A model generated the notes under the pieces. That model saw only the letters and a program-made list of their open reading frames with translations. It made no database searches and had not been told where the DNA came from. A stretch of 64,000 bases of DNA. Source: Enterobacteria phage vB_EcoM_IME540. The position numbers and the translations under genes were made by a program. The DNA is taken from sequence record MT150133.1. One strand, 5' to 3'. Numbering within the stretch: the stretch's first letter is position 1; each line of letters starts with the position of its first letter. Shown here one piece after another: positions 1-64,000 of this stretch.

Positions 1-253
1 TCAATTTAGGATTACGCAGAATAGCTCTACGAGCATTTTCAACCGACCGGTTAAAGAGTTGTTCGGCTTCAGCCATAGTAATACGACCATTGCAAACTCG
101 ACCCATAAGCTTATCAAGTTCAGCCCGAGCAACATCTTTAGAAGGATTCTTAGTAATCAATTGGCCAATACCAATAGTATAGTATCCCTCAGTATCCTTA
201 TATAAGTCTAATTTACAGCCTTCATCAAGGCGTAACATATCAAAAATATCCAT
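1..253 (-). CDS. e: T4-type endolysin (lysozyme), N-terminal 84 codons only; gene continues past window start
   Basis: Minus-strand ATG at 253-251 gives [35 protein letters not shown]..., matching the T4 lysozyme N-terminus as recalled; frame open to position 1. Confidence 0.9.
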
Positions 254-284
254 AATACCTCCTGAGTATAGGAGGTATTTATAT
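254..284 (-). promoter_or_regulatory. Late promoter TATAAATA (plus 277-284) followed by a 9-bp inverted repeat (254-262 / 270-278) that pairs the e Shine-Dalgarno AGGAGG with CCTCCT
   Basis: Minus strand reads TATAAATACCTCCTATACTCAGGAGGTATT-ATG; same arrangement as the known T4 e-gene SD-sequestering hairpin. Confidence 0.7.
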
Positions 285-733
285 CAAAAGAGCGAGTCTA
301 AAACCTTAAACATCGACGGGCCCATGACATATTCCCATTGAGGTCGTTTAATCAAGGCGAACGCATCGAATTCAGGAATAGTACGACCCTCAGGGAATGT
401 ATGGTAAGCCGTACATTTGCAATCCTTGAACTGCTCGTGTTCCACAGGCACCGTATATAAGAACAGATGTAGATTCTTATTGCTTGAATATTTGAACTCA
501 CCTAGGTCTTTCAGGAATGCAGGATCGTATGCTGTGAATCCAATCTCTTCTTCGGTTTCGCGCATTGCCGCTTGAATAGGCTCTTCGCCTGGTTCGACAT
601 GACCTTTAGGAATGTCCCATTTATGACGCATATTCTCTGGATTACGAGAGCCTGTTACACGACCCATGACCAGTTCTTTATCAACGGTCATGAATAAAAT
701 ACCTGCCGATAATTCCTTAGCTTTCTTACTCAT
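284..733 (-). CDS. nudE: Nudix hydrolase
   Basis: 150 aa from ATG 733-731 (RBS GGAACGAGACG upstream); Nudix box GHVEPGEEPIQAAMRETEEEIGF; same position as T4 nudE next to e. Confidence 0.85.
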   Translation of the reverse strand: MSKKAKELSAGILFMTVDKELVMGRVTGSRNPENMRHKWDIPKGHVEPGEEPIQAAMRETEEEIGFTAYDPAFLKDLGEFKYSSNKNLHLFLYTVPVEHEQFKDCKCTAYHTFPEGRTIPEFDAFALIKRPQWEYVMGPSMFKVLDSLF

Positions 734-962
734 CGTCTCGTTCCCATGATTGTTTAAAAATATCTTGCATAATAATTTGAAGTCTATTTTCTGTTGATGG
801 ACTTTCACTATCAGACACTTGAAGCATATAGTCACCAATAGGACAGAACATATCCAAGTCGCTTTCTAAATCTTCTTTGATTTTCTCTTCTGACGTTCCG
901 GTATCATAGGAATACAGATAAGAATCACATGACTCGGATTTAATATAAATCGCAATACTCAT
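726..962 (-). CDS. hypothetical protein, 78 aa, acidic
   Basis: ORF with ATGA start/stop overlap to the upstream gene and RBS GAGGAA inside the upstream coding sequence. Confidence 0.5.
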   Translation of the reverse strand: MSIAIYIKSESCDSYLYSYDTGTSEEKIKEDLESDLDMFCPIGDYMLQVSDSESPSTENRLQIIMQDIFKQSWERDDE

Positions 963-1552
963 TTACGGCATTCCTCAATAAACTCATTTAAATTCCGTTT
1001 GATTTTACCTTCGTCGTAAAGACGTTGTTGACGACGTAAACGCCATGGCATTTCAATAGCCAAGCACCAAATACTTAAAGCAGCGCCAGCTGTGAAAAGG
1101 TTCATTAATCCAGCACCAATAATAGTTCGTTCTAGCGCATCATTCCAGTTAGCATCGATTAAAAATGAACTCAACACTAACATTGGAAGTAAAGTAATAA
1201 AATATGCTACAACATATCGTCTGAACGTAAGCCATTCAGTATCGATGAGCTTAGCCTTTCCATCTTGGAGACAAATATACTTATCGTCAGTGCGGGTGAT
1301 TTTCTTTACTGGTTGCCAGCCGTTTACGATATAGCCCATTTTATATTCCTCAATTAAAAGCTGTTTCATTTCGGCAGTACAACCTGACCAATCTATTGTA
1401 CTGGCTGAAATTCCTTCATCACCGTCATCGATATTTCGCCAGGACTTTTTAATAATCATATGTTCACCACTTGGGATAATAATTCCAGCATTTTCCGACC
1501 GACGGATGAAGTTTGTATCAATACCCATACAACCGGGTTCATAAAGGGCCAT
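959..1552 (-). CDS. hypothetical membrane protein, 197 aa, with C-terminal RRQQR...NEFIEECRK tail
   Basis: TAATG overlap with upstream gene; hydrophobic segments YFITLLPMLVLSSFLI and IIGAGLMNLFTAGAALSIWCLAI. Confidence 0.6.
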   Translation of the reverse strand: MALYEPGCMGIDTNFIRRSENAGIIIPSGEHMIIKKSWRNIDDGDEGISASTIDWSGCTAEMKQLLIEEYKMGYIVNGWQPVKKITRTDDKYICLQDGKAKLIDTEWLTFRRYVVAYFITLLPMLVLSSFLIDANWNDALERTIIGAGLMNLFTAGAALSIWCLAIEMPWRLRRQQRLYDEGKIKRNLNEFIEECRK

Positions 1553-2241
1553 TACCAGCCCTCCATAGGGAATTCCAGATATACTTGAGCATTAACGCGG
1601 ATTTCATTAGTAATCTTTTTAACTCGGTCGGTATTACGAGACACACGACCAAACCAGCGCCAACCGTTACTTACTGCACGAGAACCTGTATGCCATGTCT
1701 GCCAATCAAACTGGAGCAACGTGCGGTCGGGGGCATCCCACTTGGTTAATTCATTAGACTCAATTTTTTCCAGAACTTCTTTATGCCACTGGCGATAGAT
1801 AAGTTCGCCTTCAGGAATCTGACTGAATTGTGCAGTTCCGGTTGCAAAATGAGTAGGACACACATCAGCGTTAACAAGACCAAGAATATGTTCAGAATGG
1901 TATCGAGGATTATCATAATCAGGTTGCCCTGCGGTAATAAAGTGTTGACCCACCGGAATATCCGGGCGTGGTACATCATCATGGTGGAAGCCTGGAATTG
2001 CAGGGTACCAGCCAGGCATTAACATGTGTACACGGGAATCAAATACAATATCAGGGCCACATTGCCAATCTTCAGGCAGGTTTTCAATAAAGCTACGAGT
2101 AATAGGACCGCCATGTTTATGAGCAAAATAAGCATCGCAATTAAAGAACATAGGCTCATTTTTAATCATATCATTACTGATATCTTGAGCAAAACCACCT
2201 ACTGCACGAGCTTTAGAATTAAAAATTTTTGGACCGTTCAT
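1552..2241 (-). CDS. hypothetical protein, 229 aa
   Basis: Long ORF in operon context; His/Asp-rich segment PGFHHDDVPRPD...HSEH could be a metal site; no family recognised. Confidence 0.6.
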   Translation of the reverse strand: MNGPKIFNSKARAVGGFAQDISNDMIKNEPMFFNCDAYFAHKHGGPITRSFIENLPEDWQCGPDIVFDSRVHMLMPGWYPAIPGFHHDDVPRPDIPVGQHFITAGQPDYDNPRYHSEHILGLVNADVCPTHFATGTAQFSQIPEGELIYRQWHKEVLEKIESNELTKWDAPDRTLLQFDWQTWHTGSRAVSNGWRWFGRVSRNTDRVKKITNEIRVNAQVYLEFPMEGW

Positions 2242-2255
2242 AATATTTTCCTCAC

Positions 2256-2468
2256 TTACTTTTTGTTGAAAAAGTACATTTTACCTTTAGGGGATAAGGA
2301 TACACGAAGTGCGTTACCAATACCAACTGAACATTTAACCAGGTCAGCAGATTTCAATTCACCAAATGCTTGACGAAGGTCACCGTCACGAGTGTTAACC
2401 ATCAGGCATTTAGCACCAGCTGCACGAACTTCGTTTAACATGTTGATTGCTTGGTTAGAAAGTTTCAT
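2256..2468 (-). CDS. hypothetical protein, 70 aa
   Basis: Start moved to internal ATG 2468-2466 with RBS GGAG (leader ...GGAGAATAAA-ATG) directly downstream of an early promoter cassette. Confidence 0.5.
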   Translation of the reverse strand: MKLSNQAINMLNEVRAAGAKCLMVNTRDGDLRQAFGELKSADLVKCSVGIGNALRVSLSPKGKMYFFNKK

Positions 2469-2505
2469 TTTATTCTCCATTTCACTCTGTTGTTTTGATA
2501 GGTCT

Positions 2506-2534
2506 ATAGTATCACACCTATAGACCTTGTACAC
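2506..2534 (-). promoter_or_regulatory. sigma70-type early promoter cassette (-35 GTGTAC, 17-bp spacer, -10 TACTAT) with 10-bp inverted repeat AGGTCTATAG/CTATAGACCT
   Basis: Minus strand ...GTGTACAAGGTCTATAGGTGTGATACTATAGACCTATCAAAACAACAGAGTGAAATGGAGAATAAA-ATG. Confidence 0.55.
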
Positions 2535-2546
2535 TGTTTTGTGCAA

Positions 2547-3506
2547 TTATTTTTCGAAAGGACGAATTAAATGTTGGTTACGCTTAAACCGTTCAATGTA
2601 GTCGTTTTCACCTAAAGTCTTGTACATATTAACCACAGCTTGGTAGTTTTCCCATGCATAAGTGCGGAACCAACCTGAAGTGATTGAGGTGCACACTTTC
2701 TCAAGGGCCATATAGAAACTTAATGATGGTGAAATATTGAAGTCATTAGGAACCTGTGAACGTTCTAGTGCCAGGACACAAGTTTCTTCATACACACCAG
2801 CCAGTTTAATAGCTTCAGGCAAAGCCTCGAACTTCTCACGAGAGGTCATGACTTCAGAACCTTCCTTCATATAAAAGGTATATGCAGGGCGCCCTGCCAA
2901 TGCCACTGCTTCATGGATAGAGTCGTGGTCCAGAGTATAAATGGGATCATTAAAGAACGATGATTTGTTTACATCCAATTTAGGGTGGGAATAGCTCAAC
3001 GTTTCTTTTTGACGTTGCAACATAATTTCCTGGAGTTCTTCGTTAAGGGTGATACCTTTATTACGAAGGTATTTGATGTGGGACATGGTTTTCAAGAAGA
3101 ACGGATTATTCTTCAAGAAACGATGGGAGGTTTTGATAGCCAGACAGATATCAGGGGTTGCCCAATAGAAACCTGTAAGACGGTCCTTTTTAATATGATT
3201 TTCGGCATATTTCAGGAGACGATAACTTGAGGTGAAATCTTCGTCTTGAAGCTCACCGGTAATTTCTCGTACGTTAGTCAGGGCACGAACGATATAAGCT
3301 TCAAAATAGGTTTCTTTACCATTGTACATGCATTTAAAAGCCTGGACATCAGGGTTATCCACAGGAACATGGGCACCAAACATCCGAGCTTTAAAGTGAT
3401 TCCATGAGCCTTGGTCGGCAATGAAATCCCAATCAGAATTTTCGATATGCTTACTTTCAATCAGACCAGCGTGGTGCAGTGCACGAGAACCAATAACTAA
3501 CATCAT
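2547..3506 (-). CDS. hypothetical protein, 319 aa; possible Pol-beta-type nucleotidyltransferase-like motif
   Basis: Start at ATG 3506-3504 with RBS GAGGAAA; N-terminal IGSRALHHAGLIESKHIENSDWDFIAD loosely resembles the hG[GS]...DxD signature. Confidence 0.6.
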   Translation of the reverse strand: MMLVIGSRALHHAGLIESKHIENSDWDFIADQGSWNHFKARMFGAHVPVDNPDVQAFKCMYNGKETYFEAYIVRALTNVREITGELQDEDFTSSYRLLKYAENHIKKDRLTGFYWATPDICLAIKTSHRFLKNNPFFLKTMSHIKYLRNKGITLNEELQEIMLQRQKETLSYSHPKLDVNKSSFFNDPIYTLDHDSIHEAVALAGRPAYTFYMKEGSEVMTSREKFEALPEAIKLAGVYEETCVLALERSQVPNDFNISPSLSFYMALEKVCTSITSGWFRTYAWENYQAVVNMYKTLGENDYIERFKRNQHLIRPFEK

Positions 3507-3525
3507 AATATTTTCCTCAGTAAAC

Positions 3526-3765
3526 TTAAATTTCAGCGACGTAATCGTTATGCAATTCCCACATATCATCAGAATTATTCTTAATGATAGGAATTATCTC
3601 ATTAGAGATTTCTTCAGCATAAGGGTCATTGATACAGTGGGCATCTTCAAAACGAACACCGTAATCAGACTTCTTATAAGAGAAGCCATAAATCTTTTTA
3701 AACTTGGCGCGAGTAATGCGTACCGGTTCATTAGACTTATCGGACATCGGAGCGTAATACCACAT
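3526..3765 (-). CDS. hypothetical protein, 79 aa
   Basis: ATG 3765 preceded by RBS GAGGAG in conserved leader ACACAAACATGAGGAGAACAT. Confidence 0.55.
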   Translation of the reverse strand: MWYYAPMSDKSNEPVRITRAKFKKIYGFSYKKSDYGVRFEDAHCINDPYAEEISNEIIPIIKNNSDDMWELHNDYVAEI

Positions 3766-3792
3766 ATGTTCTCCTCATGTTTGTGTAGGGTA

Positions 3793-3821
3793 ATAGTAAC
3801 ATGATTTTCTAGAGTTGTACA
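3793..3821 (-). promoter_or_regulatory. early promoter (-35 TGTACA, -10 TACTAT) with conserved leader
   Basis: Minus strand TGTACAACTCTAGAAAATCATGTTACTATTACCCTACACAAACATGAGGAGAACAT-ATG; leader near-identical to the one at 62501-62557. Confidence 0.45.
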
Positions 3822-4138
3822 TCACTTCTGCAATATTCTAAAAATAATTTATCATTGTCTACTGTATCCCAACGACGCCAAGACGGGTTCCAGACCAAAG
3901 CGTTGTCACCACAATCATTGAGCTTAAAATGGTCGTAGTACATAGCTATGTGTCTAGTCTCGTCACCAGAGAACCCCAGTATAGGCTCACCGTGGGTGTG
4001 ATACATATGATGGTGCATTGAGAGGTCGCATTTGTAAAACATCTCACGTTTACCACGAACGAACAAGAAGGCCTGTCCATTCATATAGAATTCTTTATTT
4101 GTTTTCAAAAGATATTTGAATACTGAATCTTTATGCAT
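3809..4138 (-). CDS. hypothetical protein, 109 aa, His-rich (MHHHMYHTHGE)
   Basis: Start at internal ATG 4138-4136 with strong RBS AGGAGGA. Confidence 0.5.
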   Translation of the reverse strand: MHKDSVFKYLLKTNKEFYMNGQAFLFVRGKREMFYKCDLSMHHHMYHTHGEPILGFSGDETRHIAMYYDHFKLNDCGDNALVWNPSWRRWDTVDNDKLFLEYCRSDVQL

Positions 4139-4168
4139 AAGTCCTCCTACCACATCCATGTGGTTAAA

Positions 4169-4396
4169 TTATTTTCCTAACGAAATACGAGTAGGTTTTT
4201 TACCGAAATAGTCTTCATAAGAACCATCTAAACGACCTGCTTTAGACCGACAATATGAATCGTACTTTTTGTAATAAGTCATCTCAGTATTATAACGCGG
4301 GTGTCTATCAGCCATAATAATACTTAACGGCCAACCTTTGGCATAATCGCGAAGACCATTTATTTTACGAATGTATCTTTTCTTTAATTTTAGCAT
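4169..4396 (-). CDS. possible small basic protein, 75 aa
   Basis: ORF only; no convincing RBS at either candidate ATG. Confidence 0.3.
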   Translation of the reverse strand: MLKLKKRYIRKINGLRDYAKGWPLSIIMADRHPRYNTEMTYYKKYDSYCRSKAGRLDGSYEDYFGKKPTRISLGK

Positions 4397-4614
4397 GAGC
4401 TCGGATACCAGATTTTACCATCGGCCTGAGCAACGAAGGTGCGTCCAGCTTCTTCACCATAACAAGAGCTATTCAGCCAATCTTCGAGACGAACTTCACC
4501 GTCATAATCGTCGAGCTCAACACCAAAACTTTGAGCAGAAGCCATATCTTTTACTTTCTTATACAGTGCAGCCAGTTCAAGTGCGGCTTTTTCTAATTCA
4601 TTAATATCAGTCAT
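4390..4614 (-). CDS. small acidic protein, 74 aa, member 1 of a four-gene paralog array (C-terminus WYPSSC)
   Basis: Start at internal ATG 4614-4612 with RBS AAGGTGA; shares N-terminal MTDINELEK and C-terminal W-x-SS-x-C pattern with neighbours. Confidence 0.55.
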   Translation of the reverse strand: MTDINELEKAALELAALYKKVKDMASAQSFGVELDDYDGEVRLEDWLNSSCYGEEAGRTFVAQADGKIWYPSSC

Positions 4615-4624
4615 TTTTATCACC

Positions 4625-4837
4625 TTAGCAAGACATAGAGGATGTAAACCAGAAACCTTCACCATCTGGGATACCGTAATCATCACGGGCCCATTCATAA
4701 TCATCATATTCCGGATTCTTTGGAGAAATGTATTGTCCACGACCAGAAACATGGAACTCTTCACCCGTTTCGTCAGCCACGGCCTGGCCTTTACGTACTA
4801 ATTCGCGGATTTGTTTTTCAATTTCATCAATAGTCAT
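4625..4837 (-). CDS. small acidic protein, 70 aa, paralog 2 (C-terminus WFTSSMSC)
   Basis: RBS AAGGAAA upstream of ATG 4837; N-terminal MTIDEIEK. Confidence 0.55.
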   Translation of the reverse strand: MTIDEIEKQIRELVRKGQAVADETGEEFHVSGRGQYISPKNPEYDDYEWARDDYGIPDGEGFWFTSSMSC

Positions 4838-4846
4838 TTTATTTCC

Positions 4847-5128
4847 TTAACATTCAGAAGAAGAGGACACCCAACCGCCATTTTCTAGGCTGGTGGTGTA
4901 ATCATGCTGGTTTACAATAGCATACTGGGCTTCACCGTATTCTTCCCAGTGGGCAAGGTCGGCTTTCAAGGCGCCAGGAGAATAATAGTCACCGCCCATA
5001 CCGCGAGCAGGGTATATATTAAAATGAGTCTCATATTTGTTAGCAATTTCCTCGGCACGACGAATAGCTTTATGGATATCATTTACTGCGTCAGCCAGCT
5101 CTTTATTTTTACGGTAATCATTCATCAT
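4847..5128 (-). CDS. small acidic protein, 93 aa, paralog 3 (C-terminus WVSSSSEC)
   Basis: RBS AAGGAAA upstream of ATG 5128. Confidence 0.55.
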   Translation of the reverse strand: MMNDYRKNKELADAVNDIHKAIRRAEEIANKYETHFNIYPARGMGGDYYSPGALKADLAHWEEYGEAQYAIVNQHDYTTSLENGGWVSSSSEC

Positions 5129-5137
5129 AGCGTTTCC

Positions 5138-5428
5138 TTAGCACATTGCCGAAGAGGAGACCCAAGCACCAACTGTAACGACACCGTTTTCAACTTCACC
5201 GCCATTGTTTTCAATTTCATCTTTAAACCATTGGGAGCATTCATAACCGACAGGATAATATGTACGGCCTGAACCATAACCACCGGTACTGAATTCAATA
5301 CCATATTCATCTGCGATTTCTTCACATTTGGATTCGATGGTGCCTACTTTACCCAGCAGGTCATAGATAGCCTTTTCTGCGGACAGCGCGCTGTTGTATT
5401 CAGGGATTTCAATTTCAATTTTATTCAT
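5138..5428 (-). CDS. small acidic protein, 96 aa, paralog 4 (C-terminus WVSSSAMC)
   Basis: RBS AAGGAA upstream; start overlaps stop of upstream gene. Confidence 0.55.
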   Translation of the reverse strand: MNKIEIEIPEYNSALSAEKAIYDLLGKVGTIESKCEEIADEYGIEFSTGGYGSGRTYYPVGYECSQWFKDEIENNGGEVENGVVTVGAWVSSSAMC

Positions 5429-5778
5429 GATTTACATTCCTTAATAAAGGTTTCAAGGTCATTACGTTTAGTTTGTTTTACATACTCATTATAATTAACC
5501 ATAGCTAAAGCATATCTCTTTTTACGCGGCTTGTTTATTTTATTAGTTTGGGCAATATCAAAGACCCATGGGATAAAAAATCCTATTAAAGCCGGAACCC
5601 AAATCCATGCAAGGCTCATATCTTCAAACGGATGGCGAGGCATACCATTAATAATCCCACCGACAAGAAATCCAATTATCCCTGCAGTCATACTAGTAGC
5701 AATGCCGAGGAATAAGGAAATAGCTATATCATAATCTGCTAATGCGTAACCAGGGTCGGTTTTACTAGGCTTATGCAT
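5425..5778 (-). CDS. hypothetical membrane protein, 117 aa, with C-terminal ...NDLETFIKECKS tail
   Basis: Start at internal ATG 5778-5776; two hydrophobic helices (IAISLFLGIATSMTAGIIGFLVGGII; AWIWVPALIGFFIPWVF). Confidence 0.55.
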   Translation of the reverse strand: MHKPSKTDPGYALADYDIAISLFLGIATSMTAGIIGFLVGGIINGMPRHPFEDMSLAWIWVPALIGFFIPWVFDIAQTNKINKPRKKRYALAMVNYNEYVKQTKRNDLETFIKECKS

Positions 5779-6307
5779 TTTGAACCTCTTTAGCGTATTC
5801 GCGACATTCAGTAATAAAACGATTAAGTTTACGTTGTTGTTTACGAATCTCTGATGTATACTCATTGGCTAAAATAATAAGCTCATCTTTATCGTAATTT
5901 TTAATATCCGAATAACTCGGGCGGCGGTCGACCATACCAAAGTGGTCACCATTTTCTAACATCAAATAGCATACTAAATGGTAATCATCGTCGGCATCAA
6001 CAAGCTGTTTATAATCGCTTGGTTCATTTAAAGAGTATACTGAATAGCGTAGCCCAGCGAATTCCACTCGTTGAATAGCCAGATTTACGTCAATAATTTC
6101 TAAAGCATCTGCAAAAGAAAGGTCCTCAGCTAAAGCAAAGATAAAGGGTAATTTGGTAGTATGCCCACGGCTAGATGTTCTGCTTAAGAAATCGTTTGAA
6201 TAACCTAGGTCTTGGCGAATTCTATAAAGAACTGCATTAGTTTCATGTGAAAGACCACTATGTTTAAACCAATCAATATTTGATATCAGGTCGTCGTATA
6301 AACTCAT
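5771..6307 (-). CDS. hypothetical protein, 178 aa, with C-terminal IRKQQRKLNRFITECREY module
   Basis: ORF with RBS GGAGGAGAGGAG upstream of ATG 6307. Confidence 0.6.
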   Translation of the reverse strand: MSLYDDLISNIDWFKHSGLSHETNAVLYRIRQDLGYSNDFLSRTSSRGHTTKLPFIFALAEDLSFADALEIIDVNLAIQRVEFAGLRYSVYSLNEPSDYKQLVDADDDYHLVCYLMLENGDHFGMVDRRPSYSDIKNYDKDELIILANEYTSEIRKQQRKLNRFITECREYAKEVQNA

Positions 6308-6330
6308 AATATTCTCCTCTCCTCCAAATA

Positions 6331-6348
6331 GGGAGACCGAAGTCTCCC
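6331..6348. terminator. stem-loop GGGAGAC-CGAA-GTCTCCC
   Basis: Perfect 7-bp stem with tetraloop between two minus-strand genes; same stem sequence recurs at 46366-46383. Confidence 0.45.
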
Positions 6349-6355
6349 GGTAACA

Positions 6356-6949
6356 TTACTTAAGTGAATTAATGTAGTCTTCGATATCAGCAGAAGTCGT
6401 ATCCATTCCAACTTGCGGGCCTTTAAACGTTTCTACGCGCATCAGGGTGTCTTCGATATCAATCTTGGTCAGTGCAGCAATTTCAACAACATCGTCGGCA
6501 GTAGCAATACCAAGGGCAGCCATATTACGAGTTTCACGGATGTACTCGAGCTTAACAGCCAGTTCCTGACGAGAGTCATCAAGTTCCTTAACCTTCAGTT
6601 TAATTTCATTACGCATTTCGATATAATCATCGGCTTTCTTACGAAGCTGAGTAGCTGTACGACGATAAAGGAGACCGAGTTTAGCATGTACCTGGACATC
6701 AGAGCCTTCGGCAATCAGTTTACGAATTTCACGTTCTTTAGAAGCAGCGAGCTGGTCTTTTTCATTAGCCAAAGCACGAATACGTTTTTCTTCATTCACA
6801 GACTTAACATGAGCAGTCTGGAGTTCAGTGATTTTATCAATCAGAGTAGAAGCAGCTTTGGTGTATTGGTCTTCGATTGACAGGTTCTGAGCCATTGCGG
6901 TGCCCAGTTTAGAACGAATGAATTCAACGATTTTCTTTAAAGTGTTCAT
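6356..6949 (-). CDS. PspA/IM30 (phage-shock protein A / Vipp1)-like coiled-coil protein, 197 aa
   Basis: Start at ATG 6949-6947 with RBS GAAGGAAA; heptad-rich sequence with segments resembling PspA ([13 protein letters not shown] vs RALAEKKQL; [18 protein letters not shown] vs ELENKLSETRARQQAL), from memory. Confidence 0.5.
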
Positions 6950-7025
6950 AGTATTTCCTTCAGTTGGTTGATATTTTGTAATCCATGAGGACATTATACC
7001 CTGTCCTCTGAGGTTTGTAAACATT

Positions 7026-7424
7026 TTATTTCATTTTTGCGAGGCAGATTTCATTGGCTTCCCATTGAGCTTGCTTAATAATAGCTTTGGATACAGGAGC
7101 CCTTTGCCCATAAGTTTTTGACGTTGAGAGAACAATACATTTGTTTGCTTCATTATGCCAGCCCCATGATTTTTCGCCATGAGTACCTTTAACTACAGCT
7201 GACACCTCAACAGAGCAACCGCCATCAGAAATCTTGGTTTCGACAACCCATTCATTTCTCTCAGCAGCTTCAATTTCTAATCTAGTTTTTTCTTCATACA
7301 TCGCGGCCCAATCAGTTTTTGCCAAGTTGAAAGTAAGAGCTTTCTCTAATTCTTTGGCATATTTTTGTTGTTCAGGTGTTAATGAATTATACAACTCTTG
7401 CATTTCTTTATCTTCGATATTCAT
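7026..7424 (-). CDS. hypothetical protein, 132 aa
   Basis: ATG 7424 with RBS GAGGAG in leader TTTGAGGAGAACATA; early promoter upstream. Confidence 0.55.
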
Positions 7425-7449
7425 TATGTTCTCCTCAAATTATGGGCTC

Positions 7450-7479
7450 ATAATATCTTAATCATGAGCCCATGTAAAC
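7450..7479 (-). promoter_or_regulatory. early promoter (-35 GTTTAC, 18-bp spacer, -10 TATTAT) inside inverted repeat TGGGCTCA/TGAGCCCA
   Basis: Minus strand GTTTACATGGGCTCATGATTAAGATATTATGAGCCCATAATTTGAGGAGAACATA-ATG. Confidence 0.5.
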
Positions 7480-7482
7480 GTT

Positions 7483-7746
7483 TTATTTCATATTATTGAA
7501 ATAATTTTCTGCATCAAAATCATTACCATGGTAAACTTTGGTAGACGATTTGGCGTAACCTTCAGCTGAGAACATATTAATCACAACTTTAATTGTATAC
7601 CACTGTCCATCTTCATTACCCATTACTGCATAGGTTTCATACACCGGGTGTTCAGGACCGATAACCTTAATATCGTTAACTGTGGCACCAAATTCTTCCG
7701 GAACGCATTTCATAAAGAAATTAAACACTTCACCATAATTATCCAT
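7483..7746 (-). CDS. hypothetical protein, 87 aa
   Basis: Track ORF begins at a GTG; real start taken as ATG 7746-7744 with RBS AAGGAG. Confidence 0.5.
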   Translation of the reverse strand: MDNYGEVFNFFMKCVPEEFGATVNDIKVIGPEHPVYETYAVMGNEDGQWYTIKVVINMFSAEGYAKSSTKVYHGNDFDAENYFNNMK

Positions 7747-7781
7747 TTTACTCTCCTTCACTCTGTTGTTTTGATAGGTCT

Positions 7782-7810
7782 ATAGTATCATGTTTAAAGG
7801 AGGTGTAAAC
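7782..7810 (-). promoter_or_regulatory. early promoter cassette (-35 GTTTAC, 17 bp, -10 TACTAT)
   Basis: Minus strand GTTTACACCTCCTTTAAACATGATACTATAGACCTATCAAAACAACAGAGTGAAGGAGAGTAAA-ATG. Confidence 0.55.
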
Positions 7811-7833
7811 ATCTTTTTTAAACTTTTAGAAAC

Positions 7834-7861
7834 AAAAAAGGCCCAACCTTTCGGAAGGGCC
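7834..7861 (-). terminator. rho-independent terminator, copy 1 of identical 30-bp element ACAAAAAAGGCCCAACCTTTCGGAAGGGCC
   Basis: Minus strand reads GGCCCTTCCGAAAGGTTGGGCC + TTTTTT directly after the stop of gene 7867-8421. Confidence 0.65.
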
Positions 7862-7866
7862 GTGAA

Positions 7867-8421
7867 TCAGTTCTTGTAGAACCGGAACGGGTTTATGTGG
7901 AAGGCTAACATAGCCTTAGGGATTTTACGAGACAAAAGACTCTTAAGTTTCCAACCACAGTACACGCGAAGGTAAAAGGTAATTCCACCTACTTTAAGAT
8001 ACGGAACCGAAGCAAAGACTCCCCATGCTTCATCATTCCACATCCATAACCAACCATGGTGAGCTTTATCAGGAGAACCAGATTCTACATCAGGATTACC
8101 GCGATAATGGAATTCTGAACTACAATCACGTCCTAGTTTATGATAAGCAAAGTTATAAGCTTTATTTCGCCATAGCCAAGCTACTCTCTGGAGGTAAACA
8201 CCACCAGGCATTTTCCTGATTTTAGCCCAACGTTTAATATGACCTTTGTCGCCATCAATTGGATTATCGTATGTCATCATCCAATCAAAGCCATAAGGCA
8301 ATTTACCGGTCTTTTTATTGTAGAAAGGAACTACAAAAGGCGCAAGGATAACGGCTAGAACCATAGAGATAAAATCCAGCGGGACCAACAGAATCCAACT
8401 CAAATATTTTAAAAGTTTCAT
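7867..8421 (-). CDS. hypothetical membrane-anchored protein, 184 aa, Trp/His-rich C-terminal domain
   Basis: N-terminal hydrophobic segment LSWILLVPLDFISMVLAVILAPFVVPF; RBS AGGAAATAAT; late-type TATAAATA box 27 nt upstream. Confidence 0.6.
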   Translation of the reverse strand: MKLLKYLSWILLVPLDFISMVLAVILAPFVVPFYNKKTGKLPYGFDWMMTYDNPIDGDKGHIKRWAKIRKMPGGVYLQRVAWLWRNKAYNFAYHKLGRDCSSEFHYRGNPDVESGSPDKAHHGWLWMWNDEAWGVFASVPYLKVGGITFYLRVYCGWKLKSLLSRKIPKAMLAFHINPFRFYKN

Positions 8422-8447
8422 ATTATTTCCTAAGTTAGTTTACTACA

Positions 8448-8455
8448 TATTTATA
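8448..8455 (-). promoter_or_regulatory. late promoter TATAAATA for gene 7867-8421
   Basis: Minus strand TTTTTTGTATAAATATGTAGTAAACTAACTTAGGAAATAAT-ATG. Confidence 0.5.
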
Positions 8456-8456
8456 C

Positions 8457-8484
8457 AAAAAAGGCCCAACCTTTCGGAAGGGCC
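8457..8484 (-). terminator. rho-independent terminator, copy 2 of the identical 30-bp element
   Basis: Same hairpin + T-run downstream of the tRNA/ncRNA region. Confidence 0.65.
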
Positions 8485-8490
8485 TTTAAC

Positions 8491-8715
8491 CTAGGGTAAC
8501 CTTGTCGGGGTTCCACCTGCTAGGCAAGTGTTCGGTGCGCCGTTTCAGCTGTGATAGTAAAGAGCCAGAACACAGTAAAACTGTGGGAGGAACTATACTC
8601 CAGGGAACATCAGTCCGACGACTTACCGGTAGCGACCCGGTTTCTTGTTTGGTGCGCCGGTGAATGCTGGTAATCAGTCTTCATACGACGGCTTGACTAT
8701 ATAATAGTCTTCATT
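8491..8715 (-). ncRNA. candidate small stable RNA(s) downstream of tRNA-Arg, analogous in position to T4 RNA species C/D
   Basis: 225 nt with no credible ORF, between tRNA-Arg and a terminator; internal repeats GGTGCGCCG and AGTCTTCAT; not folded. Confidence 0.3.
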
Positions 8716-8790
8716 TGGTATCCCGCCCTGGGATCGAACCAGGACCGCAAACTTAGAAGGATCGTATGCTATCCATTACACCAGCGGGAC
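8716..8790 (-). tRNA. tRNA-Arg (anticodon UCU), CCA encoded
   Basis: Minus strand GTCCCGC...TTCTAAG...CCTGGTTCGATCCCAGGGCGGGATACCA; 7-bp acceptor stem, T-arm CCTGG-TTCGATC-CCAGG, anticodon loop CTTCTAA. Confidence 0.85.
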
Positions 8791-8795
8791 GTAAT

Positions 8796-9461
8796 TCAAA
8801 ATTTTATTTTACGGCCTTTATTCCAACCTTCAGGAATAATATCCGTTTTGTTAATACGTTTAGAAACTTTTTCTTCTAAAGAATGAATCCACATTTTTCC
8901 ATATCCGGAATTATTTTCACCTTGTTGGTGTTTATTTCTGGCGTGAGATTCTTTCATTTTATTTTTGGTTTCATCTGAATGGGTCTTACCCAAGAAAGAT
9001 TTAGTATTTGAAAATTTCTCTCTATACTTAGGATTATCCCAAAGTTGTTTAAACCTTTCCGAACCCATTTTACGATATTTTTCTTTAAGGTCTGGGTCGT
9101 TCTCAAATCTGGTTTTAAAAGCGGCAACTCCTTTTAAGGAAGCTTCTTTCTTTTTATCTAAATATTCTTCAGTGTTTAAATGGTCCCAACCACCTTCACC
9201 ACCTAATTTCAAATTATAAACATCAGGGCGCTTTAAAAACTCTTCAGTCACAATATTCTTTTCTGACTCAAACATAGAGGTTTTATCGTCAAAGAACTCT
9301 AATATTTCTTTAGAGAAATTTTCTATACCGTATTTGACCTGGGCCCTTTTTAAGAGTTTACCAGAACCAAAATATGCATCATTCAAATTTTCGGTTGAAT
9401 GGGCGCCTATATAGATTTTATTATTAATTTTGTTTGTTATTTTATAAGTGTAATGGAACAT
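8796..9461 (-). CDS. segB: GIY-YIG homing endonuclease, segB-like, inside the tRNA cluster
   Basis: 221 aa; N-terminal YKITNKINNKIYIGAHST...GSGK motif; basic NUMOD-like C-terminus; RBS AGGAGA; same position as T4 segB. Confidence 0.8.
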   Translation of the reverse strand: MFHYTYKITNKINNKIYIGAHSTENLNDAYFGSGKLLKRAQVKYGIENFSKEILEFFDDKTSMFESEKNIVTEEFLKRPDVYNLKLGGEGGWDHLNTEEYLDKKKEASLKGVAAFKTRFENDPDLKEKYRKMGSERFKQLWDNPKYREKFSNTKSFLGKTHSDETKNKMKESHARNKHQQGENNSGYGKMWIHSLEEKVSKRINKTDIIPEGWNKGRKIKF

Positions 9462-9502
9462 AAATATCTCCTATTTCTAAGAGTATTTATGTTCTCAAAA
9501 TA

Positions 9503-9573
9503 TGGCCCTGGGTGGAATCGAACCACCATCCAGCGATTATGAGTCGCTCGCTTGACCGTCCAGCTACAGGGCC
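9503..9573 (-). tRNA. tRNA with CAU anticodon (Met, or Ile if lysidine-modified), CCA not encoded
   Basis: Minus strand GGCCCTG...AGCGA-CTCATAA-TCGCT...GGTGG-TTCGATT-CCACC-CAGGGCC-A. Confidence 0.8.
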
Positions 9574-9578
9574 TTAAA

Positions 9579-9851
9579 TCAAACTACAAATCCAGCAGGA
9601 GCATTATCATCTTTAGCCATGTGCTGAATTGTATGATAAGTCATTTCTTCAGGAGCAACCAGATAAGCCGCAGCGTTAACTAGTGGAATTATTTTTGGTT
9701 TAGCGAATGTGCTATCGGCAATTGCCATAAAGGGCTCGCCATCAGTCTCAACTTCGCCAAATTGACATTCATATGAAATAGAACAACGTTTGGTAGTTGT
9801 TGTCTTGGTTTCTGGGTCGTAAAAAGCTAATTTTAATACTAACATAAACAC
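9579..9851 (-). CDS. hypothetical protein, 90 aa
   Basis: ORF only, immediately upstream of the tRNA. Confidence 0.4.
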   Translation of the reverse strand: MFMLVLKLAFYDPETKTTTTKRCSISYECQFGEVETDGEPFMAIADSTFAKPKIIPLVNAAAYLVAPEEMTYHTIQHMAKDDNAPAGFVV

Positions 9852-9903
9852 CTCAAATAAAATTAAGTAAAGTAAGTTTGATTAATAGACCTTGTCTATT
9901 ATG

Positions 9904-9929
9904 AAAGGTTCTTTGAGGGAAGAACCTTT
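9904..9929. other. 10-bp-stem hairpin AAAGGTTCTT-TGAGGG-AAGAACCTTT in an intergenic region
   Basis: Perfect inverted repeat in 170-nt noncoding stretch 9852-10019. Confidence 0.4.
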
Positions 9930-10019
9930 GGTAATAGAGGGTATTAATGATAGAGTAATAATAACACATTACTCTTAAAGCATATTACTATTTTTAGGAA
10001 TAGTCTGGTCAAATTTGAT

Positions 10020-10310
10020 TCATTGTGGCCACATATTAATGTAATCAAGTTTAATAGAAGCAATCTTCAAAGGATTTTTAAAGATGTCGTATTCGATCAA
10101 TCCGTTTTCAGTTGCGGTGTAGAAAGTAAAGTTAACAGAATTATAACGGCGACCATTAACTTTTAGTTTAACGTCGCTTGAACTACGACCAATATTAACC
10201 TGTTGGACATCAAGCACAGCACCTTTGCCAAAGTTGCGAATCAGTAGCTCTGCTGCAACCTGGTCTGAATTATAGCCATTCTCTGGATTAGTAACCTTAA
10301 CGTATAGCAT
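10020..10310 (-). CDS. hypothetical protein, 96 aa
   Basis: ORF with RBS GAGGG; stop/start juxtaposed to the upstream gene. Confidence 0.5.
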   Translation of the reverse strand: MLYVKVTNPENGYNSDQVAAELLIRNFGKGAVLDVQQVNIGRSSSDVKLKVNGRRYNSVNFTFYTATENGLIEYDIFKNPLKIASIKLDYINMWPQ

Positions 10311-10718
10311 TTAACCCTCGTCTACAATAGTATGGGTATTAGCATTAACAATCTGCCACCAGTCACAGTCAAAACGATTAGAACCGTAACGAGGCTTTTT
10401 CTCATTTTCGTTAATAATATCACGTAGTTCGTCTTCAGAAAATGCTTTAGCGATTAAATCGGTATAGCCGCCACGTGGATAATAGTTATCACCTGCGAAC
10501 AGAAGGAAATTTACTTTACCAGAAGGAACATATGCTTCCTTAGGATACTTGTTTCCTGCTTGGTCTACCACTTCAATATAACGGTAAGGAATATCGGTAC
10601 TTTCAACCCATTGCCAAGCTGCAGCAGGGGATTCAAAAGCATCTACACCTAAACGGTTATCTTCATCTTTAGACGGATTATTTTCATAATCCGCATATAC
10701 ATAATATTCAATGTTCAT
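10311..10718 (-). CDS. hypothetical protein, 135 aa
   Basis: ORF with TAATG overlap to the upstream gene. Confidence 0.55.
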   Translation of the reverse strand: MNIEYYVYADYENNPSKDEDNRLGVDAFESPAAAWQWVESTDIPYRYIEVVDQAGNKYPKEAYVPSGKVNFLLFAGDNYYPRGGYTDLIAKAFSEDELRDIINENEKKPRYGSNRFDCDWWQIVNANTHTIVDEG

Positions 10719-10903
10719 TATTCACCTTTAGAGATTTTATCCATAACGAAAGAAATTGAACCAATTAAGAATGCCACTACTAAAGAGATTATATTCTCGG
10801 AAGTTGAAAGCATATCGAGCATGAATCCTGCAAACATACTAAAGCCAAAAGCAGTAACAGCGGCCAGTGCAGTAACATTTCTAATTAATTCACAAGGTTT
10901 CAT
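10718..10903 (-). CDS. small hydrophobic membrane protein, 61 aa
   Basis: Track ORF begins at TTG; real start ATG 10903-10901 with RBS GGAG in leader GGAGAATAAA-ATG; two hydrophobic stretches. Confidence 0.5.
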   Translation of the reverse strand: MKPCELIRNVTALAAVTAFGFSMFAGFMLDMLSTSENIISLVVAFLIGSISFVMDKISKGE

Positions 10904-10939
10904 TTTATTCTCCAATCACTCATTTGTTTTGATAGGGCT

Positions 10940-10969
10940 ATAGTACCATCACTAAAGCCCGTTGTAAAC
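10940..10969 (-). promoter_or_regulatory. early promoter cassette (-35 GTTTAC, -10 TACTAT) with inverted repeat GGGCTATAG/CTAAAGCCC
   Basis: Minus strand GTTTACAACGGGCTTTAGTGATGGTACTATAGCCCTATCAAAACAAATGAGTGATTGGAGAATAAA-ATG. Confidence 0.55.
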
Positions 10970-10971
10970 AA

Positions 10972-11244
10972 TTATTTTAAATAAATTGCATATTTTTTAT
11001 AACCAGCCGTCTCGTGGCGCAGCCCTTTTTCATTAGCAAAACGTTCAATATTGTTAATTTGATTCTGGTCGAGTTCTGAAGTATCAAATACAAAAAAGTT
11101 TCGCTTATTGCCTAAAGTTACGTGATTAGTCAAATCGATGTTATAGAGATGATTTATATTATCAATCATGGTCTTAACAGATTTGTTAATTTTTACTTCT
11201 TCATTAAGAATAGATTCAGCGATAAATTCTTGGTATGATTTCAT
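10972..11244 (-). CDS. internal-protein-like, 90 aa, with N-terminal capsid-targeting sequence MKSYQEFIAES
   Basis: N-terminus matches the T4 internal protein (IPI/IPII/IPIII) capsid-targeting sequence MKTYQEFIAEA; body differs from the neighbour. Confidence 0.65.
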   Translation of the reverse strand: MKSYQEFIAESILNEEVKINKSVKTMIDNINHLYNIDLTNHVTLGNKRNFFVFDTSELDQNQINNIERFANEKGLRHETAGYKKYAIYLK

Positions 11245-11245
11245 T

Positions 11246-11470
11246 TTATTCAGCGCCAGCAGCTTTCAAAAGTTTTTTAAGATTGGCTATGCCGCCAGCA
11301 GAAAACGTGACCTTGCCACCTTTTTCATTGATAGAGCCAGTCAATTTAGCAAGCTTATCACTAGGGACTTTTTTAAAATCAGCCAGTGTGCCATCAAAGG
11401 TTTTTGTAACAATTGGCAGTTCATCTTCATGTCTTTTAGCTTCGGTGATAAATTCTTGATAAGTTTTCAT
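11246..11470 (-). CDS. internal-protein-like, 74 aa, with N-terminal capsid-targeting sequence MKTYQEFITEA
   Basis: Capsid-targeting-type N-terminus; early promoter cassette upstream. Confidence 0.65.
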   Translation of the reverse strand: MKTYQEFITEAKRHEDELPIVTKTFDGTLADFKKVPSDKLAKLTGSINEKGGKVTFSAGGIANLKKLLKAAGAE

Positions 11471-11507
11471 TTTGATTTCCGTTTGGTTAGTTTGTTTTGA
11501 TAGGTCT

Positions 11508-11536
11508 ATAGTATCATGCCTATAGACCTTGTAAAC
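11508..11536 (-). promoter_or_regulatory. early promoter cassette (-35 GTTTAC, 17 bp, -10 TACTAT) with 10-bp inverted repeat AGGTCTATAG/CTATAGACCT
   Basis: Minus strand GTTTACAAGGTCTATAGGCATGATACTATAGACCTATCAAAACAAACTAACCAAACGGAAATCAAA-ATG. Confidence 0.55.
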
Positions 11537-11547
11537 AACTTTTTAAA

Positions 11548-12240
<693 letters not shown>

Positions 12241-12248
<8 letters not shown>

Positions 12249-13002
12249 TTTTATTTCCTAATAATTTATCAATAGTGGTGTATAGTTCAGAAAGAGTGCC
12301 GTTATTTTCAACAACAACGTCACCAGGTAAAATTGGTAGACCCGCTTCAGTGATGTGCGAGTCTTGTACTTGACCGGTTTCAGCGCGAACTACATGAATA
12401 ATCGTAGCACCCATCGCTCTGAGCGAATCAATTTCGTGTGTTTGACGAACATCAGGTACGACATAGTATTTCGCATCAGAGTATATTTTATCAAAATAGT
12501 CTAAAGCGAACAACTTAACCCAATACATCTTATCAAATTGGTTAACAATAATATCAGTCCCAAGGGTCTGCATGAGACGACGTACTGACCAATTGTTATT
12601 TTTATTTATTACTTCAAACAGTTGGTCTTTTGTTTCTTCAGACAGATACTGGACTGCGGTAAGACCATAATGATATGCGGTACGAACATCCATTCCTGGA
12701 ATAGGAAGGATATTATTCAGTTTGACAATAGCATTTTCAAAGATATCAATCACATCATATGGTTTTAAAGGAATGATTTCTTCACGGTCGTAACCGATAC
12801 CTTCAAAACAGTTAAAATCTAGTTTAGGCATGTAACTACGGTCGAATACAGGGTCATCAGAGATGTATTCATAGGCTTCAGCCAGATACTTTTTAATAGG
12901 ACCTGCGAGCTGAAATTTTACCGAATCCATATTTTCGATTACATAGTTAGCAACGGTATCCTTACCGCTACGTTTGATTCCTACAATTGATATTAGTTTC
13001 AT
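12241..13002 (-). CDS. 1: deoxynucleoside monophosphate kinase gp1
   Basis: 253 aa with P-loop GIKRSGKDT and RRLMQTLGTDIIVNQFDKMYWVKLFALDY, matches T4 gp1. Confidence 0.9.
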
Positions 13003-13592
13003 TATTTTCTCATAGATGGATGCATAGACATACGAGCCACTCGTTGTTCGGCATACGAATCAATTTGTGGACGACCTGTAACTATTGTACCATCTATTTC
13101 TACAGCAAACGATTTGAAGTTGAATGTTGCTGTAGCGATTATCGCTGGGTCAGAATCCTCTTTATAAGAGTACTGGATTTCCGAGAGGTCAGATGGCCAA
13201 CCACCGTAGTAATGAATGCTCATTACGATTTTTTGTTTGTTGTTATCAAGGATGTGGAGGGTGATAGCTTCCGGTTGTCCTTTAGGGTGCCAGGCTTCTG
13301 AATCATGGGTTACATAGTTGTTTAATGACAACATCCACTTATAAACACCAAGCCATGATTTCAATTCACGGTCTACAAGAAAGTTCACAATCAATGGATC
13401 GAATTCTACCGTAGAACCTGGCAGCTTAGCACGATGTATGCCCTGGGTCGATCCCGGGACGTCTGAGACCGGAATATGGATACCCGGTAGTGTTACATCT
13501 TGTACGTTCAATTTGAATGCCTGCGTCATTCCTGCGTCACTAACCTCTAAGATAAAGTTAGTAGTGTTAGTTTGGTTAAATAAACCGTTCAT
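13002..13592 (-). CDS. 3: gp3-like tail completion / sheath stabiliser protein
   Basis: Positional equivalent of T4 gene 3; start taken at ATG 13592 (RBS AGGAA) rather than the upstream extension; exact start uncertain. Confidence 0.7.
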   Translation of the reverse strand: MNGLFNQTNTTNFILEVSDAGMTQAFKLNVQDVTLPGIHIPVSDVPGSTQGIHRAKLPGSTVEFDPLIVNFLVDRELKSWLGVYKWMLSLNNYVTHDSEAWHPKGQPEAITLHILDNNKQKIVMSIHYYGGWPSDLSEIQYSYKEDSDPAIIATATFNFKSFAVEIDGTIVTGRPQIDSYAEQRVARMSMHPSMRK

Positions 13593-13674
13593 AGGGTTCC
13601 TATATTGCTTAAGTCCCAGACAGTGTATAATGGTCCTAGGTCTGTTCCATTCAATAACTGGCTGGGATAATAGA

Positions 13675-14511
13675 TTAAGAATTCTTCCATACTTTCTGAG
13701 CTGAGTAACGCTTACCTTTCGATACAAATTGCTGAAGCGGTAATCCTATTACATTAGCCCAATCAGACGGTTTTATCTCTACTAAAGGTCCCTTGATATT
13801 TCCAGGGATATAAGCTTTAATCATCACGTCGGCGCCAGCGAATCCTTTTACCTTACTCCAATCGATTTTTAATTTAGTCGAGTTCGTAATGGTAGGCGTA
13901 CTCGCGTATTGCTTCAGCAATTCTTCCAGAAATTGTTGACGTGCTTTAGGTGGAATATAGTGTAAGTTCAGTCCGTACATTAAATTATGCTTACCTAACC
14001 CAAGATAAATTATTAAAGGATATTTGTCCCAGTATGGTAGGGTATCCTTATGTTTGGCATCATAGATATAAGCATAAAGCTTACCAGGAGACGGTTTAGA
14101 TACCTGGTGTCCACGAATTCCTTTCTTTAATGTTTCTGTAAACCATTTAGCTGATTTATTGTTTATGGCAGCGCCTTCGTTAGCAATCTTATCGCGAATA
14201 CTCTTTCTAAAACTATTCACCAAAATTAATTGACGTTCTGCTTTGGTTAATTTATTGCCAGGTTTCTTCTGAAGTTTTTCAACCTGTACAGCAGTTTTAA
14301 TTCGACTCGAGTATCGAGACATCGCAGATGTAAAGCTAGAATACTTGATGCCTTTATCTTCAGCGAATTTCTTAGCCGAAACACCTTTAGCCTTAGCGTT
14401 GGCATATTCAACGCCTAAAGTTATCCATTGTTGTTCTGAACGAGTAGGCTTGGAACCTTTTGTAGTTTCAGTAGCCTCGTTGATGTAAGAAAATATACTC
14501 ATCCTTTCCAT
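13675..14511 (-). CDS. 2: gp2 DNA end-protector protein
   Basis: 278 aa, basic; order 4-2-3-1 and size match T4 gp2. Confidence 0.8.
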
Positions 14512-14948
14512 CCTAATTTTTTCAGTGAGTTTTCGGTAATCAATCTGAAATTAATTCCCATTTTATCTGCTGTAGCTTTAGCAGCTTTCCATTTATCTTT
14601 ATTTACACTCCATGTATAATGTTCGTTGATATATCTCTTTTTAGCAGCTGTAGTCATTTTAGCAGGCGCCGCTGGAGGATGGGTCTCTTTAAAAGGTTTG
14701 ACTTCGAAAAAGAATTGTTGACCATTGTCGAACTTCACCCAGAAGTCCATAAAATACCGACGTTTCTTTCCATCAGCGTTACTAAAATATGGAATCACAA
14801 CCTCTTCCGAGTTCCACTGGACGACATTAGGATGGTTATCAAGCCAACGCATAAGCCATGCTTCCCAAGAGGAACGATATTGGATTTTCTTCCAATCACC
14901 TTTATATTTTTGTAAGTTTGTAGGTTTAAATTTCCCTGAGTAGGCCAT
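14499..14948 (-). CDS. 4: gp4 head completion protein
   Basis: 149 aa [29 protein letters not shown]..., matches T4 gp4. Confidence 0.85.
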
Positions 14949-14958
14949 AGTGCCTCCT

Positions 14959-14966
14959 TATAAATA
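14959..14966 (+). promoter_or_regulatory. late promoter TATAAATA for gene 53
   Basis: Exact T4 late consensus 28 nt upstream of ATG 14994. Confidence 0.6.
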
Positions 14967-14973
14967 TTAATAT

Positions 14974-14981
14974 TATTTATA
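14974..14981 (-). promoter_or_regulatory. late promoter TATAAATA for gene 4 (divergent)
   Basis: Exact consensus on minus strand upstream of gene 4 start at 14948. Confidence 0.6.
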
Positions 14982-14993
14982 CTCGGAGGCACT

Positions 14994-15596
14994 ATGCTCT
15001 TCTCATTTTTCGATCCCATCGATTACGAATCAAAAACAGTCAAGCCAGATTCCGGCTCATTAACTGATGCCGATGTACTGAGCGTACCGATGACTGATAT
15101 ATTTAGAAACTATAAAGAATATTTTGATAAAGTGGCTAAAAATTATACACTTAAAACATATTATATCAGTGGGGCCCCTCGTCCAGAAGAATTAGCCCAT
15201 CAACTTTATGGTAACGTGCAATTATATTGGGTCCTTTTAATGTGTAACAATATCTATGACCCTTATTACGGCTGGATTACAGGCCAAGAATCTGCGTATC
15301 AAGCAGCTATTCAACGTTATGCTACTGCAGGCGGAAACCAAGTCCTTTATCATGTCAATGAAAAGGGTGAGAAATTCTGGAATCTAGTAAATACTCCGGA
15401 AAATCCTTATACTTGGTACGATAAAGGTGATACAGAAAAACGTTATCCTCAATATGAAGGTCCTTTGGCTGCAGTAGATATTTACGAGGACGCCATTCGT
15501 AAAAATGAATATAAGCGCGAAATAAAGATTATAGACCCTAATGACATCGAGTCCTTTGTTTCCGCTTTAATTAGAGAAATGGAGAAGTCACTCTAA
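14994..15596 (+). CDS. 53: baseplate wedge protein gp53
   Basis: 200 aa MLFSFFDPIDYESKTV...PMTDIFRNYKEYF...YWVLLMCNNIYDPYYGWIT, matches T4 gp53. Confidence 0.85.
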   Translation: MLFSFFDPIDYESKTVKPDSGSLTDADVLSVPMTDIFRNYKEYFDKVAKNYTLKTYYISGAPRPEELAHQLYGNVQLYWVLLMCNNIYDPYYGWITGQESAYQAAIQRYATAGGNQVLYHVNEKGEKFWNLVNTPENPYTWYDKGDTEKRYPQYEGPLAAVDIYEDAIRKNEYKREIKIIDPNDIESFVSALIREMEKSL

Positions 15597-16231
15597 TGTT
15601 TTATTACGTCTATAAAATAACCAATATAATTAATGGTAAATTTTATATCGGTGCTCATAGTACATCAAATATGGATGACGGTTATATGGGCTCAGGTAAA
15701 TTAATTAAACGCGCTATACTAAAATATGGCATTGAAAATTTCAAAAAAGAAATATTAAAATTTGTTGATTCTAAAAAAGAAATGTATGAACTCGAAAAAG
15801 AACTTGTTGTCCTTACTGAAAATTCATACAATTTAAAACCGGGCGGTTCCGGTGGGTTTTTAAAACATGATAACTTTAAAGGCAGGTCCCATAGTCAGAA
15901 AACCAAAGATATTATGAGCGCTAATAACTCAGGCAAAAACAATCCTATGTATGGTAGAAAACGAGACCAACACGGAGAAAAAGCACCTAATTATGGTAAA
16001 AAGTGCTCTGAGGCTAAAAGAAAATTACTTTCTGAAAAATCTAAATCCTATTTTGAAAACCTTCAAACCATAACTAAAAATCTCGGCTTTGGTCCTACAT
16101 CGGTTGAAACTAGATATGTATCAAGACATATTAAAAAGCTAGGATTAGATTTTTATAAATTTAATCGTGATATAACAGAAACTAATGTTTCCATAGTTAG
16201 AAATATTTTAGAACAAAGGAAAGCGCTATGA
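15596..16231 (+). CDS. GIY-YIG homing endonuclease (seg-like) inserted between genes 53 and 5
   Basis: 211 aa; N-terminus MFYYVYKITNIINGKFYIGAHST...GSGK is a close paralog of the segB-like protein; ATGA overlap with gene 5. Confidence 0.8.
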   Translation: MFYYVYKITNIINGKFYIGAHSTSNMDDGYMGSGKLIKRAILKYGIENFKKEILKFVDSKKEMYELEKELVVLTENSYNLKPGGSGGFLKHDNFKGRSHSQKTKDIMSANNSGKNNPMYGRKRDQHGEKAPNYGKKCSEAKRKLLSEKSKSYFENLQTITKNLGFGPTSVETRYVSRHIKKLGLDFYKFNRDITETNVSIVRNILEQRKAL

Positions 16232-17970
16232 TTAACATGTCTGATAATGTAAGTTGGTTCGTCGGTGTGGTTGAAGACCGTATGGACCCACTCCAACAAG
16301 GACGCGTTCGAGTTCGTGTCTGGGGCCTGCATCCTTACGAAAAGGTCCAAGGTCCTGTAAAAGGCCTTCGTACAGAGGATTTACCGTGGATGTCCGTATT
16401 AATGCCTACATCTTCTGCCTCTGTTTCTGGTATCCAAACCGCTATGACTGGTATGGTTCCAGGTACTCAGGTTTATGGGCACTTTCTTGATAAGTGGAAA
16501 TTAAACGGGCTTGTCCTCGGTACATATGGTTCCGCTTCAAGACAAAAGGCTAATCCTAATGAAGGTTTTAGTGACCCGACAGGTCAATACCCACTTTATT
16601 TGGGTAATGATGCTGCAGCACTAAACCGAGGTGGTGAAGTTGGATACGATGCCACTTCTAACGTAATACAAGATGCAAACACCGATGTAGGTATTAACCC
16701 AGACGGTTTGGATTTGAGCCAAGTCAAGCCTGATGATAATCCTAATTTCACAATAGAAAACATGCTTCATCGTGATGAAGGGCTTAGACTGAAGGTATAT
16801 TGGGATACCGAAGGTTATCCTACTATAGGTATAGGCCACCTTATCACACCACAACCTATTAGAGATATGAATCGAATAAACAAAATATTATCTAATCAGG
16901 TAGGACGAGAAGTTAAAGGTAACCCTGGTGCAATATCAATGGATGAGGCTTCTAAATTATTCCAAGAAGACCTTAAAAAAGTCCAAAACGATATAGGTCG
17001 GCATAGTGTTGTAGGTCCTGTTTACAATAAAGAAAACCGTTCAAGACAAATGGCTCTTGAAAACATGGCTTTCCAAATGGGATTAGGTGGATTGGCTAAA
17101 TTCCGTGGAATGCTTAGTGCAATGCTAATAGGCGATTATAAAAAGGCATTTGAGGAAGCTCGTAATTCAGTATGGTTTAACCAAACTAAAGGTCGCGCAT
17201 CAAGGGTGTCAATGATTATCCTCACAGGTAACATGGAATCATATGGTATTATGGCCCCTAAAGAAAGGTCATTTAATGGCCGTTCGTATAGAATGATTCA
17301 AACCTTTGTGGCCCCTACAAATTCAGACCCTGCCGACCCGTGGACTCCAGAAGACACAAGGATTCTTTTTAAAGAACCTGATTCTAGTTATAAAGGCGAA
17401 TATCCATATGTCCAAACCATGCAAACTGAAGGCGGGCATATCCAAGAATTCGATAATACCCCAGGGCAAGAACGATACCGTTTAATCCATCCTACCGGTA
17501 GTTATGAAGAAGTTGCTCCTGACGGACGTAAAACTTCTAAGACGGTAGCCGATGGTTATTATATGACCCAAGGCGATTCAAATACTTATGTTGGTGGTAA
17601 TAATAAGGTCAATATAGGCGGCGATGAAACCTATTATAATATGGCAAACGTTCGTCGTCAAACTGACGGGTCTGAAAGCATCCATATTCGTGGTAATGAA
17701 ACTAAAACAGTAGAAGGTGACGGAACCCTTATTGTTAAAGGAAACGTAACAATTCTTGTCGAGGGTAGTGCTGATATAACTGTTAAGGGCGATGCTAAAA
17801 CATTAGTTGAAGGCAATCATGACTATACCGTAAATGGAAACGTTAAATGGTCTGTAAATGGAAACGTTGATATGACTGTTGCAGGTAATTGGTCTGAAAC
17901 TATGTCAACTATGAGTTCTATTGCATCAGGTCAATATACTATTGATGGTTCGAGGATTGACATTGGCTAA
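16228..17970 (+). CDS. 5: baseplate central spike gp5 with lysozyme domain
   Basis: 580 aa; lysozyme segment GYPTIGIGHLI...; C-terminal VxGxxxV beta-helix repeats. Confidence 0.9.
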   Translation: MINMSDNVSWFVGVVEDRMDPLQQGRVRVRVWGLHPYEKVQGPVKGLRTEDLPWMSVLMPTSSASVSGIQTAMTGMVPGTQVYGHFLDKWKLNGLVLGTYGSASRQKANPNEGFSDPTGQYPLYLGNDAAALNRGGEVGYDATSNVIQDANTDVGINPDGLDLSQVKPDDNPNFTIENMLHRDEGLRLKVYWDTEGYPTIGIGHLITPQPIRDMNRINKILSNQVGREVKGNPGAISMDEASKLFQEDLKKVQNDIGRHSVVGPVYNKENRSRQMALENMAFQMGLGGLAKFRGMLSAMLIGDYKKAFEEARNSVWFNQTKGRASRVSMIILTGNMESYGIMAPKERSFNGRSYRMIQTFVAPTNSDPADPWTPEDTRILFKEPDSSYKGEYPYVQTMQTEGGHIQEFDNTPGQERYRLIHPTGSYEEVAPDGRKTSKTVADGYYMTQGDSNTYVGGNNKVNIGGDETYYNMANVRRQTDGSESIHIRGNETKTVEGDGTLIVKGNVTILVEGSADITVKGDAKTLVEGNHDYTVNGNVKWSVNGNVDMTVAGNWSETMSTMSSIASGQYTIDGSRIDIG

Positions 17971-18004
17971 TATCCTACCGATGAGCACTGATTTAGGAGA
18001 TTCC

Positions 18005-18502
18005 ATGGAAGGAAGCTCTATCGATGTTACGTTTACCGCTCAACTAGAAACAAACGAAACATTAGTCGAAATAAATATAACAGAATATGAGCCAACAGAA
18101 GGCATCACAGTTGATGGAGCTCATTTATATGGAACCTACGAATCGGTATTTGGATTCTCTGAGGATGCATTAAAATACCGATTAGGTGACGAATTTAAAA
18201 CTGCTGGTTCATGGAAAGATTTACCGGAGGACGAGAGCACCCAATTATACCTCTGGAAAGCCCCTAGTAATCTCCAGAAGACTTTTTCTTATACGGTCAC
18301 ATTAATCTATGACTTTCAGGAAGAGACGTCAGGAGGTGATACAGGGAACTCAGGAGGTAGTAATTCCAGAGCCGGTAACGAAACCGATCCGCCTCCTGCT
18401 CCAATAAGAAAAACCCTTACTAAGGTTTATACCAAGGTTATAGTGGGTAATTGGAGTCGCTGGGGAGACCAATTAAGAGAATATGTATATGCGAGGCCAT
18501 AA
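18005..18502 (+). CDS. 5.1: gp5.1-like conserved hypothetical protein
   Basis: Start at ATG 18005 with RBS AGGAGA; positional equivalent of T4 5.1. Confidence 0.55.
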
Positions 18503-18795
18503 TGTCGGGCTTAAGTTATAACCAATGCGTAACCGCAGGTCATGAAGCATGGCCTCCTACAGTAATAAACGCCACCCAAGGTAAAGTATTTACGGGTGGT
18601 ATTCCTGTATTAGTAGATGGTGACCCTATTACAGAACACACCGAAATTAAAAAACCATATGAAACCCATGGTGGGGTAACCCAACCTAGAACATCAAAGG
18701 TATATGTTACAGGCAAAAAGGCCGTCCAGATGGCAGACCCTATTTCGTGCGGAGATACAGTCGCACAAGCCTCATCTAAAGTATTCATAAAATAG
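18502..18795 (+). CDS. 5.4: PAAR-repeat spike-tip protein gp5.4
   Basis: 97 aa from TAATG overlap; same size and position as T4 gp5.4. Confidence 0.7.
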
Positions 18796-18803
18796 GAATT
18801 AAA

Positions 18804-20762
18804 ATGGCTACTCCTACGAATTACCAATTAACAAGAACCGTTAACGCTATCCCAAAAGTATTTGTGGGAGCTACGTTTGAAGAGATTAAAAAGAATATTA
18901 TCGATTGGCTTTCTAGTCAGAAAGAATTCCAGGATTATGATTTCGTAGGTTCGCGAATGAATATCCTGATTGACATGTTAGCTTACAATACCCTGTATAT
19001 GCAGCAATTTGCTAACACTGCTGTATATGAATCATTTATTGGCACAGCTAACTTGCGTTCCTCTGTAGTCCAGGCTGCACAGGATAATGGCTACCTTCCT
19101 AGTTCTAAATCAGCAGCAAAAACAAGTATCATGTTGACCTGTACCCAGGCTCTTAATGAAAAGAATATTCGTATCCCACGTGGTACTAAATTCTTGGCTT
19201 ATGCCCGTGATACTTCGGCCGACCCGTATGCTTTTGTTACCACGGAAAACGTTATTGCCGTACGTGATGTTAACAACCAATATCTTCCTATTGTATCTTT
19301 AGCACAGGGTCGTATTATCCGTACCGAACTCAAGTATGACCCTAAAACTCCTATTCTTATTCGCGACCCGGATATCGACCGTCAAGAAGTTAAGCTTTAT
19401 GTTGATGGTGCAGAATGGATTAACTGGACTAATAAATCAATGGTTCACGCTGGTAGCACATCTACCATTTATTATATGCGCGAAACCGTAGATGGTAATA
19501 CAGAATTCTTCTTTGGTGAGGGTGAAGCTGAGAAATCTGTTGCTGGTGGAGTATTGGAAGCTAATTATATTGGTGGTCTAAAACCGGTTAAAGATTCTAC
19601 CATTGTTATAGAATACCTTCGAACAGATGGTGAAGTTGCAAACGGTGCAGTTGACTTTAGTTATGCTGACTCCTTAGCATATATTACGGTAGAAAAAATT
19701 ACTGAAAACTACAACAACGACCCTGATTATGTGGGTGCTGATGGTGGTGGTGACCCTGAAGATATTGAACGTATTCGTGAATTGGCTGTAGTTAAGCGCG
19801 AAGCCCAGATGCGTGCTGTAACTGGTACAGATTATGATACATTCGTTTCGGAACGATTTGGGTCTATTGTACAAGCAGTACAAACCTTTACCGATTCAAA
19901 TAAACCAGGTTATGCTTTTGTTACTATTAAGCCTAAATCCGGATTATATTTGACGGCGGTACAACGCGAAGATATCCAAAATTATCTTTCAGAATTTAAC
20001 TTGGCACCTATTACTCCTTCGGTTATTTCTCCTGACTACTTGTTCTTGAAGCATAAAATTAAGGTTTCATATGCACTGAACAAATTACAGGAATCTGAAC
20101 AGTGGTTGTCAGCCCAAATCCTTTCCCAAATAGACCGTTATTATATTAACGAAGTTGAGATATTCAACCATGGGTTCGCTAAGTCTAAAATGTTGTCTTA
20201 TATTGATAATGCCGACCATAGTATCCTTGGTTCTTCTGCTACGGTGACCATGGTTCGCGAGGTATTGAACTTTTTCAAAACACCTGAATCAGGTATTAAA
20301 TACTATAATCAATACACCAACCGTTCTGTAGCTTCTAGTGAATTTGAGTTCGTCCCAACAAACGTATCTGATGATATTAAATCTTATAACGTGCGTATTG
20401 TTGCTACAGATAAAGACGAACGGGGCGATGGTAAAATGGTTATAGGTCCTTTCCGACCTGGTGATGTAATTGAAAACCAATACATCCAACCTTATACCGG
20501 AGATGACTTCGATAAAATGGCAGCGCCTGCAGACCAATCAGTTTACTATGTTATTGGCGAAATTGATTATTACTCAGACTTTATTTTCTGGGATATCGCC
20601 GCAATAGGCCTTACTTCAGATCGTTTTGAAGTCCAGTCTATTGAACTTTATGCAGGGCCAGACCAAGACAACATCTTTACCAAAGACGGTTCTTTAATCG
20701 TATTTGAAGATGACCTTCGCCCTCAGTACACAACTATAGAGTTGGAACCCATTACAATATAA
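18804..20762 (+). CDS. 6: baseplate wedge protein gp6
   Basis: 652 aa MATPTNYQLTRTVNAIPKVFVGATFEEIK..., matches T4 gp6. Confidence 0.9.
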   Translation: MATPTNYQLTRTVNAIPKVFVGATFEEIKKNIIDWLSSQKEFQDYDFVGSRMNILIDMLAYNTLYMQQFANTAVYESFIGTANLRSSVVQAAQDNGYLPSSKSAAKTSIMLTCTQALNEKNIRIPRGTKFLAYARDTSADPYAFVTTENVIAVRDVNNQYLPIVSLAQGRIIRTELKYDPKTPILIRDPDIDRQEVKLYVDGAEWINWTNKSMVHAGSTSTIYYMRETVDGNTEFFFGEGEAEKSVAGGVLEANYIGGLKPVKDSTIVIEYLRTDGEVANGAVDFSYADSLAYITVEKITENYNNDPDYVGADGGGDPEDIERIRELAVVKREAQMRAVTGTDYDTFVSERFGSIVQAVQTFTDSNKPGYAFVTIKPKSGLYLTAVQREDIQNYLSEFNLAPITPSVISPDYLFLKHKIKVSYALNKLQESEQWLSAQILSQIDRYYINEVEIFNHGFAKSKMLSYIDNADHSILGSSATVTMVREVLNFFKTPESGIKYYNQYTNRSVASSEFEFVPTNVSDDIKSYNVRIVATDKDERGDGKMVIGPFRPGDVIENQYIQPYTGDDFDKMAAPADQSVYYVIGEIDYYSDFIFWDIAAIGLTSDRFEVQSIELYAGPDQDNIFTKDGSLIVFEDDLRPQYTTIELEPITI

Positions 20763-20789
20763 GCCTCTTCGGAGGTTTAAGGAGATTTA

Positions 20790-23700
20790 ATGTCTGTACA
20801 AGCGCCTTATGTTACTAGTCTGAGAATTGATAAACTCTCGGCTAACCATGTGAGCATTCTTTGGGATGACGTAGGCGCCAACTTCTATTATTTTGTAGAA
20901 CTGGCCCAAACGAAGGATGCGGGTGTAGAAATTCCCGACGATAGATTATTTTGGAGAAATTTAGGTTACACCCCTAACAACGAATGGTTTGAAGAGGCAT
21001 TCATTTCTCCTAATTCGTTTTATAAAATGCGAGTTGCGGTGGCAGCCCAGGGGTTTGAGCAGTCTGAATGGGTTTATACTGAAGAATTTGAAACTTTCTC
21101 TACCAACGCATATACATTTGAGCATATGCGTGAATTCACTTTGTCTAATAAGTTTATTGAAGAAAAATTCACAAACAATAACCAGAATTATGTGAACTTT
21201 AATACTGACGCCATTATGGCTTCTTTGATGAGTGAAGATTTTAACTTTACCCCTGCATATTCGCATTTGTCATCTATATCGAATTATGTTTTAAAAGCCG
21301 ATCGTTTCCATGAAATCCAAGGAAGCATCCAAGCTGTTTGTAAAGACCCTAAACGTTCTATTTTAATGGAACTTGGTGGTGTACTTTACCTTTTAGAAAG
21401 ATTCCAAAGCACCGCTAAGGTTTCTAATGATAAAGGGCAGAACTGGCATTATATCCGTTTGTTTAATGACCGGGTAGGTAATCCTGTTTCACGTACGGTA
21501 CATTACCAAACCGACACGACCACTTATGTTCTAGGTTATGACCAAATATTTTACGGGCGTAAATCAAGTGATATTCGTTGGTCTGCTGATGATGTTAGAT
21601 TTAGTTCCCAAGATGTAACATTTGCTAAAATCGGTAGTGATATTGACCTTCCATTTGAAATCGAGATATTTGGTTCTTATGCGAAACTTCCTTTGCCTAT
21701 TTCCACTATTGCTGAAGCTATGTGTGCTTCGGACGATTTCATTTATGTTGCAGGTAGAGACAGGGTTTATAAAGCAAAAACATCTGAGGCCCCTATCGAC
21801 ACGGACCCTAGTTCTCCGACTTACGGGGAGAAGATATTTGAAAGCGGTTATTCAACCATCACAGGGAACCCTAAAGCTGTTTGTTATAAATTAGATTCGA
21901 TTCAAGGAAATACCTTTGCTTTAATTACAGGTGAAGTTAAAGAAGAGAAAATGGACCCTACAGTCGAATCCAATGTTATTGATTCTGAATCTAAAGGTGT
22001 TTATTGGTTAGACACTTCAACCGATACATGGACCCGTGTATTTGGAAACACCGAAGAAGAACGTCGTCGTATAGAACACGGATATACTAGCATGTCTACC
22101 GACGGAGAGGAATTATTTTTCAGTTCAAGCAACTTTAGATATGAAGTAGAGGTTGATTCTGAACTTCCTTTGGAATATCCTGAAATTGTTACCTCAGCCG
22201 TTAAATATGTTAAAGACGAACAATGGATTCATGATAAGCATTATTTGATGATGAGTTTTAGGTCCAACTCTAAATCAGATTTTAAAGAATTTAAACCAGG
22301 GCGTATGGCTTATTATGCCGAACCATTCTTTAGTTGGTCCCGTCGTGATGGAACCCGTTCGTGGATTACTACTAGCGACCATGCGATGGTTGTTTATAAT
22401 GATGCTTTATATCAGAAAATTATCGACCTGAACAGTGGTTCTTCACCTGAACGTATTGTTCATGAGATTTGGAATAAAGGTTTTTGTAAAGTCACATCTC
22501 CTAATATAGAGTTTAATGGCTTTAAGAAATATTCTTCAGGAATGATGATTCATAAATCGACAGGTGAATTGGTTGGATATTTTGAATTCGACTATCGTGT
22601 ACGTGATGAAGTTCGCGTCATTTGGAAGCCTAAAGAAATTATGTTTACGGCCGAATTACAAAACCAGGAACATGAAATCCCATGGAAACCTAAAGAGGAA
22701 GTTGGTGAGCAGGACCCAGACCTCCAGCCTTTACTGGTTAAAATGATTCCAGATAGTTATTTGCTTCAAGATTCTAACTTTGAAAAATTCTGCGAATACT
22801 ATCTCCAATTTATTAGTGATGGTTCCGGTACACACTATAATAATTTGTTGAATCTTATTCGTAACCAATACCCACGTGAAGAAGATTCATGGGAATATTT
22901 GTGGTCAGAAATCTATAAGCGTAATATCTATTTGTCGAAGGAAAAACGTGATGAAGTTGTTCGTTTTTTCCAGGCACGCCAAAGCGATTTTTGGTCTACT
23001 AAAGGTACCGAAGCTTCTTATAAGTTCCTGTTTAAATTGCTTTATAACGAAGATGTTGAAATTGATATCGAGTCCAAGAACTCTATTGAATACGATATCA
23101 TCGTAGAATCTGATAATATCAGTGAAGATATTGTCGGCCAAACCATTTATACTCCTACAGGACGTAGTAATGTTACTTATATTGAACGTAACTATAAACA
23201 AGGTAAACTGCAATGGCGTTTAACCATTCATAACCTTTTGGGTCGTTTTATAGTCGGCCAGGAAATTAAATCTGAACGTACTTCGTTCAAGGGTATGATT
23301 GTGCGTGGTGTACGTGGTAAAGAACTTTTAAGTAACAATATAGACTATATCAACCGTAACCGCTCTTATTACGTGATGACTATTAAATCTAATCTCCCTA
23401 CCTCTCGTTATCGCAACGATGTTTTGAGATTTGTCCATCCGGTAGGTTTCGGCTTTGTAGGTATAACTTTGCTTTCTATGTTTGTTAACGTTGGTTTAAC
23501 GCTAAAACATACAGAAACTATTATTAATGTCCTTAAGAACTACAAATGGGACTCTGGTTTGCCATCTGAATGGTATGATAGAGTTGCTGTAATAGGTTTT
23601 GATGGTAATATAGAACGAGACCCTCGTACAGGTGCTCCGATGTACAACGTCGGCCCTAAAGCAGGTGAACCGTTTGATATTCCTGCCGATTATGATGCAG

Positions 23701-23885
23701 AAAACGATTTCTCTGTATTCCAAGGTCAATTACCACACGAACGTATTAAAAAGCATAGTCCATTGTTTGACCAAAGTGCTGTGACCTTTGCCAATTGGCG
23801 TGCACTGGTTGATAAACGTCTTAAAGACGATATTGGAAATCCTAGAGACCCTAAAGTTCCAACTCAGGTAAAAATTAATGATTAA
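20790..23885 (+). CDS. 7: baseplate wedge protein gp7
   Basis: 1031 aa (T4 gp7 is 1032 aa); RBS AAGGAGA; conserved position. Confidence 0.9.
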   Translation: MSVQAPYVTSLRIDKLSANHVSILWDDVGANFYYFVELAQTKDAGVEIPDDRLFWRNLGYTPNNEWFEEAFISPNSFYKMRVAVAAQGFEQSEWVYTEEFETFSTNAYTFEHMREFTLSNKFIEEKFTNNNQNYVNFNTDAIMASLMSEDFNFTPAYSHLSSISNYVLKADRFHEIQGSIQAVCKDPKRSILMELGGVLYLLERFQSTAKVSNDKGQNWHYIRLFNDRVGNPVSRTVHYQTDTTTYVLGYDQIFYGRKSSDIRWSADDVRFSSQDVTFAKIGSDIDLPFEIEIFGSYAKLPLPISTIAEAMCASDDFIYVAGRDRVYKAKTSEAPIDTDPSSPTYGEKIFESGYSTITGNPKAVCYKLDSIQGNTFALITGEVKEEKMDPTVESNVIDSESKGVYWLDTSTDTWTRVFGNTEEERRRIEHGYTSMSTDGEELFFSSSNFRYEVEVDSELPLEYPEIVTSAVKYVKDEQWIHDKHYLMMSFRSNSKSDFKEFKPGRMAYYAEPFFSWSRRDGTRSWITTSDHAMVVYNDALYQKIIDLNSGSSPERIVHEIWNKGFCKVTSPNIEFNGFKKYSSGMMIHKSTGELVGYFEFDYRVRDEVRVIWKPKEIMFTAELQNQEHEIPWKPKEEVGEQDPDLQPLLVKMIPDSYLLQDSNFEKFCEYYLQFISDGSGTHYNNLLNLIRNQYPREEDSWEYLWSEIYKRNIYLSKEKRDEVVRFFQARQSDFWSTKGTEASYKFLFKLLYNEDVEIDIESKNSIEYDIIVESDNISEDIVGQTIYTPTGRSNVTYIERNYKQGKLQWRLTIHNLLGRFIVGQEIKSERTSFKGMIVRGVRGKELLSNNIDYINRNRSYYVMTIKSNLPTSRYRNDVLRFVHPVGFGFVGITLLSMFVNVGLTLKHTETIINVLKNYKWDSGLPSEWYDRVAVIGFDGNIERDPRTGAPMYNVGPKAGEPFDIPADYDAENDFSVFQGQLPHERIKKHSPLFDQSAVTFANWRALVDKRLKDDIGNPRDPKVPTQVKIND

Positions 23886-24882
23886 TTCTACAGTAGTTTA
23901 CCGTTCTATTGTTACTTCAAAATTTAGAACGGAAAAAATGTACAACTTTTACAGAACAATAGGTGATGGTGAAGATCAGAACACTATGTATGTATCTTTC
24001 GGAAGGGCCCGACCATGGGCCGATAACGAAAATGACCCAGGTTTTGCACCACCATATCCTGTAGATGATTCTGAAGGCGTAGAAGACGTCTGGACCAACA
24101 TGATGGGTTGTGTTAAGGTTTATAAGAGTATGCTGGATTGTGTTGTCCCTCGCAAAGACTGGGGTGACACCTCTTATCCTAACCCGTTTACTTTCCAGAT
24201 TGGTGAAATTGTAGTGGCGAACAGCCAGCCGCAAAACCGTACTGATGTCGGCGCTGGATGGATGGTTTATCGTTGTGTAGATATTCCTGAATCGGGTACA
24301 TGTTCTATTTTGTCCCTTGATAATAAAACCGAGTGTATTAAACTTGGTGGTAAATGGACTTCAAATGTACAGTCGGTTAAAGCCCCTGCAGGACAAGGCG
24401 ATACGGAAGGTATGGTTGATACAGGAGATGGTTATCTCTGGGAATATTTGTATGAGATTCCACCTGATGTAAGTATCAACCGTTGCACTAATGAATATAT
24501 TGTGGTTCCATGGCCAGAAGAAATTGCTGAAGACCCAGAACGTTGGGGATACGAGAATAACCTTACTTGGCAGCAAGACGATTATGGATTGATTTATCGT
24601 ATTAAAGGCAATACCATTCGTTTTAAAGCATTCTTAGATTCAGTTTACTTCCCTGAATTTAGTCTTCCCGGTAACAAAGGATTTAGACAGCTTTCGATAA
24701 TTTCTAATCCATTAGAAGCTAAAGCTCACCCATCCGATCCGATCATTAAAGCCGAAAAAGAGTACTATGATGTTATAGACCTCTCCCGCCATTCAGGTGA
24801 AATGATTTATATGGAAAACCGTCCTCCGGTTATTCGTTCCATGGACCAAACAGAAGAAATTAACATTATCTTCGAATTCTAA
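23878..24882 (+). CDS. 8: baseplate wedge protein gp8
   Basis: 334 aa MINSTVVYRSIVTSKFRTEKM..., matches T4 gp8. Confidence 0.9.
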   Translation: MINSTVVYRSIVTSKFRTEKMYNFYRTIGDGEDQNTMYVSFGRARPWADNENDPGFAPPYPVDDSEGVEDVWTNMMGCVKVYKSMLDCVVPRKDWGDTSYPNPFTFQIGEIVVANSQPQNRTDVGAGWMVYRCVDIPESGTCSILSLDNKTECIKLGGKWTSNVQSVKAPAGQGDTEGMVDTGDGYLWEYLYEIPPDVSINRCTNEYIVVPWPEEIAEDPERWGYENNLTWQQDDYGLIYRIKGNTIRFKAFLDSVYFPEFSLPGNKGFRQLSIISNPLEAKAHPSDPIIKAEKEYYDVIDLSRHSGEMIYMENRPPVIRSMDQTEEINIIFEF

Positions 24883-24884
24883 TA

Positions 24885-24918
24885 AGGGCCGCAAGGCCCT
24901 TTCGGGGTTTAATAAATA
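24885..24918 (+). terminator. hairpin GGGCC-GCAA-GGCCC followed by a near-consensus late box TAATAAATA upstream of gene 9
   Basis: Perfect 6-bp GC stem with tetraloop, then TTTCGGGGTTTAATAAATA. Confidence 0.45.
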
Positions 24919-24944
24919 CAGTATATCAATAATGAGGCATACCT

Positions 24945-25805
24945 ATGATTAAGCAAACTGGTAAAGAACTAATTGACGTCGGTGAAATTGGTAATGCCAG
25001 CACCGGCGACATTCTTTATGACGGCGGTGTTAAACTGAACACTGACTTAAACAACATCTATAATACTTTTGGCGACCAACGTAAAACTGCTTTAACCGGC
25101 GAATTAACAGGTCAGAAATTACACGCTACAGGCTACTATCAAAAATTTGGTGATACCGACCAAGCAAGTTCAGTTGATTTAGGCTCCTTGGTAGATATCG
25201 ATGCTTCTACCGGTTCTATCGTATTAACCACTGTAAAAGGTGCAGTCGGTGAAGGAATCGAGATTATCAACTCTAATGGAAGTATTTCTTCCACTAATTA
25301 TCTTGAAATCCGTATATTGGATACTTTTGCAAGCCATTCAACTTCGACTTTGCGCATCGTAACACCTTATACACGAGTTCTTTTATGGTGTGTATCGGAT
25401 ACAAACGGCGTTGCGGTATGGGATTATTCAATTGAAAGTATGTTTGGCGATAAACGAGTTCCATTAAATAAGACATATAATATATCTTCTGTCGCTCGTG
25501 ATATCCCGGTGGTTTATTCCGGCCAGTACTCATTGCTCAAACTTTTAGTTACGGCAGTGAATGCTAATGAAACCATTTACAAAGCTTCAGAATATCTTGT
25601 GTTTATCGACAACCAAGCTAAAAAGATTTATTCCACTGAATACGGTGTTATTAAACGTGGACAAACTTCAGATGATGACGAAATTTATTCTCTAGATTTT
25701 AAATTCGATACATCAAACTATATTATCGCGACCGCTTCTTCTGTCAACCCTATGAGGCTTGCAATTAAGGTCGTAGAAACCCAAACTATTGGAGTTCCAG
25801 TATAA
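24945..25805 (+). CDS. 9: baseplate protein gp9 (long tail fiber socket)
   Basis: 286 aa ...LIDVGEIGNASTGDILYDGG..., matches T4 gp9. Confidence 0.9.
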   Translation: MIKQTGKELIDVGEIGNASTGDILYDGGVKLNTDLNNIYNTFGDQRKTALTGELTGQKLHATGYYQKFGDTDQASSVDLGSLVDIDASTGSIVLTTVKGAVGEGIEIINSNGSISSTNYLEIRILDTFASHSTSTLRIVTPYTRVLLWCVSDTNGVAVWDYSIESMFGDKRVPLNKTYNISSVARDIPVVYSGQYSLLKLLVTAVNANETIYKASEYLVFIDNQAKKIYSTEYGVIKRGQTSDDDEIYSLDFKFDTSNYIIATASSVNPMRLAIKVVETQTIGVPV

Positions 25806-27616
25806 TGAAACAAGACTTAAAAGTAGGTTCCGCTGTTGATGACGGGTCCGGTGATTACCTGCGCGCAGGTGGTCTTAAAATTAATAACAACTTCAATGAG
25901 CTTTATTACCAATTAGGCGATGGCAATAACCCGCATGCAGCAGGTGCTTGGAAACAACATTCTACTGAAGATGGTGCTTTGTTGAACGCCGTAATGGGTC
26001 ATAGCTATACCCTGAATACCCAAGGCGGACGTATTAACGTTCAGCTTCCTAAAGGCTCCCCTGAAGAATATAACTTTGTTATCCGTGTACGTGACGTGTA
26101 TTCTTCATGGCAAGCTAACCCGGTGACCCTAATCCCTGCCACAGGTGATACCATTAAGGGTTCAGCTACTCAAGTAGAAATTGCTCGCAACTTCTCTGAC
26201 CTTGAATTAGTTTATTGTGCCCCAGGACGTTGGGAATATGTTGAAAATAAGCAAGTAAACCGTATTCCAAATAACGACCTTGCTACTGTAGCAACCAAGC
26301 AGTTTATTGCCACCGAAGGTCAAACAGATTTTCTAGATGTTTTCCCAGGTCTTTCTTATAACGTAGCAAGTTTAAGCGTTTCACAACGTGGTAACAATTT
26401 GTTCTACGGTATTGATGATATTTTTGATGCGGCTACTGCAGAGTTCGGTTCCCCAGGTGCTCAACCAGGTGAATTGGTTGCCTTGAATGGTAAGGACATC
26501 CGTTTAAAATATCCTTGTGAAGCAGGTGATACTGTTATTATCAAATCGTATAATGACGGGCTTGCTCAATGGCGTAGTTCTTATAACCGTCGTGATATAA
26601 CAATCCAAAGTTCAGAATTGACTAAAAATGTTTCTGTTCCTGGTTCTTCTTTCGTCGGAGATTTGAATACTTCACATGTTATATCGGCCGCAGATTTGAA
26701 TATTTCTGTTAATAGTCCTATCAACCCAAATGCTTGCCAAGTTATGCTGAATAGCACATTACTTCATCAAGCTGGTACGGCAGGACTTCCTTCGTTTTAT
26801 TGTGAAGGCGCTGATGGTCGTACTGCTACCGAGTGTTTTAATGCTGGTGGCCAATGGACCCGATCTAAATCTGATTATATTTTTAATTTGACTCCTGAAG
26901 ATAAGATTGAATCCATCGAATTTGGACGTAACTTCGAACATGGCGATATTCTTACAGTAATTTGGTACAATAATGATATCGGTACTACCATGGAAATTGA
27001 TGAGATTTTGGATTATACCAACAACATCTATATTTCTAAAGGTCCATCTATTGATATAACAGGCCAGGTTCGTATTACTGATGTAGATAATCCTTTTGCA
27101 CCTAACGTTGAGCCGGTTGCCTCGTCTAATATTACAATAGACACAGCAGCAACATTTTTTGATTTAATTTACCCTATAGGAACTATCTACGAGAACACCG
27201 TGAATCCTAATAACCCTAAAACTTATATGGGCTTTGGGTCATGGAAGCGTTTATCTGATGTGTTCTTGGTAGGTTGGTCTCCTGACGCGGCTTCTTTGTT
27301 TAATGCAAATAATAACGATCTGGATTCTGCTGGTATTCCACAGTCAACTGCAGGTGGTACTGGTGGTGCTCATGTGGCTAATTTGAAATATGAGAATATC
27401 CCTGAACTTAATACTGATGATAAAGTCCTTATTGCTGATAACGATGGCCCTATTTTTGTAGGTGGATGTTTAGTTGACCCTGATTCACAAGGACCGGCTT
27501 ATACAAAATATCGTGAAGATAAAGCCAGTATTAATAAGGCTCAAGGAACCACTCCTATCCCGGTTAATACTCTACCACCATACTTAACTGTTCATCGCTG
27601 GATGAGGATTGCATAA
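25805..27616 (+). CDS. 10: baseplate wedge protein gp10
   Basis: 603 aa, TAATG-coupled to gene 9; size and position match T4 gp10. Confidence 0.9.
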   Translation: MKQDLKVGSAVDDGSGDYLRAGGLKINNNFNELYYQLGDGNNPHAAGAWKQHSTEDGALLNAVMGHSYTLNTQGGRINVQLPKGSPEEYNFVIRVRDVYSSWQANPVTLIPATGDTIKGSATQVEIARNFSDLELVYCAPGRWEYVENKQVNRIPNNDLATVATKQFIATEGQTDFLDVFPGLSYNVASLSVSQRGNNLFYGIDDIFDAATAEFGSPGAQPGELVALNGKDIRLKYPCEAGDTVIIKSYNDGLAQWRSSYNRRDITIQSSELTKNVSVPGSSFVGDLNTSHVISAADLNISVNSPINPNACQVMLNSTLLHQAGTAGLPSFYCEGADGRTATECFNAGGQWTRSKSDYIFNLTPEDKIESIEFGRNFEHGDILTVIWYNNDIGTTMEIDEILDYTNNIYISKGPSIDITGQVRITDVDNPFAPNVEPVASSNITIDTAATFFDLIYPIGTIYENTVNPNNPKTYMGFGSWKRLSDVFLVGWSPDAASLFNANNNDLDSAGIPQSTAGGTGGAHVANLKYENIPELNTDDKVLIADNDGPIFVGGCLVDPDSQGPAYTKYREDKASINKAQGTTPIPVNTLPPYLTVHRWMRIA

Positions 27617-28281
27617 TGACTTTAACTGAAATGAAAAGCGGGTTAAAATCCCGCTTAGCTGATTATTTGGAATTATCTTATACCAGTGACAAGCCTACTG
27701 CTGTCGCTGACCAACGACCTATTGGTGGCCCTTCTGCAAACCAAACCCAGAAGGGTGTTTATTTTCCTACGGTCCAAAGTGCAATAGATGATATTGCATT
27801 TAGAGCAGAGCTTCCTGTGAACTCTGTTATTGTTACTACGGAAAATAGAGCCCCCGGATTTATTCAGCAATCTGATAAAATTACATTTACTGGTTCTATT
27901 TCTTCGGGTGGTGAACTTGGCGACCCGGTTATTATTAAAGTGTTTGGACTTCCTGTAGAGGTCTTAGTTGGTGATTCATCCGTATTGGTTGCATCTAAAG
28001 TAAATGATGTGTTTTTAGACGCTATTGCTAATAGCTATATTTTGGCCGAAACTGCTATTGATGCCTTAGACCAATCTACCTTGAATATTAAATACAATGA
28101 CTATCAGAATCATATTTTTTCACCATATAAACAATCGGGTTGTACAATTTCCCATACCATAGTCCAACAGCCGAGGGCTGGATACGGCAAGTGGGAATAC
28201 TTAGGTAACTCTACCCAATCGTTAGCAGGTGGTACAGTTAACGGCACGATTCCTTTATATTACTATAAGAGATTATATTAA
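27616..28281 (+). CDS. 11: baseplate wedge protein gp11
   Basis: 221 aa, TAATG-coupled; matches T4 gp11. Confidence 0.9.
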   Translation: MTLTEMKSGLKSRLADYLELSYTSDKPTAVADQRPIGGPSANQTQKGVYFPTVQSAIDDIAFRAELPVNSVIVTTENRAPGFIQQSDKITFTGSISSGGELGDPVIIKVFGLPVEVLVGDSSVLVASKVNDVFLDAIANSYILAETAIDALDQSTLNIKYNDYQNHIFSPYKQSGCTISHTIVQQPRAGYGKWEYLGNSTQSLAGGTVNGTIPLYYYKRLY

Positions 28282-29807
28282 TGTCAACAAACACACTAAA
28301 ACACATTAGTGATAAATCGGAATTCAAATCATTCGACCCTACTGGGTCGAATTTCCCACCTGATATTACTAATGTTCAAGAAGCATTGGCAACTATTTCA
28401 TTAATCGGTGTCACAGGTAATGTTCCTTCAGCCACAGAAACATCCCAAGGTATTATTCGTCTGGCCACAACACAAGAAGTAATGGATGGATTGGATGCTT
28501 ATAGTGCAGTGACCCCAGCAACTTTAAAAGCCCGTTTAGATATTCCTACTCAGGCAACAGAAACTTATGTAGGTATCACCCGTTACGCTACTAACGCTGA
28601 AGCTATAGCAGGCACAGAGCCCCAGGCTGCAATCGTAGCAACCTCTTTGAAAGCGGTAATGGATTATACATTTGAGAACCGTTTATCAACAGAGAACGCC
28701 ACAGGCGTTATCAAGATTTCAACTACACCTGCTGCATTAGCTGGTACCGATGATACCACAGCGATGTCCCCACTTAAAGTATCGCAAGCAATTGGTGCAG
28801 CGACAGCAGCTTTACCGGTTTATTCTACGGCAACGACTACAAATGAAGGTTTAGTTCGTTTAGCGACTAATGCTGAAGTTGGTAATGGAAATCTTTCTGT
28901 AGGTATCGCTATTTCTCCAGCAGGATTAGCCACATTAACTTCCACCGAAGAACGAAGCGGTATTATTAAACTCGCTGGTTGGGATATGGTATCTAATGGT
29001 ACTGACCACACCGCCGCTGTTACACCTGCTTCTTTGTTAGCTCGTACAGGTAATACCGGACGCATTGGATTGGTTCGATTATCTACTACCGTAGGTCAAG
29101 GCGACGGTAATACAGCACTGGCTTATAATGCTAACGTTATTTCTACTTCAGGCGGTGAAATATGGGGTACTTTAAACGTTAATGGCGCATTACGCCGTAA
29201 TGGTGTTGATGTTGTTACCCACGACCAATTATCAGATAGCGTCCCGGTAGGTACTATTTGTATGTGGGGTGGCCATGAAGGTAATATACCTGGTAAATGG
29301 CGTGCTTGTGTAGGTGGGACTTACACCGGTGGAGCATATTTAAATGCTGTTGGTGGACGTTGGGGATGGTGGGGTGCTATTCCGGATTTCCGTGGATTAT
29401 ATCCTCGTGGCGCTAACATGGTTGGCGGATATTCTGAAGGCGAAGTTAACCCACATATTGCCGGTAACCGAGGAGAAGACGGTAAAGGTAAAGCCCGTTT
29501 AGGTAATGGTGTTGGTTCGTTCCCACAATCTTCCGTTCAAGCCCAAGCATTACGTTATCATAAACATGCTGGTGGTTTTGGTGAACACGATAACTATGGC
29601 GCTTTTGGTAACACCGCTAACTCCGGATATGTTGGTACTCGTAAAGGACTTGACTGGGATAACCGTAGTTATTTTACTAACGAAGGGTTTGAAACCACCG
29701 ATCCTTGGAACCGTGATGGCCATAGCACACTGAATAGTGAAGGACTTATTGCAAATGAAACACGTCCTTGGACAATGTCCGTTCTTTTTATTATTAAAGT
29801 AGAATAA
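28281..29807 (+). CDS. 12: short tail fiber protein gp12
   Basis: 508 aa with internal repeats (GIIRLATTQEVMDG, GITRYATNAEAIAG, GLVRLATNAEVGNG) typical of gp12. Confidence 0.9.
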   Translation: MSTNTLKHISDKSEFKSFDPTGSNFPPDITNVQEALATISLIGVTGNVPSATETSQGIIRLATTQEVMDGLDAYSAVTPATLKARLDIPTQATETYVGITRYATNAEAIAGTEPQAAIVATSLKAVMDYTFENRLSTENATGVIKISTTPAALAGTDDTTAMSPLKVSQAIGAATAALPVYSTATTTNEGLVRLATNAEVGNGNLSVGIAISPAGLATLTSTEERSGIIKLAGWDMVSNGTDHTAAVTPASLLARTGNTGRIGLVRLSTTVGQGDGNTALAYNANVISTSGGEIWGTLNVNGALRRNGVDVVTHDQLSDSVPVGTICMWGGHEGNIPGKWRACVGGTYTGGAYLNAVGGRWGWWGAIPDFRGLYPRGANMVGGYSEGEVNPHIAGNRGEDGKGKARLGNGVGSFPQSSVQAQALRYHKHAGGFGEHDNYGAFGNTANSGYVGTRKGLDWDNRSYFTNEGFETTDPWNRDGHSTLNSEGLIANETRPWTMSVLFIIKVE

Positions 29808-29816
29808 GGGTAAAAA

Positions 29817-31979
29817 ATGATTAACAAATTGGAACTTAGTGAGTTACCATTTGTTGACGGCGTACCTGATGCTCCTCAAAAGCGTATCCAATGGATACGC
29901 GAGGGTGATTGTATGTCTGCAGCAAAAACAAAATACGGCAATGAAGGTAATTTGAACGCTGCTGCTTTAGGAGTTCAGAAAAACGTTGAAGCTCTTGATG
30001 CGAATGATTTGAAAACAGCAGATAAAGTTAACGAACTGGTAGAAAACGTTAATAATATCAATGATGCCTTAGAAATGGCTACTGATATTTCCGTCATCCA
30101 GCAAATTGAGAAAAACCGTGTTGATATCGTGGACCTTAAAAAGGTTACTTCAGAAACAACAGGAAAATTGGATGAGTTAACCACCAATTTTGATTACTTG
30201 CGTGAAGACGTTGGTTACCATGACCCTTTACAAGACGGCCCATATTTAACTGTACGTGAAAATATTGTTCTTCTTAAAACCGAAATAGGTCATTATGAAA
30301 ACCAGGATATAAATGGCAATCCATTGCCTCCGGGTGAAACCAATGAAGCCACTGGTATGAAACGTCGCATCATTGATAATACCACTCAATTGGTCGACCA
30401 TCGTCTTCGCATTGATACCCTTGAAAGGAATTATGAAGATTCTGACGTCGGGCAACTAGGTATTAAATTAAATGAAATTCGTGCTGAACTTGGCCCTCAT
30501 TCTGATACTGTAGGTAAACAACCGGCTTATACCCGAATTTCTGTATTAGAAACGGCTGCAATTAATTTCAATACATCTATCGACGAAATTAAGACTAATA
30601 TTGATTTCTCCGGTATGCCTATAAAGGACCGAGTAACTACTTTAGAAAGCAAAACTCTTACCCTAGAAAATTCAGTCAACGTTGATTTAAAACCTCGTGT
30701 AACATCAATTGAAACCCAAATAGGATCCGAATCAACTCCTACTTCTATTAATGGGCGTTTGAGCGGTCTTCGCACCGATGTAAATGACCTTAAAACCATA
30801 GTAGGTGTTAGTTCAAGTGATGGCTTACGTTTCCAAGTTACTGATATCAACCGCCGTTTAGGTGGTGAAGTATCTCCGGCAGCTGGGACCATTAATAAGC
30901 GTTTAAATGACGTTATTATCCAAGCAAACCAATCTACTTCATCTATCCAGGATATTCAAGTAGAAATTGGAAATAACCAATCCGGTATTAAGGGTACTTT
31001 ACTTAAACTCACCAATAAGGTTGACGGGACAAACCCTAACGGTGCTACTGTAGAAGAACGTGGTCTTATTAACGCGGTTACTTCTTTAGAAACCCAGATG
31101 TTAGGTAAGTTGAATGATGCCCCTTCCGATGGTAAACTTTATGCTCGTCGTAATGCTACATGGACCGAAGTTCCTAACGTTTCTACTGAAATAGAATCTG
31201 TTAAGGATGATTTAGTTGTTACCGATGGTAAAGTGGCAGCTTTAACTTCTAGAGTCGATGGTAATGATACCTCAATTTCTTCTCTTGATACTCGCACCGG
31301 TGCATTAAACACTTCGGTTGGTGAGATTAAAGCAGATATCGTTACTATAAAGGCTAAAGACCTTGAACAGGACAGTCGTTTAACAGCACTTGAATCTAGT
31401 GATGTTACTGTTAATGGAAAAATAACGGCACTTGAATCTAAAACCGATACCACCGATTCTGATGTTACCGCTTTGGCCTTAGATGTGAGTTCTATAGAAT
31501 CACAATTAATTCCTATTAAAGCTGATATAACTAAGAACAAAGGCGATATAGTTACTTTAACCGGACGAGTAGCTGCTAATGAAGGTGAAATTGCCGATAT
31601 TAAATTAGACACCGCTAAAATAGCTCCTTTGGCTACTCGAGTCACTACTGCTGAAGGTAAAATTACCACCTTAGAAACAGGTTTGGCAGCAGTTAAAGTT
31701 GAATCCGATAAAGTTGCAGGAATCAATACCCGTTTAGGTACGGTAGAAGGTAAAGTTGGTACTCTTGAAACAGGTTTAGCAGCGGTTAAAGTTGAATCTG
31801 ATAAAGTTGCTGATTTAGGAACCCGTTTAACTGCGGCTGAAGGTAAAATCACTGCACTAGAAACTGAGTTGGCCAAACGCCCTCCTGTTGCTCCTGTTGC
31901 TGATGGACTTCCATATGTTCTTGTTGATAATGCGTGGGTGCTATTGTCAGATTTTGTGACTTTAAACCCAGCACCATAA
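29817..31979 (+). CDS. wac: fibritin (whisker antigen control, neck whiskers), extended form
   Basis: 720 aa; N-terminus MINKLELSELPFVDGVPDAPQKRIQWIREGD; long coiled coil; foldon-like C-terminus GLPYVLVDNAWVLLSDF. Confidence 0.85.
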   Translation: MINKLELSELPFVDGVPDAPQKRIQWIREGDCMSAAKTKYGNEGNLNAAALGVQKNVEALDANDLKTADKVNELVENVNNINDALEMATDISVIQQIEKNRVDIVDLKKVTSETTGKLDELTTNFDYLREDVGYHDPLQDGPYLTVRENIVLLKTEIGHYENQDINGNPLPPGETNEATGMKRRIIDNTTQLVDHRLRIDTLERNYEDSDVGQLGIKLNEIRAELGPHSDTVGKQPAYTRISVLETAAINFNTSIDEIKTNIDFSGMPIKDRVTTLESKTLTLENSVNVDLKPRVTSIETQIGSESTPTSINGRLSGLRTDVNDLKTIVGVSSSDGLRFQVTDINRRLGGEVSPAAGTINKRLNDVIIQANQSTSSIQDIQVEIGNNQSGIKGTLLKLTNKVDGTNPNGATVEERGLINAVTSLETQMLGKLNDAPSDGKLYARRNATWTEVPNVSTEIESVKDDLVVTDGKVAALTSRVDGNDTSISSLDTRTGALNTSVGEIKADIVTIKAKDLEQDSRLTALESSDVTVNGKITALESKTDTTDSDVTALALDVSSIESQLIPIKADITKNKGDIVTLTGRVAANEGEIADIKLDTAKIAPLATRVTTAEGKITTLETGLAAVKVESDKVAGINTRLGTVEGKVGTLETGLAAVKVESDKVADLGTRLTAAEGKITALETELAKRPPVAPVADGLPYVLVDNAWVLLSDFVTLNPAP
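31650..31870 (+). repeat. tandem ~90-bp direct repeat inside wac
   Basis: Near-identical DNA segments (cttgaaacaggtttagcagcggttaaagttgaatctgataaagttgc) encode repeated EGK.TTLETGLAAVKVESDKVA. Confidence 0.7.
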
Positions 31980-31980
31980 T

Positions 31981-32012
31981 AAAAGGGCTTCGGCCCTTTT
32001 TTGCTATAAATA
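31981..32012 (+). terminator. rho-independent terminator (AAAAGGGC-TTCG-GCCCTTTTTT) followed by late promoter TATAAATA (32005-32012) for gene 13
   Basis: GC stem, TTCG loop, T-run, then exact late consensus. Confidence 0.65.
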
Positions 32013-32033
32013 CGGTTATTAGAGGAATAAACC

Positions 32034-32969
32034 ATGGCAAGTGAATCATATAACCCTAAGCAACTCAAGGACGCAATCCTGCGCCGCCTGGGTGCACCGA
32101 TTACGAATATTGAAGTAACTACAGACCAAGTATACGATTGCATCCAGCGCGCCCTGGAGCTCTACGGTGAGTATCATTATAACGGCTATAACAAAGGTTA
32201 TCAGGCTTTTTATATAGGCCATGATGACGAAGAAAAATTCCGTAACGGCGTATTTGACCTTAAAGGCCGTAATATATTTGCGGTAACACAAATTTTAAGA
32301 ACTAATGTAGGTTCTTTAACATCTATGGATGGCCAAGCGACTTATCCATGGTTTACTGATTTTGTATTAGGCCTAGCTGGTATTAATGGCGGTCTTGGAA
32401 CTTCTTGTAACAGCTTTGGGCCTAATGCCTTTGGTGCTGACCTCGGGTATTTTACACAATTAATGCAATATCGTTCTATGATGCAGGACCTTTTGGTTCC
32501 ATTGCCTGATTATTGGTATAACGATGCCACTGAACAGTTGAAGGTAATGGGTAACTTTGTTAAAGGCGATTTTATTGTAATTGAAGTTTATACTCGCTCT
32601 TTTAATGGGGTCGATTCTATGGTAGGAAATACCGCAGGATATGGATATGCCTCTGGTGGGTGCGACGAAAATGAATGGAGCCCCGGAGCTATTTGGGATA
32701 ACCCGGCTCGTCGTATTTCAGGTATGAGGGCAGGTGAAGACCTTGGTTTGCAAGATGGTTCATATAATAACCGTTGGGTCAAAGATTATGCGACGGCATT
32801 GGTTAAAGAAGTCAATGGTAATATTTTGGCCAAACACCAAGGCATGCAACTTGCGGGTGGAACCACTGTAGATGGTATTCGATTGATTGAAGAAGCTCGT
32901 TTAGAAAAAGAACGCCTTCGCGAAGAATTAGATTTACTCGACCCACCAACACCTATTTTAATTGGATAA
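32034..32969 (+). CDS. 13: neck protein gp13
   Basis: 311 aa; RBS AGAGGAA; matches T4 gp13. Confidence 0.9.
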
Positions 32970-32971
32970 TT

Positions 32972-33745
32972 ATGGCTACTTTCGATTCGAGTTTATTTGC
33001 CAAGCTGGAAAATAATACTGGCTATGCTAACACGAACGAAACTGAAATAATGAATCCGTTCGTCAACTTCTACAAGCATGAGAATACCCAAACATTGGCT
33101 GATGCTTTAGTTGCTGAGTCTATTCAAATGCGTGGTATTGAGCTTTATTATATACCACGTGAATACGTTAATCCAGACCAGATATTTGGCGAAGACCTTC
33201 AGAACAAATTTACTAAAGCCTGGAAATTTGCAGGTTATTTGGATTCCTTTGAAGGTTATTCCGGTGACAATACTTATTTCAGTAAGTTCGGTATGATGGT
33301 TAATGATGAAGTAACAATCACAATTAACCCTAACCTTTTTAAACATCAATGCAATGGCACTGAACCTGTTTCAGGTGATTTGATTTATTTCCCTATGGAT
33401 AACAGCCTATTCGAAATTAACTGGGTGCAACCTTATGACCCGTTCTATCAAGTGGGTGCTAATGTCCAGCGTCGAATCACTGCTACCAAGTTCATTTACA
33501 ATGGTGAAGAACTTCGTCCTGAATTACAGAGAAATGAAGGTATTAATATTCCTGAGTTTAGTGAGCTTGATTTAATGCCTGTTAAGAATATCGACGGATT
33601 GGCTGATATCTCCGACATTCAATATGAAGAGGTCAATGAGATTAATGCTGAAGCGGCGGAATTCGTACATCCTTATGTTGTAATTAATGGACGAGGAGAA
33701 GATGCTCCTCCTACAGCATTCGATGATGCTTTTTTAGATGATTAA
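32972..33745 (+). CDS. 14: neck protein gp14
   Basis: 257 aa; matches T4 gp14. Confidence 0.9.
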
Positions 33746-33752
33746 ATAATAC

Positions 33753-33775
33753 ATGGCGCATGGTGCGCCATTTTA
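33753..33775 (+). terminator. hairpin TGGCGCA-TGG-TGCGCCA + TTTT after gene 14
   Basis: 7-bp stem followed by T-run and the gene 15 RBS AGGAGG. Confidence 0.5.
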
Positions 33776-33784
33776 GGAGGTTTG

Positions 33785-34647
33785 ATGTTTGGACATTGGT
33801 ATAATAGTTCGCTACGTCGCTATATTGTTTTGATGGGTGATTTATTTTCCCATGTTCAAGTAGCACGTCAAAGAGAAGATACAGGGCTTAAATTTATTAA
33901 AGTTCCTATTACGTATGCTTCTAAAGAAAGATTTATGGCAAATTTGGGTAAATGGACGGCAGTACAGAATATTCCAAATCCTAATATGACAGCTAAAGAA
34001 CGGGCCGAACAAAAAGCTAAAGTGGAAACAGTTCTTCCGCGTATGAACCTCCAAATGGTTGATATGCTTTACAACTCACAATATAAAACAGCCCTTCAAA
34101 ACAGAACACAAATTCAATTTGAGAATGGCGACCCACGTAAGCGTGTCAGCCAATATTCTCCTACTCCGGTTAAAATGATTTTCGAACTGGGTATTTACAC
34201 TAGAACCCAAGATGATATGTTCCAAATTGTAGAACAGATTATGCCTTATTTCCAACCTCACTTCAATACAACTATCACTGAACTCTATACAAACGAAATT
34301 AAATTTGACCGTGATATCCGTATTGTGTTCCAATCTATAGCAATGGATGAACAATTAGAAGGTGATACCACTTCTAGACGTCGCTTAGAGTGGTCTATGA
34401 TGTTTGAGGTTAATGGTTGGTTATATCCTCCTGTGAAGGAAATGGAAGGCGAAATTAAAACCATTTATCTTGATTTCTTTGCCAACTCAAAGGAACTCGC
34501 TCCTGAAGGTAATTTCGAATCGGTTGATAGCGAAGTGGTTCCTAGAGGTGTAGAAGAAAAAGAATGGGACGGTAAGTCCATTCAAACATATTCACAAGAT
34601 ATTCCAGTGCCTGTCGAGCCAGCGCCTCCAGCACCAAGGAGAAACCC

Positions 34648-34651
<4 letters not shown>
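33785..34651 (+). CDS. 15: tail sheath stabiliser / completion protein gp15
   Basis: Start at ATG 33785 (track began at TTG); [23 protein letters not shown] matches T4 gp15. Confidence 0.9.
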
Positions 34652-36961
<2,310 letters not shown>

Positions 36962-36990
36962 ACAATAAAGCATAACCAAGAGGATTCAAA

Positions 36991-38973
36991 ATGGCTTTAT
37001 TATCACCGGGCATTGAGCTCAAAGAAACGTCCGTACAGAGTACTGTCGTTCGTAACGCAACGGGTCGTGCAGCGCTGGTTGGTAAATTCCAGTGGGGCCC
37101 TGCTTTCCAGGTAACTCAAATTACTAACGAAGTTGAACTGGTGGATTTGTTTGGAGGTCCTAATAACGAAGTTGCTGATTACTTCATGTCGGGTATGAAC
37201 TTCCTCCAGTATGGTAACGACCTTCGTACTGTTCGTGTTGTTAACCGTGAATTCGCTAAAAACGCGTCTCCGGTAGCGGGTAACGTCCAAACCACTATTA
37301 CTACTGCAGGTTCTAACTATGCGGTAGGCGATAAAATTAATATCAAATATAACCAGACTGTTGTTGAATCTGAAGGTCGTGTAACTTCGGTCGATACAGA
37401 CGGTAAAATTCTATCAGTGTTTATTCCTACCGGCAAGATTATTTCTTATGCTCGTTCTGTTAACCAGTATCCGAACCTAGGCCCTGCGTGGACTGCTGAA
37501 GTTACTTCTGCCTCTTCCGGTGTTTCTGGTACTATTACTGTCGGTAAAATTGTAACCGATTCCGGTATTCTGTTGACTGAAGCAGAGAACAGTGAAGAAG
37601 CTATTACTTCCCTGGAGTTCCAAGCATCTCTTAAACAGTTTGGTATGCCTGGTGTGGTCGCCCTTTATCCTGGTGAAATTGGTAGTACTCTAGAAGTTGA
37701 AATTGTTTCTAAAGCGGCTTATGATGCTGGTTCTACTAAAATGTTGGATATTTATCCAAACGGTGGTACTCGTGCTTCTGTAGCTAAAGCGGTATTCAAC
37801 TACGGCCCTCAGTCCGATAACCAGTATGCTATTATTGTTCGTCGTGATGGTGCAATCGTAGAATCCGTCGTACTTTCTACCAAAGAAGGCGAAAAAGACG
37901 TTTACGGTAATAACATCTATCTGGATGATTATTTCGCTAAAGGCACTTCGAACTATATCTTCGCTACCTCTCTGAACTGGCCGGCCGGTTTTAGTGGTAT
38001 CATCAATCTTATGGGTGGTGTATCTGCTAACGATCAGGTTACTGCGAGTGATTTGATGCAGGGTTGGGATTTGTTTGCCGACCGTGAAGCACTCCATATT
38101 AACCTTTTGATTGCTGGTGCCGTTGCCGGTGAAGGTGATGAAGTTGCTTCTACCGTCCAGAAACACGTTGTTAGTATTGCTGATGAACGTCAGGATTGCT
38201 TGGCATTTATTTCTCCTCCTAAAGGACTGTTGGTTAACGTTCCATTGACTCGTGCAGTAGATAATCTTATCGACTGGCGTACCGGTGCAGGTACTTTCGA
38301 TACCAACAACATGAACATTAGCACCACTTATGCTGCTATTGATGGTAACTATAAATATCAGTATGACAAATATAATGACGTAAACCGTTGGGTGCCTCTG
38401 GCCGCTGATATGGCTGGTTTGTGTGCACGTACTGATGATGTTTCTCAGCCTTGGATGTCTCCGGCAGGTTATAACCGTGGCCAGATTCTTAACGTTCTGA
38501 AATTGGCAATTGAACCACGTCAAGCACAACGTGACCGCATGTACCAGGAAGCTATTAACCCAGTTGTTGGTTTTGCTGGCGGTGATGGTTTCGTATTGTT
38601 TGGTGATAAGACTGCAACTAAAGTTCCATCTCCGATGGACCACATTAACGTTCGCCGTCTGTTCAACATGCTTAAGAAAAATATCGGTGATGCCTCTAAA
38701 TATAAACTGTTTGAATTGAACGACAACTTCACTCGTTCAAGCTTCCGTATGGAAGTTTCTCAGTACTTAGATGGTATTAAGGCACTTGGTGGGATTTATG
38801 AAGGACGCGTGGTTTGTGATACTACAGTGAACACCCCTGCGGTTATCGACCGTAATGAGTTTATTGCTAATATCTACGTTAAACCGGCCCGTTCTATTAA
38901 CTACATCACGTTGAACTTCGTTGCAACGAGCACTGGTGCTGATTTTGATGAATTGATTGGACCTTTAGTATAA
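36991..38973 (+). CDS. 18: tail sheath protein gp18
   Basis: 660 aa MALLSPGIELKETSVQSTVVRNATGRAALVGKFQWGP..., matches T4 gp18. Confidence 0.95.
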   Translation: MALLSPGIELKETSVQSTVVRNATGRAALVGKFQWGPAFQVTQITNEVELVDLFGGPNNEVADYFMSGMNFLQYGNDLRTVRVVNREFAKNASPVAGNVQTTITTAGSNYAVGDKINIKYNQTVVESEGRVTSVDTDGKILSVFIPTGKIISYARSVNQYPNLGPAWTAEVTSASSGVSGTITVGKIVTDSGILLTEAENSEEAITSLEFQASLKQFGMPGVVALYPGEIGSTLEVEIVSKAAYDAGSTKMLDIYPNGGTRASVAKAVFNYGPQSDNQYAIIVRRDGAIVESVVLSTKEGEKDVYGNNIYLDDYFAKGTSNYIFATSLNWPAGFSGIINLMGGVSANDQVTASDLMQGWDLFADREALHINLLIAGAVAGEGDEVASTVQKHVVSIADERQDCLAFISPPKGLLVNVPLTRAVDNLIDWRTGAGTFDTNNMNISTTYAAIDGNYKYQYDKYNDVNRWVPLAADMAGLCARTDDVSQPWMSPAGYNRGQILNVLKLAIEPRQAQRDRMYQEAINPVVGFAGGDGFVLFGDKTATKVPSPMDHINVRRLFNMLKKNIGDASKYKLFELNDNFTRSSFRMEVSQYLDGIKALGGIYEGRVVCDTTVNTPAVIDRNEFIANIYVKPARSINYITLNFVATSTGADFDELIGPLV

Positions 38974-39109
38974 TCTATTATCCCAGGCTGTAATATAAAG
39001 AACCTAAAACCATTATACCATGTGTTTGGTTACAGCGTACATCACGTAGAATTGCGCCTGGGATTGATTATTCTCTTGGAATATGATTTATCAACTGTAT
39101 AACTAAAAA

Positions 39110-39138
39110 CGTCGCAGGCGCAATCCTGCGACTTTCTG
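39110..39138 (+). terminator. terminator hairpin GTCGCAGG-CGCAAT-CCTGCGAC + TTTCT after gene 18
   Basis: Perfect 8-bp stem; A-run before and T-run after. Confidence 0.6.
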
Positions 39139-39141
39139 GTA

Positions 39142-39149
39142 TATAAATA
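39142..39149 (+). promoter_or_regulatory. late-type TATAAATA box immediately upstream of the HNH endonuclease gene
   Basis: Exact consensus only 5 nt before ATG 39155; function uncertain. Confidence 0.35.
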
Positions 39150-39154
39150 TAAGT

Positions 39155-39838
39155 ATGATTACTAATACTCTATTTGAAATACCTATAACAAATCGTAACG
39201 TTTCTGCTTTTAAAAATCTTGGGTATCAAGTTAAAAGTGGGAGCTCCCATTTAATAAAATTAGAAGACTGCCCTGGAAAAATTGCTGTTACGTGTAAATG
39301 TGATAAATGTGGCACTTATTATACTGTAACAAAAGGGCGACTTAATGAAACCAATTCTAAGTTCTGTAAAGAGCATCGTTGGGAAGTCTATTCAGAAACA
39401 AGAAAAGAATATTGGAATTCTGATGAAGGCATAAAAATCCGTAAAACCAAAGGGCCTAAAATTTCTAAGTCTAAAAAAGGTATAAAGATTGAAGCTTGTT
39501 CAGGACCTAAAAACGGAAGATGGAATCCTAACAAATCTGAACGTAATAAATATTATTATTCAGTGAGGTCTTTTACTAATAAGACTTTTAAAGAAGAAGT
39601 TGATAATCTACCAAATAGACATCTAAGCGGGATATGTGGTGTTAAAGGAGCTTATCAATTAGACCATAGGGTATCTATCAAATATGGATTTGAAAATGGC
39701 GTCCCTCCCGAAATAATAGGACACATTTGCAATCTAGAAATGATTCCTTGGGAAAAGAATCGAAGTAAAGATTCTAAAAATAGTATAGATTTAGATATGC
39801 TATTCCATTTAATTGAAGAATATGATAGGAAACACTAA
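39155..39838 (+). CDS. HNH homing endonuclease inserted between genes 18 and 19
   Basis: 227 aa; HNH core QLDHRVSIKYGFENGVPPEIIGHICNLEMIPWEKNRSK; Cys cluster CKCDKCGTYY; no gene at this position in T4. Confidence 0.75.
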   Translation: MITNTLFEIPITNRNVSAFKNLGYQVKSGSSHLIKLEDCPGKIAVTCKCDKCGTYYTVTKGRLNETNSKFCKEHRWEVYSETRKEYWNSDEGIKIRKTKGPKISKSKKGIKIEACSGPKNGRWNPNKSERNKYYYSVRSFTNKTFKEEVDNLPNRHLSGICGVKGAYQLDHRVSIKYGFENGVPPEIIGHICNLEMIPWEKNRSKDSKNSIDLDMLFHLIEEYDRKH

Positions 39839-39841
39839 CTT

Positions 39842-40333
39842 ATGGAACTTACGGATATCACTAGGGCCTTCGAGTCAGGTGACTTTGCACGCCCTAACCT
39901 TTTCGAAGTGGAAATTCCATTTCTGGGTAAAAACTTTAGCTTTAAATGTAAAGCAGCACCTATGCCGGCAGGCATTGTAGAAAAAGTACCGGTTGGCTAC
40001 ATGAACCGTAAAATTAACGTAGCCGGTGACCGTACGTTTGATGATTGGACCATTACCATTTATAACGATGATGCACATGACACCCGTCAAGCAATTGTCG
40101 ATTGGCAGAATCTCTGTCACGGTATGACCAATGAAATTACCGGTGCAGCACCTGCAGAATATAAGAAACAAGCAGTAGTTCGCCAGTTCCATCGTGACGG
40201 CAAGACTGTGACCAAAGAAGTTACAATTTACGGCTTATGGCCTACTAACGTTGGTGAAGTCCAGATGGACTGGGACTCGAATAACGAGGTAGAAACATTT
40301 GAAAGCACATTTGCTATTGACTGGTGGGAATAA
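39842..40333 (+). CDS. 19: tail tube protein gp19
   Basis: 163 aa ...TRAFESGDFARPNLFEVEIPFLGKNFSFKCKAAPMPAGIVEK..., matches T4 gp19. Confidence 0.95.
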   Translation: MELTDITRAFESGDFARPNLFEVEIPFLGKNFSFKCKAAPMPAGIVEKVPVGYMNRKINVAGDRTFDDWTITIYNDDAHDTRQAIVDWQNLCHGMTNEITGAAPAEYKKQAVVRQFHRDGKTVTKEVTIYGLWPTNVGEVQMDWDSNNEVETFESTFAIDWWE

Positions 40334-40362
40334 GTTTTTACTTTTATAGCAAATTATGATAG

Positions 40363-40370
40363 TATAAATA
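40363..40370 (+). promoter_or_regulatory. late promoter TATAAATA upstream of the GIY-YIG gene
   Basis: Exact consensus 31 nt upstream of ATG 40401. Confidence 0.45.
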
Positions 40371-40400
40371 CATTCAAACAATGAAGTCAAGGAGTTTAGA

Positions 40401-40982
40401 ATGTATTGTACTTACTTAACCATATACACGGGGTCTAAACTACCCCGTCGTTATATTGGCTCAACATACGTTGAAAGGATTCTCAAAGAAGGATATAATG
40501 GTTCTGTATTATCCCAAGCATATAAAAAGATTTGGAATCTAGAACGTAAAGAAAATCCGCACCTTTTCAAAACCAGAATTTTATCTTTATTTGAAACCGA
40601 TAAAGAAGCTCGTATAGCTGAGAAAGAGCTTCAAATAAAGTATAATGTAGTTAAATCTAAAAACTATATAAATATGTCATTAGCTCAGCCTGACGGGTTC
40701 TTTGGAATGTCTCGTAAAGGGATTCCAATGAGTGAACATGCCAAACAGCTACAAAGAGATTGTAGGTTAGGTAAAAAGAGGCCTGAACATTCTAAAGCTC
40801 TAAAAGGACGTAAGCGACCAGACCAAGCCAAAGCTATGTCTGGTGAAGGTAATCCGATGTTTGGTAAAGAACATCCGGCTAAAGGCAAAAAGATTAATCA
40901 GCCAAGGATGATTTGCCCTATCTGTGGTGTTGAATCAACTCGTTCGGCTATAACACGTTATCACAAACATGAAAATGAATGA
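40401..40982 (+). CDS. GIY-YIG-type homing endonuclease (seg-like) with NUMOD-like repeats and C-terminal zinc finger, inserted between genes 19 and 20
   Basis: 193 aa; N-terminal YLTIYTGSKLPRRYIGSTY; repeated basic GKKRPEHSKA / GKEHPAKGKK; CPICGV...H. Confidence 0.7.
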   Translation: MYCTYLTIYTGSKLPRRYIGSTYVERILKEGYNGSVLSQAYKKIWNLERKENPHLFKTRILSLFETDKEARIAEKELQIKYNVVKSKNYINMSLAQPDGFFGMSRKGIPMSEHAKQLQRDCRLGKKRPEHSKALKGRKRPDQAKAMSGEGNPMFGKEHPAKGKKINQPRMICPICGVESTRSAITRYHKHENE

Positions 40983-40983
40983 G

Positions 40984-41018
40984 TATAAATAGAATTATCA
41001 AGGAGCTTCGGCTCCTTA
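40984..41018 (+). promoter_or_regulatory. late promoter TATAAATA (40984-40991) plus leader hairpin AAGGAGC-TTCG-GCTCCTT upstream of gene 20
   Basis: Exact consensus, then a perfect 7-bp stem with TTCG loop, then RBS GGAGA. Confidence 0.55.
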
Positions 41019-41039
41019 TCCCATTCATCGGAGACTCTA

Positions 41040-42614
41040 ATGGCAAACTTTAATACAATATTAAGTTTTCTTAAGCCATGGGCTAATGAAGACGAAAAAG
41101 AATATAAACAACAAATTAATAACAATTTAGAGTCTGTCACCGCACCTAAGCTTGATGATGGCGCTCGCGAAATTGAGACACAAGAGCAAAATATTCCTTA
41201 TAATGCTCTTATGCAACAGATGTTTGGTAGTAATGAGCCTGAAGTTAAAAATACCAGGGAACTTATTGATACCTACCGTAATTTAATGAACAACTATGAA
41301 GTCGACAATGCCGTACAGGAAATTGTGTCTGACGCTATTGTCTATGAGGATGATAAAGAAGTAGTTGCATTGAATTTAGACGGGACAGAATTTAGTCAAG
41401 CAATTAAAGATAAAATCTTGGCCGAATTCAGTGAAGTTTTAAACCTTTTAAATTTCCAACGTAAAGGTACTGACCATTTCCAACGCTGGTATGTAGACTC
41501 AAGAATTTTCTTTCATAAAATTATAAACCCTAAAAAAATGAAAGATGGCGTACAAGAGCTTCGTCGCTTAGACCCACGCCAAGTCCAATATATTCGTGAA
41601 ATCGTTACACGTATGGAAGATGGCGTTAAAGTTGTAGACGGATATCGCGAGTTTTTCGTTTATGATACAGGCCATGAAAGTTATTGCGCTGATGGACGCA
41701 TTTATTCAGCCGGGACTAAAGTTAAAATTCCTCGTGCTGCAGTGGTTTATGCTCATTCTGGATTATTAGATTGTTGTGGTAAAAACATCATTGGCTATTT
41801 GCAACGTGCTATTAAGCCTGCAAACCAGCTTAAATTGATGGAAGACGCAATGGTCATCTACCGTATTACACGTGCTCCTGACCGTCGTGTGTTTTATATC
41901 GATACAGGTAATATGCCTTCACGTAAGGCTGCAGCACAAATGCAACATATCATGAACACGATGAAAAACCGTGTGGTGTATGATGCTTCGACAGGTAAAA
42001 TTAAAAACCAACAACACAATATGTCCATGACTGAAGACTATTGGTTGCAACGTCGTGATGGTAAAGCGGTAACAGAAGTTGATACAATGCCAGGTGCTAC
42101 TGGTATGAGTGATATGGATGACGTTCTTTATTTCCGCACAGCACTTTACCGTGCGTTGCGTGTTCCTGAATCACGTATCCCTAGCGAGTCTAATTCTGGT
42201 GTTATGTTTGATGCCGGTACAGCAATCACTCGTGACGAATTAAAATTCTCTAAATGGATTCGTCAACTACAAAACAAATTTGAAGAAATTTTCCTAGACC
42301 CGTTAAAAACAAACCTCATTCTTAAAAAGATTATTACAGAAGATGAGTGGGAAAAGGAAATAAATAATATTAAAGTTACGTTTAACCGTGATAGCTATTT
42401 CAGTGAAATGAAAGATGCTGAAATCATGGAACGCAGAATCAATATGCTAACGATGGCTGAACCATTTATTGGTAAGTATATTTCACATCAAACGGCTATG
42501 AAAGATTTCCTCCAAATGACCGACGAAGAAATTAATCAAGAAGCTAAGCAAATTGAAGAAGAGTCTAAAGAGGCTCGTTTCCAAAACCCAGATGAAGAAG
42601 AAGAGGATTTCTAA
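41040..42614 (+). CDS. 20: portal vertex protein gp20
   Basis: 524 aa (T4 gp20 is 524 aa); conserved position. Confidence 0.95.
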
Positions 42615-42859
42615 TGGAAGATTTAATCGAAGCTATTAAATCAAACGACCTCGTAGCAGTTCGTAAAGCAGCAGCCCCGCTTATCGAATCTCGAGTAACC
42701 GCTTTGATTGAAGCCCGTAAAGCAGAAATTGCTCGCTCCGTTATGATTGAAGGCGAAGAAGCTGACGAAGATGACGAAGACGACGAAAAATCCGATAAAG
42801 CAGATAAGAAAGACAAAAAAGAATCTGACGATGCGGATGATGACGAGGACGACGAATAA
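42614..42859 (+). CDS. 67: prohead core protein gp67
   Basis: 81 aa with poly-acidic C-terminus; TAATG-coupled. Confidence 0.8.
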
Positions 42860-43287
42860 TGTTCCTTATCCCTGATGATTACGAATTAACTCTAGAAAGC
42901 GTAGAGGCCAAAATTCCAGAAGCACAGGGACGTTTTGCTGCTCTTTCTGAAGCGCTCGAGAAAAGCGATATAAATAATCTTGTAGAGAACATGATTGCTG
43001 AAGGCGATATCGAATGTGCTATCGCTCTTGGTTCTTTAAATGAATCAATGGCTCTTAACGAATTTATAGTTAAACACGTTTCCTCTAAAGGTGAGCTTAC
43101 TCGTACTAAAGATATTAAAACCCGTCAACGTAATGCGTTCCAAACGACAGGTTTATCTAAAGCAAAACGCCGTCAGATTGCTCGTAAAGCATCTAAAACC
43201 AAACGTGCTAATCCGTCTACTCAAGTACGTGCCGAACGTAAGCGTAAGAAAGCCCGTTCTAAACGTAAAGCTTTTGGACTCAACTAA
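42859..43287 (+). CDS. 68: prohead core protein gp68
   Basis: 142 aa with basic C-terminus; TAATG-coupled. Confidence 0.8.
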
Positions 43288-43922
43288 TGAAACCTGAATT
43301 GCTCATCGAACATTGGGGACAACCAGGTGAAATTATCGATGGGGTTCCTATGTTGGAATCTCATGATGGAAAAAATTCTGGGCTTGCTCCCGGCCTTTAT
43401 ATAGAAGGCATTTTCATGCAAGCAGAGGTAGTTAACCGTAATAAACGCCTTTACCCAAAACCTATTTTGGAAAAAGCCGTTGCCGATTATATGGCAGAAC
43501 AGGTTGCTACTAAACAAGCTTTAGGAGAATTAAACCACCCACCTCGTGCTAACGTTGACCCTATGCAAGCTGCTATCATTATTGAAGATATGTGGTGGAA
43601 AGGTAATGATGTTTATGGACGTGCACGTATCATCGAAGGTGACCATGGCCCTGGTGATAAACTAGCTGCAAATATCCGAGCTGGCTGGGTTCCTGGTGTT
43701 AGTTCTCGCGGTCTTGGTTCTTTAACTGAAACCAATAAAGGATATAAGCGTGTAAACGAAGGTTATAAATTAACCGTCGGTGTTGATGCAGTATGGGGAC
43801 CATCTGCTCCTGATGCTTATGTAACTCCGAAGCAAATTACAGAATCACAAACGGTAGAAACCGATACCAGTGCCGATGACGCCTTTATGGCTCTCGCAGA
43901 GGCCATGAAAAAAGCGTTATAA
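43287..43922 (+). CDS. 21: prohead core protease gp21
   Basis: 211 aa ...LIEHWGQPGEIIDGVPMLESHDGK...GELNHPPRANVDPMQAAIIIEDMWWKGNDVYGRARIIEGDHGPGDKLAANIRAGW, matches T4 gp21. Confidence 0.95.
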   Translation: MKPELLIEHWGQPGEIIDGVPMLESHDGKNSGLAPGLYIEGIFMQAEVVNRNKRLYPKPILEKAVADYMAEQVATKQALGELNHPPRANVDPMQAAIIIEDMWWKGNDVYGRARIIEGDHGPGDKLAANIRAGWVPGVSSRGLGSLTETNKGYKRVNEGYKLTVGVDAVWGPSAPDAYVTPKQITESQTVETDTSADDAFMALAEAMKKAL

Positions 43923-43952
43923 ATATTATTATCTAAACAACAGGACTACAAA

Positions 43953-44768
43953 ATGCTTAAAGAACAACTGATCGCCGAAGCACAGAATATTGATGCTTCC
44001 GTTGCTCTTGACAGTATTTTCGAATCAGTTAATATTTCTCCGGAAGCAAAAGAAACTTTCGGCACTGTATTCGAAGCTACCGTCAAGCAACACGCCGTGA
44101 AACTGGCTGAATCTCACATCGCTAAAATCGCTGAAAAAGCGGAAGAAGAAGTCGAGAAAAATAAAGAAGAAGCTGAAGAAAAAGCCGATAAGAAAATCCA
44201 AGAAGCTGCCGGTCGTTTCCTTGACCACGTTGCTAAAGAATGGATGGCTGAAAACCAGCTGGCTGTTGATAAAGGTATTAAAGCCGAACTGTTCGAATCC
44301 ATGTTGATGGGTATGAAAGAACTGTTTGTTGAACACAATGTGGTTGTTCCAGAAGAAGCAGTAGATGTTGTTGCTGAAATGGAAGAAGAACTCCAAGAGC
44401 AGAAAGATGAAACCGCTCGTCTGTTCGAAGAAGTTGGTAAGCGCGACGCGTATATTAATTACGTACAGCGTGAAGTTGCTGTTACGGAAGCAACTAAAGA
44501 CCTGACTGAATCCCAAAAAGAAAAAGTTAGTTCTCTGGTAGAAGGCATGGATTATTCCGATGCATTCGGTAAAAAAATTGGCGCTATTGTTGAAATGGTT
44601 AAAGGTCAATCTGACGTTGAAAACCCAATCACCGAAGCCGCTATAAATAAAAATGTAGACGATGCTGCGGCACTGAATTACATTTCAGAAGCAGTTGAAG
44701 AAAAAGGCGCTAAGCCTACCCTGTCCTTCGCGGACCTGTCTGCAATCGCAGCATCACGAATTTCTTAA
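43953..44768 (+). CDS. 22: prohead core scaffold protein gp22
   Basis: 271 aa, acidic coiled-coil protein; conserved position. Confidence 0.9.
   Translation: MLKEQLIAEAQNIDASVALDSIFESVNISPEAKETFGTVFEATVKQHAVKLAESHIAKIAEKAEEEVEKNKEEAEEKADKKIQEAAGRFLDHVAKEWMAENQLAVDKGIKAELFESMLMGMKELFVEHNVVVPEEAVDVVAEMEEELQEQKDETARLFEEVGKRDAYINYVQREVAVTEATKDLTESQKEKVSSLVEGMDYSDAFGKKIGAIVEMVKGQSDVENPITEAAINKNVDDAAALNYISEAVEEKGAKPTLSFADLSAIAASRIS
44642..44649 (+). promoter_or_regulatory. candidate late promoter TATAAATA for gene 23, inside the 3' end of gene 22
   Basis: Exact consensus ~140 nt upstream of gene 23 ATG; no consensus box in the short 22-23 spacer. Confidence 0.4.
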
Positions 44769-44789
44769 TTTAATAAGGTTATACAACAC

Positions 44790-46349
44790 ATGAAAAAGAA
44801 TGCATTAGTTCAAAAATGGTCCGCTCTGCTGGAAAACGAAGCCCTTCCTGAAATCGTGGGTGCTTCTAAACAAGCTATCATTGCTAAAATTTTCGAAAAC
44901 CAGGAACAAGATATTCTGACCGCTCCTGAATACCGTGACGAAAAAATCTCCGAAGCATTTGGTTCTTTCCTGACCGAAGCTGAAATTGGCGGTGACCACG
45001 GTTATGATGCTACCAATATCGCAGCTGGCCAGACTTCTGGTGCTGTAACTCAGATTGGGCCGGCAGTAATGGGTATGGTTCGTCGTGCTATTCCTCATCT
45101 GATTGCTTTTGATATTTGTGGTGTTCAGCCTCTGAATAACCCTACCGGCCAGGTATTTGCCCTTCGTGCAGTTTATGGTAAAGACCCTATCGCTGCTGGC
45201 GCTAAAGAAGCTTTCCATCCGATGTATTCTCCGGACGCTATGTTCTCTGGTCAGGGCGCTGCTGAAACTTTCGAAGCACTGGCTGCAAGCAAAGTTCTGG
45301 AAGTTGGTAAAATTTATTCTCACTTCTTCGAAGCTACCGGTGCTGCACACTTCCAGGCTGTTGAAGCCGTAACCGTTGATGCTGCTGCTACTGATGCCGC
45401 TAAACTGGATGCTGCTATTACCGCTTTGATTGAAGCTGGTAAGTTGGCTGAATTGGCTGAAGGTATGGCTACTTCTATCGCTGAACTTCAGGAAGGCTTT
45501 AACGGTTCCCAGGACAACCCGTGGAACGAAATGGGCTTCCGCATCGACAAACAAGTTATCGAAGCTAAATCCCGTCAGCTGAAAGCAAGCTATTCTATCG
45601 AACTGGCACAGGACCTTCGTGCAGTACACGGTATGGATGCAGATGCTGAACTGTCCGGTATCCTTGCTACCGAAATTATGCTCGAAATCAACCGTGAAGT
45701 TATCGATTGGATTAACTACTCTGCACAGGTTGGTAAATCTGGTATGACCAACACCGTTGGCGCTAAAGCTGGTGTGTTTGACTTCCAGGACCCGATTGAT
45801 ATCCGTGGTGCTCGTTGGGCCGGTGAGAGCTTTAAAGCCCTTCTGTTCCAGATTGATAAAGAAGCAGCCGAAATCGCTCGTCAGACCGGTCGTGGTGCTG
45901 GTAACTTCATCATCGCTTCCCGTAACGTAGTTAACGTACTGGCTGCAGTTGATACTTCTGTAAGTTATGCAGCTCAAGGTCTGGGTCAAGGTTTCAACGT
46001 TGACACAACCAAAGCAGTATTTGCCGGTGTTCTTGGTGGTAAATATCGCGTTTACATCGACCAGTATGCACGTTCCGATTACTTCACCATCGGTTATAAA
46101 GGCGCTAACGAAATGGACGCAGGTATCTACTATGCTCCGTACGTTGCACTGACCCCGCTGCGTGGTTCCGATCCGAAGAACTTCCAACCGGTAATGGGCT
46201 TCAAAACTCGTTACGGTATCGGTATCAACCCGTTCGCTGACCCGTCTGCACAGGCTCCTACCAAACGTATTCAGAGCGGTATGCCTGACATCGTTAACAG
46301 CCTTGGTCTGAATGGTTACTTCCGTCGCGTATATGTTAAAGGTATCTAA
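44790..46349 (+). CDS. 23: major capsid protein gp23
   Basis: 519 aa; extensive match to T4 gp23. Confidence 0.95.
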   Translation: MKKNALVQKWSALLENEALPEIVGASKQAIIAKIFENQEQDILTAPEYRDEKISEAFGSFLTEAEIGGDHGYDATNIAAGQTSGAVTQIGPAVMGMVRRAIPHLIAFDICGVQPLNNPTGQVFALRAVYGKDPIAAGAKEAFHPMYSPDAMFSGQGAAETFEALAASKVLEVGKIYSHFFEATGAAHFQAVEAVTVDAAATDAAKLDAAITALIEAGKLAELAEGMATSIAELQEGFNGSQDNPWNEMGFRIDKQVIEAKSRQLKASYSIELAQDLRAVHGMDADAELSGILATEIMLEINREVIDWINYSAQVGKSGMTNTVGAKAGVFDFQDPIDIRGARWAGESFKALLFQIDKEAAEIARQTGRGAGNFIIASRNVVNVLAAVDTSVSYAAQGLGQGFNVDTTKAVFAGVLGGKYRVYIDQYARSDYFTIGYKGANEMDAGIYYAPYVALTPLRGSDPKNFQPVMGFKTRYGIGINPFADPSAQAPTKRIQSGMPDIVNSLGLNGYFRRVYVKGI

Positions 46350-46365
46350 GATATAACCTTATTAT

Positions 46366-46383
46366 GGGAGACTTCGGTCTCCC
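46366..46383. terminator. stem-loop GGGAGAC-TTCG-GTCTCCC after gene 23
   Basis: Perfect 7-bp stem with UUCG-type loop followed by T-rich sequence; same stem as at 6331-6348. Confidence 0.6.
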
Positions 46384-46398
46384 ATTCTTGTTTCTGTA

Positions 46399-46665
46399 TT
46401 ATGCAATCTTAACTCGGCGGTTGATGATATCACGGAAGTCAATACGATTTTCTTGGATTTTCAGCCAGTTACCAGATTTGTCTTTGGTATGGGTAGAGTA
46501 TTCACCGTTCCACCAGAAGTCGGTAGCATAAGCCATGGCTTCGTATTTCTTAACTAAGGCATTCACTGCATTACCATTAGGATTGTTACCGAATTTTTCT
46601 ACCAGAGCTTTGATGTCTTTATCAAGAGCGGAAAGAGTAGTACGAATAAAGTTTAACTTGTTCAT
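46399..46665 (-). CDS. hypothetical protein, 88 aa, on the opposite strand between genes 23 and 24
   Basis: Start at ATG 46665-46663 with RBS GAGGAG; own early promoter cassette upstream. Confidence 0.5.
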   Translation of the reverse strand: MNKLNFIRTTLSALDKDIKALVEKFGNNPNGNAVNALVKKYEAMAYATDFWWNGEYSTHTKDKSGNWLKIQENRIDFRDIINRRVKIA

Positions 46666-46694
46666 TTTTAATCTCCTCATGTTTTGATAGGTCT

Positions 46695-46724
46695 ATAGTA
46701 ACATGTGAGAATCTTGCTGTAAAC
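46695..46724 (-). promoter_or_regulatory. early promoter cassette (-35 GTTTAC, 18 bp, -10 TACTAT)
   Basis: Minus strand GTTTACAGCAAGATTCTCACATGTTACTATAGACCTATCAAAACATGAGGAGATTAAAA-ATG. Confidence 0.5.
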
Positions 46725-46730
46725 AACTTT

Positions 46731-46738
46731 TATAAATA
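46731..46738 (+). promoter_or_regulatory. late promoter TATAAATA for gene 24
   Basis: Exact consensus 29 nt upstream of ATG 46767, back-to-back with the minus-strand early promoter. Confidence 0.6.
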
Positions 46739-46766
46739 AACATATACCCTCAATAAGGAAAGCGCA

Positions 46767-48050
46767 ATGGCAAAGATTAACGAATTACTGCGCGAGTCAA
46801 CAACTACTTCCAGCAACTCATTGGGTCGCCCTAATCTTGTTGCTTTGACCCGTGCTACAACCAAATTGATTTACCGTGATATTATCGCCGAACAACGTAC
46901 TAGCCAGCCTATTGCTGCACTGTATGGTGTCAAATATCTTACCCCTGATAATGAATTTAGTTTCCAGACAGGTGCCTCTTATGGTGGTGAAGTTGGTTCT
47001 AAAGACCGTGAAACTATCCCAGAACTCACAGATAAGGCCCAGGCGATTGCTCAGGGTGAATATTTCAAGTACCAGAATGTGGTTTATAAGGCTCTTAAAG
47101 CAAGCCCACTCGCGTCCACTAGCGCCACAGAATTGGCTGATGCTCTTCAAGAAGGTTTAGTGTCATTAACATGTCGTCTGGTTCCTGATGCTGCCCATAC
47201 CACTAAATTTGAAGCGAGTGATGTAGAAATCTCTGATGCTGTATTCCAGGTTAATAAATGGAATGCTCCGGTTAAGACCCGTAAATTGAAGACGGCTTTG
47301 ACTGTAGAATTAGCGCAGGATATGGAATCAAATGGCTTTGACGCGCCGGCGTTCTTAGAAGACCTCTTGGCTACAGTAATGGCAGATGAAATTAATAAAG
47401 ACGTTCTGCAATCTCTAATAACCGTATCCAAACGTTATAAAGTTACTGGTGTATCTGATAACGGCATCATCGATTTGTCTTATGACAGTGCTCCTGAATC
47501 TGCACGTAAACTTTATGAACTCGTTTGTGAGATGAATTCTGAAATCCAGAAAACTACTTCTTATTCTGGCACGTTTGTTGTGGCTTCAAGTCGTGTGGCT
47601 GCAATGCTTGCAGGTTCTGGCTGGTTAAAACATAAACCCGAAGATAATAATTGGCTTCCGGAAACTGCATACGGATATTTGTTGAATGGTCTGCCTCTGT
47701 TTTGTGACGTTAACAGTCCATTAGATTATGTTACCGTTGGTGTTAAAGAGAATTACGGCGGTAATGAAGTTGTCGGTTCTATTTTCTACGCTCCCTATAC
47801 CGAAGGCTTAGATTTAGATGACCAAGAACACGTCGGTGCTTATAAGGTTATTGTTGACCCGGATTCATTACAACCTTCTATTTCTCTGATGGTTCGTTAT
47901 GCACTATCAGCTAACCCGTACACCGTGGCTAAAGACGATAAAGAAGCTCGTGTTATCGATGCAACCAATATGGATTTAATGGCTGGACAGAGCAATATGT
48001 CTTATCTGGTTGGCGTTAAACTTCCGGCAATTATTTACGAGGCTGATTAA
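46767..48050 (+). CDS. 24: head vertex protein gp24
   Basis: 427 aa MAKINELLRESTTTSSNSLGRPNLVALTRATTKLIYRD..., matches T4 gp24. Confidence 0.9.
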   Translation: MAKINELLRESTTTSSNSLGRPNLVALTRATTKLIYRDIIAEQRTSQPIAALYGVKYLTPDNEFSFQTGASYGGEVGSKDRETIPELTDKAQAIAQGEYFKYQNVVYKALKASPLASTSATELADALQEGLVSLTCRLVPDAAHTTKFEASDVEISDAVFQVNKWNAPVKTRKLKTALTVELAQDMESNGFDAPAFLEDLLATVMADEINKDVLQSLITVSKRYKVTGVSDNGIIDLSYDSAPESARKLYELVCEMNSEIQKTTSYSGTFVVASSRVAAMLAGSGWLKHKPEDNNWLPETAYGYLLNGLPLFCDVNSPLDYVTVGVKENYGGNEVVGSIFYAPYTEGLDLDDQEHVGAYKVIVDPDSLQPSISLMVRYALSANPYTVAKDDKEARVIDATNMDLMAGQSNMSYLVGVKLPAIIYEAD

Positions 48051-49330
48051 TGTCTAAGATTGTAGACCTAATTAAAGAATCCACATTGACGGCTGCCAGC
48101 TCGGTTGGCCGTCCTGCTCTTCTTTCATACACCCAAGCAACTAATAAACGAATCTTTAAAGCCCTAGTTGCTGAACAAAAAACAAATCAACCGGTTGCTG
48201 CTCTGTATGGGGTACGTGTACTGAATCCTGACGACAAAATGACTTATCTTGGTGGAGCAACATTTGCGGGCCAGATTGGTATGACGGAACGTGAAAATAT
48301 TCCAGAATTTACTGATTCATCTACAGCTTATGCGGTCGGTGATATGTTCCAGTTTGAAAGCGTAGTGTTTAAAGTTCTAGAAGCATCTCCTTTCGCCGGA
48401 ACCACAGAAACCAACCTCAGCGAAGTTATTTCTGAAGCAGTGGCAGCCGGCCATATCCGTATGGCGTCGGATGCTGCTATTACTTCTAAATTTGAACAAG
48501 GCCATCCTGAAATTGCTGAAACCGGATTCCGTATCGACAAATGGCAATCTGAAGTTAAATCGCGTAAACTGAAAACTTCATTGACAGTCGAATTAGCCCA
48601 AGACCTAGAATCTAACGGGTTTAATGCTCCTAATTTCGTTGAAAATCTGCTAGGCATTCAAATGGCAGAAGAAATTAATAAGGATGTATTACAGTCATTA
48701 ATTACCGTGAGCTCTCGTTTTAAAGTCCAGGGTGTTTCTGAAAAGGGTGTATTAGACCTTACCAACCCTCGCTACGATAATGCCCAGGACCGTGCTCGCA
48801 CATTATATTATTATATGTGTGAGATGAACTCTGCCGTCCAACGACAGACTTCTTTTGCCGGGACTTATGCAGTAGCTAGTTCTCGTTGTGCTGCTATTCT
48901 CGCCGCCTCTGGTTGGGTTGAGAAAAAGGAAGACCAGGACGAATTGGCTTATGGTATATTAAAGAATGGCCTACCACTTTATGCTGATATGAATAGTCCA
49001 TGTGATTATGTTATTGTTGGTGTAAATGCCCAGATGGGTGAAGGACAGACGGTCGCATCTTTATATTATGCGCCTTATACGGAAGGTTTGAATGTGGTTG
49101 ACGAAGAAGGTGATACTTCAGTTGGTGAATTTAAGGTTATTGTTGACCCGGAAAGCTTACAACCTACAGTAGCATTGCTTGCTCGTTATGCATTGACTGC
49201 AAACCCTTATACCGTCGCTAAGGACGATAAAGAAGCCCGCATTATTGATGGTTCTGATATGGACAAAATGGCTAATCAAAGTCAATTGAGTTCTTATCTC
49301 GGCGTAAAATTACCGCCTTTAGAAAAATAA
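48050..49330 (+). CDS. second gp24-family head vertex paralog
   Basis: 426 aa MSKIVDLIKESTLTAASSVGRPALLSYTQATNKRIFKALVAEQKTNQP...; collinear with the upstream gp24 at roughly half of positions identical by eye; TAATG-coupled. Confidence 0.85.
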   Translation: MSKIVDLIKESTLTAASSVGRPALLSYTQATNKRIFKALVAEQKTNQPVAALYGVRVLNPDDKMTYLGGATFAGQIGMTERENIPEFTDSSTAYAVGDMFQFESVVFKVLEASPFAGTTETNLSEVISEAVAAGHIRMASDAAITSKFEQGHPEIAETGFRIDKWQSEVKSRKLKTSLTVELAQDLESNGFNAPNFVENLLGIQMAEEINKDVLQSLITVSSRFKVQGVSEKGVLDLTNPRYDNAQDRARTLYYYMCEMNSAVQRQTSFAGTYAVASSRCAAILAASGWVEKKEDQDELAYGILKNGLPLYADMNSPCDYVIVGVNAQMGEGQTVASLYYAPYTEGLNVVDEEGDTSVGEFKVIVDPESLQPTVALLARYALTANPYTVAKDDKEARIIDGSDMDKMANQSQLSSYLGVKLPPLEK

Positions 49331-49352
49331 AAGGGACCTTGCGGCCCTTTAT
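49329..49352. terminator. bidirectional terminator hairpin between the gp24 paralog and rnlB
   Basis: AAGGGACC-TTGC-GGCCCTTT with T-rich flank on both strands. Confidence 0.5.
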
Positions 49353-49355
49353 CAT

Positions 49356-50363
49356 TTATTTGGATACTAGTTCAATCCATACGGCTCGTAGGGTATCTTT
49401 TACACACTCAACGAGCTGCTTTTTAACTTCAACAGGATTTTCTGCATCAGTTAATTCTAATTCTTCACGGGCAGCTTCTTCTAAGATATCTTGGACTGCC
49501 AAGCCCATTACCTTTCCAAAATCCTTCGGCGATACTTCGCCAATCTTACTGATAACGTTGTTAATACGGTTAACAGTCACATAATCAGTGAATTGCCACA
49601 TCAAATCCATATCGTCTTGGGACAAAACTACAGCCGCCTTAATAGGCTTATCAGACTTTTTCTTCTCGCTGAATTTAGAGTTCTTACATTTAATCGCCAC
49701 GCGATTTCCATTAGGAAGCCAGATAGGAATATCGGGTTTAAGTACAAAGCCTTCAGCCGTGAATACTTTACCTTCTACCTTAGGAATAAAGTCTGTAGAG
49801 TTTGCAATAGTTAGGCCTGCGTTATCAACCGCAAAATTATAATCAGGAATAACTGAATCAAAGTCATTAGGTAATTTAATAAGGTCTTCAAAGCTACCAG
49901 TAGCCAGACATGGCGCGACCTTAAACTTATGGATAATACAGAAGGCTTCCATCAATGTATCGGTTAGAACAGATTCTGAACCATCTTCTTTAGTAACTCG
50001 GATATCGAACACATAAAAGTCTTTATCGCCGTAGTCCACATTCTTCTGGATGCCTGTCCCAGCGAATTCGCCATAAATCTGGTATGACTGATAATTAATC
50101 GATTCAATTAGATGTTGAACTGATTTAATAGAATCAGCGTAGTTCTTAAGTACAATTTCATAACCATAGAAATCTTCAGCAGGGAGGATAGGGCCAGTGC
50201 GCTTGGCGCATGTGACTGCGTCACGTTCTATGATTAAACTAAAGTTGGTTCCATGAATCTTCTCACGTGCTACCCATTCACCACCAGTCAAACCGTTAGT
50301 ACGGAGTTTTTCGATAAACTTACTGTTGTAGTGGTTTTCGAGACTGCTATATTTCTTGAACAT
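49356..50363 (-). CDS. rnlB: RNA ligase 2
   Basis: 335 aa; [20 protein letters not shown]...[10 protein letters not shown] (KxHG adenylation motif)...[22 protein letters not shown], matches T4 Rnl2 nearly residue for residue. Confidence 0.95.
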
Positions 50364-50477
50364 AAATCACCATAATAAATATAATTAAATAGAAGAGCTA
50401 GTAGTCTTCTGTCACCAAGCCAAATGGGTTAACGGAAGGACCTAGACCCATTATATCACACCTAAATTTAAAGCATA

Positions 50478-50687
50478 TTACTTTGAACTAGAACGCGCTT
50501 TGCGCCGAACCTTGTTGTTCAATCTTTTACGATAAACAACCTTTTCTTTCGCTTTAAATTTGGCCTTGGCTTGTTCTACATCAACCCATGCTTTGGCCAT
50601 GTCCTTAGCGGTCCCACCCATTTTTTTAGCAATTTCTATAAAATTCAACCCAGATTCGTGTAAAAAATGTACTTTAACCTTATCCAT
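50478..50687 (-). CDS. small basic protein with possible helix-turn-helix, 69 aa
   Basis: Start at internal ATG 50687 with RBS GAGAGAA; segment GLNFIEIAKKMGGTAKDMAKAW looks HTH-like; Lys/Arg-rich C-terminus. Confidence 0.45.
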   Translation of the reverse strand: MDKVKVHFLHESGLNFIEIAKKMGGTAKDMAKAWVDVEQAKAKFKAKEKVVYRKRLNNKVRRKARSSSK

Positions 50688-50770
50688 AACAATTCTCTCG
50701 TTGAGTTGGTAAACCCATCTTAACATAGAATTTTTAACTTGTAAACAGGAATTTTGTACTTTAACGCAAA

Positions 50771-50788
50771 ATGGGCCTTGCGGCCCAT
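50771..50788. terminator. hairpin ATGGGCC-TTGC-GGCCCAT downstream of hoc
   Basis: Perfect 7-bp stem with tetraloop. Confidence 0.5.
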
Positions 50789-50790
50789 TA

Positions 50791-51639
50791 TTAATAAATG
50801 TAATCGTATATAATACCAGCTTCTAAAGCGGTGCGATGAATAATTCGACCATTACGAGATTCTTGTACATCAACCTCTGAATAGTCGGTAATCATTTTTT
50901 GAAGTGTATATCGGTGCAAATAATACGGGCTATCCGGGTCATCTGTTTTCCAGTCTTTGCCTTCAAGAGTCATTTTCTGGATTTCATCCATAACCCACCA
51001 ACCAACCCAAATATATGCTGAATTACGAACAGGGAGTGGATGAACGTAAGGTAATTCGCCATCCGGAACCGGTGCGACTTTAGCCGTGACTGTTACATTA
51101 CCGGTTTTTGTGACAGTCGCCGGGTTATAATCAGTCGCCGAAACCACAACAGAAACTTCAATAACCTGCGAACCTTCAGTGCTTGTATCGATTGCTAGAG
51201 TATCCGTGGTGCCAACTACAGGAGAACCGTCTTTCTTCCAAGAATAGGCAAAAGTAGCACCAGCAGGAGCGCCGACCACATCCGCTTTAAAAGAAGCTGG
51301 AGTGCCTTCCGGAACATTAATCGAAGCTGGGGTTAATGTCACAGAAACACCGGAAATGGTTTTATTCTGGATAGTTAAAGTTGTTTCAGCTTCAGCTGTT
51401 TCTGGTTCGCCGTCCGCCGGTGTAGTTGTTGCAACAACTTTAATAGTCTTGCTGCCTGCCGGGCCAACAGCAACATAATCCATTGCAGCAGTCACAGAAG
51501 ATTGAGGAACGCCATCAACGGTCCAGACAAATGATTCGGTACCTTCAGCTGCAGCACCGGAACCGGTCGCAGTGAAATTGGTTGTTGCTCCAATAACGGC
51601 CGTAGCCGCCAAAGGAGCCATATCTACGGTATAAGCCAT
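50791..51639 (-). CDS. hoc: Hoc outer capsid decoration protein, short form
   Basis: 282 aa; Ig-like domains plus C-terminal GELPYVHPLPVRNSAYIWVGWWVMDEIQKM...DWKTDDPDSPYYLHRYTLQKM matching the T4 Hoc capsid-binding domain. Confidence 0.85.
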   Translation of the reverse strand: MAYTVDMAPLAATAVIGATTNFTATGSGAAAEGTESFVWTVDGVPQSSVTAAMDYVAVGPAGSKTIKVVATTTPADGEPETAEAETTLTIQNKTISGVSVTLTPASINVPEGTPASFKADVVGAPAGATFAYSWKKDGSPVVGTTDTLAIDTSTEGSQVIEVSVVVSATDYNPATVTKTGNVTVTAKVAPVPDGELPYVHPLPVRNSAYIWVGWWVMDEIQKMTLEGKDWKTDDPDSPYYLHRYTLQKMITDYSEVDVQESRNGRIIHRTALEAGIIYDYIY

Positions 51640-51648
51640 AATAAACCC

Positions 51649-52320
51649 TTATTTTAAAGTGACAAAAGATGAGTTACGAGTTTCACGTACTAATACTGAA
51701 CCATTACGATTAATGTAATAAATCAGACTAAATAATGTTTGGTGGGCAGAAGGATGTTGGAAAGCAGTTGGACGTTCTTTCCAATCCGGAGTCTCAGAAA
51801 TCCATTGGTAAATCCACCAAGGAACGGTGCAATAACCTGGGTTCTTACCGATAAGCAAAAGATTAGGACTGAAGTTTTCAGGTAAAGAGAATACAGGTTT
51901 TTCAGATTCAACAACCTTGGCTATAGCCCCTTTGAATTTCTCTTCGTCAAATGGAACATCCTCTTCGATAATCTCTACCTTAGGAAGTTCGGCTACCTCA
52001 ACGACTTCTACTGCAGCCTCAGGGGCATCGAACAACAGGGTGGCTTCTTCTTTAGCTGGTTCAGCACCATCAACAAATTCGTTAGCACCTGTAAGTTCGT
52101 CGGCAGCATCAATCAAATCAGAAATGGACAACCCTTCGGTTTCTGGAAGTGGTTCGTCAGCCAAGGCTTTAAAGCCTTCAGAGATATCGATAATCAAATT
52201 ATCAAACGAACGGGTTTTCTTAAGTTTTAAACCGAACTGTTCGCCGTATTCGATTAACTTAGCTTTAGCTTCTTTTTTATCTTCGAGTGCACGAAGCTCT
52301 TCAATATATTGAGTATCCAT
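51649..52320 (-). CDS. inh: Inh-like prohead protease inhibitor
   Basis: 223 aa; acidic N-terminal part; C-terminus CTVPWWIYQWISETPDWKERP...ETRNSSF shares the Hoc-type motif; same position as T4 inh. Confidence 0.65.
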   Translation of the reverse strand: MDTQYIEELRALEDKKEAKAKLIEYGEQFGLKLKKTRSFDNLIIDISEGFKALADEPLPETEGLSISDLIDAADELTGANEFVDGAEPAKEEATLLFDAPEAAVEVVEVAELPKVEIIEEDVPFDEEKFKGAIAKVVESEKPVFSLPENFSPNLLLIGKNPGYCTVPWWIYQWISETPDWKERPTAFQHPSAHQTLFSLIYYINRNGSVLVRETRNSSFVTLK

Positions 52321-52339
52321 AATTAGTCTCTTGTTGGTG

Positions 52340-52361
52340 TATAAATATAACTATATTTATA
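52340..52361. promoter_or_regulatory. divergent late promoters: TATAAATA on plus (52340-52347, uvsW) and on minus (52354-52361, inh)
   Basis: Two exact consensus boxes back to back in the inh-uvsW intergenic region. Confidence 0.55.
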
Positions 52362-52375
52362 ACTGAGAATTACTT

Positions 52376-53872
52376 ATGCAAATTCAAGTACATTTTGATA
52401 ATTTTAGTCATGTCCGTATTGAATGCGATGAATCTACATTCTACGAACTCAGAGACTATTTTAGCTTTGAAGCTGATGGATATAAATTCAACCCTAAATT
52501 TCGTTATGGCCAATGGGACGGACGTATTCGCCTTCTGGATTACAACCGTAAACTTCCTTATGGATTGGTCCCTCAAATTAAAAAGTTCGCTGAACAATTT
52601 GAATACTCTCTGTGGATTGACCCACGTATTCTTGAACAGGAAGATATTTCTCGTGAAGATTTTGATTCATGGGTAGCTTCTCAAGAAATTTATTCAGGGT
52701 CTACCAAGATTGAGCCTCATTGGTATCAGAATGAAGCCGTATACAACGGCCTGACAAAACGTCGTGCAATTCTGAATTTACCTACATCCGCAGGTAAATC
52801 ATTAATCCAGGCGCTCCTGAGTCGATATTACGTTGAGAACTATGAAGGTAAAATCCTCATCTTAGTTCCTACTACTGCACTTGTCGACCAGATGATTAAT
52901 GACTTCATCGATTATCGATTGTTCCCTAAAGCAGCAATGCTTGGTATTCGTTCAGGTACTGCTCGTGATTCCGATGCAATGATTTATGTTTCAACTTATC
53001 AAACCGCTATCAAGCAACCTAAAGAATGGTTTGCTCAGTTCGGTATGTTTATGAACGACGAATGCCATTTGGCTACAGGTAAATCTATTTCTACTATCAT
53101 CGAAGGCCTAACCAACTGTATGTTTAAATTCGGTTTGTCGGGTTCTTTAAAAGATGGTAAAGCTAATTTAATGCAATATATGGGCTTGTTTGGTGATGTG
53201 TTTAAGCCAGTATCCACCTCCCAATTAATGGAAGAAGGACAGGTTACTGACCTTAAAATCAACAGTATTTTCCTTCGATACCCAGACGAATTCACGGTTA
53301 AAATGAAAGGTAAAGATTACCAATCAGAAATCAAGGTCATTACTAAGGCTACTCGTCGTAATAAATGGGTTGCTAATTTAGCTGTTAAACTCGCTAAGAA
53401 AGAAGAGAACGTATTCCTGATGTTTAAAAACATCGAACACGGTAAAACTCTTTTTGAAATGGTTAAAGAGCAACATAAAGAAGTTTATTACGTATCAGGT
53501 GAAGTTAATACCGAAACGCGTAATGCTCTGAAGGTAATGGCGGAAAATGGTAAGGGTATTATTGTTGTGGCAAGTTATGGTGTGTTCTCTACAGGTATTT
53601 CCGTTAAGAACCTTCACCACGTTGTATTTGCCCATCCAGTAAAATCTAAAATCATTGTACTCCAGACAATTGGTCGTGTACTCCGTAAACATGCCTCTAA
53701 ATCAACAGCACAGGTGTGGGATATCATCGACGACATGGGTGTTAAGCCTAAATCAGCTACGGCTAAAAAGAAATATGTTCATTTGAACTACGCCCTCAAA
53801 CACGCTTTAGAACGTATTCAACGTTATGCTGATGAGAAATTTAATTACGTAATGAAACAGGTGGATTTATGA
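52376..53872 (+). CDS. uvsW: UvsW RNA-DNA / DNA helicase
   Basis: 498 aa; MQIQVHFDNFSHVRIECDESTFYELRDYFSFEADGYKFNP...; Walker A PTSAGKS; matches T4 UvsW. Confidence 0.95.
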   Translation: MQIQVHFDNFSHVRIECDESTFYELRDYFSFEADGYKFNPKFRYGQWDGRIRLLDYNRKLPYGLVPQIKKFAEQFEYSLWIDPRILEQEDISREDFDSWVASQEIYSGSTKIEPHWYQNEAVYNGLTKRRAILNLPTSAGKSLIQALLSRYYVENYEGKILILVPTTALVDQMINDFIDYRLFPKAAMLGIRSGTARDSDAMIYVSTYQTAIKQPKEWFAQFGMFMNDECHLATGKSISTIIEGLTNCMFKFGLSGSLKDGKANLMQYMGLFGDVFKPVSTSQLMEEGQVTDLKINSIFLRYPDEFTVKMKGKDYQSEIKVITKATRRNKWVANLAVKLAKKEENVFLMFKNIEHGKTLFEMVKEQHKEVYYVSGEVNTETRNALKVMAENGKGIIVVASYGVFSTGISVKNLHHVVFAHPVKSKIIVLQTIGRVLRKHASKSTAQVWDIIDDMGVKPKSATAKKKYVHLNYALKHALERIQRYADEKFNYVMKQVDL

Positions 53873-54096
53873 AAACCTTTAAAGAAGTTATTCAAGAAGC
53901 ATCTATTGAAAGCTTCATGGCTAAAATTGGTTCTTGTCAGACTATGGATGGTCTGAAGGAATTGGAAAAGTATTACAAAACTCGTAGTAAGGAAGCCGAA
54001 CTTCGTGATTCGGATGATATTAGCGTGCGTGATGCATTGGCCGGTAAGAGAGCTGAATTGGAGTCGATGGACGACGAGGAAGAGGAAGATTTCTAA
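53869..54096 (+). CDS. uvsW.1: UvsW.1-like small acidic protein
   Basis: 75 aa, ATGA-coupled to uvsW, acidic C-terminus DDEEEEDF. Confidence 0.75.
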   Translation: MKTFKEVIQEASIESFMAKIGSCQTMDGLKELEKYYKTRSKEAELRDSDDISVRDALAGKRAELESMDDEEEEDF

Positions 54097-54098
54097 AC

Positions 54099-54126
54099 AA
54101 AAAAGGCCCAACCTTTCGGAAGGGCC
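54099..54126 (-). terminator. rho-independent terminator, copy 3 of the identical 30-bp element
   Basis: Same sequence as at 7834-7861 and 8457-8484; T-run on the minus strand. Confidence 0.6.
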
Positions 54127-54155
54127 AATAACCATAAATGGCTATACACACTAGA

Positions 54156-54323
54156 CTAAAGTAGTAATTGGGTTTCGTTCAGCTGTTCTTCAGTGTTTTC
54201 CGTAACCGGCAAGCTTTGAACGTAATTATAGCATGAGCCCGGATGAACCGGACCTTTTTCTGTTTCAACAACCAATGCAGCATCGATTGGAGTTTTACAG
54301 ACAACGCAAATCTTATCTGACAT
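54156..54323 (-). CDS. small Cys-containing protein, 55 aa (below the ORF-track size cutoff)
   Basis: Minus ATG 54323 with strong RBS AAGGAGA; translation MSDKICVVCKTPIDAALVVETEKGPVHPGSCYNYVQSLPVTENTEEQLNETQLLL. Confidence 0.5.
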   Translation of the reverse strand: MSDKICVVCKTPIDAALVVETEKGPVHPGSCYNYVQSLPVTENTEEQLNETQLLL

Positions 54324-54448
54324 GATTGTCTCCTTAGTTTAACTTACATACCTATTTATTACTTGCTAAAGCAGCATTAATGAATTCTTGGAGAAGTTTC
54401 ATCTTATCGGCATCTACTTTAATGGGTTTGGTATTTTAGTACGTCTCA

Positions 54449-54883
54449 TTATTTACCCGCCTCAAATTGTCTCATCTCATGCATGGTCTTAAGGTTAAAA
54501 CCACGCGCCTTAATAGCATCAAGTGCTGAACTACAAAAGTCCTGTAATAAAGCCCAATACTGGATTGACGTATCGATTTTAATTACACTAGAATCTGCAG
54601 CCATTACGGTCTTTAATTCAGACTTCTCATACTGGTCCATACAAACCTCATCACCAGGCTCTCCACGTCCCGTGTAGAAATCTAATCGCTTCTTAAGTGA
54701 GGTCTTTTTCTGGATTTCTAATCTCATTATTTCTTTCTTACAATTCGTATACAGTCTTAGCCATTTGCTGTGCAGCAAAACGTTGTTCTGTACTTCATAT
54801 TGTAAACGAGTTCCATCAATCTTTAAATCCTCGTCTAATGCGTCCTGGAATGATTCTAACTTATATTCAATCTCTTTACTCAT
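54449..54883 (-). CDS. uvsY: UvsY recombination mediator
   Basis: Start at ATG 54883 with RBS AGGAAA; ...LQYEVQNNVLLHSKWLRLY...KSELKTVMAADSSVIKIDTSIQYWALLQDFCSSALDAIKARGF matches T4 UvsY. Confidence 0.9.
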   Translation of the reverse strand: MSKEIEYKLESFQDALDEDLKIDGTRLQYEVQNNVLLHSKWLRLYTNCKKEIMRLEIQKKTSLKKRLDFYTGRGEPGDEVCMDQYEKSELKTVMAADSSVIKIDTSIQYWALLQDFCSSALDAIKARGFNLKTMHEMRQFEAGK

Positions 54884-54941
54884 CGCATGTTTCCTGTGTA
54901 ATAACCATAGGACCATTATACACTATTCATTTGAACAGCAA

Positions 54942-55331
54942 TTAACCACTCTGTGAGAGCTGGATTCTAATTTGCTCTAATGTATCCGGGTCATCAACAA
55001 TACTAAACTGTACCGTCACGATAATCGAGTTGTCATCATACACAGGTGTAACGCCTACGGCAAGAGCAGAAATTCTAGGTTCGAAGTTCCGCACAGCGGA
55101 AACTATATTACGCTTAATGGTGTCTGTGATTAATGGAGTAATATTCTCAAACAATTGGTTGCTGATGTCACAACCGAATTCAGGCATAAAAGGGCGCGAA
55201 CCTTTGCGAGTGGTAATAATACCTAACAAGCTATTTTTTACTGCACGAGCCCCTGTAGCTTTAGCAACGTCTCTATCCCAAGACGTTCTCATCTCAGGGT
55301 CTAAATCTGAATACATCTTATTAATATTCAT
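54942..55331 (-). CDS. 25: baseplate wedge protein gp25
   Basis: 129 aa ...LLGIITTRKGSRPFMPEFGCDISNQLFE..., matches T4 gp25. Confidence 0.9.
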   Translation of the reverse strand: MNINKMYSDLDPEMRTSWDRDVAKATGARAVKNSLLGIITTRKGSRPFMPEFGCDISNQLFENITPLITDTIKRNIVSAVRNFEPRISALAVGVTPVYDDNSIIVTVQFSIVDDPDTLEQIRIQLSQSG

Positions 55332-55954
55332 TACATCACCTTAAAGAACTCTTTAAGTCCCTCAATAACGTGGACGGTATGCTCACCACATTCACAAGAA
55401 ATAGGTATAGCCAAAATAGGCTTAGGGGCGACTAGAGCATCATAAACTTCTTTTATGTCTTTTTCTGTTATCACAGAATAAAGGTCATCAAGTTCCGCAT
55501 CGCTTAAATCGGAAAGAAGAAGCTTTTCGCCTGCAGAAGTTAAAATATGATCGATACACCCAGCGACCATCATAGCCCTATTTTTGTCTTCAAAGAGTTT
55601 AGGGTAGCTGAAAACAATTTTAAAATTGCCAAAGTCTTTAATAACATCAGGCTCTTTACCTAATGTAGCTCGAGTTAACGTCATAGGGACCATCTGTGAG
55701 CGACCACAACCACAAACCCACTCACGTTCTATATTCACTTCGGCCAATGAATGGGCCCACAGGTTTATCACCAGGAGCTCAGATTCCTGCTTGTTTAAAT
55801 CACGGCCATCTGTGCAATTCGAAATGAGTTCATTGATAAAGGACTCTATTCTGCCTTCTAATTTAGCTTGGAGCAAGTCCTTATACTCTCTGAGGGTAAA
55901 TGCTCTGCATTTTATGGTTTTGTTTTTAATTTTTACGTCAAAAGTATAATTCAT
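55331..55954 (-). CDS. 26: baseplate hub protein gp26
   Basis: 207 aa; RBS AAAGGAG; position between 25 and 51 as in T4. Confidence 0.85.
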   Translation of the reverse strand: MNYTFDVKIKNKTIKCRAFTLREYKDLLQAKLEGRIESFINELISNCTDGRDLNKQESELLVINLWAHSLAEVNIEREWVCGCGRSQMVPMTLTRATLGKEPDVIKDFGNFKIVFSYPKLFEDKNRAMMVAGCIDHILTSAGEKLLLSDLSDAELDDLYSVITEKDIKEVYDALVAPKPILAIPISCECGEHTVHVIEGLKEFFKVM

Positions 55955-55972
55955 TGTCTTCTCCTTTAAGCT

Positions 55973-55984
55973 TATTTATAAATA
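55973..55984. promoter_or_regulatory. overlapping divergent late promoters TATTTATAAATA (minus box 55973-55980 for gene 26, plus box 55977-55984 for gene 51)
   Basis: Two exact TATAAATA boxes sharing the central TATA. Confidence 0.55.
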
Positions 55985-56005
55985 CATCAATAAGAGGATA
56001 CCCTT

Positions 56006-56758
56006 ATGGCTAATATAGTACGTTGCGAAATGCCTGATGGAGTCCACCGATTTAAACCTTTTACAGTAGCTGATTATCGTGATTTTATTTTGATTCGAAA
56101 TGATATGAATAATAAATCACCTGAAGAGCAAAAACAAATTTTAGATGAGTTACTGGAAGAATACTTCGGCGAGTACCCTATGTCATGGCGTCCATACATG
56201 TTTATTGAATTGTATACGTCATCACTCGGCAAGACCAAAATTCCTATCCGATACACTTGCAGTAAGTGCGAAAAAGATAGACAAGTTTTATTCAATTTGA
56301 AACAGACCAAGTTAGATAATCCCACAATTGAAGTGGCCGGCTTGAAGCTAACATTCAAATTTCCGGAAATAGAATATAACGACAAATCTGAATTGATTTT
56401 GAACACCATTCAAACCGTAGAAGATGAAAACGGGACTTATAATTGGTCGGACCTTTCTGAAGAAGACCAATTGGCCGTTATTGATGCTATTGACCTAAAA
56501 ACATTAGAAAATATAGTTAAGCAAACTAGCCCTATTCATTTTGAACTGAAATACGGATGTTGTAATCGTAGGACTATCGTTTATGGCGATATCCTAGAGG
56601 TGTTTAAGCTTATAGTCAATCCGGACGAGATATTTTTATTTTACCAAATAAACCATTTACTGGTAAAGAACAATTATTCATTAGAAAGCGTTATGCAGAT
56701 GATTCCAATCGAACGCGGTATTGCTTTGTCTTTGGTTGAAAAGGACCTTAAGAAATGA
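56006..56758 (+). CDS. 51: baseplate hub assembly catalyst gp51
   Basis: 250 aa; RBS AAGAGGA; conserved position. Confidence 0.85.
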
Positions 56759-57924
56759 GTTCAAAAACTATGCAGCGTGAAGGCTTTCCTAATATCAGTA
56801 TACGCCTTTACGAAGATTATGACGCCTGGTTAGAGCATCGTTTTGTTGAACTAGGCGCAACATTTACTACCCTAACAATGAGGGACGGTCTTTACGGAAG
56901 TAATGAAGGTTTGCTTCAGTTTTATGATGCAAAGAACCTTCATACCAAAATGGATGGTGAACAGATTATCCAGATTTCTGTTAAGAATGCCAACTCTGAA
57001 CGTACCCAGTCCAGAATTTATGGAAGCAAACACTTTGCAGTAGGAGTGGATTCAAAGGGCGACAATATCATAACAATACAACTCGCCCCAATCCACTTTT
57101 TAGAAAACCTTAAATTTAGTCGTATGTTCTTCCCGAGCGTACAGGAAACATTGACCGAAATGATTGGGGTGATTTATCAAGACCGTCCATTACTTGCTCC
57201 TCCTTTGAACGGGATAAACGTTTATGTTCCTAATGTCCCATGGTGCGATTCGATGGACCGTTATATGGAATTTGTACGTGAGGTAGGTTTGGCCGTTGAA
57301 TCTGATAAGTTTGTATTCGTATGGGAAGATATAGATGGTATTTCTATTATGGACTACGAATTTATGGTTAATCAAGAGCCAATTAATTTTGTGGTAGGTG
57401 AGCCGCGTTTAATAGGCCAATACGTTCAAGATATGGATACTCCTATCGCATTTGATTTTGAATGGTTAACTAAAGCCAACCAGCATTCCAGAAAGCCATA
57501 TGAAAACGCTACTATATACGCCCACTCTTTCTTAGACAAAAACGCCACACGAATTACTTTTGGCGATGGGCAAAACAGTATATTGGTTTCTCGCTCTGGC
57601 GGATATTCCGATTATACCTATCGAAATGGATATGAAGAAGCTGATAGATTAGTTACAATGGCCCAATACGACGGCTACGCGCATTGTAAGGTATACGGTA
57701 ACTTTGAACTAACTCCAGGCGATAAGATTAATTTCTATGACCCTAAAAACCAATTCCAATACGATTTTTATGTAGACGAAGTTATTCATGAAGTGAGTAA
57801 CAATACATCAATTACAAACCTTTATATGTTTACTAATGGTAAGCCTATTAAGATTGAAGAACCACCGAAGGTTAAAAATGAACTTAAAACTGATACTCCC
57901 TATCAAGAAAATAACGCTGGGTGA
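56755..57924 (+). CDS. 27: baseplate hub protein gp27
   Basis: 389 aa; ATGA-coupled; size and position match T4 gp27. Confidence 0.9.
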
Positions 57925-58405
57925 TAAAGAGATTTCTATTCCTAAATTGGGTCTTAAACACCAGAAATTGGTTAAAGATGAAAAAGACCCTTACAAGGCT
58001 CTTCACATATTAATGAATTCCATTTATAAAGATTTATCCGCGGCAGAGACTGATTTTGCCGCTCTTCACCTTTTAGAATTCAATGGAAGATTAAAAAGTA
58101 AAGTAACCAAAGACGGGTTTACTTATAACTTAAATGACCTTTATATTTGCCAACGACTTGAATTCCAATTCCAAGGTAAAACATTTAAATTTAAATCACA
58201 TGAACCATTTCAAACATTTGGGCCTGTTGATAGTGTATTACAGTCCCTTTACCTTGGTGATGATGTACCAGATTTTCTGGATATGCCTGCCTTTGTTGCT
58301 ACATGGGCCGACGATATAACTTCTACTATAGCTATCCCTGGTCCTAATGGTCCTATCAAAGGATTGCTTAAAATCATGGATATCTTAAATGAAGAACGAA
58401 TCTAA
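57878..58405 (+). CDS. 28: baseplate hub distal subunit gp28
   Basis: Start at internal ATG 57878 (RBS AAGG), 175 aa; [28 protein letters not shown]. Confidence 0.8.
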
Positions 58406-60125
58406 TCAGAATAGTTTTCGTCGCAATAAACTGATTGAAGAAATGGCTCCTCAGCGTCGTGCTGAGGCGCTAGCCCAAACTCAGAACGACGAATTAGGAA
58501 ATATATCAGATGTTTTATCCGATTCCCAGGCGGCGTCTGAATTGCTCTCTGAAGTTGTTGAGACAAAGTCTAACCAGATTATTAATTCTGTAGACCGAGT
58601 AGACAAAAGCGTCCAAGATGTTGTCGCTGGAACAGAATTAACGGCCGAAGCCATATCAGAACAAACCCAACAGTCTAAAGCTCTTTCGGATGCATTAAAC
58701 GAAAAGATTAATAAGCTTTCTAATATGTTGGAGGCTAAATTTTCTGGTATTTCTATTCCACCGGAAGGGAGCTCATTAAAGGTTATTGAAGACTCTATTC
58801 CAGAAGAACCTAAGGCCGAAACTCCTAAAGTTCCTGCTGTTGTTGAAGATATTCTTCCACCTGAAGATAATAAACCTGACGCCGAATTTATGCCTGAGCC
58901 TCCTAAAAATTCAGATGAAGGTAAAGAAGGTGATAAGACTTCTCTTTCCGAGAAAATCGAAGCCCTTACTAAAATAACTGAAAAGGGATTTAAAGCTTCT
59001 GTAGGCGTCGCTGATAGAATTTCAGGTATGCTTTTTAAGTATACCGTTACCGCCGCCGCTGAAGCCGCTAAACTCGCCGCAGGTCTGGTTCTTTTAATAT
59101 TTGGTATAGATGCCATTCGTGTATACTTCCAATATTTCATGGACCAATTTGAGTCAGGATGGAAAGAATTTAACGATAAGTTTAAAGAGTGGGGACCCTT
59201 ACTTGAAGGGCTAATGACATGGGCCAAGAATGCCGAAGCCATGTTTAGTGAAGGAAACTGGTTAGGGCTGGCCGAAGCTATTATTCGCGGTATGGTTAAT
59301 CTTACTAAAAATATGGCCCAGCTTTTAATGCTTGGTATTTCTAAGTTGATTTCTGCTATTTTAAGTAAAATACCTGGTATGGGTGATTTGGCTGAAAACG
59401 TAGAGGCTTCCGCTTTAATGTCGTATCAACAAAATACCGGAGCTACTTTAGATGACGAGGACCAAACTAAGATAGCCAAGTACCATGATAGACGTTCTGC
59501 CGAGGCTTTAGAAACAGCCGAGAAAATGAATAAGAAGTATAAGGATAAACCTGAGCTTATAAACCAAGCAGAGAAATACGGCAATCTTACTAAAGAACAA
59601 GCTGACCAGTTACGCGCTGGTGGAATTGACACAAGCTTCCGTGACCTCCCTGAAGAAGAACGTTTAGAGTATTTCAAGAAACGTGATAAAGCCCAGGCCG
59701 ATATTATTCGTTTGACCCAAACTGCTGATAATATAATGAAGCCTGATTCTAAAGATATCGAAAATGCCAAAGCATTTAAAGCTGATATCGAGAAACAATT
59801 GGCAGACCCTATTATGGCTAAAGGTGGAGCACCGAAGGACCTTAATATCCAGCAATTACTTGATAAGATGAATAAATCTTTAGAGAAATTTAATGAAGCT
59901 GAAAAGCCTAAACCTGCTTCTGTAGCTGAATCTCCTGAAAATACCCAGGTTAAAAAGGTTGACGAACAAATGAAAGCAAAGGAAAATGCTAAATATAGTC
60001 AGCAAGCTCCAACCCAAATAAATCAGCAAACGAATATCAAGAAAACGAGTAAGACAAGCTATAATATGCCTCCTCAATCCTCTACTCCGGCCCCTGGTAT
60101 GCGTCAAGCTACTAAAGTTAATTAG
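58389..60125 (+). CDS. 29: baseplate hub / tail length determinator gp29
   Basis: 578 aa; conserved position. Confidence 0.85.
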   Translation: MKNESNQNSFRRNKLIEEMAPQRRAEALAQTQNDELGNISDVLSDSQAASELLSEVVETKSNQIINSVDRVDKSVQDVVAGTELTAEAISEQTQQSKALSDALNEKINKLSNMLEAKFSGISIPPEGSSLKVIEDSIPEEPKAETPKVPAVVEDILPPEDNKPDAEFMPEPPKNSDEGKEGDKTSLSEKIEALTKITEKGFKASVGVADRISGMLFKYTVTAAAEAAKLAAGLVLLIFGIDAIRVYFQYFMDQFESGWKEFNDKFKEWGPLLEGLMTWAKNAEAMFSEGNWLGLAEAIIRGMVNLTKNMAQLLMLGISKLISAILSKIPGMGDLAENVEASALMSYQQNTGATLDDEDQTKIAKYHDRRSAEALETAEKMNKKYKDKPELINQAEKYGNLTKEQADQLRAGGIDTSFRDLPEEERLEYFKKRDKAQADIIRLTQTADNIMKPDSKDIENAKAFKADIEKQLADPIMAKGGAPKDLNIQQLLDKMNKSLEKFNEAEKPKPASVAESPENTQVKKVDEQMKAKENAKYSQQAPTQINQQTNIKKTSKTSYNMPPQSSTPAPGMRQATKVN

Positions 60126-60133
60126 GATTAATA

Positions 60134-61222
60134 ATGAAAGTAAAAGAACTTGACTTTGATGTAGCCTCCTTGTTTAAAGGAGGTTCAAAGACCTCCGCAG
60201 GTCAATCTAAAACACCACCAATAAAAACCACGGTAACCGCTCAGTATCCAGCTGAGCGGGCTTCAGGTAATGATACCTCAACCGATATGGTATTAAACGA
60301 CCTCTATAAAAATGGATTGCTTTTTACCGCATATAATTTTAGCTCTCGTGTATCTCCTGATTTACGTAATGACCGTTCGAGTCAAATGACTAAAAAGTTC
60401 TCAAGTGCAGCCAGCAAATTAACAGGCAATAGTGGAACATATAGTGCTGTTAAAAACTTATTTGGTGGAAATACTAAGGGCGTTAAATTTGATAGCCAAG
60501 CCTTAGCCAATATTCTTTTACCTCGTTCTAAATCTGATGTGGATTCCGTGTCACATAAATTTAATGATGTTGGTGAGTCCTTAATTACTAAAGGCGGTGG
60601 TACTGCTACAGGTATTTTAAGTAACGTTGCTAGTACCGCGGTATTTGGTGCATTAGAATCTGTGACTAACGGCGTAATGGCTGATTCAGGCGAACAGATA
60701 TACACTACAGCTCGTAGTATGTACGCCGGTCCGGATAACCGTACTAAGGTATTCACTTGGGAAATGACTCCACGAAATGCCCAAGACCTTATCCAGATTA
60801 TTAAAATATACGAAATCTTCAACTATTATTCTTACGGCGAAACGGGTAATTCGGCTTTCGCAGGTGAATTAAAAGAGAAGATTGATACTTGGTATCGTTC
60901 TACATTTAAAAAAGAAGCTATTGACAAGTTTGATGGTAAGCTATTAGGGGAAAGTATTACAAGCTTCCTTTCTAATGTTATTGTGGTAAGTAACCCAACC
61001 ATTTGGTATATCCGAAACTTTGGTGATAGCAGTTCATATGATGGTCGTGAAGATATTTTTGGCCCATGCCAAATCCAGAGTATCCGTTTTGATAAAACTC
61101 CGGACGGCCATTTTAACGGATTGGCTATTGCTCCTAACTTACCATCTACGTTTAGTTTAGAAGTTACTTTCCGTGAAATTATTACTCTGAACCGTGGCTC
61201 ACTTTATACGGAAGGATTCTAA
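60134..61222 (+). CDS. 48: baseplate tail tube cap gp48
   Basis: 362 aa; RBS AGGA; conserved position. Confidence 0.9.
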   Translation: MKVKELDFDVASLFKGGSKTSAGQSKTPPIKTTVTAQYPAERASGNDTSTDMVLNDLYKNGLLFTAYNFSSRVSPDLRNDRSSQMTKKFSSAASKLTGNSGTYSAVKNLFGGNTKGVKFDSQALANILLPRSKSDVDSVSHKFNDVGESLITKGGGTATGILSNVASTAVFGALESVTNGVMADSGEQIYTTARSMYAGPDNRTKVFTWEMTPRNAQDLIQIIKIYEIFNYYSYGETGNSAFAGELKEKIDTWYRSTFKKEAIDKFDGKLLGESITSFLSNVIVVSNPTIWYIRNFGDSSSYDGREDIFGPCQIQSIRFDKTPDGHFNGLAIAPNLPSTFSLEVTFREIITLNRGSLYTEGF

Positions 61223-62163
61223 TGTATACTTTACAAGAATTTCAGAATCAGGCAATTAATATTGACCTACAAAGGAATAACCTGTTTAGTGTGGTATTTG
61301 CCACAGTTCCTTCTTCTAAATCTCAGACGCTCCTCGACCAGTTCGGTGGAGCTTTATTTAACAATATCCCATTGAATAGCGATTTGTTTGGTATTACACA
61401 AGGAGAGTTGACCCAAGGTGTTACGACATTAGTGACAGCGGGCACTCAGAAGTTGATTCGTAAGTCAGGCATAAGTAAATATTTGATTGGAGCTATGTCA
61501 TCCAGGGTTGTGCAGAGCTTACTAGGAGAGTTTGAAGTAGGTACATATCTGATGGATTTTTTCAATATGGCCTATCCTACGGCAGGTCTTTTAGTCCACG
61601 CCGTTAAAATCCCGGATAATACTTTGAACTATGAAATGGATTTGAACCACAACTCACCTAACATCAAAATTACCGGAAGAGAATATTCTCCATTAGTATT
61701 AAGCTTCCGTATGGATTCTGAAGCTGCTAACTACCGTGCTTTTAATGATTGGGTCAATAGTGTTCAAGACCCTATTACACAATTAAGAGCATTACCGGAG
61801 GATGTTGAAGCTGACATTCAAGTCAACCTTCATTCCCGTAATGGATTACCACATACGGTAGTAATGCTTAATGGTTGCGTTCCAATGAGCGTATCTTCCC
61901 CGGAATTATCTTACGACGGTGATAACCAAATTGCTTCATTTGATGTTACATTTGCTTATAGAAGTGTACAGACTGGTGCAGTTGGCAAACAAGCTGCTTA
62001 TGAATGGTTGGAAGATAAAGTCCTTAAAGGCGTGGCGGGTATAAGTGAGAGCAATTCCCTGAGTTCTTCAGTGGCCAAATTAAGTAGACTTTCAGGAGCT
62101 TCTAGTGGATTAACAGGATTAGTTAATACATTCGGCGGGCGTGCTATTAATAATGGAATATAG
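61222..62163 (+). CDS. 54: baseplate tail tube initiator gp54
   Basis: 313 aa; TAATG-coupled to gene 48. Confidence 0.9.
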   Translation: MYTLQEFQNQAINIDLQRNNLFSVVFATVPSSKSQTLLDQFGGALFNNIPLNSDLFGITQGELTQGVTTLVTAGTQKLIRKSGISKYLIGAMSSRVVQSLLGEFEVGTYLMDFFNMAYPTAGLLVHAVKIPDNTLNYEMDLNHNSPNIKITGREYSPLVLSFRMDSEAANYRAFNDWVNSVQDPITQLRALPEDVEADIQVNLHSRNGLPHTVVMLNGCVPMSVSSPELSYDGDNQIASFDVTFAYRSVQTGAVGKQAAYEWLEDKVLKGVAGISESNSLSSSVAKLSRLSGASSGLTGLVNTFGGRAINNGI

Positions 62164-62175
62164 AGGTTGCTATAA

Positions 62176-62203
62176 CAAAAAAGGAGAGCGTACGCTCTCC
62201 TTT
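62176..62203. terminator. bidirectional terminator AAAAAA-GGAGAGCG-TA-CGCTCTCC-TTT
   Basis: Perfect 8-bp stem flanked by an A-run and a T-run between convergent genes. Confidence 0.65.
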
Positions 62204-62209
62204 AGGGGT

Positions 62210-62500
62210 TTATTTACGGAACGAAATGAAACCTGCTGCAGTCATTAGTGGTTGCTTTTTAACAAACACCGTGACTGAAATAGGAGCTTCAGATTCGAGT
62301 TGTCCTGTCACTACACCATTAAAGATATTTTCAGTTTGTTCCGGCTGAGAAAAGTTCTCAACAGGACGGATATCAAATTGCTTATCTTCACCGAAAACTC
62401 GACGCAATTCATTACCAACTGCACTGTCAAACTCTTCGGAAGCAGGGATAACGTTTTCAACTACCAGTTCTTGACCATTAAAACGGAATGCAGATTTCAT
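62210..62500 (-). CDS. hypothetical protein, 96 aa
   Basis: ATG 62500 with RBS GAGGAG in conserved leader ACACAAACATGAGGAGAACATT. Confidence 0.5.
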   Translation of the reverse strand: MKSAFRFNGQELVVENVIPASEEFDSAVGNELRRVFGEDKQFDIRPVENFSQPEQTENIFNGVVTGQLESEAPISVTVFVKKQPLMTAAGFISFRK

Positions 62501-62528
62501 AATGTTCTCCTCATGTTTGTGTAAGGTA

Positions 62529-62558
62529 ATAGTAACACCATCCTTGGCGTTTGTAAAC
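62529..62558 (-). promoter_or_regulatory. early promoter (-35 GTTTAC, 18 bp, -10 TACTAT) with conserved leader
   Basis: Minus strand GTTTACAAACGCCAAGGATGGTGTTACTATTACCTTACACAAACATGAGGAGAACATT-ATG. Confidence 0.5.
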
Positions 62559-64000
62559 TACCCTTGTACAAATTTATATTGGAGAGCGTCGATATCTATA
62601 CAAGAAGCTAACAAGCCAAGACCTCTGTCTGAGTTCTTTTTCTTCTCATTAGAAACAAATGAATCAAAAGAAAGCTCACCACCATCTTTATAGACAACGA
62701 GTTCTCCTGTTTCCATTAGGGCATCACCGTCGTATACTACAGCTTCATTAAGTTCATCTGCAGTCATTACTTCGGCTTGAATAAACTTATTGTTAGAACG
62801 AGTAGTCCCGTTGTTATATGAGGCATCTGTAATTTTATTGATTTTAACCATCAACCCTCTAGGAAGAATTACTTCCATTTCGTTAGAAGGGGCTAGGTCT
62901 CCACCAGGTAAAACGACATTTACTTTATTAGCACCAGTAATGGCCCAACCGATACCTACTAAGGTATCTTTAACTGAATATACCAAGCCTTCATCAGATT
63001 TATCTAAAGCAACATCTCGACGCTTTTCATCAGGTAAAACACCAACACCAGAATCAGTCATCCATGTACCAAAAATATTTGGATAAAGTGATGTTGATAC
63101 AAAGTTCCTGAAATAGAATACTTTGTTTTTAACCATAGCCAGGTAAATATCAGGAATCATTCGTTGAGAACGATAAAGCGTGATACCTTCCGGAAGTTGT
63201 TCACCATTTTCAAAAGCAGAATCTAAGTTATTGATAGCTTTTTCTATCTCTTCATTAGTCAAAATACTGGTTCTTGTATTAGGGTCGCGGATTCCTAAAA
63301 GAACATTATTCATATCTTCGTAACCGGAGCCAACGTATTCACGAATACCACGCTTCTGTGCTGGTGTATAACGAGATACGTCTTTATTTTCTACAATAGA
63401 ATGTAATTGCCAACCCGCGGTAAGAGCATAAACACGCAGTTCGCGCTGAATAATTTTGGTCTTTATAGCATTCCAAGAATTTTCGGCTAACTCTATGGCT
63501 TCGTGATAACCTAAGTGAGAATGCCAGGCCATTAGTTTTTGAAGCCAAGGGCCTTTATATTCTTCGATGACATCATCAACCACTGAAGCATAATTTTCTA
63601 GAGCTTTTACTGAAGTCACATTTAATCCATGTAATTTCTCAAAAGCTCTCATTTTTATGTCGGTATTAATTTCTTCCATTTTATCTTCTGGAATAAGAAG
63701 GTTGTCTTTAAACGACATACCGCCGGTATTAGCACTAATGGTATTTTCTAAAGCCAAGAAAGAATTAGAAATAACCTTTATTTCATTTGCTTCCGGCATT
63801 AAAGGACCTGTAGCAGGTTTATTCAATTCGACAGCATTAGACTCAAATTTCTTAAACATTGGAGTTTCGAAACGAGATGATTCTAAGGATTGCGACATAG
63901 CAATAGCACGACGTGAAATCTTAGTCTTGGTAATGACAGCCTTATCAGTACGTTTCTCTTCAACTTTAGCTATACTTGCCGAGACGGCTTCGGCCTTACT
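62558..64000 (-). CDS. alt: Alt-type ADP-ribosyltransferase, C-terminal ~480 codons; start lies beyond the window end
   Basis: Frame open from 64000 to stop at 62558; R-S-E ADP-ribosyltransferase triad candidates LYRSQR, FVSTSL, EMEVIL; position next to 54 as in T4. Confidence 0.75.
   Translation of the reverse strand, partial: SKAEAVSASIAKVEEKRTDKAVITKTKISRRAIAMSQSLESSRFETPMFKKFESNAVELNKPATGPLMPEANEIKVISNSFLALENTISANTGGMSFKDNLLIPEDKMEEINTDIKMRAFEKLHGLNVTSVKALENYASVVDDVIEEYKGPWLQKLMAWHSHLGYHEAIELAENSWNAIKTKIIQRELRVYALTAGWQLHSIVENKDVSRYTPAQKRGIREYVGSGYEDMNNVLLGIRDPNTRTSILTNEEIEKAINNLDSAFENGEQLPEGITLYRSQRMIPDIYLAMVKNKVFYFRNFVSTSLYPNIFGTWMTDSGVGVLPDEKRRDVALDKSDEGLVYSVKDTLVGIGWAITGANKVNVVLPGGDLAPSNEMEVILPRGLMVKINKITDASYNNGTTRSNNKFIQAEVMTADELNEAVVYDGDALMETGELVVYKDGGELSFDSFVSNEKKKNSDRGLGLLASCIDIDALQYKFVQG

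Follow-up and report, generated by a model that had tools for sequence, protein, structure and literature searches.

The stretch of DNA analysed here (64,000 nucleotides, hereafter the window) comes from Enterobacteria phage vB_EcoM_IME540 (MT150133.1), which was placed among the T4-type myoviruses in Dhakavirus. A query of ~1.1 kb around the locus described below is 99.5% identical to vB_EcoM_FB, 99.4% to LHE83 and 98.6% to QL01/WG01, with identity of ~90% to JS98/JS10/IME08/Bp7 and of 74-76% to Gaprivervirus. Two genes diverge at this locus. Gene 4 (14499..14948, minus strand, start codon at 14948..14946) encodes a head completion protein of 149 aa with a TnsA-like nuclease fold, recognized by its open reading frame, by the annotation of 99%-identical phages and by Pfam PF08722 (E = 2.9e-24); this TnsA-like endonuclease N-terminal domain fits the name 'head completion nuclease' that gp4 carries in some records. 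Gene 53 (14994..15596, plus strand) encodes a baseplate wedge subunit of 200 aa, recognized in the same way by its open reading frame, by annotation in relatives and by Pfam PF11246 (E = 8e-73).

Downstream of gene 53, and before gene 5, lies a seg-like homing endonuclease ORF (15596-16231, plus strand, with GIY-YIG and NUMOD3) whose ATG overlaps the gene 53 stop. KIT01 has a 636-nt ORF labelled 'hypothetical protein' in the homing-endonuclease position, and FB is listed with a similar ORF; genes 53 and 5 are directly adjacent in QL01, WG01 and MX01.

The 45-nt interval between genes 4 and 53, read from start codon to start codon, is CAT-AGTG-CCTCC-T-TATAAATA-TTAATAT-TATTTATA-CTC-GGAGG-CACT-ATG. 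The translation initiation region of gene 4 (left arm, CATAGTGCCTCC, 14946..14957, read on the minus strand as GGAGG-CACT-ATG) and that of gene 53 (right arm, GGAGGCACTATG, 14985..14996, GGAGG-CACT-ATG on the plus strand) are exact reverse complements: CAT AGTG CCTCC and GGAGG CACT ATG match at 12 of 12 positions, Shine-Dalgarno sequences and start codons included, across 27 intervening nucleotides. This is as the original prediction had it, as is the AT-rich spacer between the arms (TTATAAATATTAATATTATTTATACTC, G or C at 2 of 27 positions), with its two opposed TATAAATA boxes, one for gene 53 at 14959..14966 (+) and one for gene 4 at 14981..14974 (-). In a repeat search the inverted repeat lengthens to 21 nt, with 86% complementarity (14937-14957 / 14985-15005), and a second one of 11 nt, formed by the two boxes themselves, appears inside it. 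The full quasi-palindrome, comprising the 21-nt arms and the inner box-box stem, occupies 14937..15005 and is a predicted hairpin in any read-through RNA.

A conserved pair of crossed late promoters

The T4 late promoter is defined by TATAAATA, with A tolerated at -13, located about one helical turn upstream of the start and accompanied by no -35 element (PMC2988020, PMC1524935); the box spans -13..-6 relative to the late start (PMC1524935). Both boxes in the interval are exact, the AT-rich segment TTAATAT lies between them and hence downstream of each, and both stand 5' of orthologues of T4 late genes and are near-invariant in 20 lineages. T4 genes 4 and 53 are themselves late as RNA and as protein in time-course omics (PMC9697503 supplement). 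Across the 64-kb window the box occurs 20 times, against 7.6 expected. From the -13..-6 rule, late transcripts are predicted to begin at ~14972 (+), giving gene 53 a leader of 22 nt, and at ~14968 (-), giving gene 4 a leader of 20 nt, so that both starts would fall between the arms.

The crossed promoters would start a counterclockwise 4-2-3 unit and a clockwise 53-5-6... unit, and 1-3 nt separate each TATAAATA box from the opposite gene's Shine-Dalgarno sequence. Polymerase modified by gp55/gp33/gp45 would initiate ~6 nt past each box, which would place the two mRNA 5' ends ~5 bp apart on opposite strands, overlapping one another, and the late mRNAs would carry short, unstructured leaders of 20-22 nt with strong GGAGG sites. 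The locus is a conserved back-to-back late promoter pair of T4-type phages, and to that extent already known biology; its value is that of a well-conserved case in which the open complexes of two crossed late promoters must be mutually exclusive.

The T4 4/53 pair shares the genes, their orientation and the crossed geometry: 7 nt separate the TATAAATA and TATTTATA boxes, each box abuts the opposite gene's Shine-Dalgarno sequence, and the intergenic region measures 47 nt compared with 45 here. It differs in its arms, GGAGAATCCAATG and GGAGGGCCCATG, which are complementary only through the Shine-Dalgarno and AUG, and in its predicted read-through fold, at -15 to -17 kcal/mol versus -32 here. Other divergent late pairs in the window likewise have opposed TATAAATA boxes, but their read-through folds reach only -5 to -15 kcal/mol. 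One of these, a second crossed pair at 52340-47 (+) / 52354-61 (-) (region 52318-52378) with boxes 6 nt apart, separates a 223-aa minus-strand ORF from a uvsW-like gene; its arms have no identity and it folds at -15/-11 kcal/mol. A third pair, at 55973/55977 (region 55952-56008), lies between gp26-like and gp51-like genes; its boxes overlap (TATTTATAAATA), its ribosome-binding sites are not mirrored, and it folds at -6/-8 kcal/mol.

Predicted structure of read-through and late transcripts

The original prediction supposed that in any read-through transcript the arms could pair and bury the Shine-Dalgarno and AUG, while transcripts from the late promoters, beginning between the arms, would stay open, and proposed structure prediction on the two kinds of RNA as a check. 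Run in this way, the comparison gives a strong fold versus an open one, and agrees with that proposal on both points. Read-through RNA is predicted to fold at -32.8 kcal/mol on the plus strand and -32.1 kcal/mol on the minus strand, with z about -8 for each (the 51-nt core gives -25.5 / -24.6 kcal/mol), compared with -8.1 kcal/mol for late-start RNA from 14972 (+) and -7.6 kcal/mol from 14968 (-), with z about -0.8. Between 12 and 14 of the 14 ribosome-binding-site nucleotides are paired in the predicted read-through folds, and all 14 on the minus strand. The geometry expected of a temporal hairpin is present in these predictions: in the long transcript a stable helix holds the Shine-Dalgarno and AUG in its 3' arm, and a late transcript from the predicted starts lacks the 5' arm.

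Gene e (lysozyme), which runs off the start of the window, carries its own hairpin at 283..240 (-), AAUACCUCCU-AUACUC-AGGAGGUAUU-AUG, in which a TATAAATA box at 283..276 overlaps the 5' arm. This minus-strand hairpin is predicted to fold at -14.1 kcal/mol in read-through RNA and at -2.5 kcal/mol from the late start. In T4 the gene e type of hairpin cuts translation ~100-fold (PMC3014915). The core of the 4/53 hairpin is the more stable of the two in prediction (-25 vs -14 kcal/mol), and it would be effective if read-through RNA exists.

Structures that mask ribosome-binding sites have been reviewed in T4 for e, soc, 49, I-TevI, mobE and segB, a list from which genes 4 and 53 are absent (PMC3014915), and none of the papers we searched connects genes 4/53 to a hairpin. 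The likeness of the 4/53 locus to the hairpins of e, soc, 49 and I-TevI lies in a late TATAAATA placed so that the late RNA drops the 5' arm of a helix burying the Shine-Dalgarno and AUG (PMC3014915). Each of those genes, however, follows early or middle genes of its own strand, with documented read-through and a 5' arm that has no other job, whereas at 4/53 the 5' arm is the other gene's ribosome-binding site, read-through is undocumented and the pairing is not conserved. If real, the hairpin mechanism would add one further case to a class already known.

We also considered, and rejected, the plus-strand hairpin as an intrinsic terminator, with TTTTT at 15006-15010 following the extended stem: the U-run represents conserved gp53 Ser-Phe-Phe codons, and this reading is further weakened by T4, which gives a similar terminator-like match from a different small stem. 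An Rfam scan of 14700-15250 returned only sub-threshold chance matches, to mir-1684 (20.8 bits vs a gathering score of 60) and to snR36.

How unusual are the mirrored arms?

The 4/53 repeat is the sole perfect inverted repeat of at least 12 bp, with a loop of 3-60 nt, in the 64-kb window. At least one such repeat nevertheless arises in 26% of dinucleotide-shuffled windows, so that the bare repeat is unremarkable and becomes notable only for its position. GGAGG Shine-Dalgarno sequences and ATG, with their complements, account for 10 of the 12 arm positions; the arms being for the most part made of these elements, the true coincidence is one of equal spacing plus four identical spacer bases. Of 253 pairs of GGAG-type ribosome-binding sites in the window, two agree at all 9 nt preceding ATG, which makes identity of any one pair a ~1% event and not an astronomical one. 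The second 9/9 identical pair involves unrelated minus-strand gene starts at 10903 and 2468 (GAGAATAAA-ATG). We rejected, as a full explanation, that the arms are merely a common consensus of late-gene ribosome-binding sites, since sites in the window are mostly GGAGA with AT-rich spacers; GGAGGC is used by only genes 4 and 53 among the 23 GGAG-type sites.

Conservation across T4-type phages

We compared 4/53 intervals from more than 20 lineages, comprising T4 and Mosig-, Dhaka-, Gapriver-, Kanagawa-, Kagamiyama-, Jiaoda-, Karam-, Gelderland-, Winkler- and Marfavirus, and taking in Moon, Acinetobacter phage Ac42 and an RB49-like phage. The promoter geometry is kept from T4 to the Acinetobacter phages, with the shared pattern CAT-N4-9-CCTCC-T-[T/A]ATAAATA-N5-10-TATTTATA-N2-4-GGAGG-N3-5-ATG and an intergenic length of 45-51 nt in most lineages compared. 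In all 20 aligned lineages the gene 53 box is either invariant or has A at -13, and the gene 4 box TATTTATA (alignment columns 51-58) is invariant in 20/20. The GGAGG and ATG of gene 4 are conserved in relatives as well, and the spacer between them is variable.

The original prediction was staked in part on conservation of the palindrome in relatives, and on this point it fails. Perfection is limited to the QL01/WG01/MX01/FB subclade, with 13 of 51 Dhakavirus records sharing an identical 69-nt quasi-palindrome; KIT01 differs by one mismatch, and in 35 of the 51 there are mismatches together with a 1-nt indel. Six combinations of gene 4/gene 53 spacers occur in Dhakavirus (CACT/CACT, CACT/CCCT, CAACT/CCCT, CGACT/CTCT, CGACT/CACT and CGACT/CCCT), from which it follows that the two arms change independently and without compensation. 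The predicted hairpin is strong in all Dhakavirus (-24 to -28 kcal/mol), and the arms of Gaprivervirus match at 11 of 12 positions. No comparable palindrome was seen in ~100 more distant gene-4 loci, and an exact-pattern scan of IMG/VR for the Dhakavirus core recovered only six genomes, all already in the comparison.

In a chimera test over 15-20 lineages, native halves gave -13.4/-13.5 kcal/mol versus -13.7/-14.0 kcal/mol for mismatched halves (permutation p = 0.76, or 0.95 without the source phage). Because chimeras fold as stably as native halves, ~-13 kcal/mol is best seen as an automatic by-product of the opposed elements: wherever ribosome-binding sites, start codons and TATA boxes face each other in pairs, the interval will be quasi-palindromic, at about -13 kcal/mol. 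Pair counts agree, with the structure predicted for the source phage 82.1% paired in the 20-lineage alignment vs 81.4% when the 3' letters are shuffled within columns, the observed pairing being reached in 125 of 500 shuffles, and covariation of 0.095 vs 0.097; three spacer pairs are broken in 9/20, 11/20 and 6/16 lineages. The helix, in other words, is not maintained in relatives, with pairing at its shuffled expectation, chimeras equal to native intervals and haplotypes that vary independently. As to the claim that the logic of the lysozyme hairpin is here applied to two divergent genes at once, the predicted fold geometry is supported and a selected symmetric switch is not, given the chimera result and the lack of covariation in 20 lineages.

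Origin of the perfect repeat

The perfect palindrome would have come about through a 1-nt deletion in the gene 4 spacer of the QL01-like subclade, from CGACT/CAACT to CACT, by which the arms became an identical 12-bp repeat; we infer both the direction of this deletion and the neutrality of the perfect arms. A longer, 13-nt gene 4 arm (CATAGTCGCCTCC) is present in phage 005, whose gene 53 side already has CACT, and the base lost relative to CATAGTCGCCTCC / GGAGGCACTATG of this phage is exactly the unpaired one. Correction of quasi-palindromes by template switching, as in the Ripley model, was reportedly first described for T4 rII, and a correction of this kind may possibly have helped to perfect the palindrome. 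The likeness is that an imperfect palindrome (CATAGTCGCCTCC / GGAGGCACTATG) has been perfected by loss of its unpaired base; the difference is that a plain 1-nt deletion is equally possible and gives the same product, with nothing to separate the two routes here.

Pairing is raised by each of two derived changes in the subclade, one being the spacer deletion and the other a synonymous GCT-to-GCC change in codon 2 of gene 4. That one template-switch tract produced both was considered and rejected: a single tract would alter 14944-14945, which are unchanged, and the two changes must therefore be separate events.

Possible sources of read-through RNA

Any regulatory role for the hairpin depends on RNA that enters the interval from outside. 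T4 early and middle transcripts are all counterclockwise (PMC2988020), a polarity that corresponds to the minus strand here, where genes 1 and e lie, and the orientation matches AF158101. On the plus strand, neither TATAAATA nor a common variant of it occurs in 1-14958, the 15 kb upstream of gene 53, which is packed with minus-strand genes, and sigma-70-like matches on the plus strand upstream of gene 53 are at chance level only. With early and middle RNA of opposite polarity and no plus-strand late-promoter consensus upstream, the gene 53 hairpin is without a plausible read-through substrate; a same-strand early or middle promoter upstream, as temporal hairpins have, was not found on this side. 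The gene 53 half of the proposed lysozyme-type logic is consequently left without a substrate, all early and middle T4 RNA having the minus-strand polarity (PMC2988020).

On the minus strand, a sigma-70-like promoter (TTGACG-17-TATAAT, 11/12 matches) lies inside gene 5 at 17633..17661, in a position homologous to that of the T4 oriE early promoter. Early minus-strand RNA directed toward gene 4 has no other plausible source than this candidate, which lies 2.7 kb upstream of that gene. The T4 early promoter inside gene 5 points toward genes 53 and 4 and is linked with oriE and with the antisense repEA and repEB; the candidate promoter of the source phage occupies the same codon position and matches better than that of T4. 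Antisense ORFs resembling repEA and repEB are found at 17390-17512 and 16253-16360 (tblastn E = 1.6e-10 and 2e-7), part of this conservation being forced by the coding of gene 5 on the other strand.

Inside gene 53, in antisense and just upstream of the palindrome on the minus strand, there is a terminator-like extended stem followed by U5 (~15066..15031, -15 kcal/mol). This stem occurs in Dhakavirus only, and in MX01 and KIT01 synonymous changes make it weaker.

Interpretation of the palindrome

We favour, at a rough probability of 0.72, the reading that the locus is a known promoter pair bearing a lineage-specific, near-neutral perfected quasi-palindrome. The perfect palindrome is probably an accident of one lineage, near-neutral in effect, and not a selected regulatory device. 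Divergent strong Shine-Dalgarno sites together with opposed TATA promoters are palindromic by construction, and so even a perfect 12-bp repeat with a predicted fold of -32 kcal/mol is not, on its own, evidence of regulation. Several observations do stand against a neutral accident: the restriction of GGAGGC to genes 4/53 among the 23 sites and the ~1% expectation for identity of a given pair; the fact that both derived changes in the subclade increase pairing; the similarity of the arms in Dhaka- and Gaprivervirus, which exceeds the family average; and a hairpin that outdoes that of gene e in predicted stability (-25 vs -14 kcal/mol) and so would be effective given read-through.

A rival reading is a one-sided switch at gene 4, which we consider unlikely. 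Early RNA from the oriE-like promoter would run antisense through the homing-endonuclease ORF and gene 53 and enter gene 4, where the hairpin would mask the ribosome-binding site and block early synthesis of gp4; late RNA from the box at 14981..14974, lacking the 5' arm, would then be translated, and the plus-strand hairpin would be an unavoidable mirror image. The promoter at the T4 oriE codon position, with its repEA/repEB-like antisense ORFs, is consistent with such a route, as are the polarity of all T4 early and middle transcription and the predicted minus-strand fold (-32.1 kcal/mol, 14/14 ribosome-binding-site nucleotides paired). Timing of this kind is already established in e, soc, 49, I-TevI and mobE (PMC3014915), and gp4 has a nuclease fold, like the hairpin-timed nuclease gp49. 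The arms, too, are more alike in Dhaka- and Gaprivervirus, with two derived changes that raise pairing. The comparative evidence nonetheless argues against it: the arms show neither conservation nor covariation, the T4 hairpin, at -13 to -15 kcal/mol, does not exceed the chimera baseline in stability, and hairpin stability has no strand bias across lineages. T4 gene 4 RNA is moreover classed as late (PMC9697503 supplement). The proposed RNA would also have to survive ~1.3 kb without translation, from the repEB-like ORF to gene 4, a condition for Rho-dependent polarity (untranslated RNA in principle invites Rho-dependent termination; PMC2988021), and to pass the intervening terminator-like stem and U5 at ~15066..15031. 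That Dhakavirus, and most strongly the QL01-like subclade, recruited the mirrored sites as a one-sided gene 4 switch that holds until the late promoter fires seems to us quite improbable. Were it so, the gene 53 ribosome-binding site would act, in antisense, as the anti-ribosome-binding-site of its neighbour gene 4.

A role at the level of DNA is very doubtful. The palindrome might bind a dimeric protein or form a cruciform, and in this way coordinate the two promoters or insulate them from each other; another possibility is that identical leaders were selected because they equalise translation of gp4 and gp53. Perfect two-fold symmetry of the DNA would suit a dimer, coordination is plausible where two open complexes must overlap, and both leaders do share identical strings from Shine-Dalgarno to AUG. 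Yet the symmetry is absent in most relatives with the same geometry, the second crossed pair in the window has no symmetric arms, and a review of late transcription gives only the TATA box with gp55/gp33/gp45, and weak, non-essential binding of DsbA. Scarcely credible is the symmetric switch of the original prediction, in which the same hairpin would silence both genes in read-through RNA and release them in late transcripts: in its favour are predicted folds of equal strength on both strands and predicted late starts that fall between the arms. Against it, early and middle transcription of the plus strand is not known, the 15 kb upstream hold no late-promoter consensus on that strand, any late read-through along it would come at a time when gp53 is needed in any case, and the comparative evidence against the gene 4 version applies equally.

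Under the favoured reading of a near-neutral palindrome on a known promoter pair, the lesson is one of methodological caution, in that a striking fold at a divergent-promoter site needs comparative or transcript support before it is given a regulatory meaning. If the hairpin were a real switch, a pair of structural genes would join the few T4 genes whose timing depends on a masked ribosome-binding site, by means of a compact trick in which each of two divergent genes supplies the inhibitory arm of the other.

A different arrangement was seen in distant, mostly uncultured T4-like contigs from IMG/VR (loci L034-L106). Their intergenic regions are only 10-55 nt, with little predicted structure, and gene 4 often starts ...TATTTATG, which means that a late-promoter-like box of the divergent neighbour, CATAAATA, overlaps the start codon.

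Follow-up and report, generated by a model that had tools for sequence, protein, structure and literature searches.

A probable free-standing Seg-type GIY-YIG homing endonuclease gene at the gene 53/gene 5 junction of a Dhakavirus

The junction between genes 53 and 5 of a Dhakavirus, a JS98-like T4-like coliphage, is very probably occupied by a free-standing Seg-type GIY-YIG homing endonuclease gene (HEG), for whose product we infer DNA cleavage. The gene lies in the window analysed here, a stretch of 64,000 nucleotides of Enterobacteria phage vB_EcoM_IME540 (MT150133.1). As far as can be judged from sequence, it shows all the testable features of Seg-type free-standing GIY-YIG homing endonucleases and is a new, uncharacterised member of this known class. 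Literature searches found no description of the gene, and the GenBank records of its carriers label it 'hypothetical protein' throughout. The relevant features of the window are the following:

14959..14966, + strand: T4-type late promoter motif TATAAATA upstream of gene 53 (exact motif match)
14994..15596, + strand: gp53 baseplate wedge gene, upstream flank (Pfam Phage_gp53, 8e-73)
15581..15598, + strand: left junction, GGAGAAGTCACTCTAATG (comparison with endonuclease-free genomes)
15596..16231, + strand: putative homing endonuclease ORF, 211 aa (Pfam, PHROG 314, junction layout)
15596..15865, + strand: GIY-YIG catalytic domain, residues 1-90 (Pfam, alignment, AF2, Foldseek)
15881..16045, + strand: NUMOD3 motif region, residues 96-150 (Pfam)
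16034..16228, + strand: C-terminal tail, residues 147-211 (predicted helical, no detectable sequence homologue)
16216..16231, + strand: right junction, AAGGAAAGCGCTATGA (comparison of alleles and native gp53 ends)
16228..17970, + strand: gp5 baseplate hub/tail lysozyme gene, downstream flank (Gp5_OB, 4e-61)
8796..9461, - strand: SegB orthologue, 221 aa, between tRNA-Arg and tRNA-Met, not part of the 53/5 element

The original prediction had placed a GIY-YIG endonuclease of 211 aa between genes 53 and 5, and this was borne out by Pfam, PHROG 314, the fold match to I-TevI and the identity of the gp53 and gp5 flanks. Residues 3-79 match the Pfam GIY-YIG family (PF01541) with 25.6 bits, compared to a curated cut-off of 22.6, and residues 96-125 contain a strong NUMOD3 motif (E-value 1.6e-11), with a second, weaker NUMOD3 stretch also detected by Pfam. 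The protein matches PHROG 314 'homing endonuclease' with an E-value of 3.5e-49. When 25 Seg-like proteins were aligned, Y6, Y17, G19, H21, K35, E67 and N79 were invariant, and the conserved Tyr/Tyr/Glu/Asn set of the GIY-YIG domain (Y6, Y17, E67 and N79) is present in the 53/5 protein. Within the family R39, the candidate equivalent of I-TevI R27, varies, unlike K35. The AlphaFold model has a pLDDT above 90 over residues 1-80, and in a Foldseek search the best PDB matches of the N-terminal model were 1MK0 and 1LN0, the catalytic domain of I-TevI, with a probability of 1.0 and a target TM of 0.57-0.65. A sequence search of the PDB with the whole protein as query returned 0 matches.

The C-terminal tail (residues ~147-211) is presumed to be the target-recognition module. 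It gave nothing meaningful against Pfam at E <= 10, no homologue in a phmmer search of 1.84 billion representative proteins and no phage match besides the five orthologues described below. The DNA pattern common to the tail of both alleles had 0 matches in IMG/VR, JGI metagenomes and GTDB genomes, and an IMG/VR protein search with the C-terminal half returned only generic NUMOD3-containing endonucleases with differing tails. Modelled as a single sequence the tail forms four helices (pLDDT 78.7); in the full-length model its confidence is low and its fold matches are weak. A W-x-x-N...G-W/Y-x-K-G-R end motif, which is found in most Seg-like homologues, in the SegB orthologue of the window and in T4 SegC, does not occur in the 53/5 protein.

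Comparison with relatives shows that the gene is, by its sequence, sporadic at an otherwise conserved locus. Over the surrounding 2 kb, identity is 98.3% with Escherichia phage vB_EcoM_FB and 90-96% with many other Dhakaviruses. An endonuclease at 53/5 was found in 5 of 78 related phage records; in the other 73 records, genes 53 and 5 overlap directly, and presence in all relatives was thus not seen. The carriers are the Dhakaviruses FB and KIT01 and the Gapriverviruses P479, PSD2001 and P896, always with the gene between 53 and 5, and a query with Gaprivervirus sequence retrieved the same five carriers among 102 records. All five isolates are of poultry or duck origin. In a collection of 5.8 billion proteins only two clusters cover the 53/5 protein over its full length. 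The exact protein of the window is encoded by 9 SRA-derived contigs, in each of them between 53 and 5. There are 16 carrier sequences in all, made up of ten SRA contigs, five isolates and the window itself.

The insertion amounts to 632 nt and consists of the ORF only, with zero non-coding DNA. Genes 53 and 5 had been said to be neighbours in T4, and they are indeed adjacent and overlapping there. In endonuclease-free Dhakaviruses (PSD9, JS98, IME08) the sequence across 53/5 reads ...GAGAAAGCCCTCTAATGATTAACATG..., in short form ...CTCTAATGATTAAC, where one base is common to the stop of gp53 and the start of gp5 (TAATG). The carrier junctions read ...CTCTAATG[TTTT...GCGCT]ATGATTAAC, and that of the window reads ...GAGAAGTCACTCTAATG[TTTTAT...AAGGAAAGCGCT]ATGATTAACATG... 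with the insertion in single brackets. In the window the ATG of the endonuclease overlaps the gp53 stop by one base (TAATG), and the gp5 ATG overlaps the TGA stop of the endonuclease (CTATGA). The GGAG at 15581-15584 is the Shine-Dalgarno sequence for gp5 in endonuclease-free genomes and for the endonuclease in the window. The gp53 gene of the window ends with replacement last codons and stop (AAGTCA/CTCTAA), and an AAGGA at 16216-16220, within the 3' end of the endonuclease, provides a new Shine-Dalgarno sequence 7 nt before the gp5 ATG. As the comparison of junctions shows, the cassette is by its layout translationally coupled to gp53 and provides a new ribosome-binding site for gp5. The 5' end of gp5 contains a conserved sequence, ATGATTAAYATGTCWGATAATGTAAGTTGG. 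The GC content of the endonuclease is 30%, compared to 38% for gp53 and 41% for gp5.

The cassette carries no promoter of its own, and the only exact late motif able to transcribe it is TATAAATA at 14959. Matches to Sigma-70-like promoters in the endonuclease region occur at chance level, and a late-like TATAAATT at 16154 is missing from the other allele and is therefore not a conserved feature. A terminator-like hairpin inside the ORF (15838-15853) is probably fortuitous, since the Gly-rich motif encodes it and the other allele has a weaker form of it. Masking of the start sites by RNA structure, which occurs in some T4 endonucleases, was rejected with z-scores of -0.4 and +0.4. An Rfam search of the 53/5 region found neither a group I intron nor any other RNA family at E <= 1, and as the insertion is an ORF without extra RNA, an intron-encoded gene of the I-TevI type is ruled out. 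Promoter-less seg cassettes, translational coupling and co-conversion have been reported in T4 (PMC2988022).

Two alleles of the endonuclease were found, the window/FB type and the KIT01/P479 type, with identities of 88% for the protein and 73-90% for the DNA (200-nt windows). The alleles of KIT01, a Dhakavirus, and of P479 and PSD2001, both Gapriverviruses, are identical over nt 1-626, and that of P896 has one extra difference at nt 525. The remaining differences among these four are confined to nt 627, 630 and 631. Between KIT01 and the three Gapriverviruses the flanks (gp4, gp53, gp5) are 67-81% identical, compared to 99-100% for the HEG body. Likewise the window allele is present without any change (632/632) in 8 SRA contigs, in which gp53 is 90-100% and gp5 90.5-96.6% identical to the window. 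Thus, as the comparison shows, the cassette has moved recently between genomes, also across two genera.

The borders of the mobile unit are very close to the gene. In KIT01 gp53 the Gaprivervirus-type variants begin at 15563, 34 nt from the junction, and Gaprivervirus-specific variants are absent at 15515-15558. The left tract shared by PSD2001 is at most ~21 nt. On the other side, gp5 of the Gaprivervirus carriers follows that of local endonuclease-free relatives from the first polymorphic site (P479 resembles RZ and DK13, P896 resembles SP18). Hence the mobile unit takes in at most ~20-40 nt of gp53 to the left of the gene and 0-10 nt to its right. The HEG of KIT01 has a Dhakavirus-type end of 10 nt (AAAGCGCTA) on a Gaprivervirus-type body, and for this reason the ancestor of KIT01 may already have been a carrier, whose allele was swapped by ordinary homologous recombination and not by homing into an empty site. 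Of 12 Dhakavirus carriers, 9 have a C at nt 24 of gp5, a substitution that occurs in 0 non-carriers; it is absent from the window and does not define an HEG-linked immunity.

Between the window-type and the KIT01-type allele dS is 0.90 and dN 0.076 (dN/dS 0.08), with regional dN/dS values of 0.03 for the nuclease domain and 0.15 for the tail, so that by comparison of the alleles the protein is under strong purifying selection. The gene is sporadic, incongruent with its flanks and identical in divergent backgrounds, the tracts are tiny and the protein is constrained, and together these are the signatures of an active or recently active HEG with very short co-conversion tracts.

This bears on the reading that the gene is an inactive remnant, or a domesticated gene that is kept for the ribosome-binding site of gp5 or for a role such as competitor exclusion or recombination stimulation. 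Translation of gp5 now relies on the AAGGA within the HEG, in phage FB an additional A in an A5 run shifts the reading frame of the gene, through decay or else a sequencing error, and SegB is reported to be beneficial through the amplification of anti-defence loci (PMC13096335). However, the low dN/dS of the whole protein and of the nuclease domain, the intact conserved active-site residues and the very recent spread of identical copies, which favours activity, make this reading very unlikely, and a beneficial side-role is compatible with homing.

Also very unlikely is a history in which the ancestor shared by Dhaka- and Gapriverviruses had an endonuclease at 53/5 that most lineages lost by precise deletion. 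The single site in two genera would be expected from such a history, and two alleles at dS ~0.9 indicate an old family. Against it stand the HEG body that is identical across the genera (626 nt) in flanks of 67-81% identity, the window allele that is identical in backgrounds up to 10% divergent, and the empty junctions, which are clean and differ by genus, with TAATG in Dhakaviruses and ATGA in Gapriverviruses. Loss is surely also part of the usual HEG life cycle, yet it fails to explain the identical copies.

The second endonuclease gene of the window had been noted correctly at 8796-9461 on the minus strand. Its product is 74% identical to the T4 segB locus over residues 19-221, and both its location in the tRNA cluster and its full-length similarity, including the C-terminal W..N...GW.KGR motif, are those of SegB. 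The 53/5 gene was considered as a SegB orthologue too and rejected, as it lies at another site, resembles SegB no further than residues 1-92 and lacks the C-terminal motif. In BLASTP the two proteins are 61% identical over 92 aa. The first ~45 residues, described before as nearly identical, agree at only 32 of 45 positions (71%), and the DNA that encodes them is 67% identical. Identity at third codon positions of the two genes is 49%, no DNA word longer than 12 nt is common to both and the same codon is used in only 26 of 48 identical residues; synonymous sites are saturated. The nuclease domain of the 53/5 protein is more similar to SegB-like domains of Acinetobacter phages (65-70%), the T4-type segB locus (65%) and metagenomic sequences (up to 73%) than to that of its genomic neighbour. 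By sequence it is a member of the same SegB-like clade as the 8796-9461 gene with a different C-terminal end, which fits the proposed modular picture of a common nuclease clade with differing recognition ends. The C-terminal domains were said to differ, and this holds for the last ~65 residues but not for NUMOD3, which both proteins contain. Paralogy can be kept only loosely, in the sense of the shared clade, given the 71% identity of the first 45 residues and the saturated third positions. Since the 8796-9461 gene is a SegB orthologue, its split from the 53/5 gene predates the divergence of Tequatrovirus and Dhakavirus. A recent duplication within this genome, by which the 8796-9461 gene was copied to the 53/5 junction and retargeted by a new DNA-binding tail, would account for the SegB-clade domain and the NUMOD3 motifs common to both, but is scarcely credible and is refuted by the diverged third positions and short common word, the similarity of the neighbour to T4 SegB along its length, the occurrence of the same 53/5 gene in another genus and the closer nuclease domains of other phages and metagenomes.

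How a cassette without non-coding DNA may have been fitted into overlapping genes is suggested by its 3' end. In endonuclease-free Gapriverviruses gp53 ends with K-(A/S)-L-stop overlapping the gp5 ATG, and the last two sense codons depend on the strain. The endonuclease ORF likewise ends with K-A-L-stop (codons 209-211 in the window, AAA GCG CTA) in the same arrangement, and the last two sense codons are the sole variable part of an otherwise identical allele. The native gp53 ends and the HEG ends of the carriers are:

Native Gaprivervirus RZ: last gp53 codons GCA TTA TGA
Native Gapriverviruses DK13 and MN01: last gp53 codons TCA TTA TGA
Native Gaprivervirus M719: last gp53 codons GCG CTA TGA
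Native Gaprivervirus SP18: last gp53 codons GCT TTA TGA
Carrier P479: last HEG codons GCA TTA, native match RZ, the closest relative of P479
Carrier P896: last HEG codons GCT TTA, native match SP18
Carrier PSD2001: last HEG codons GCT CTA, no match among the sampled natives
Carriers window, FB and KIT01: last HEG codons GCG CTA, native match M719

The left junction of all carriers, AAG-(G/T)CA-CTC-TAATG, joins K-(A/S) codons of native appearance to an end of the Dhakavirus type. When the final 27 nt of gp53 and those of the endonuclease are compared in frame, 15 of 27 positions agree (IREMEKSL* versus ILEQRKAL*), which exceeds all of 764 in-frame control comparisons (maximum 13). It thus appears that the last three codons of the endonuclease (K-A-L-stop) come from the 3' end of gene 53. 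On the simplest reading, the cassette would have entered a Gaprivervirus-type gp53 six nt before its stop (AAG KCA ^ TTA TGA), bringing replacement codons for gp53 (CTC TAA) and finishing its own frame on the original K-A-L-stop of the host. Such an insertion would also keep the initiation region of gp5, and it would give rise to the imperfect 12-nt direct repeat that flanks the element.

From these results the following course of events can be proposed for an active HEG. The late promoter that precedes 53 would drive late transcription of the endonuclease along with that of 53 and 5, and translation of the endonuclease would be coupled to termination of gp53. Upon mixed infection with an endonuclease-free relative the intact 53/5 junction would be recognised via the NUMOD3 motifs and the C-terminal helical tail, and the flexibly tethered GIY-YIG domain would cut no more than a few tens of nt from the junction, probably towards gp53, as the left tract is very short and a right tract is absent. 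Repair of the break from the HEG-carrying genome would then copy the cassette in. Carrier genomes are proposed to be immune, because the insertion parts the upstream and downstream half-sites by 632 bp.

Compared to the known systems, T4 SegB is the closest in the nuclease clade and shares with the 53/5 gene the NUMOD3 motifs and the nature of a free-standing, sporadic gene. It differs by its site in the tRNA cluster instead of 53/5 and by its W-x-x-N...G-W/Y-x-K-G-R motif, in place of which the 53/5 protein has its helical tail without detectable homologue. SegC is the T4 match with the longest coverage (45% identity over residues 2-145), and its gene is found between 5.1 and 5.3/5.4, about 2 kb downstream of gene 5. 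Like the 53/5 gene it is a promoter-less cassette that overlaps the upstream ORF on a late structural-gene transcript (PMC2988022), whereas its insertion site and C-terminal domain differ and its nuclease domain is less similar than that of SegB. I-TevI from the T4 td intron has the same catalytic fold (1MK0/1LN0) and the same order of elements, with the nuclease followed by an extended linker with NUMOD3-type elements and a small helical C-terminal domain. However, it is intron-encoded while the 53/5 gene lies outside any intron, and beyond the nuclease domain the two have no sequence similarity. The very short tracts suggest that the 53/5 enzyme cleaves near its insertion site as I-TevI does. 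Enzymes of the SegF/SegG/MobE type cut hundreds of base pairs from their own genes and produce long co-conversion tracts, in contrast to the ~20-40 nt and 0-10 nt seen here. In marker exclusion of the SegF/SegG/MobE type, the endonuclease-free allele is cleaved in mixed infection and converted from the carrier (PMC2988022), and the same biology would be expected for the 53/5 enzyme.

We tentatively consider it possible, though somewhat doubtful, that the gene represents a distinct Seg lineage, which combines target recognition by a tail without detectable homologue, an I-TevI-like near cut in a free-standing enzyme and an in-frame cassette at the end of gp53 with replacement codons, the K-A-L-stop of the host and a re-created ribosome-binding site for gp5. 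If true, this would be an ORF-only mobile element fitted to a coupled gene junction that crosses two genera in poultry-associated E. coli phages. Among T4-like phages, free-standing homing endonucleases shape both marker exclusion and the boundaries of recombination, and to our knowledge only a handful of them have been characterised in this group, all from T4. The two alleles, 16 carriers and many empty sites in two genera, with tract ends that can be resolved to a few nt, make up a clean natural data set. For the specialist the interest lies in an ORF-only cassette in an overlapping junction, in tracts of only tens of nt and a transfer between genera that is observed almost as it happens, and in a tail without detectable homologue, by which the 53/5 protein may offer a new DNA-recognition module for a GIY-YIG nuclease. 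The cassette may also serve as a model of how an ORF enters a junction of overlapping genes without disturbing the expression of essential baseplate genes. In phage-therapy cocktails that mix Dhaka- and Gapriverviruses, 53/5 would be a predictable site of gene conversion between phages.

Elsewhere, the endonuclease-free relative closest to the window is the Dhakavirus phage PSD9. On the gp53 side both are 100% identical as far as the last 9 nt. On the other side the 5' third of gene 5 (window 16269-16730) shows 8-11% divergence from PSD9, and this divergent patch is only partly common to phage FB. The patch is mosaicism adjoining the endonuclease gene. Two sites at the start of gene 5 were noted when carriers and non-carriers were compared:

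16251, gp5 nt 24
16266, gp5 nt 39

Nucleotide 24 of gp5 is C in 9/12 Dhakavirus carriers, the exceptions being the window, FB and the compared sequence L101, and in 0/8 non-carriers. The C may be a leftover of a donor flank or a change that protects the site.

The 1049 nt Logan contig L095 (SRR32022449) consists of three parts of differing type: on the left a gp53 of Dhakavirus type with a window-type left junction, in the middle an endonuclease body that is 97% like the KIT01/P479 allele, and on the right a junction and gp5 start of Gaprivervirus type. Either crossovers within the endonuclease gene produced it as a natural recombinant, or the contig was assembled as a chimera.

FB (L001, around 4177) carries the window's allele with one additional A in the A5 run at window 16076-16080. 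The extra A causes a frameshift, which results in the 170-aa product annotated in GenBank. Either the gene is truly decaying in FB, or the homopolymer was misread in sequencing. In the alignment FB and the window diverge sharply past the 3' part of gene 5 (45-59% identity; L001 from about 5700, window from about 17730), and in the FB annotation gp5 is longer and the downstream gene is different. This divergence could reflect an indel or rearrangement, or else a difference between the assemblies.

Close to the gp53/gp5 site, the gp3-gp2-gp4 interval is a further hotspot of gene insertion:

Gapriverviruses P479 (L003 1942-2589) and PSD2001 (L007 1943-2590), annotated homing endonuclease between gp4 and gp2
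P479 (L003 462-1121), second annotated homing endonuclease between gp2 and gp3
RZ (L009 1862-2590), hypothetical gene of 729 nt between gp4 and gp2
Two contigs from SRA (L096/L099 429-1079), gene for 216 aa between gp3 and gp2

None of these insertions is present in the gp3-gp2-gp4 interval of the window. The head completion protein gp4 (window 14499-14948, minus strand) matches the Pfam TnsA-like endonuclease N-terminal domain (E 2.9e-24).

Two motifs with possible influence on gene 5 lie inside the endonuclease ORF:

15838-15862, plus strand, terminator-like hairpin, ACCGGGCGGTTCCGGT then GGGTTTTT, where the ORF encodes the Gly-rich motif PGGSGGF
16154-16161, plus strand, late-promoter-like TATAAATT, close to the 3' end of the gene

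Because the hairpin is weaker in the KIT01/P479 allele, it is probably there by chance; a functional hairpin would reduce read-through into gene 5. The late-promoter-like motif occurs in the window/FB allele only, not in the KIT01/P479 allele, and could raise gene 5 transcription in the window/FB lineage.

All five isolates with the endonuclease gene (MT682711, AP019521, MW269952, OK254198, OL451225) come from Asian poultry or duck environments, namely poultry farms, chicken-farm soil (Viet Nam), and poultry sewage, chicken feces and duck sewage (China). This common origin suggests that the gene spread inside one ecological pool of co-infecting phages.

Follow-up and report, generated by a model that had tools for sequence, protein, structure and literature searches.

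wac encodes fibritin, the neck collar/whisker protein, and occupies positions 29817 to 31979 on the plus strand of the window, the 64,000-nucleotide stretch of DNA analysed here. The coding sequence comprises 720 codons plus a stop, and its identity was established from the open reading frame (ORF), phmmer, Pfam, and nucleotide identity. It begins with an ATG codon preceded by TAAGGG, a Shine-Dalgarno-like motif, and ends with a TAA codon that is followed by a second TAA. Residues 5–429 match T4 fibritin (2bsg_A, 487 aa) with an E-value of 1.8e-74. The Pfam Fibritin_C profile is matched over positions 2–92 of 93 by residues 371–454 (E = 1.7e-27), which places this match mid-protein, away from the C-terminal end. 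These matches bear out an earlier note on this DNA, which had described a 720-aa fibritin far longer than the 487-aa protein of T4. The gene is 97.8% identical at the DNA level to the one annotated as fibritin in Salmonella phage vB_SalM_ABTNLsp5 and 85–95% identical to the genes of MX01, LHE83, VR5, JS10, and JS98, all of which belong to Dhakavirus. JS98 wac shares 84.9% nucleotide identity across 93% of the gene. By these sequence comparisons, the ORF is a real gene, the wac/fibritin gene of a Dhakavirus (JS98-like T-even phage).

The gene is flanked by gp12 (28281–29807) on one side and by gp13/gp14 (32034–33745) on the other. Pfam detects short-tail-fibre domains of gp12 at 28281–29807 and T4_neck-protein at 32972–33745, in the second downstream ORF, and the orthologous neighbours in relatives are annotated gp12, gp13, and gp14. 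wac thus lies between gene 12 and genes 13/14, the position that characterizes a fibritin gene. The ORF list contains no additional ORF in the interval between wac and gene 13. This interval holds, on the plus strand at 31981–32012, a hairpin and its T-run (AAAAGGGCTTCGGCCCTTTTTT), after which comes TATAAATA, both read from the sequence. The latter matches the T4 late-promoter consensus and is on that basis treated as a putative promoter of gene 13. A promoter and terminator scan within wac gave nothing above the shuffle expectation, and the hairpin 3' of the stop codon was not listed by it.

The protein begins with a neck-attachment domain (aa 1–68; 30020 is its last nucleotide and 29817 its first, plus strand), which was delimited by alignment to the T4 N-terminal constructs. 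Residues 6–68 match the T4 fibritin N-terminal structures 1ox3_A and 2ibl_A with E-values of about 1e-13, as expected of a fibritin, whose conserved attachment domain is ~50 aa long. This domain is nearly invariant in the closest relatives, and its conservation is still clear in the Dhakavirus lineage that is more distant. It is followed by a proximal, T4-like segmented coiled-coil rod (aa 69–429; 30021–31103, plus strand), which is collinear with T4 residues ~69–431 and includes the NPNG(A/S)TVEERGL loop within the T4 alignment. The rod ends in an internal foldon-like motif, foldon 1 (aa 431–455, KLNDAPSDGKLYARRNATWTEVPNV; 31107–31181, plus strand), which was located by the end of the Fibritin_C match and by BLASTP, where KLNDAPSDGKLYARRNATWTEV (aa 431–452) matches the T4 foldon with an E-value of 9e-7.

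About 265 residues of chain lie beyond the internal foldon, first a spacer coiled coil and then the second foldon. The non-repeated part of the spacer (aa 456–606; 31182–31634, plus strand) was defined by a heptad-phase scan and AF2. Next come two 31-aa repeat units, recognized by repeat finders and by unit comparison. Unit 1 (aa 607–637, TRVTTAEGKITTLETGLAAVKVESDKVAGIN) lies at 31635–31727 and unit 2 (aa 638–668, TRLGTVEGKVGTLETGLAAVKVESDKVADLG) at 31728–31820, both on the plus strand. They are followed by a partial third unit with a proline linker (aa 669–690, TRLTAAEGKITALETELAKRPP; 31821–31886, plus strand), and this stretch aligns with the final coiled-coil segment in T4 fibritin. The chain closes with foldon 2 (aa 691–720, VAPVADGLPYVLVDNAWVLLSDFVTLNPAP; 31887–31976, plus strand), found by BLASTP and phmmer. 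The stretch matched to the T4 C-terminus (aa 663–720; BLASTP E = 1e-8, with 35% identity across 57 aa) is made up of this second foldon-like motif, VADGLPYVLVDNAWVLLSDFV, and the coiled-coil segment that precedes it. phmmer also matches residues 645–715 to 1avy_A (E = 0.019).

The heptad scan of the spacer gave essentially one phase from residue ~449 to ~606, although two short stretches within it scored low. Across the repeat units the phase moves by +3 per unit (3, 6, 2, 5), because 31 equals 4 x 7 + 3. The heptad periodicity across residues ~449–690 and the collinearity of the rod with T4 together describe a coiled-coil shaft. Single-sequence AF2 modelling of residues 395–720 predicted a helix at residues ~455–687 with a pLDDT of ~70–93. 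Both foldon regions scored below 50 in this model and their hairpins were not predicted, so the foldon fold of the internal motif is assigned from sequence homology and the literature. The Pfam scan of the protein detected no further domain. A spacer match to the coiled coil of tail-needle gp26 (4lin_A, E = 2.6e-5) was weak and was set aside as coiled-coil resemblance and not homology, and sub-threshold Pfam coiled-coil matches (DUF7310, LIP-1, and others) were disregarded.

This plan corresponds to a fibritin type that is already described. In the JS98-type fibritin, a spacer of variable length that shows a coiled-coil pattern lies between two foldon-like motifs (Letarov and Krisch 2013, PMC3797505); where the type is introduced, that article cites Latypov et al. 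2007 (JS98-C3). The window protein has two T4-like foldon motifs (aa 431–455 and aa 691–720), whose starts are 258 aa apart, and it resembles JS98 fibritin (GenBank AAU29287.1) in the two foldons, the variable spacer, the position of the gene, and the residue at which foldon 1 begins. The two differ in unit number and length: the window protein has 2 full units and 720 aa, JS98 has 3 units and 751 aa, and JS98-C3 has no units and 515 aa. We are therefore highly confident that the ORF encodes a Dhakavirus gpWac of the described JS98 type, with a variable 31-aa array in its distal spacer. No result spoke against this identification.

T4 gpWac (PDB 2BSG, 3J2O, 1AA0, 1AVY, and 1OX3) shares with the window protein a collinear N-terminal domain and rod, a C-terminal foldon, and a gene position between genes 12 and 13. 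In contrast, T4 gpWac has one foldon in 487 aa, whereas the window protein adds an internal foldon and a coiled coil of ~235 aa before the terminal segment. Foldon 2 also differs from the T4 foldon in that Glu and Arg (PEAP..YVRK) are replaced by Val and Leu (PVAP..YVLV). The T4 rod corresponds to residues 1–429 of the window protein, and the T4 terminal segment fits residues ~664–714 best. This correspondence agrees with the view of Letarov and Krisch that a single deletion in the JS98 type could have given rise to the T4 type, one duplication or deletion being enough to convert either type into the other (PMC3797505). The window protein exceeds T4 fibritin by ~233 residues, of which the repeat array spans at most ~84, that is, at most a third. 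Judged from this alignment, most of the excess length over T4 comes from the JS98-type architecture and not from the tandem repeat that the earlier note had linked with the elongation.

In T4, fibritin's N-terminal domain binds domain III of gp13, and twelve trimers are attached to gp13, six of them making up the collar and the other six the whiskers (PMC12929629). T4 fibritin is a parallel trimer nucleated by the foldon, and its distal end meets the long tail fibre near the knee (PMC3797505). JS98 fibritin is reported, from biochemical work, to self-trimerize through its foldon motifs without a dedicated chaperone (PMC3797505), and the lack of an extra ORF between wac and gene 13 in the window is consistent with the same behaviour. 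By analogy with T4, we infer that the window protein has a collar and whisker role on the virion and takes part in tail-fibre attachment and retraction. In the sequence, the T4-like neck-binding domain and rod (aa 1–429) end in the internal foldon-like motif (aa ~431–455), and the chain then resumes as a second alpha-helical coiled coil (aa ~456–690) that ends in the highly conserved second foldon (aa ~691–720). The 31-aa modules, which consist of four heptads and three further residues each, occupy the distal end of the spacer. If T4 biology applies, the protein would be a parallel trimer, with one or both foldons as the nucleus of its folding, and twelve such trimers attached to gp13 would make up the collar and whiskers of the neck. 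Their distal ends would touch the long tail fibres, aiding their attachment and keeping them retracted. The rise of an alpha-helical coiled coil is ~0.148 nm per residue, and each 31-aa unit would thus lengthen the distal rod by ~4.6 nm (31 x ~0.148 nm).

Distal modules also vary in other fibritins. RB43-type fibritins carry 1 or 3 Ig-like C-terminal domains (PMC3797505), and, as in the window protein, the number of distal modules varies among close relatives. The RB43-type module is a globular Ig-like domain in a protein that has no foldon, whereas the window module is a coiled-coil segment. Gaprivervirus (VR7/VR26/MN01) has the two-foldon plan, a homologous spacer, and a foldon 2 nearly identical to that of the window protein. 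It differs in expanding a neighbouring 24-aa unit (..EITAIKLDTAKIAPL..; ~3 copies in VR26 and ~6 in MN01) and not the 31-aa unit.

The repeat of the window gene was reported by TRF at 31644–31864 on the plus strand (period 93, 2.4 copies, 73% matches, score 258), and it is the only array that scores at least 60 within the 64-kb window. In the register of the repeat finder, copy 1 (31646–31738) and copy 2 (31739–31831) share 75% identity. In the codon register, units 1 and 2 are 71% identical at the nucleotide level (27 differences in 93 nt) and 74% identical at the amino acid level. The longest exact run common to both is 14 nt, and good conservation between the copies is confined to a core of ~45 nt. 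The earlier note had described a repeat of near-identical copies in the coiled-coil rod. The in-frame 93-bp array of 2.4 copies is indeed present there, but the copies are not near-identical, and the long slippage homology that would mark a recent or contingency-type repeat is not seen.

To place the array among its relatives, 17 wac sequences were compared, namely those of the window, 13 further Dhakavirus, and three Gaprivervirus. The foldon 1 motif starts at residue 438 in 14 of 14 Dhakavirus proteins by motif scan, after correction for IME08, whose start is annotated 23 aa upstream. Foldon 2, by comparison, starts anywhere from residue 490 to 775 in these proteins, and the distance between foldon starts ranges from 52 to 337 aa. 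A fixed foldon 1 and a free distal length suggest that the length of the proximal rod is constrained while the distal part is tolerant. An array of 1 to 4.5 31-aa units is present in 10–11 of the 14 Dhakavirus genes and absent in 3–4. PSD2002 and dhaeg have 1 unit; the window, ABTNLsp5, and dhabil have 2; EcoM005 has 2.5; JS98 has 3; VR5 has 3.5; and JS10, IME341, and IME08 have 4.5. QL01, C6, and JS98-C3 have 0 units and lack most of the spacer. A half unit is 17 aa, that is, 31 minus 14 (two heptads). The proteins are 514, 515, 529, 689, 720, 737, 751, 768, and 799 aa long, and all differences above 689 aa lie inside the 31-aa array. Comparison of wac lengths among relatives, which the earlier note had proposed as a check, therefore agrees with its suggestion that repeat number varies. 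The two-foldon plan is common to every Dhakavirus and Gaprivervirus gene examined, and foldon 2 with its KRPP linker is nearly invariant in the 17 sequences of both genera.

The variation in unit number could be neutral drift in a distal rod that tolerates changes in length, with no tuning of whisker function, and we give this reading a little less than an even chance. Phages that are viable and closely related carry spacers of anything from ~52 to 337 aa, measured between foldon starts, and the short, QL01-like form of 529 aa is the commonest among sequenced isolates, judged from matched lengths. The position of foldon 1 is fixed and the distal part is freely variable, which also accords with drift. 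Against strict neutrality, only in-frame, heptad-compatible changes (31 aa; 14 aa) are found, which indicates selection for an intact fibre, although not for a particular length. We consider it unlikely that the 31-aa array (24-aa in Gaprivervirus) is instead a length-tuning hotspot, where gains and losses of one unit and module exchange alter the reach of foldon 2 and the internal foldon serves as an in-line trimerization node. If it were one, the strength of tail-fibre retraction would change, giving heritable variation of adsorption in phage populations, and the internal foldon would let the distal rod be resized with the folding of the proximal rod unharmed.

A further proposal, in which the distal module (spacer and foldon 2) performs a separate function that T4 fibritin does not have, for example by touching the host surface or another virion component, is improbable. 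Foldon 2 and the KRPP linker remain nearly invariant across two genera, whereas elsewhere in the gene identity falls to ~50–65%. This implies that a partner or a role in folding constrains them strongly, and the Ig-like C-terminal domains of other fibritin types (PMC3797505) also speak for such a function. However, the terminal segment is the part most like the T4 C-terminus, and no extra domain was detected. Owing to this likeness, the conservation of foldon 2 can be explained by the roles known from T4, namely as trimerization nucleus and as the site of tail-fibre contact.

On the reading drawn from the earlier note, a ~90-bp unit had recently expanded in tandem in the window phage, lengthening a T4-type fibritin, and this expansion would explain the extra length. 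The array is in-frame, with a 93-bp period and 2.4 copies, and copy number differs among relatives, as such an expansion would require. However, the copies are only 71–75% identical with no exact run above 14 nt, and most of the extra residues belong to the non-repeated spacer and the second foldon. The comparison with other phages refutes a recent origin: unit 1 of the window is 82–93% identical at the nucleotide level to the first unit in other Dhakaviruses, and unit 2 shares 88–100% of its nucleotides with the full unit that stands last in ABTNLsp5, IME08, IME341, JS10, and JS98. Since the units are closer to their positional counterparts than to each other, the duplication predates the sampled Dhakavirus diversity, and a recent expansion is very unlikely. 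The least probable explanation, with hardly any chance of being correct, is the assembly or collapse-expansion artefact that the earlier note had named as the finding that would overturn it: repeats are a classic source of mis-assembly, but units that differ at 27 of 93 nt make this unlikely, the reading frame is intact through to the conserved foldon, and the same 2163-bp, two-unit organization occurs in ABTNLsp5, MX01, LHE83, and dhabil, which are independent assemblies from different laboratories.

The array of this JS98-type fibritin is, as read from the unit comparison, composed of the ancient "first" and "last" anchor units without interior units. Recent change is seen in relatives. The wac genes of dhabil and dhaeg differ by 2 substitutions in 2070 aligned nt and by exactly one 93-bp unit, and the junction of this indel falls within the 8-nt GATAAAGT shared by the units. 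By this alignment, the difference between the two phages is a recent one-unit change, as the earlier note's idea of a variable repeat number had foreseen. In PSD2002 the sole unit is chimeric, part first unit and part last unit. Comparison of the window gene with those of IME341 and IME08 gave 56–78% identity over the first 1350 nt and 94–97% from nt 1651 to the end. This mosaic pattern indicates that spacer modules move between diverged Dhakavirus lineages by recombination. Unit number would change when short stretches that are identical within the conserved core of the units recombine or slip against each other, a mechanism that we infer from junction sequences in relatives and not in the window phage.

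The two-foldon, variable-spacer architecture is already published, and genes of the same length and unit count are present in GenBank. A literature search returned no paper that joins fibritin with Dhakavirus, nothing on fibritin tandem repeats beyond Letarov and Krisch, and no description at the level of units (31-aa modules, the 17-aa half unit, and anchored first and last units). This unit-level description may be a small new detail, and not a new kind of thing. Its value as a discovery is low and its by-products are descriptive. Spacer length changes in discrete steps, either of 31 aa (three residues more than four heptads) or of 14 aa (two heptads). The units at the two ends of the array are anchored, and variation is limited to the interior units. 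The relatives form a natural series from 514 to 799 aa that is suited to asking whether whisker length affects tail-fibre retraction. A foldon that naturally sits mid-chain may also be of interest in protein engineering, where the foldon serves as a trimerization tag.

A word-indexed protein database search with residues 430–720 was dominated by generic coiled-coil candidates and returned 4 distant matches. A 334-aa antisense ORF (31139–32143, minus strand) was considered as an overlapping gene and rejected, because a codon-shuffled spacer is expected to hold ~2 stops in this frame and the frame is broken in dhabil and dhaeg. Matches in an IMG/VR scan were to sequenced isolates only. A metagenome scan recovered two loci, both of them short-spacer, two-foldon genes.

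The fibritin gene wac (29817-31979, plus strand; 720 aa) encodes an internal foldon (foldon 1, aa 431-455) and a C-terminal foldon (foldon 2), separated by a coiled-coil spacer that ends in 31-aa repeat units. Comparison with the Dhakavirus relatives IME341 and IME08 placed a breakpoint at window positions ~31300-31470 (wac nt ~1500-1650), with 56-78% identity upstream of it and 94-97% downstream. This pattern indicates that the module of spacer and foldon 2 has been swapped among diverged Dhakavirus lineages by recombination. A second small mosaic segment is located in the proximal rod. Against QL01 and PSD2002, wac nt 301-450 (window ~30117-30266, aa ~105-130) showed 75% identity, compared with 95-100% in the neighbouring bins, and the protein reads VDLKKVTSETTGKLDELTTNFDYLR in the window and VELKRVEGETTTGLNNLTINLDHLK in QL01 and PSD2002.

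Fibritins of Gaprivervirus have expanded another unit, a 24-aa ..EITAIKLDTAKIAPL(T/D)xRV.. sequence, which is present in ~6 copies in MN01 wac (locus L014, aa ~580-735) and in ~3 copies in VR26 wac (locus L013, aa ~585-650), whereas the window wac carries one copy (aa ~583-606). Like the 31-aa unit of the window, the 24-aa unit comprises whole heptads plus three residues.

Foldon 2 (31887-31976) aligns with the T4 foldon, but has Val (PVAP) and Leu (YVLV) where T4 has Glu (PEAP) and Arg (YVRK), which are partners in an inter-chain salt bridge in T4. Foldon 1 has Asp and Arg at these positions. On the alignment, the Val and Leu of foldon 2 may represent a paired charged-to-hydrophobic replacement relative to T4.

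Within the spacer, aa 501-661 (31317-31799) matched 4lin_A weakly in phmmer (E = 2.6e-5), which probably reflects generic coiled-coil resemblance; 4lin_A is a trimeric coiled coil from the tail-needle protein gp26. A 334-aa ORF on the minus strand (31139-32143) lies antisense to the spacer, to a hairpin between wac and gene 13, and to the first part of gene 13. It was rejected as a gene, because only ~2 stops are expected in its frame for codon-shuffled wac spacer sequence and the frame is interrupted in the relatives dhabil and dhaeg. The ORF looks like a compositional artefact of the T/A/V/L/D/K-rich codons of the coiled coil.

The hairpin, AAAAGGGC-TTCG-GCCCTTTTTT followed by TATAAATA, lies immediately 3' of the wac stop codon (31981-32012) and was not picked up by a consensus terminator scan. 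TATAAATA, which is found 22 nt upstream of the gene 13 start, corresponds to the T4 late-promoter consensus and is a putative promoter. Further downstream, genes 13 and 14 of the window adjoin at 32969-32972 without an insert, unlike those of VR26, in which a SegC-like homing endonuclease gene (L013 3657-4238) lies between the two.

Follow-up and report, generated by a model that had tools for sequence, protein, structure and literature searches.

ORF227 of Enterobacteria phage vB_EcoM_IME540, which lies between the tail sheath and tail tube genes, very probably encodes a free-standing homing endonuclease whose catalytic domain is of the HNH type (ββα-Me). The explanation we prefer, with a probability of about 0.8, is that a free-standing homing endonuclease gene (HEG) cassette was inserted downstream of the Dhakavirus gene-19 late promoter, ahead of the gene's start codon. 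The cassette would extend from ~39101 to ~39871 of the window (the whole 64,000-nucleotide stretch of record MT150133.1 analysed here) and comprise a donor-type G+C hairpin, the late promoter box TATAAATA, the 227-codon ORF, a 3-nt gap and the recoded first ~30 nt of gene 19. It would have supplanted a native ~60 nt containing the Dhakavirus gene-19 promoter, hairpin and Shine-Dalgarno element. Free-standing homing endonucleases are common in T4-like phages and the basic finding is ordinary. The analysis nonetheless gives a widespread ORF a likely function and a predicted target, and the locus appears to be a clean natural case of nested co-conversion tracts around a 492-nt tail-tube gene.

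ORF227 separates the tail sheath and tail tube genes

The window derives from a Dhakavirus, a JS98-like T4-type phage whose nearest relative is vB_EcoM_005. As the first-pass annotation had reported, an ORF of 227 aa lies between the sheath and tube genes, and these two genes are indeed neighbours in T4, with only an ORF-free spacer of 116 nt between them. In the window the non-coding stretch from gp18 to ORF227 spans 38974-39154 (181 nt), and the gap from the HEG stop codon to the gene 19 ATG is 3 nt. The features of the locus are as follows.

36991..38973, + strand: gene 18 (gp18, tail sheath), the upstream flank, with Pfam sheath domains
38974..39100, + strand: native Dhakavirus 18-19 spacer outside the insertion, found in 50/50 Dhakavirus records, HEG+ and HEG-
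38980..38988, + strand: 5' arm of the 9-bp repeat, ATCCCAGGC, within the native spacer
39056..39064, + strand: 3' arm of the 9-bp repeat, GCCTGGGAT, within the native spacer
39101..39108, + strand: left junction, where native TGT-TATAAATA-AATT… is replaced by TGT-ATAACTAA-AAAC…
39111..39132, + strand: G+C-rich hairpin of 8 bp with a loop of 6, followed by TTTCT, terminator-like
39142..39149, + strand: T4-type late promoter box TATAAATA, exact match, at -13 to -6
39155..39838, + strand: ORF227, putative free-standing HEG, ATG start, 227 aa (PHROG 5104; '19.1' in some records)
39155..39454, + strand: N-terminal module, residues ~1-100, zinc-ribbon-like (C49/C52…C71), present only in relatives between gp18 and gp19
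39557..39835, + strand: C-terminal ββα-Me (HNH-type) nuclease domain, from structure prediction
39662-39667 (D170-H171), 39731-39733 (N193) and 39758-39760 (N202), + strand: catalytic-motif residues, invariant in 146 relatives
39827..39832, + strand: AGGAAA, the one Shine-Dalgarno-like sequence available to gene 19, located in the final codons of the HEG
39842..40333, + strand: gene 19 (gp19, tail tube), the downstream flank, PF06841
39847..39871, + strand: recoded 5' end of gene 19, with 8 silent substitutions relative to HEG-less Dhakaviruses, including Arg8 CGT to AGG

ORF227 is very probably an HNH-type homing endonuclease

The earlier description of ORF227 as an HNH endonuclease is very probably correct. 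The 'HNH' label was established via structure prediction, absent any curated profile match. The predicted domain has the hallmarks of the HNH superfamily, namely a ββα-metal core fold, a His general base, a structural Asn and the Asn/His metal-ligand pattern. Asp-170, His-171, Asn-193 and Asn-202 are invariant and Lys-205, Trp-199 and Leu-194 nearly so, as assessed in the 146 relatives and in the 18 closest ones. Pfam searches with ORF227 and six relatives (E ≤ 10) yielded noise only; for ORF227 and relatives, NCBIfam, PHROG annotations and searches of the PDB by sequence and by profile were likewise uninformative. The 25 commonest Pfam families in the 146 relatives contained no HNH family, only DUF7487 and DNA-binding modules; both PHROG 5104 and DUF7487 are without an assigned function in their databases. 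A Foldseek search against the PDB gave nothing significant (E > 1), with Cas9 HNH domains ranked at the top.

The C-terminal domain is common to thousands of proteins at other loci, and in relatives it occurs joined to HTH, NUMOD3 and treble-clef zinc-finger modules, a pattern known from other homing endonucleases. Because the N-terminal module is restricted to relatives at the gp18-gp19 locus, we infer that it is the site-specific DNA-binding part of the protein.

The cassette is polymorphic in Dhakavirus and in other T4-like phages

The cassette is missing from 46 of the 50 Dhakavirus records, all of which contain the native spacer corresponding to 38974-39107. The segment 39108-39154 together with the ORF227 lineage occurs in four records, which amount to two phages, vB_EcoM_005 and Bp7. 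In JS98, WG01, IME281 and most other Dhakaviruses, genes 18 and 19 meet at a 185-nt junction with no insert, and comparison of the junction across relatives, which the first-pass annotation had proposed for delimiting an insertion, thus reveals an insertion polymorphism. Karamvirus, Winklervirus, Gaprivervirus and one Klebsiella-phage group likewise include genomes with and without the insert.

Full-length relatives of ORF227 reside solely at the gp18-gp19 junction in many T4-like genera, on which the phage records agree. In IMG/VR, all loci that contain most of the protein, or that lie beside gp18/gp19 on a cut contig, map between gp18 and gp19 (45/45), and the locus stays constant even at a gp19 identity of 30-37%; 35 matches mostly confined to the C-terminal part lie at other loci. 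Relatives occur in ~250 phage records, nearly all labelled 'hypothetical', 'gp19.1', 'holin' or 'head morphogenesis protein', and number in the thousands in metagenomes.

A hairpin and a late promoter box precede ORF227

The left junction element ATAACTAA may be either a decayed native late-promoter box or the first donor bases. Downstream of it, both the terminator-like hairpin and the promoter-type box ahead of the ORF227 ATG that had been noted in the first pass are present. The hairpin contains 6 G-C pairs and folds alone with -17 kcal/mol (z = -4.0); its 3' tail TTTCTGGTAT has only 3 consecutive T and 6 T per 10 nt. The box is separated from the ATG by 5 nt (TAAGT) and is the sole TATAAATA from gene 18 to the gene 19 ATG, with such boxes being enriched in the window (20 observed versus 7.6 expected).

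In the T4-type late promoter, TATAAATA spans -13 to -6 (PMC1524935). Because the box in the window would occupy these positions, +1 is predicted at 39155, the A of the ORF227 ATG. The spacing of 5 nt therefore predicts a leaderless late mRNA, and the locus is a specific case of a phage late promoter positioned for such a predicted message. The ORF227 ATG has no Shine-Dalgarno element upstream, which counts against the preferred explanation, and its translation during T4-type late infection would have to be leaderless.

Among Dhakaviruses, the region ~39101-39154 with the hairpin and TATAAATA is found in HEG carriers only. In HEG-less genomes of Karamvirus, Winklervirus and the Klebsiella-phage group, a hairpin and then TATAAATA precede gene 19, the box lying 13-17 nt before the ATG; the Karamvirus module is the same with and without the HEG, and those of the other two groups are related to their HEG+ versions. 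In HEG+ relatives from the same three groups, the HEG ATG is located 5-6 nt past TATAAATA. Since it is laid out like the native module that carries the gene-19 late promoter in other genera, the hairpin-TATAAATA unit in the window is probably the donor lineage's counterpart of that module and arrived as flanking DNA. No match to the hairpin flank that might reveal its donor turned up in phage records, IMG/VR or JGI metagenomes beyond vB_EcoM_005/Bp7.

The start of gene 19 is recoded in HEG carriers

The last 120 nt of gp18 show 0 differences from those of HEG-less WG01/IME281. At the right boundary, all 8 silent changes at the start of gene 19 fall in nt 6-30, compared with at most one in nt 31-428 (Fisher p = 2e-9). 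Across five genera, HEG+ and HEG- genomes differ within the first 30 nt of gene 19 by 0.17-0.30 per nt and elsewhere by 0.009-0.09, and gene 19 nt 21, 22 and 24 are altered in every HEG+/HEG- pair compared. From this pattern the recoded tract is predicted to be an immunised target site or a co-conversion tract; it could also be donor DNA that was carried along passively and not selected for immunity. The Arg8 codon was rejected as an absolute marker of occupancy, as AGA is also present in three HEG-less genomes whose gene-19 starts are otherwise similar.

The end of the HEG reads ATAGGAAACAA in relatives and ATAGGAAACAC in the window, and ATAGGAAACAA equals the native gene-19 5'UTR of Roth77-type phages. 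The putative ribosome-binding site of gene 19 lies within the last HEG codons, and deletion of the cassette would therefore take away the nearest gene 19 promoter.

Most of the leader is native Dhakavirus spacer

The first-pass annotation had described the ~180 nt preceding ORF227 as one structured leader and suggested that it may be part of the mobile unit. The latter probably holds for the last ~47-54 nt, which are found in HEG+ Dhakaviruses only, and fails for the first ~127-134 nt including the repeat, which align at 91-98% identity in every HEG-less Dhakavirus. These alignments indicate that the 5' 127 nt is native spacer unrelated to the mobile element. The notion of a single structured HEG leader is contradicted by the occurrence of the repeat in HEG-less relatives and by the Rfam results: scanning 38800-40000 against Rfam 15 (E ≤ 10) gave two matches only, both inside the ORF, with E ~7 and far under the gathering score. 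The apparent structured leader is thus mostly host-phage spacer, which advises caution on RNA-regulation readings from a single genome.

The 9-bp inverted repeat itself is where it had been annotated, with perfect 9-bp arms (ATCCCAGGC/GCCTGGGAT) separated by 67 nt. It is real, yet statistically not compelling because 7-8% of shuffled versions of the 181-nt leader, and 3-4% of those made from the 127-nt native part, contain a perfect inverted repeat of at least 9 bp, and because the fold of the native part barely beats shuffles (z = -1.9). The z-score of the whole-leader fold (-3.9) is owed mainly to the terminator hairpin. Variants of the 3' arm occur in JS98 (…GGGAG), where there is no compensating change, and in Bp7/QL01 (…GGGGT), where pairing is retained as a G-U wobble. 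A 9-codon mini-ORF (ATG…TAG, 39020-39049) was dismissed as a leader peptide, having no ribosome-binding site and variable first codons in relatives.

A proposed homing mechanism and alternative readings

In the proposed mechanism, the nuclease would cleave HEG-less DNA within or close to codons 2-10 of gene 19 during mixed infection, and T4-type recombination would mend the break from the HEG+ genome, copying the cassette together with short flanks. The carrier's silent gene-19 changes, always including Arg8 CGY to AGR or AAA, would guard against self-cleavage. The hairpin at 39111-39132 may dampen read-through out of gene 18, and the late transcript would begin at the A of the ATG as a leaderless HEG message, probably weakly translated, that runs into gene 19. 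A broader reading, which we consider less likely than not, takes ORF227 as a member of a large unannotated ββα-Me HEG subfamily characterised by a promoter-start-locked gene, a leaderless mRNA and a codon-reading zinc ribbon. The founding lineage would be fixed at the gene-19 late-promoter start point across T4-like phages; a truly leaderless late mRNA (+1 = A of AUG) would serve as endonuclease dosage control; and the zinc-ribbon module would read gene-19 codons ~5-10, such that one Arg8 swap from CGY to AGR gives immunity. Leaderless dosage control is undescribed for the T4 seg, mob and I-Tev genes in the 2010 review.

The presence/absence pattern might instead result from homologous recombination between co-infecting T4-like phages, ORF227 being a passenger or domesticated gene. 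Conserved genes 18/19 and the hairpin-promoter modules would then act as crossover points, akin to PeSL shuffling in RB49/phi1 (PMC2839356), and ORF227 would be kept for the nearest late promoter and ribosome-binding site of gene 19. Such modules do border the ORF and are common to HEG+ and HEG- genomes, no other TATAAATA serves gene 19, and the Bp7 version of ORF227 is chimeric with a crossover near codon 105, so plain recombination acts at this locus. We nevertheless regard this account as unlikely: the four catalytic-motif residues are intact and invariant in the 146 relatives, neutral crossover does not predict dense silent recoding within 25 nt beside the insert that hits the same codon in five genera, and a locus unchanged despite gp19 identity of 30-37% argues for sequence-specific targeting.

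Two further readings concern RNA structure in the leader. It is doubtful that the native stem (38980-38988/39056-39064) serves the host phage as a functional RNA element unconnected with the endonuclease, such as a site for processing the gene 18 mRNA or stabilising its 3' end. The stem is conserved in 50 Dhakavirus records, lies within the minimum-free-energy fold of both the window and JS98, and still pairs after the A to G change in Bp7/QL01. However, conservation of the spacer is no higher than that of the flanking genes and carries little weight, compensatory double changes are absent, one pair is broken in JS98 and one in vB_EcoM_005, the z-score and shuffle tests are marginal, and no like stem was seen in the spacers of other genera. 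It is very improbable that all ~180 nt of the leader form one structured RNA of the mobile unit in which the stem, the terminator and an alternative pairing form an endonuclease attenuator. Beyond the whole-leader z-score, this reading can draw on a 19-nt helix of 84% complementarity (39045-39063/39112-39130) that connects the terminator with the 3' repeat arm and reaches -30.3 kcal/mol and z = -4.9 once the 5' arm is omitted. Against it, the stem sits in the DNA of all HEG-less Dhakaviruses, which largely refutes the reading, the native part reaches a z of only -1.9 with the repeat arising in 3-8% of shuffles, Rfam offers no match, and no similar long-range stem or alternative pairing was seen in the spacers of other HEG-carrying genera. 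The attenuator helix, attractive when only the window is considered, was itself discarded as a candidate, as it has an uncompensated central mismatch in vB_EcoM_005 and Bp7 and the terminator persists with the 5' arm blocked.

Comparison with known phage endonuclease systems

The mobE gene of Aeromonas phage Aeh1 and T4 encodes a free-standing HNH homing endonuclease between nrdA and nrdB (PMC2988022). Like mobE, ORF227 is an HNH-type gene lodged in the short gap that separates two conserved essential genes; each is accompanied by a late promoter and an RNA hairpin, and each has a neighbouring gene as the target, which for ORF227 is a prediction (PMC2988022). In contrast to mobE, ORF227 has no HNH_3/NUMOD4 signature or any Pfam HNH match and its nuclease domain is C-terminal. 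Its hairpin is upstream of the promoter and unable to sequester a ribosome-binding site, which ORF227 lacks, its promoter box being only 5 nt away from the ATG. The N-terminal HNH_3 domain and NUMOD-type repeats that define the T4 Mob family were not detected in ORF227 by Pfam. With I-TevI and other T4 endonucleases, ORF227 shares apparently late-only expression driven by a TATAAATA directly before the ORF (PMC2988022). However, I-TevI is an intron-encoded GIY-YIG enzyme whose late transcript starts within the hairpin, thereby freeing the Shine-Dalgarno element, whereas the ORF227 transcript is predicted to start from the AUG itself.

T4 SegF, SegG and SegB, which are known for intronless homing, marker exclusion and co-conversion of their flanks, are similarly encoded between conserved genes, with short flank tracts that co-travel and with promoters of the downstream essential gene tied to the cassette (PMC2988022; PMC2330249); unlike ORF227, the Seg proteins are GIY-YIG enzymes. 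F-LimVIII of Dickeya phage LIMEstone1 is a 'Hef-like' free-standing putative endonuclease from a non-classical family that also adjoins the tail-tube gene in a T4-related phage (PMC3296691). The Campylobacter phages that served as Hef-like references for F-LimVIII give weak matches to the C-terminal domain of ORF227, and no 'Hef' annotation occurs among the phage records of ORF227 relatives. PeSLs of RB49/phi1 are comparable in that a stem-loop and a promoter border a variable ORF as a possible recombination site (PMC2839356). They differ in being sigma-70 early promoters that flank ORFans in hyperplastic regions, whereas ORF227 has the late TATAAATA, lies in a conserved virion module and putatively encodes a nuclease.

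On the side of gene 19 opposite ORF227, the gene is flanked by a GIY-YIG-like ORF193 (40401-40982), a seg-type neighbour. Two different putative endonuclease genes bracket gene 19, with a short recoded scar from each.

A probable HNH-type endonuclease gene between the tail sheath and tail tube genes

Megablast placed the window within Dhakavirus (JS98-like T4-type coliphages), with vB_EcoM_005 as the nearest record (98.5% identity). The tail sheath gene (gp18) and the tail tube gene (gp19, gene 19) are separated by a 227-codon ORF, ORF227; in T4 the corresponding spacer is 116 nt long and free of ORFs. The inverted repeat, hairpin and T4-type late promoter box TATAAATA listed in the first-pass annotation are all present, at the positions it gave.

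Features at the 18-19 junction, in gene order
Upstream of gp18: gp17
36991-38973: gp18
38980-38988 and 39056-39064: arms of the 9-bp inverted repeat
39111-39132: terminator-like hairpin
39142-39149: TATAAATA box, 5 nt ahead of the ORF227 ATG
39155-39838 (+): ORF227, 227 aa
39842-40333: gp19
40401-40982 (+): GIY-YIG-like ORF, 193 aa
After the 193-aa ORF: gp20

The window holds 20 copies of the box where 7.6 would be expected, 15 on the + strand, and copies also precede gp18 (36954), the 193-aa ORF (40363) and gp20 (40984). This distribution fits a rightward-transcribed late-gene cluster.

Pfam, NCBIfam and PDB searches matched ORF227 to no curated profile or solved-structure sequence, and PHROG 5104, which does match (E = 2e-77), carries no assigned function. 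Residues D170, H171, N193 and N202 are invariant in two alignments, one with 18 relatives and one with 146, and AlphaFold2 predicts a β-β-α core (pLDDT 86 for the whole protein, 96.7 for residues 135-227). Together these are evidence for a C-terminal HNH-type nuclease domain and support the earlier proposal of an HNH endonuclease. A profile searched against 1.84 billion representatives yielded 4,724 clusters at E ≤ 1e-3, many of them fusing the C-terminal domain to HTH, NUMOD3 or treble-clef zinc-finger modules or to DUF7487; such modularity is typical of homing endonucleases. The element is of a known kind, the free-standing endonucleases of T4-like phages, and resembles the HNH and GIY-YIG enzymes mobE, SegF and SegG of T4 and relatives; one of the 'Hef-like' genes likewise adjoins the tail-tube gene of LIMEstone1 (PMC3296691). 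Mob-family membership was ruled out, ORF227 being without HNH_3/NUMOD and having its nuclease domain at the C-terminus. Relatives are labelled variously 'hypothetical', 'gp19.1', 'holin', 'type II restriction endonuclease' or 'homing endonuclease', and the T6 relative 'putative head morphogenesis protein'; a number of these names are likely to be incorrect.

Insertion polymorphism and extent of the mobile segment

The homing endonuclease gene (HEG) is absent from JS98, WG01, IME281 and most other Dhakaviruses, which have an ORF-free 185-nt gp18-gp19 spacer; the insertion polymorphism is thus real. A 2010 census finding JS98 and JS10 free of such endonuclease genes (PMC2993671) agrees with the empty site in our alignments. 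Used as a blastn query, the 181-nt leader between gp18 and ORF227 (38974-39154) matched 50 Dhakavirus records; 38974-39107 was present in all 50 at 91-98% identity and 39108-39154 in only four, representing two phages, vB_EcoM_005 and Bp7. In the alignments, shared sequence ends at …ATCAACTGT (39100). Beyond it, native Dhakaviruses read TATAAATA-AATTAATCAGAAC-[GTTCCTGG…CCAGGAAC]-TGACTTATGAGGCATCCC-ATG, in the order late promoter, hairpin, Shine-Dalgarno and gene 19, and the window reads ATAACTAAAAAC-[GTCGCAGG…CCTGCGAC]-TTTCTGGTA-TATAAATA-TAAGT-ATG(ORF227)…TAA-CTT-ATG(gene 19). Gene 19 of the window differs from that of the HEG-lacking WG01 and IME281 at nt 6, 7, 9, 12, 22, 24, 27 and 30, all eight differences being silent, with at most one more up to nt 429 (Fisher p = 2e-9). 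The final 120 nt of gp18 show no differences from the same phages. The shared spacer, the identical gp18 end and the confinement of changes to the gene 19 start place the mobile segment at about 39101-39871. The suggestion that the leader is part of the mobile unit is therefore only partly supported: it holds for the last ~50 nt, and the first ~127 nt, inverted repeat included, is by these alignments native spacer, present in HEG-lacking Dhakaviruses.

Spacers were also compared across 79 gp19 loci from IMG/VR. HEG-lacking Karamviruses read …GGCCGCTCTGGCGAATCAGAGCGG-TATAAATA-TAACAGGAACTCAC-ATG(gene 19), and in HEG-bearing relatives (Entb_43, L117) hairpin and box are identical to these, with TTCGT-ATG(HEG) coming next. 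Parallel relations were found in Winklervirus (L107 versus CHI14) and a Klebsiella-phage group (L123/L124 versus HMGUkp2), where the hairpin regions are related, not identical; the HEG starts 5-6 nt downstream of the box. T4 has two such hairpin-then-TATAAATA modules. Judged from these comparisons, a hairpin directly before TATAAATA is the usual gene-19 late-promoter module of the three groups. The native Dhakavirus order is reversed, with the box ahead of the hairpin, and HEG-bearing Dhakaviruses show the foreign order, so that 39101-39154 is best read as donor flank imported with the HEG. No source for this segment was found in phage records, IMG/VR or JGI metagenomes. The mobile end of the leader would then be a borrowed gene-19 promoter module rather than an HEG-specific leader.

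Gene 19 recoding and the predicted target

In five genera, gene 19 nt 1-30 showed a 3- to 30-fold higher density of differences between HEG-bearing and HEG-lacking relatives than the remainder of the gene (p = 7e-3 to 6e-8). Nucleotides 21, 22 and 24 were altered in all pairs compared; between HMGUkp2 and L123 the tract differs solely at nt 21-24 and 27. The Arg8 codon is CGY in nearly all HEG-lacking genomes, apart from three with AGA, and AGR (or Lys AAA) in every gene-19-adjacent carrier. The site that the enzyme recognises or cuts is inferred to cover gene-19 codons ~5-10, a testable prediction; the recoding may reflect either immunity or co-converted donor DNA.

Locus fidelity and two sub-lineages

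Among 80 IMG/VR loci, 45 retained most of the protein or adjoined gp18/gp19 on a cut contig, and all 45 lay between gp18 and gp19, even in phages with gp19 only 30-37% identical. Matches at the remaining 35, mostly confined to the C-terminal part, lay elsewhere in genomes. The 18-19 location recurs in records of Dhakavirus, Winklervirus, Gaprivervirus, Karamvirus, Klebsiella, Acinetobacter and Sinorhizobium phages and of Tequatrovirus (e.g. pSs-1, RB3, T6). The N-terminal ~100 residues thus follow the locus and may constitute the targeting module. The Bp7 gene (L002 2256-2927) is chimeric, ~95% identical to the window until ~39470 (codon ~105) and only 40-70% identical from there through the nuclease domain; the crossover falls at the low-confidence linker that separates the two protein modules. 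The chimeric gene carries an embedded TATAAATA of its own, plus GGAGG ahead of gene 19.

The ORF227 family splits into two sub-lineages, which seem to target the opposite flanks of the 18-19 spacer. The window type abuts gene 19, its ATG 5-6 nt after TATAAATA. The other, found in QL01 (L003 2139-2759), PSD9 (L005 2139-2759), pSs-1 (L010) and Roth77 (L011), encodes ~206 aa with 34-37% identity to ORF227, abuts the gp18 stop and starts at GTG with a Shine-Dalgarno; T6, RB3, RB7 and RB9 also carry this gp18-adjacent type. In QL01 and PSD9 the gene is preceded by a TGGTATAAT extended -10 box, and the final ~127 nt of their gp18 bears 22-29 substitutions. An environmental relative on a metagenome contig (L019, IMG/VR) lies between gp18 and gp19 on the strand opposite to both.

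Predicted expression of the endonuclease and gene 19

Leaderless mRNAs are in general weakly translated in E. coli. In T4-type late promoters, TATAAATA occupies -13 to -6 (PMC1524935); with the 5-nt gap, +1 would coincide with the first base of the ATG in the window, HMGUkp2 and Entb_43; in CHI14 it is predicted one base upstream of the ATG. Given this predicted start and the absence of a Shine-Dalgarno at ORF227, the late HEG message would be leaderless and weakly translated, an arrangement open to test. There is no other TATAAATA from 39142 to gene 19, and AGGAAA at 39827-39832, within the final HEG codons, is the sole Shine-Dalgarno-like element of gene 19. The cassette thus appears to have captured, and now to supply, the gene 19 expression signals. 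A T4 mobile-element review describes the same takeover in other seg and mob genes, favouring retention (PMC2988022). ORF227 relatives end in …GATAGGAAACAATAA, from which the window departs in having C immediately before TAA (region 39822-39841). The relatives' 11-nt HEG-end stretch, ATAGGAAACAA, exactly matches the native gene-19 5'UTR in Roth77-type phages, laid out as TATAAATA-TCTATAGGAAACAACG-ATG (L011, L122), which suggests that the 3' end of the ORF originated when its reading frame ran on into a gene-19 leader.

Spacer RNA structure

Folded by itself, the native spacer gave z = -1.9, as did that of JS98, and a perfect inverted repeat of at least 9 bp arose in 3-8% of shuffles. Variants of the repeat among relatives are G-U wobbles or plain mismatches, with no compensatory changes among those aligned, and Rfam had no match in the region. 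A native stretch overlapping the 3' arm (39045-39063) can also pair with the inserted hairpin (39112-39130) over 19 nt at 84% complementarity, including a perfect 10-mer, ATTGCGCCTG/CAGGCGCAAT. In the window this resembles an antiterminator. Such a role was rejected, as vB_EcoM_005 and Bp7 carry uncompensated mismatches and the terminator still dominates there; we treat the pairing as coincidental, and it could be chance or a vestige of junction formation. The minus strand at 39014-39022 reads TGGTATAAT. A motif CATTATAC(C/T)(A/G)TG, often in a hairpin loop, recurs between genes 18 and 19 in Dhakavirus, Gaprivervirus and a Klebsiella-phage group; no convincing -35 accompanies it, and on the minus strand it forms a perfect -10 (extended -10 in Dhakavirus) antisense toward gene 18.

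A second endonuclease gene beside gene 19

The 193-aa ORF between genes 19 and 20 (GIY-YIG/seg-like) is a second free-standing endonuclease gene, matching PHROG 314 'homing endonuclease' (1e-29) and, weakly, SegE_GIY-YIG. The window, vB_EcoM_005, Bp7 and QL01 carry it; JS98, WG01, IME281 and PSD9 lack it. The adjacent 3' end of gene 19 carries 15 clustered substitutions (nt 429-491, window 40270-40332). The 492-nt tail-tube gene thus has a different endonuclease gene on either side, with a separate recoded scar next to each.

Follow-up and report, generated by a model that had tools for sequence, protein, structure and literature searches.

A probable Seg-type GIY-YIG homing endonuclease cassette between the tail tube and portal genes of a Dhakavirus genome

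The spacer between the tail tube gene (gene 19) and the portal gene (gene 20) of this Dhakavirus genome, a JS98-like T4-type coliphage of the JS98 group, likely carries a free-standing homing endonuclease of the T4 Seg class, in which a GIY-YIG nuclease is joined to NUMOD3-type repeats and a C-terminal zinc finger and which would spread by intronless homing. The cassette is a well-understood kind of mobile element, and sequence comparisons indicate that its homing target is probably the end of gene 19.

We located the flanking genes by Pfam and PHROG profiles in the window, that is, in the whole analysed stretch of 64,000 nucleotides. Gene 19 occupies 39842-40333 (Pfam Phage_T4_gp19, 2.8e-10; PHROG tail tube, 1.3e-64) and gene 20 occupies 41040-42614 (Pfam Portal_T4, 5e-193, with a strong PHROG match too); 40334-41039 is the entire spacer from the gene 19 stop to the gene 20 start. 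Its single long ORF (40401-40982, + strand) opens with ATG and encodes 193 amino acids plus a stop. A Shine-Dalgarno sequence, AAGGAG (40389-40394, +), lies 6 nt before the ATG, and an exact T4-type late promoter box, TATAAATA (40363-40370, +), serves the gene. An initial annotation, made from the DNA letters, had described a 193-aa seg-like gene with its own late-type promoter box between the tail tube and portal genes, and both the ORF and the box are present as described. Over the surrounding region (39000-42700) the genome shares 99.3% identity with Escherichia phage vB_EcoM_005 and 98.9% with Bp7.

The encoded protein and its domains

The ORF does not reflect chance, since PHROG 314 ('homing endonuclease') matches its product at 1e-29 and 152 database homologues were recovered at E<=1e-3. 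Curated profiles respond poorly. The general Pfam GIY-YIG model PF01541 gives no match to the 193-aa protein, the SegE_GIY-YIG model PF19835 scores 17.6 bits (E 0.0046) and so falls short of its cut-off of 25, and NCBIfam yields no more than a trace of 'group I intron endonuclease' at 14.5 bits. The relatives behave alike: PF19835 matches 3 of 32 and PF01541 a single one at E<=0.01, and most of the 152 homologues have a precomputed NUMOD3 domain and none a GIY-YIG domain.

The fold of the protein is clearer. AF2 models the N-terminal domain with confidence, and this domain has the three-stranded sheet plus helices of the GIY-YIG fold. Its best fold match is the catalytic domain of I-TevI, and the next five are all GIY-YIG nucleases (PD-T4-3, the UvrC N-terminal domain, T4 EndoII, R.Eco29kI and an SLX1 homologue). 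We read conservation from an alignment of 32 diverse homologues, in which the first ~100 residues are strongly conserved. The catalytic domain (aa 1-100; 40401-40700, +) keeps Y9, Y18-I19-G20, Y32-x-G34-S35, E74 and N91 invariant or nearly so. Fifteen columns of the alignment are invariant (Y9, G11, P15, Y18, Y32, G34, S38, E48, F56, E74, N91, A95, G99, G102 and G155), and G20 is conserved in at least 90% of the homologues. In a joint alignment Y9, Y18, G20, E74 and N91 fall on positions Y6, Y17, G19, E75 and N90 of T4 Seg and I-TevI.

A family HMM links the protein to the T4 Seg proteins, namely to SegE (26.7 bits), SegC (25.4) and SegA (19.2), and more weakly to SegB, SegF and SegD. The alignments to the first three span ~90-110 residues and follow the pattern YIG...GYxGS...E...YN(M/L); BLASTP aligns SegE at 38% identity over 90 aa. 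The profile search that the initial annotation had proposed for GIY-YIG and NUMOD domains has a weak outcome, with curated Pfam matches below threshold; stronger signals come from PHROG 314, the fold and the family HMM against Seg. The seg-like GIY-YIG identity itself holds on the modelled I-TevI-like fold, the SegE/SegC/SegA matches and the retained catalytic residues.

Several searches mark how far the family has diverged. Aligned by hhalign to the I-TevI sequence alone, the family matched only over the NUMOD3 segment (probability 19%), with the catalytic domains unlinked. When all PDB sequences were scanned with the family profile by hmmsearch, one match emerged, to the NUMOD3 helix of the I-TevI DNA-binding domain 1i3j (E 0.077). 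The Arg27 of I-TevI has no invariant counterpart among the 32 homologues: the residue here is R26, in a column that is mostly R/K and in some members N, S or I. T4 SegA-F likewise have no aligned Arg at this position in the joint alignment, and T4 Seg proteins that lack it are experimentally active. The His of the T4 Seg 'YIGxHS' motif is absent from the family. We conclude that the protein has a divergent GIY-YIG domain of Seg type, which curated profiles under-detect.

The catalytic domain is followed by basic NUMOD3-like repeats (aa 103-165; 40707-40895, +). Pfam NUMOD3 (PF07460) scores 16.1 bits against a cut-off of 20.4 on the protein itself and matches 26 of the 32 relatives, with a best E of 1.3e-22, and the 1i3j profile match falls here too. 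The repeated basic motifs noted at the outset are indeed found, as GKKRPEHSK at aa 124, GRKRPDQAK at aa 136 and GEGNPMFGKEHPAKGKK. The C-terminal Cys pair reported along with them corresponds to C172 and C175 and is followed by H188 and H190, forming a C172-x2-C175-x12-H188-x-H190 module (40905-40979, +) that is predicted to be beta-beta-alpha and zinc-finger-like. Predicted strands cover residues 169-171 and 178-180 and a predicted helix covers residues 181-191, with block-mean pLDDT of 70-84 over aa 161-190. Pfam zf-C2H2 or zf-BED matches occur in only 2-3 of the 32 relatives, and the H-x-H spacing is atypical for such a finger. The modelled architecture is thus nuclease, NUMOD3 repeats and a small predicted zinc finger, resembling I-TevI in logic and not in detail.

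The protein shares with SegE, SegC and SegA of T4 (PF19835) the N-terminal GIY-YIG domain with YIG-x(10-12)-GY-x-GS, the catalytic Glu and the (Y)N(M/L) Asn, followed by NUMOD3-type repeats. The genes of both are free-standing between conserved phage genes, are patchy among relatives and show flanking-marker effects (PMC2988022). However, identity to these Seg proteins is only ~29-38% over the domain. The family has Ser in place of the Seg His after YIG, a helix region 5 residues longer, and NMS-x-AQPNGFFG where Seg proteins have NLK-x-GG-x-GG. It also differs by its C-terminal CxxC...HxH finger, by its position at the 19-20 junction, which is empty in T4, and by a cassette that brings its own late promoter, which several T4 seg genes lack. 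In comparison to I-TevI, the td intron endonuclease (PDB 1ln0, catalytic; 1i3j, DNA-binding), the gene is free-standing and not intron-encoded, and the R27/H31 segment of I-TevI is absent from the alignment. The predicted finger is C-terminal and of C2H2 type, as opposed to Cys4 in the linker of I-TevI, and there is no C-terminal helix-turn-helix.

Expression signals

The upstream region of the gene can fold into an RNA hairpin (40361-40412, +; dG -13.1 kcal/mol, z -3.3). The late promoter box and the next nine bases make up its 5' arm, the AUG falls within its 3' arm, and most of the Shine-Dalgarno sequence is in the loop. Equivalent hairpins are predicted for orthologues of five other genera (dG -9 to -14.1, z -1.7 to -4.6); in Klebsiella phage KP13MC5-5 the arm sequences differ while pairing is kept, and the Shine-Dalgarno sequence is covered. 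This conservation rests on folding six sequences singly and reading the arms by eye. A joint RNAalifold prediction for the six upstream regions gave no structure, because indels put the 3' arm out of register. A TATAAATA-type box stands at the same place in the orthologues of Pectobacterium phage PM2 and Kosakonia phage 305, and an ATAAATA variant in three others.

A promoter placed within a hairpin has been described for I-TevI, I-TevII, I-TevIII, segB and Aeh1 mobE (PMC2988022). By analogy, we infer a hairpin regulation of the endonuclease gene. In transcripts reading through from gene 19, the hairpin would pair the promoter region with the AUG and block translation. Transcripts from the cassette's own late promoter, starting a few bases past the box, would lack the 5' arm and would be translatable.

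Further sequence signals accompany the gene. A third exact TATAAATA (40667-40674, +) lies inside the ORF, where its codons TAT ATA AAT ATG encode the Y-I-N91-M motif; it is also found in Pectobacterium PM2 and could be a chance by-product of coding or an internal late promoter feeding gene 20. The gene 20 late promoter, again TATAAATA (40984-40991, +), stands just 3' of the insert and is the same in filled and empty sites. Between this promoter and the Shine-Dalgarno sequence of gene 20, a perfect 7-bp stem closes a UUCG tetraloop (AAGGAGC-TTCG-GCTCCTT; 41000-41017, +). This stem-loop is identical in the empty-site phage WG01, is present in Kosakonia phage 305 too, and could serve as an mRNA 5' stabiliser or a processing signal. 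In gene 20 itself, the Bp7 record (HQ829472.1) has a 1-nt indel at the equivalent of ~41348, so that the portal gene is annotated there as two CDSs; most likely the indel is a sequencing error in the record.

Insertion at the 19-20 junction and recoding of gene 19

Alignments with WG01 delimit a 649-bp insertion (40328-40976, +). Its boundaries slide by ~4-6 nt owing to GAAT(A/G)AG at both junctions: WG01 reads TGGTGG-GAATGAGTATAAATAG, and the carrier reads TGGTGGGAATAAG, the insert and then GAATGAGTATAAATAG. The comparison of the 19-20 junction proposed in the initial annotation thus revealed a precise insert, with the site empty in ~45 other Dhakaviruses (WG01, JS98, IME08, MX01 and ~40 more); 3 of the ~45 sequenced carry the cassette. 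Empty-site Dhakaviruses align in three pieces with 63% coverage and have neither the endonuclease gene nor the ORF upstream of gene 19. The T4 spacer is empty too. The gene is therefore free-standing, present or absent among close relatives and matched by a precise empty site, as is typical of the Seg type.

The cassette (40334-41039) shows 0 mismatches over 706 bp among this genome, Bp7 and QL01, despite gene 18 differing at 69 (Bp7) and 118 (QL01) positions. The alleles of the ORF between genes 18 and 19 in Bp7 and QL01 have 65% and 41% protein identity to that of this genome.

The end of gene 19 next to the cassette carries a silently recoded patch (codons 143-160; 40268-40321, +), with 14 substitutions relative to WG01, all synonymous. 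The gp19 protein is 100% identical to that of WG01: each of the 17 codons that differ is a synonymous change, and two of them are TCN<->AGY serine switches. The differences are confined to codons 2-10, by the upstream insert, and 143-164, by the cassette; the central 398 nt of gene 19 are identical to WG01, and gene 20 has one mismatch in 1575 nt. Only Bp7, QL01 and vB_EcoM_005, which carry the gene, share the 3' gene 19 haplotype at 100% identity, and all Dhakaviruses without the gene reach at most 92.8% over 154 nt. Within Dhakavirus the recoded haplotype is perfectly linked to the cassette. This linkage, along with an identical cassette in three diverged Dhakavirus backgrounds, indicates recent spread.

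A second patch was found in Karamvirus. In comparison to KaAlpha, which lacks the gene, its carrier KMB17 shows 11 synonymous changes packed in codons 143-153; elsewhere in gene 19 only codons 61 and 163 differ, and gene 20 shows hardly any difference. The Karamvirus patch is independent of the Dhakavirus one. The interval common to both genera, codons 143-153, encodes DWDSNNEVETF, and this two-genus footprint makes the final ~60 bp of gene 19 the candidate target. Such recoding would be the expected footprint of homing, through protective target-site variants, co-conversion of flanking DNA or both, and the patch at 40268-40321 is a candidate recognition and cleavage region or co-conversion tract. 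Characterised Seg enzymes frequently cut hundreds of bp away from their own gene (PMC2988022), so the patch could be a co-conversion tract alone. Across genera, no nucleotide in codons 139-164 of gene 19 separates carriers from non-carriers; the cleavage site is consequently placed by inference.

Taken as homing, these patterns would be produced as follows. In a mixed infection with a cassette-less relative, the enzyme would bind DNA with its NUMOD3-type repeats as the putative minor-groove-binding part and cleave the rival's DNA within or close to the conserved 3' end of gene 19, at a proposed target in codons ~143-160 (DWDSNNEVETF...), 10-65 bp from the insertion point. Recombinational repair of the break on the cassette-bearing template would then transfer the endonuclease gene to the recipient, together with the recoded part of gene 19 beside it, as intronless homing with co-conversion. 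In the carrier itself, gene 19 is silently recoded and would presumably remain uncut.

It is unlikely, though the point deserves weighing, that the gene is a decayed or domesticated relative of the Seg genes, with an intact ORF whose product is no active site-specific nuclease and may be kept as a DNA-binding protein or a passenger, protected by the promoter context of gene 20. Such decay would fit the sub-threshold curated scores, the missing invariant Arg27 equivalent and Seg-type His, an endonuclease divergence that parallels host divergence as for a long-resident gene, and the precedent of T4, which holds inactive or poorly expressed homing endonuclease genes such as mobA, I-TevIII and segD (PMC2988022). 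Against it, the 15 invariant columns in 32 diverse homologues include both catalytic Tyr positions as well as Glu and Asn, the signals for expression have been conserved, and the identical cassette travels with its recoded patch through three diverged Dhakavirus backgrounds.

The clustering of the gene 19 substitutions bears on a different alternative, in which the gene is an ancestral resident of the 19-20 junction, lost by precise deletion in most lineages and no longer mobile, and the patches stem from ordinary mosaic recombination. Uniform divergence would confine the substitutions to the 94 nt by the two inserts, with none in the central 398 nt, with a probability of about (94/492)^25. 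Furthermore, carriers make up 3 of ~45 Dhakaviruses, their copies are identical though the surrounding genes differ, and the same kind of patch recurs in Karamvirus. We consider ancestral residence quite improbable for these reasons, even though the gene occupies the same locus in eight genera with identity falling in step with gp19, and the short direct repeats flanking the insert (GAAT(A/G)AG plus TATAAATA) could mediate deletion.

Finally, the 'HNH endonuclease' label of RefSeq (NC_055783, NC_019500, NC_028847 and orthologues) is wrong and the reading behind it has virtually no chance of holding, as it draws on RefSeq product names and the name of PHROG 10820 only, whereas neither Pfam nor NCBIfam gives an HNH match at E<=1, a His-Asn-His/Asn beta-beta-alpha-metal motif is missing from the sequence, the protein is predicted to fold like GIY-YIG nucleases, and UniRef and some GenBank records say 'homing endonuclease', 'intron endonuclease' or GIY-YIG.

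A second predicted hairpin spans the end of gene 19 and the cassette (40309-40354, +). In it gene 19 codons 156-159, which lie in the patch, pair with a 29-nt segment (CAUUUGCUAU...AUAGCAAAU) that occurs in the Dhakavirus cassette only; the orthologues of PM2, Kosakonia 305 and Moon lack it. The whole 131-nt region around it has a z of -2.0.

Distribution, relevance and neighbouring genes

Orthologues with 47-83% identity stand at the 19-20 junction in eight genera: Dhakavirus, Mosugukvirus (Pectobacterium PM2), Kanagawavirus (Kosakonia 305), Jiaodavirus (Klebsiella KP13MC5-5), Karamvirus (Enterobacter KMB17 and five others), Moonvirus (Citrobacter Moon), Lazarusvirus (Acinetobacter Konradin) and Chrysonvirus (Aeromonas avDM12-TAAL). 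Endonuclease identity falls in step with that of gp19 (gp19/endonuclease 94/82, 94/70, 85/66, 82/65, 81/63, 76/49 and 63/47%). This tracking across genera indicates an old and site-faithful lineage, and fits long vertical residence with losses equally well as homing.

Paralogues with 37-41% identity occupy other sites, upstream of the topoisomerase gene 39 or near cef. One, 'EpBp7_0131'-like and ~225 aa long (37-41%), lies directly upstream of gene 39 and overlaps it in EcWhh-1 (901-1578) and Proteus phage PM2 (901-1581; both in extracted-segment coordinates), and the gene 39 paralogue also occurs in other Dhakaviruses and Bragavirus. Bp7, QL01 and vB_EcoM_005 each have a second tblastn match of the endonuclease family in the same genome. 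SegB and the gene 39 paralogues (EpBp7_0131-like in Dhakavirus; Proteus phage PM2) are members of this protein family with 37-41% identity, likewise free-standing in T4-like genomes, but they sit at another genomic site and are longer (~225 aa); presumably they are lineages of different target specificity.

A broader reading, which we advance only tentatively and which may well prove wrong, holds that the gene represents an old Seg-like lineage, separate from SegA-G, which has stayed faithful to the 19/20 junction in no fewer than eight Straboviridae genera. Its enzyme would read the conserved, DWDSNNEVETF-coding end of gene 19 through a module of NUMOD3 repeats and C2H2 finger unseen in characterised phage GIY-YIG enzymes. 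Together with a gp19.1-type HNH-like gene it would bracket gene 19, and two different selfish elements would each have recoded one end of this essential gene, independently of one another.

Genes for Seg-like homing endonucleases are to be expected in T4-like genomes, among which they are unevenly distributed (PMC2993671, PMC2988022), and our result is mostly confirmatory. It goes slightly beyond routine in the invisibility of the protein to curated profiles combined with its wrong RefSeq name, in the C-terminal finger, in the site fidelity across eight genera and in the two-genus footprint. The literature covered, mostly outside subscription journals, contained no description of an endonuclease at the 19-20 junction, and a prior mention is possible. 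The assignment corrects a propagated RefSeq misannotation of a whole family that Pfam GIY-YIG models miss, defines a candidate target of ~30-50 bp at the gene 19 3' end, and would explain the local mosaicism of the tail tube gene in Dhakavirus and Karamvirus phages. Several phages of these two genera are in development for phage therapy, where co-infection could move the cassette and flanking structural-gene sequence. If active, an enzyme with NUMOD3 repeats and a C2H2 finger would add a new specificity to the I-TevI-type toolbox.

The initial annotation had also counted two different homing endonucleases near the tail tube gene, one of them HNH. The GIY-YIG member of this pair is borne out; the other, a 227-aa ORF of the T6 gp19.1 family upstream of gene 19, is HNH-like on weak evidence. 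The suggestion that this part of the structural module is an insertion hotspot is supported. Two inserts bracket gene 19, and both are absent in most Dhakaviruses. The G+C content is 0.32-0.35 in both inserts (18-19 and 19-20) versus 0.41-0.46 in genes 18 and 19. If both ends of the 492-bp gene 19 were indeed recoded by different elements, the locus would offer a natural system for two homing elements that compete or cooperate over a single target gene.

The gene at the 19-20 junction had been called a second GIY-YIG endonuclease, and within the 64-kb window it is the second: a canonical seg-like GIY-YIG gene of 211 aa (15596-16231, +) exceeds the thresholds, with Pfam GIY-YIG at 25.6 bits (cut-off 22.6) and NUMOD3 at 44.3 bits. 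It lies between gp53 (14994-15596) and gp5 (16228-17970), overlapping both by 1-4 nt, and the N-terminus of its product is close to those of T4 SegB and SegD.
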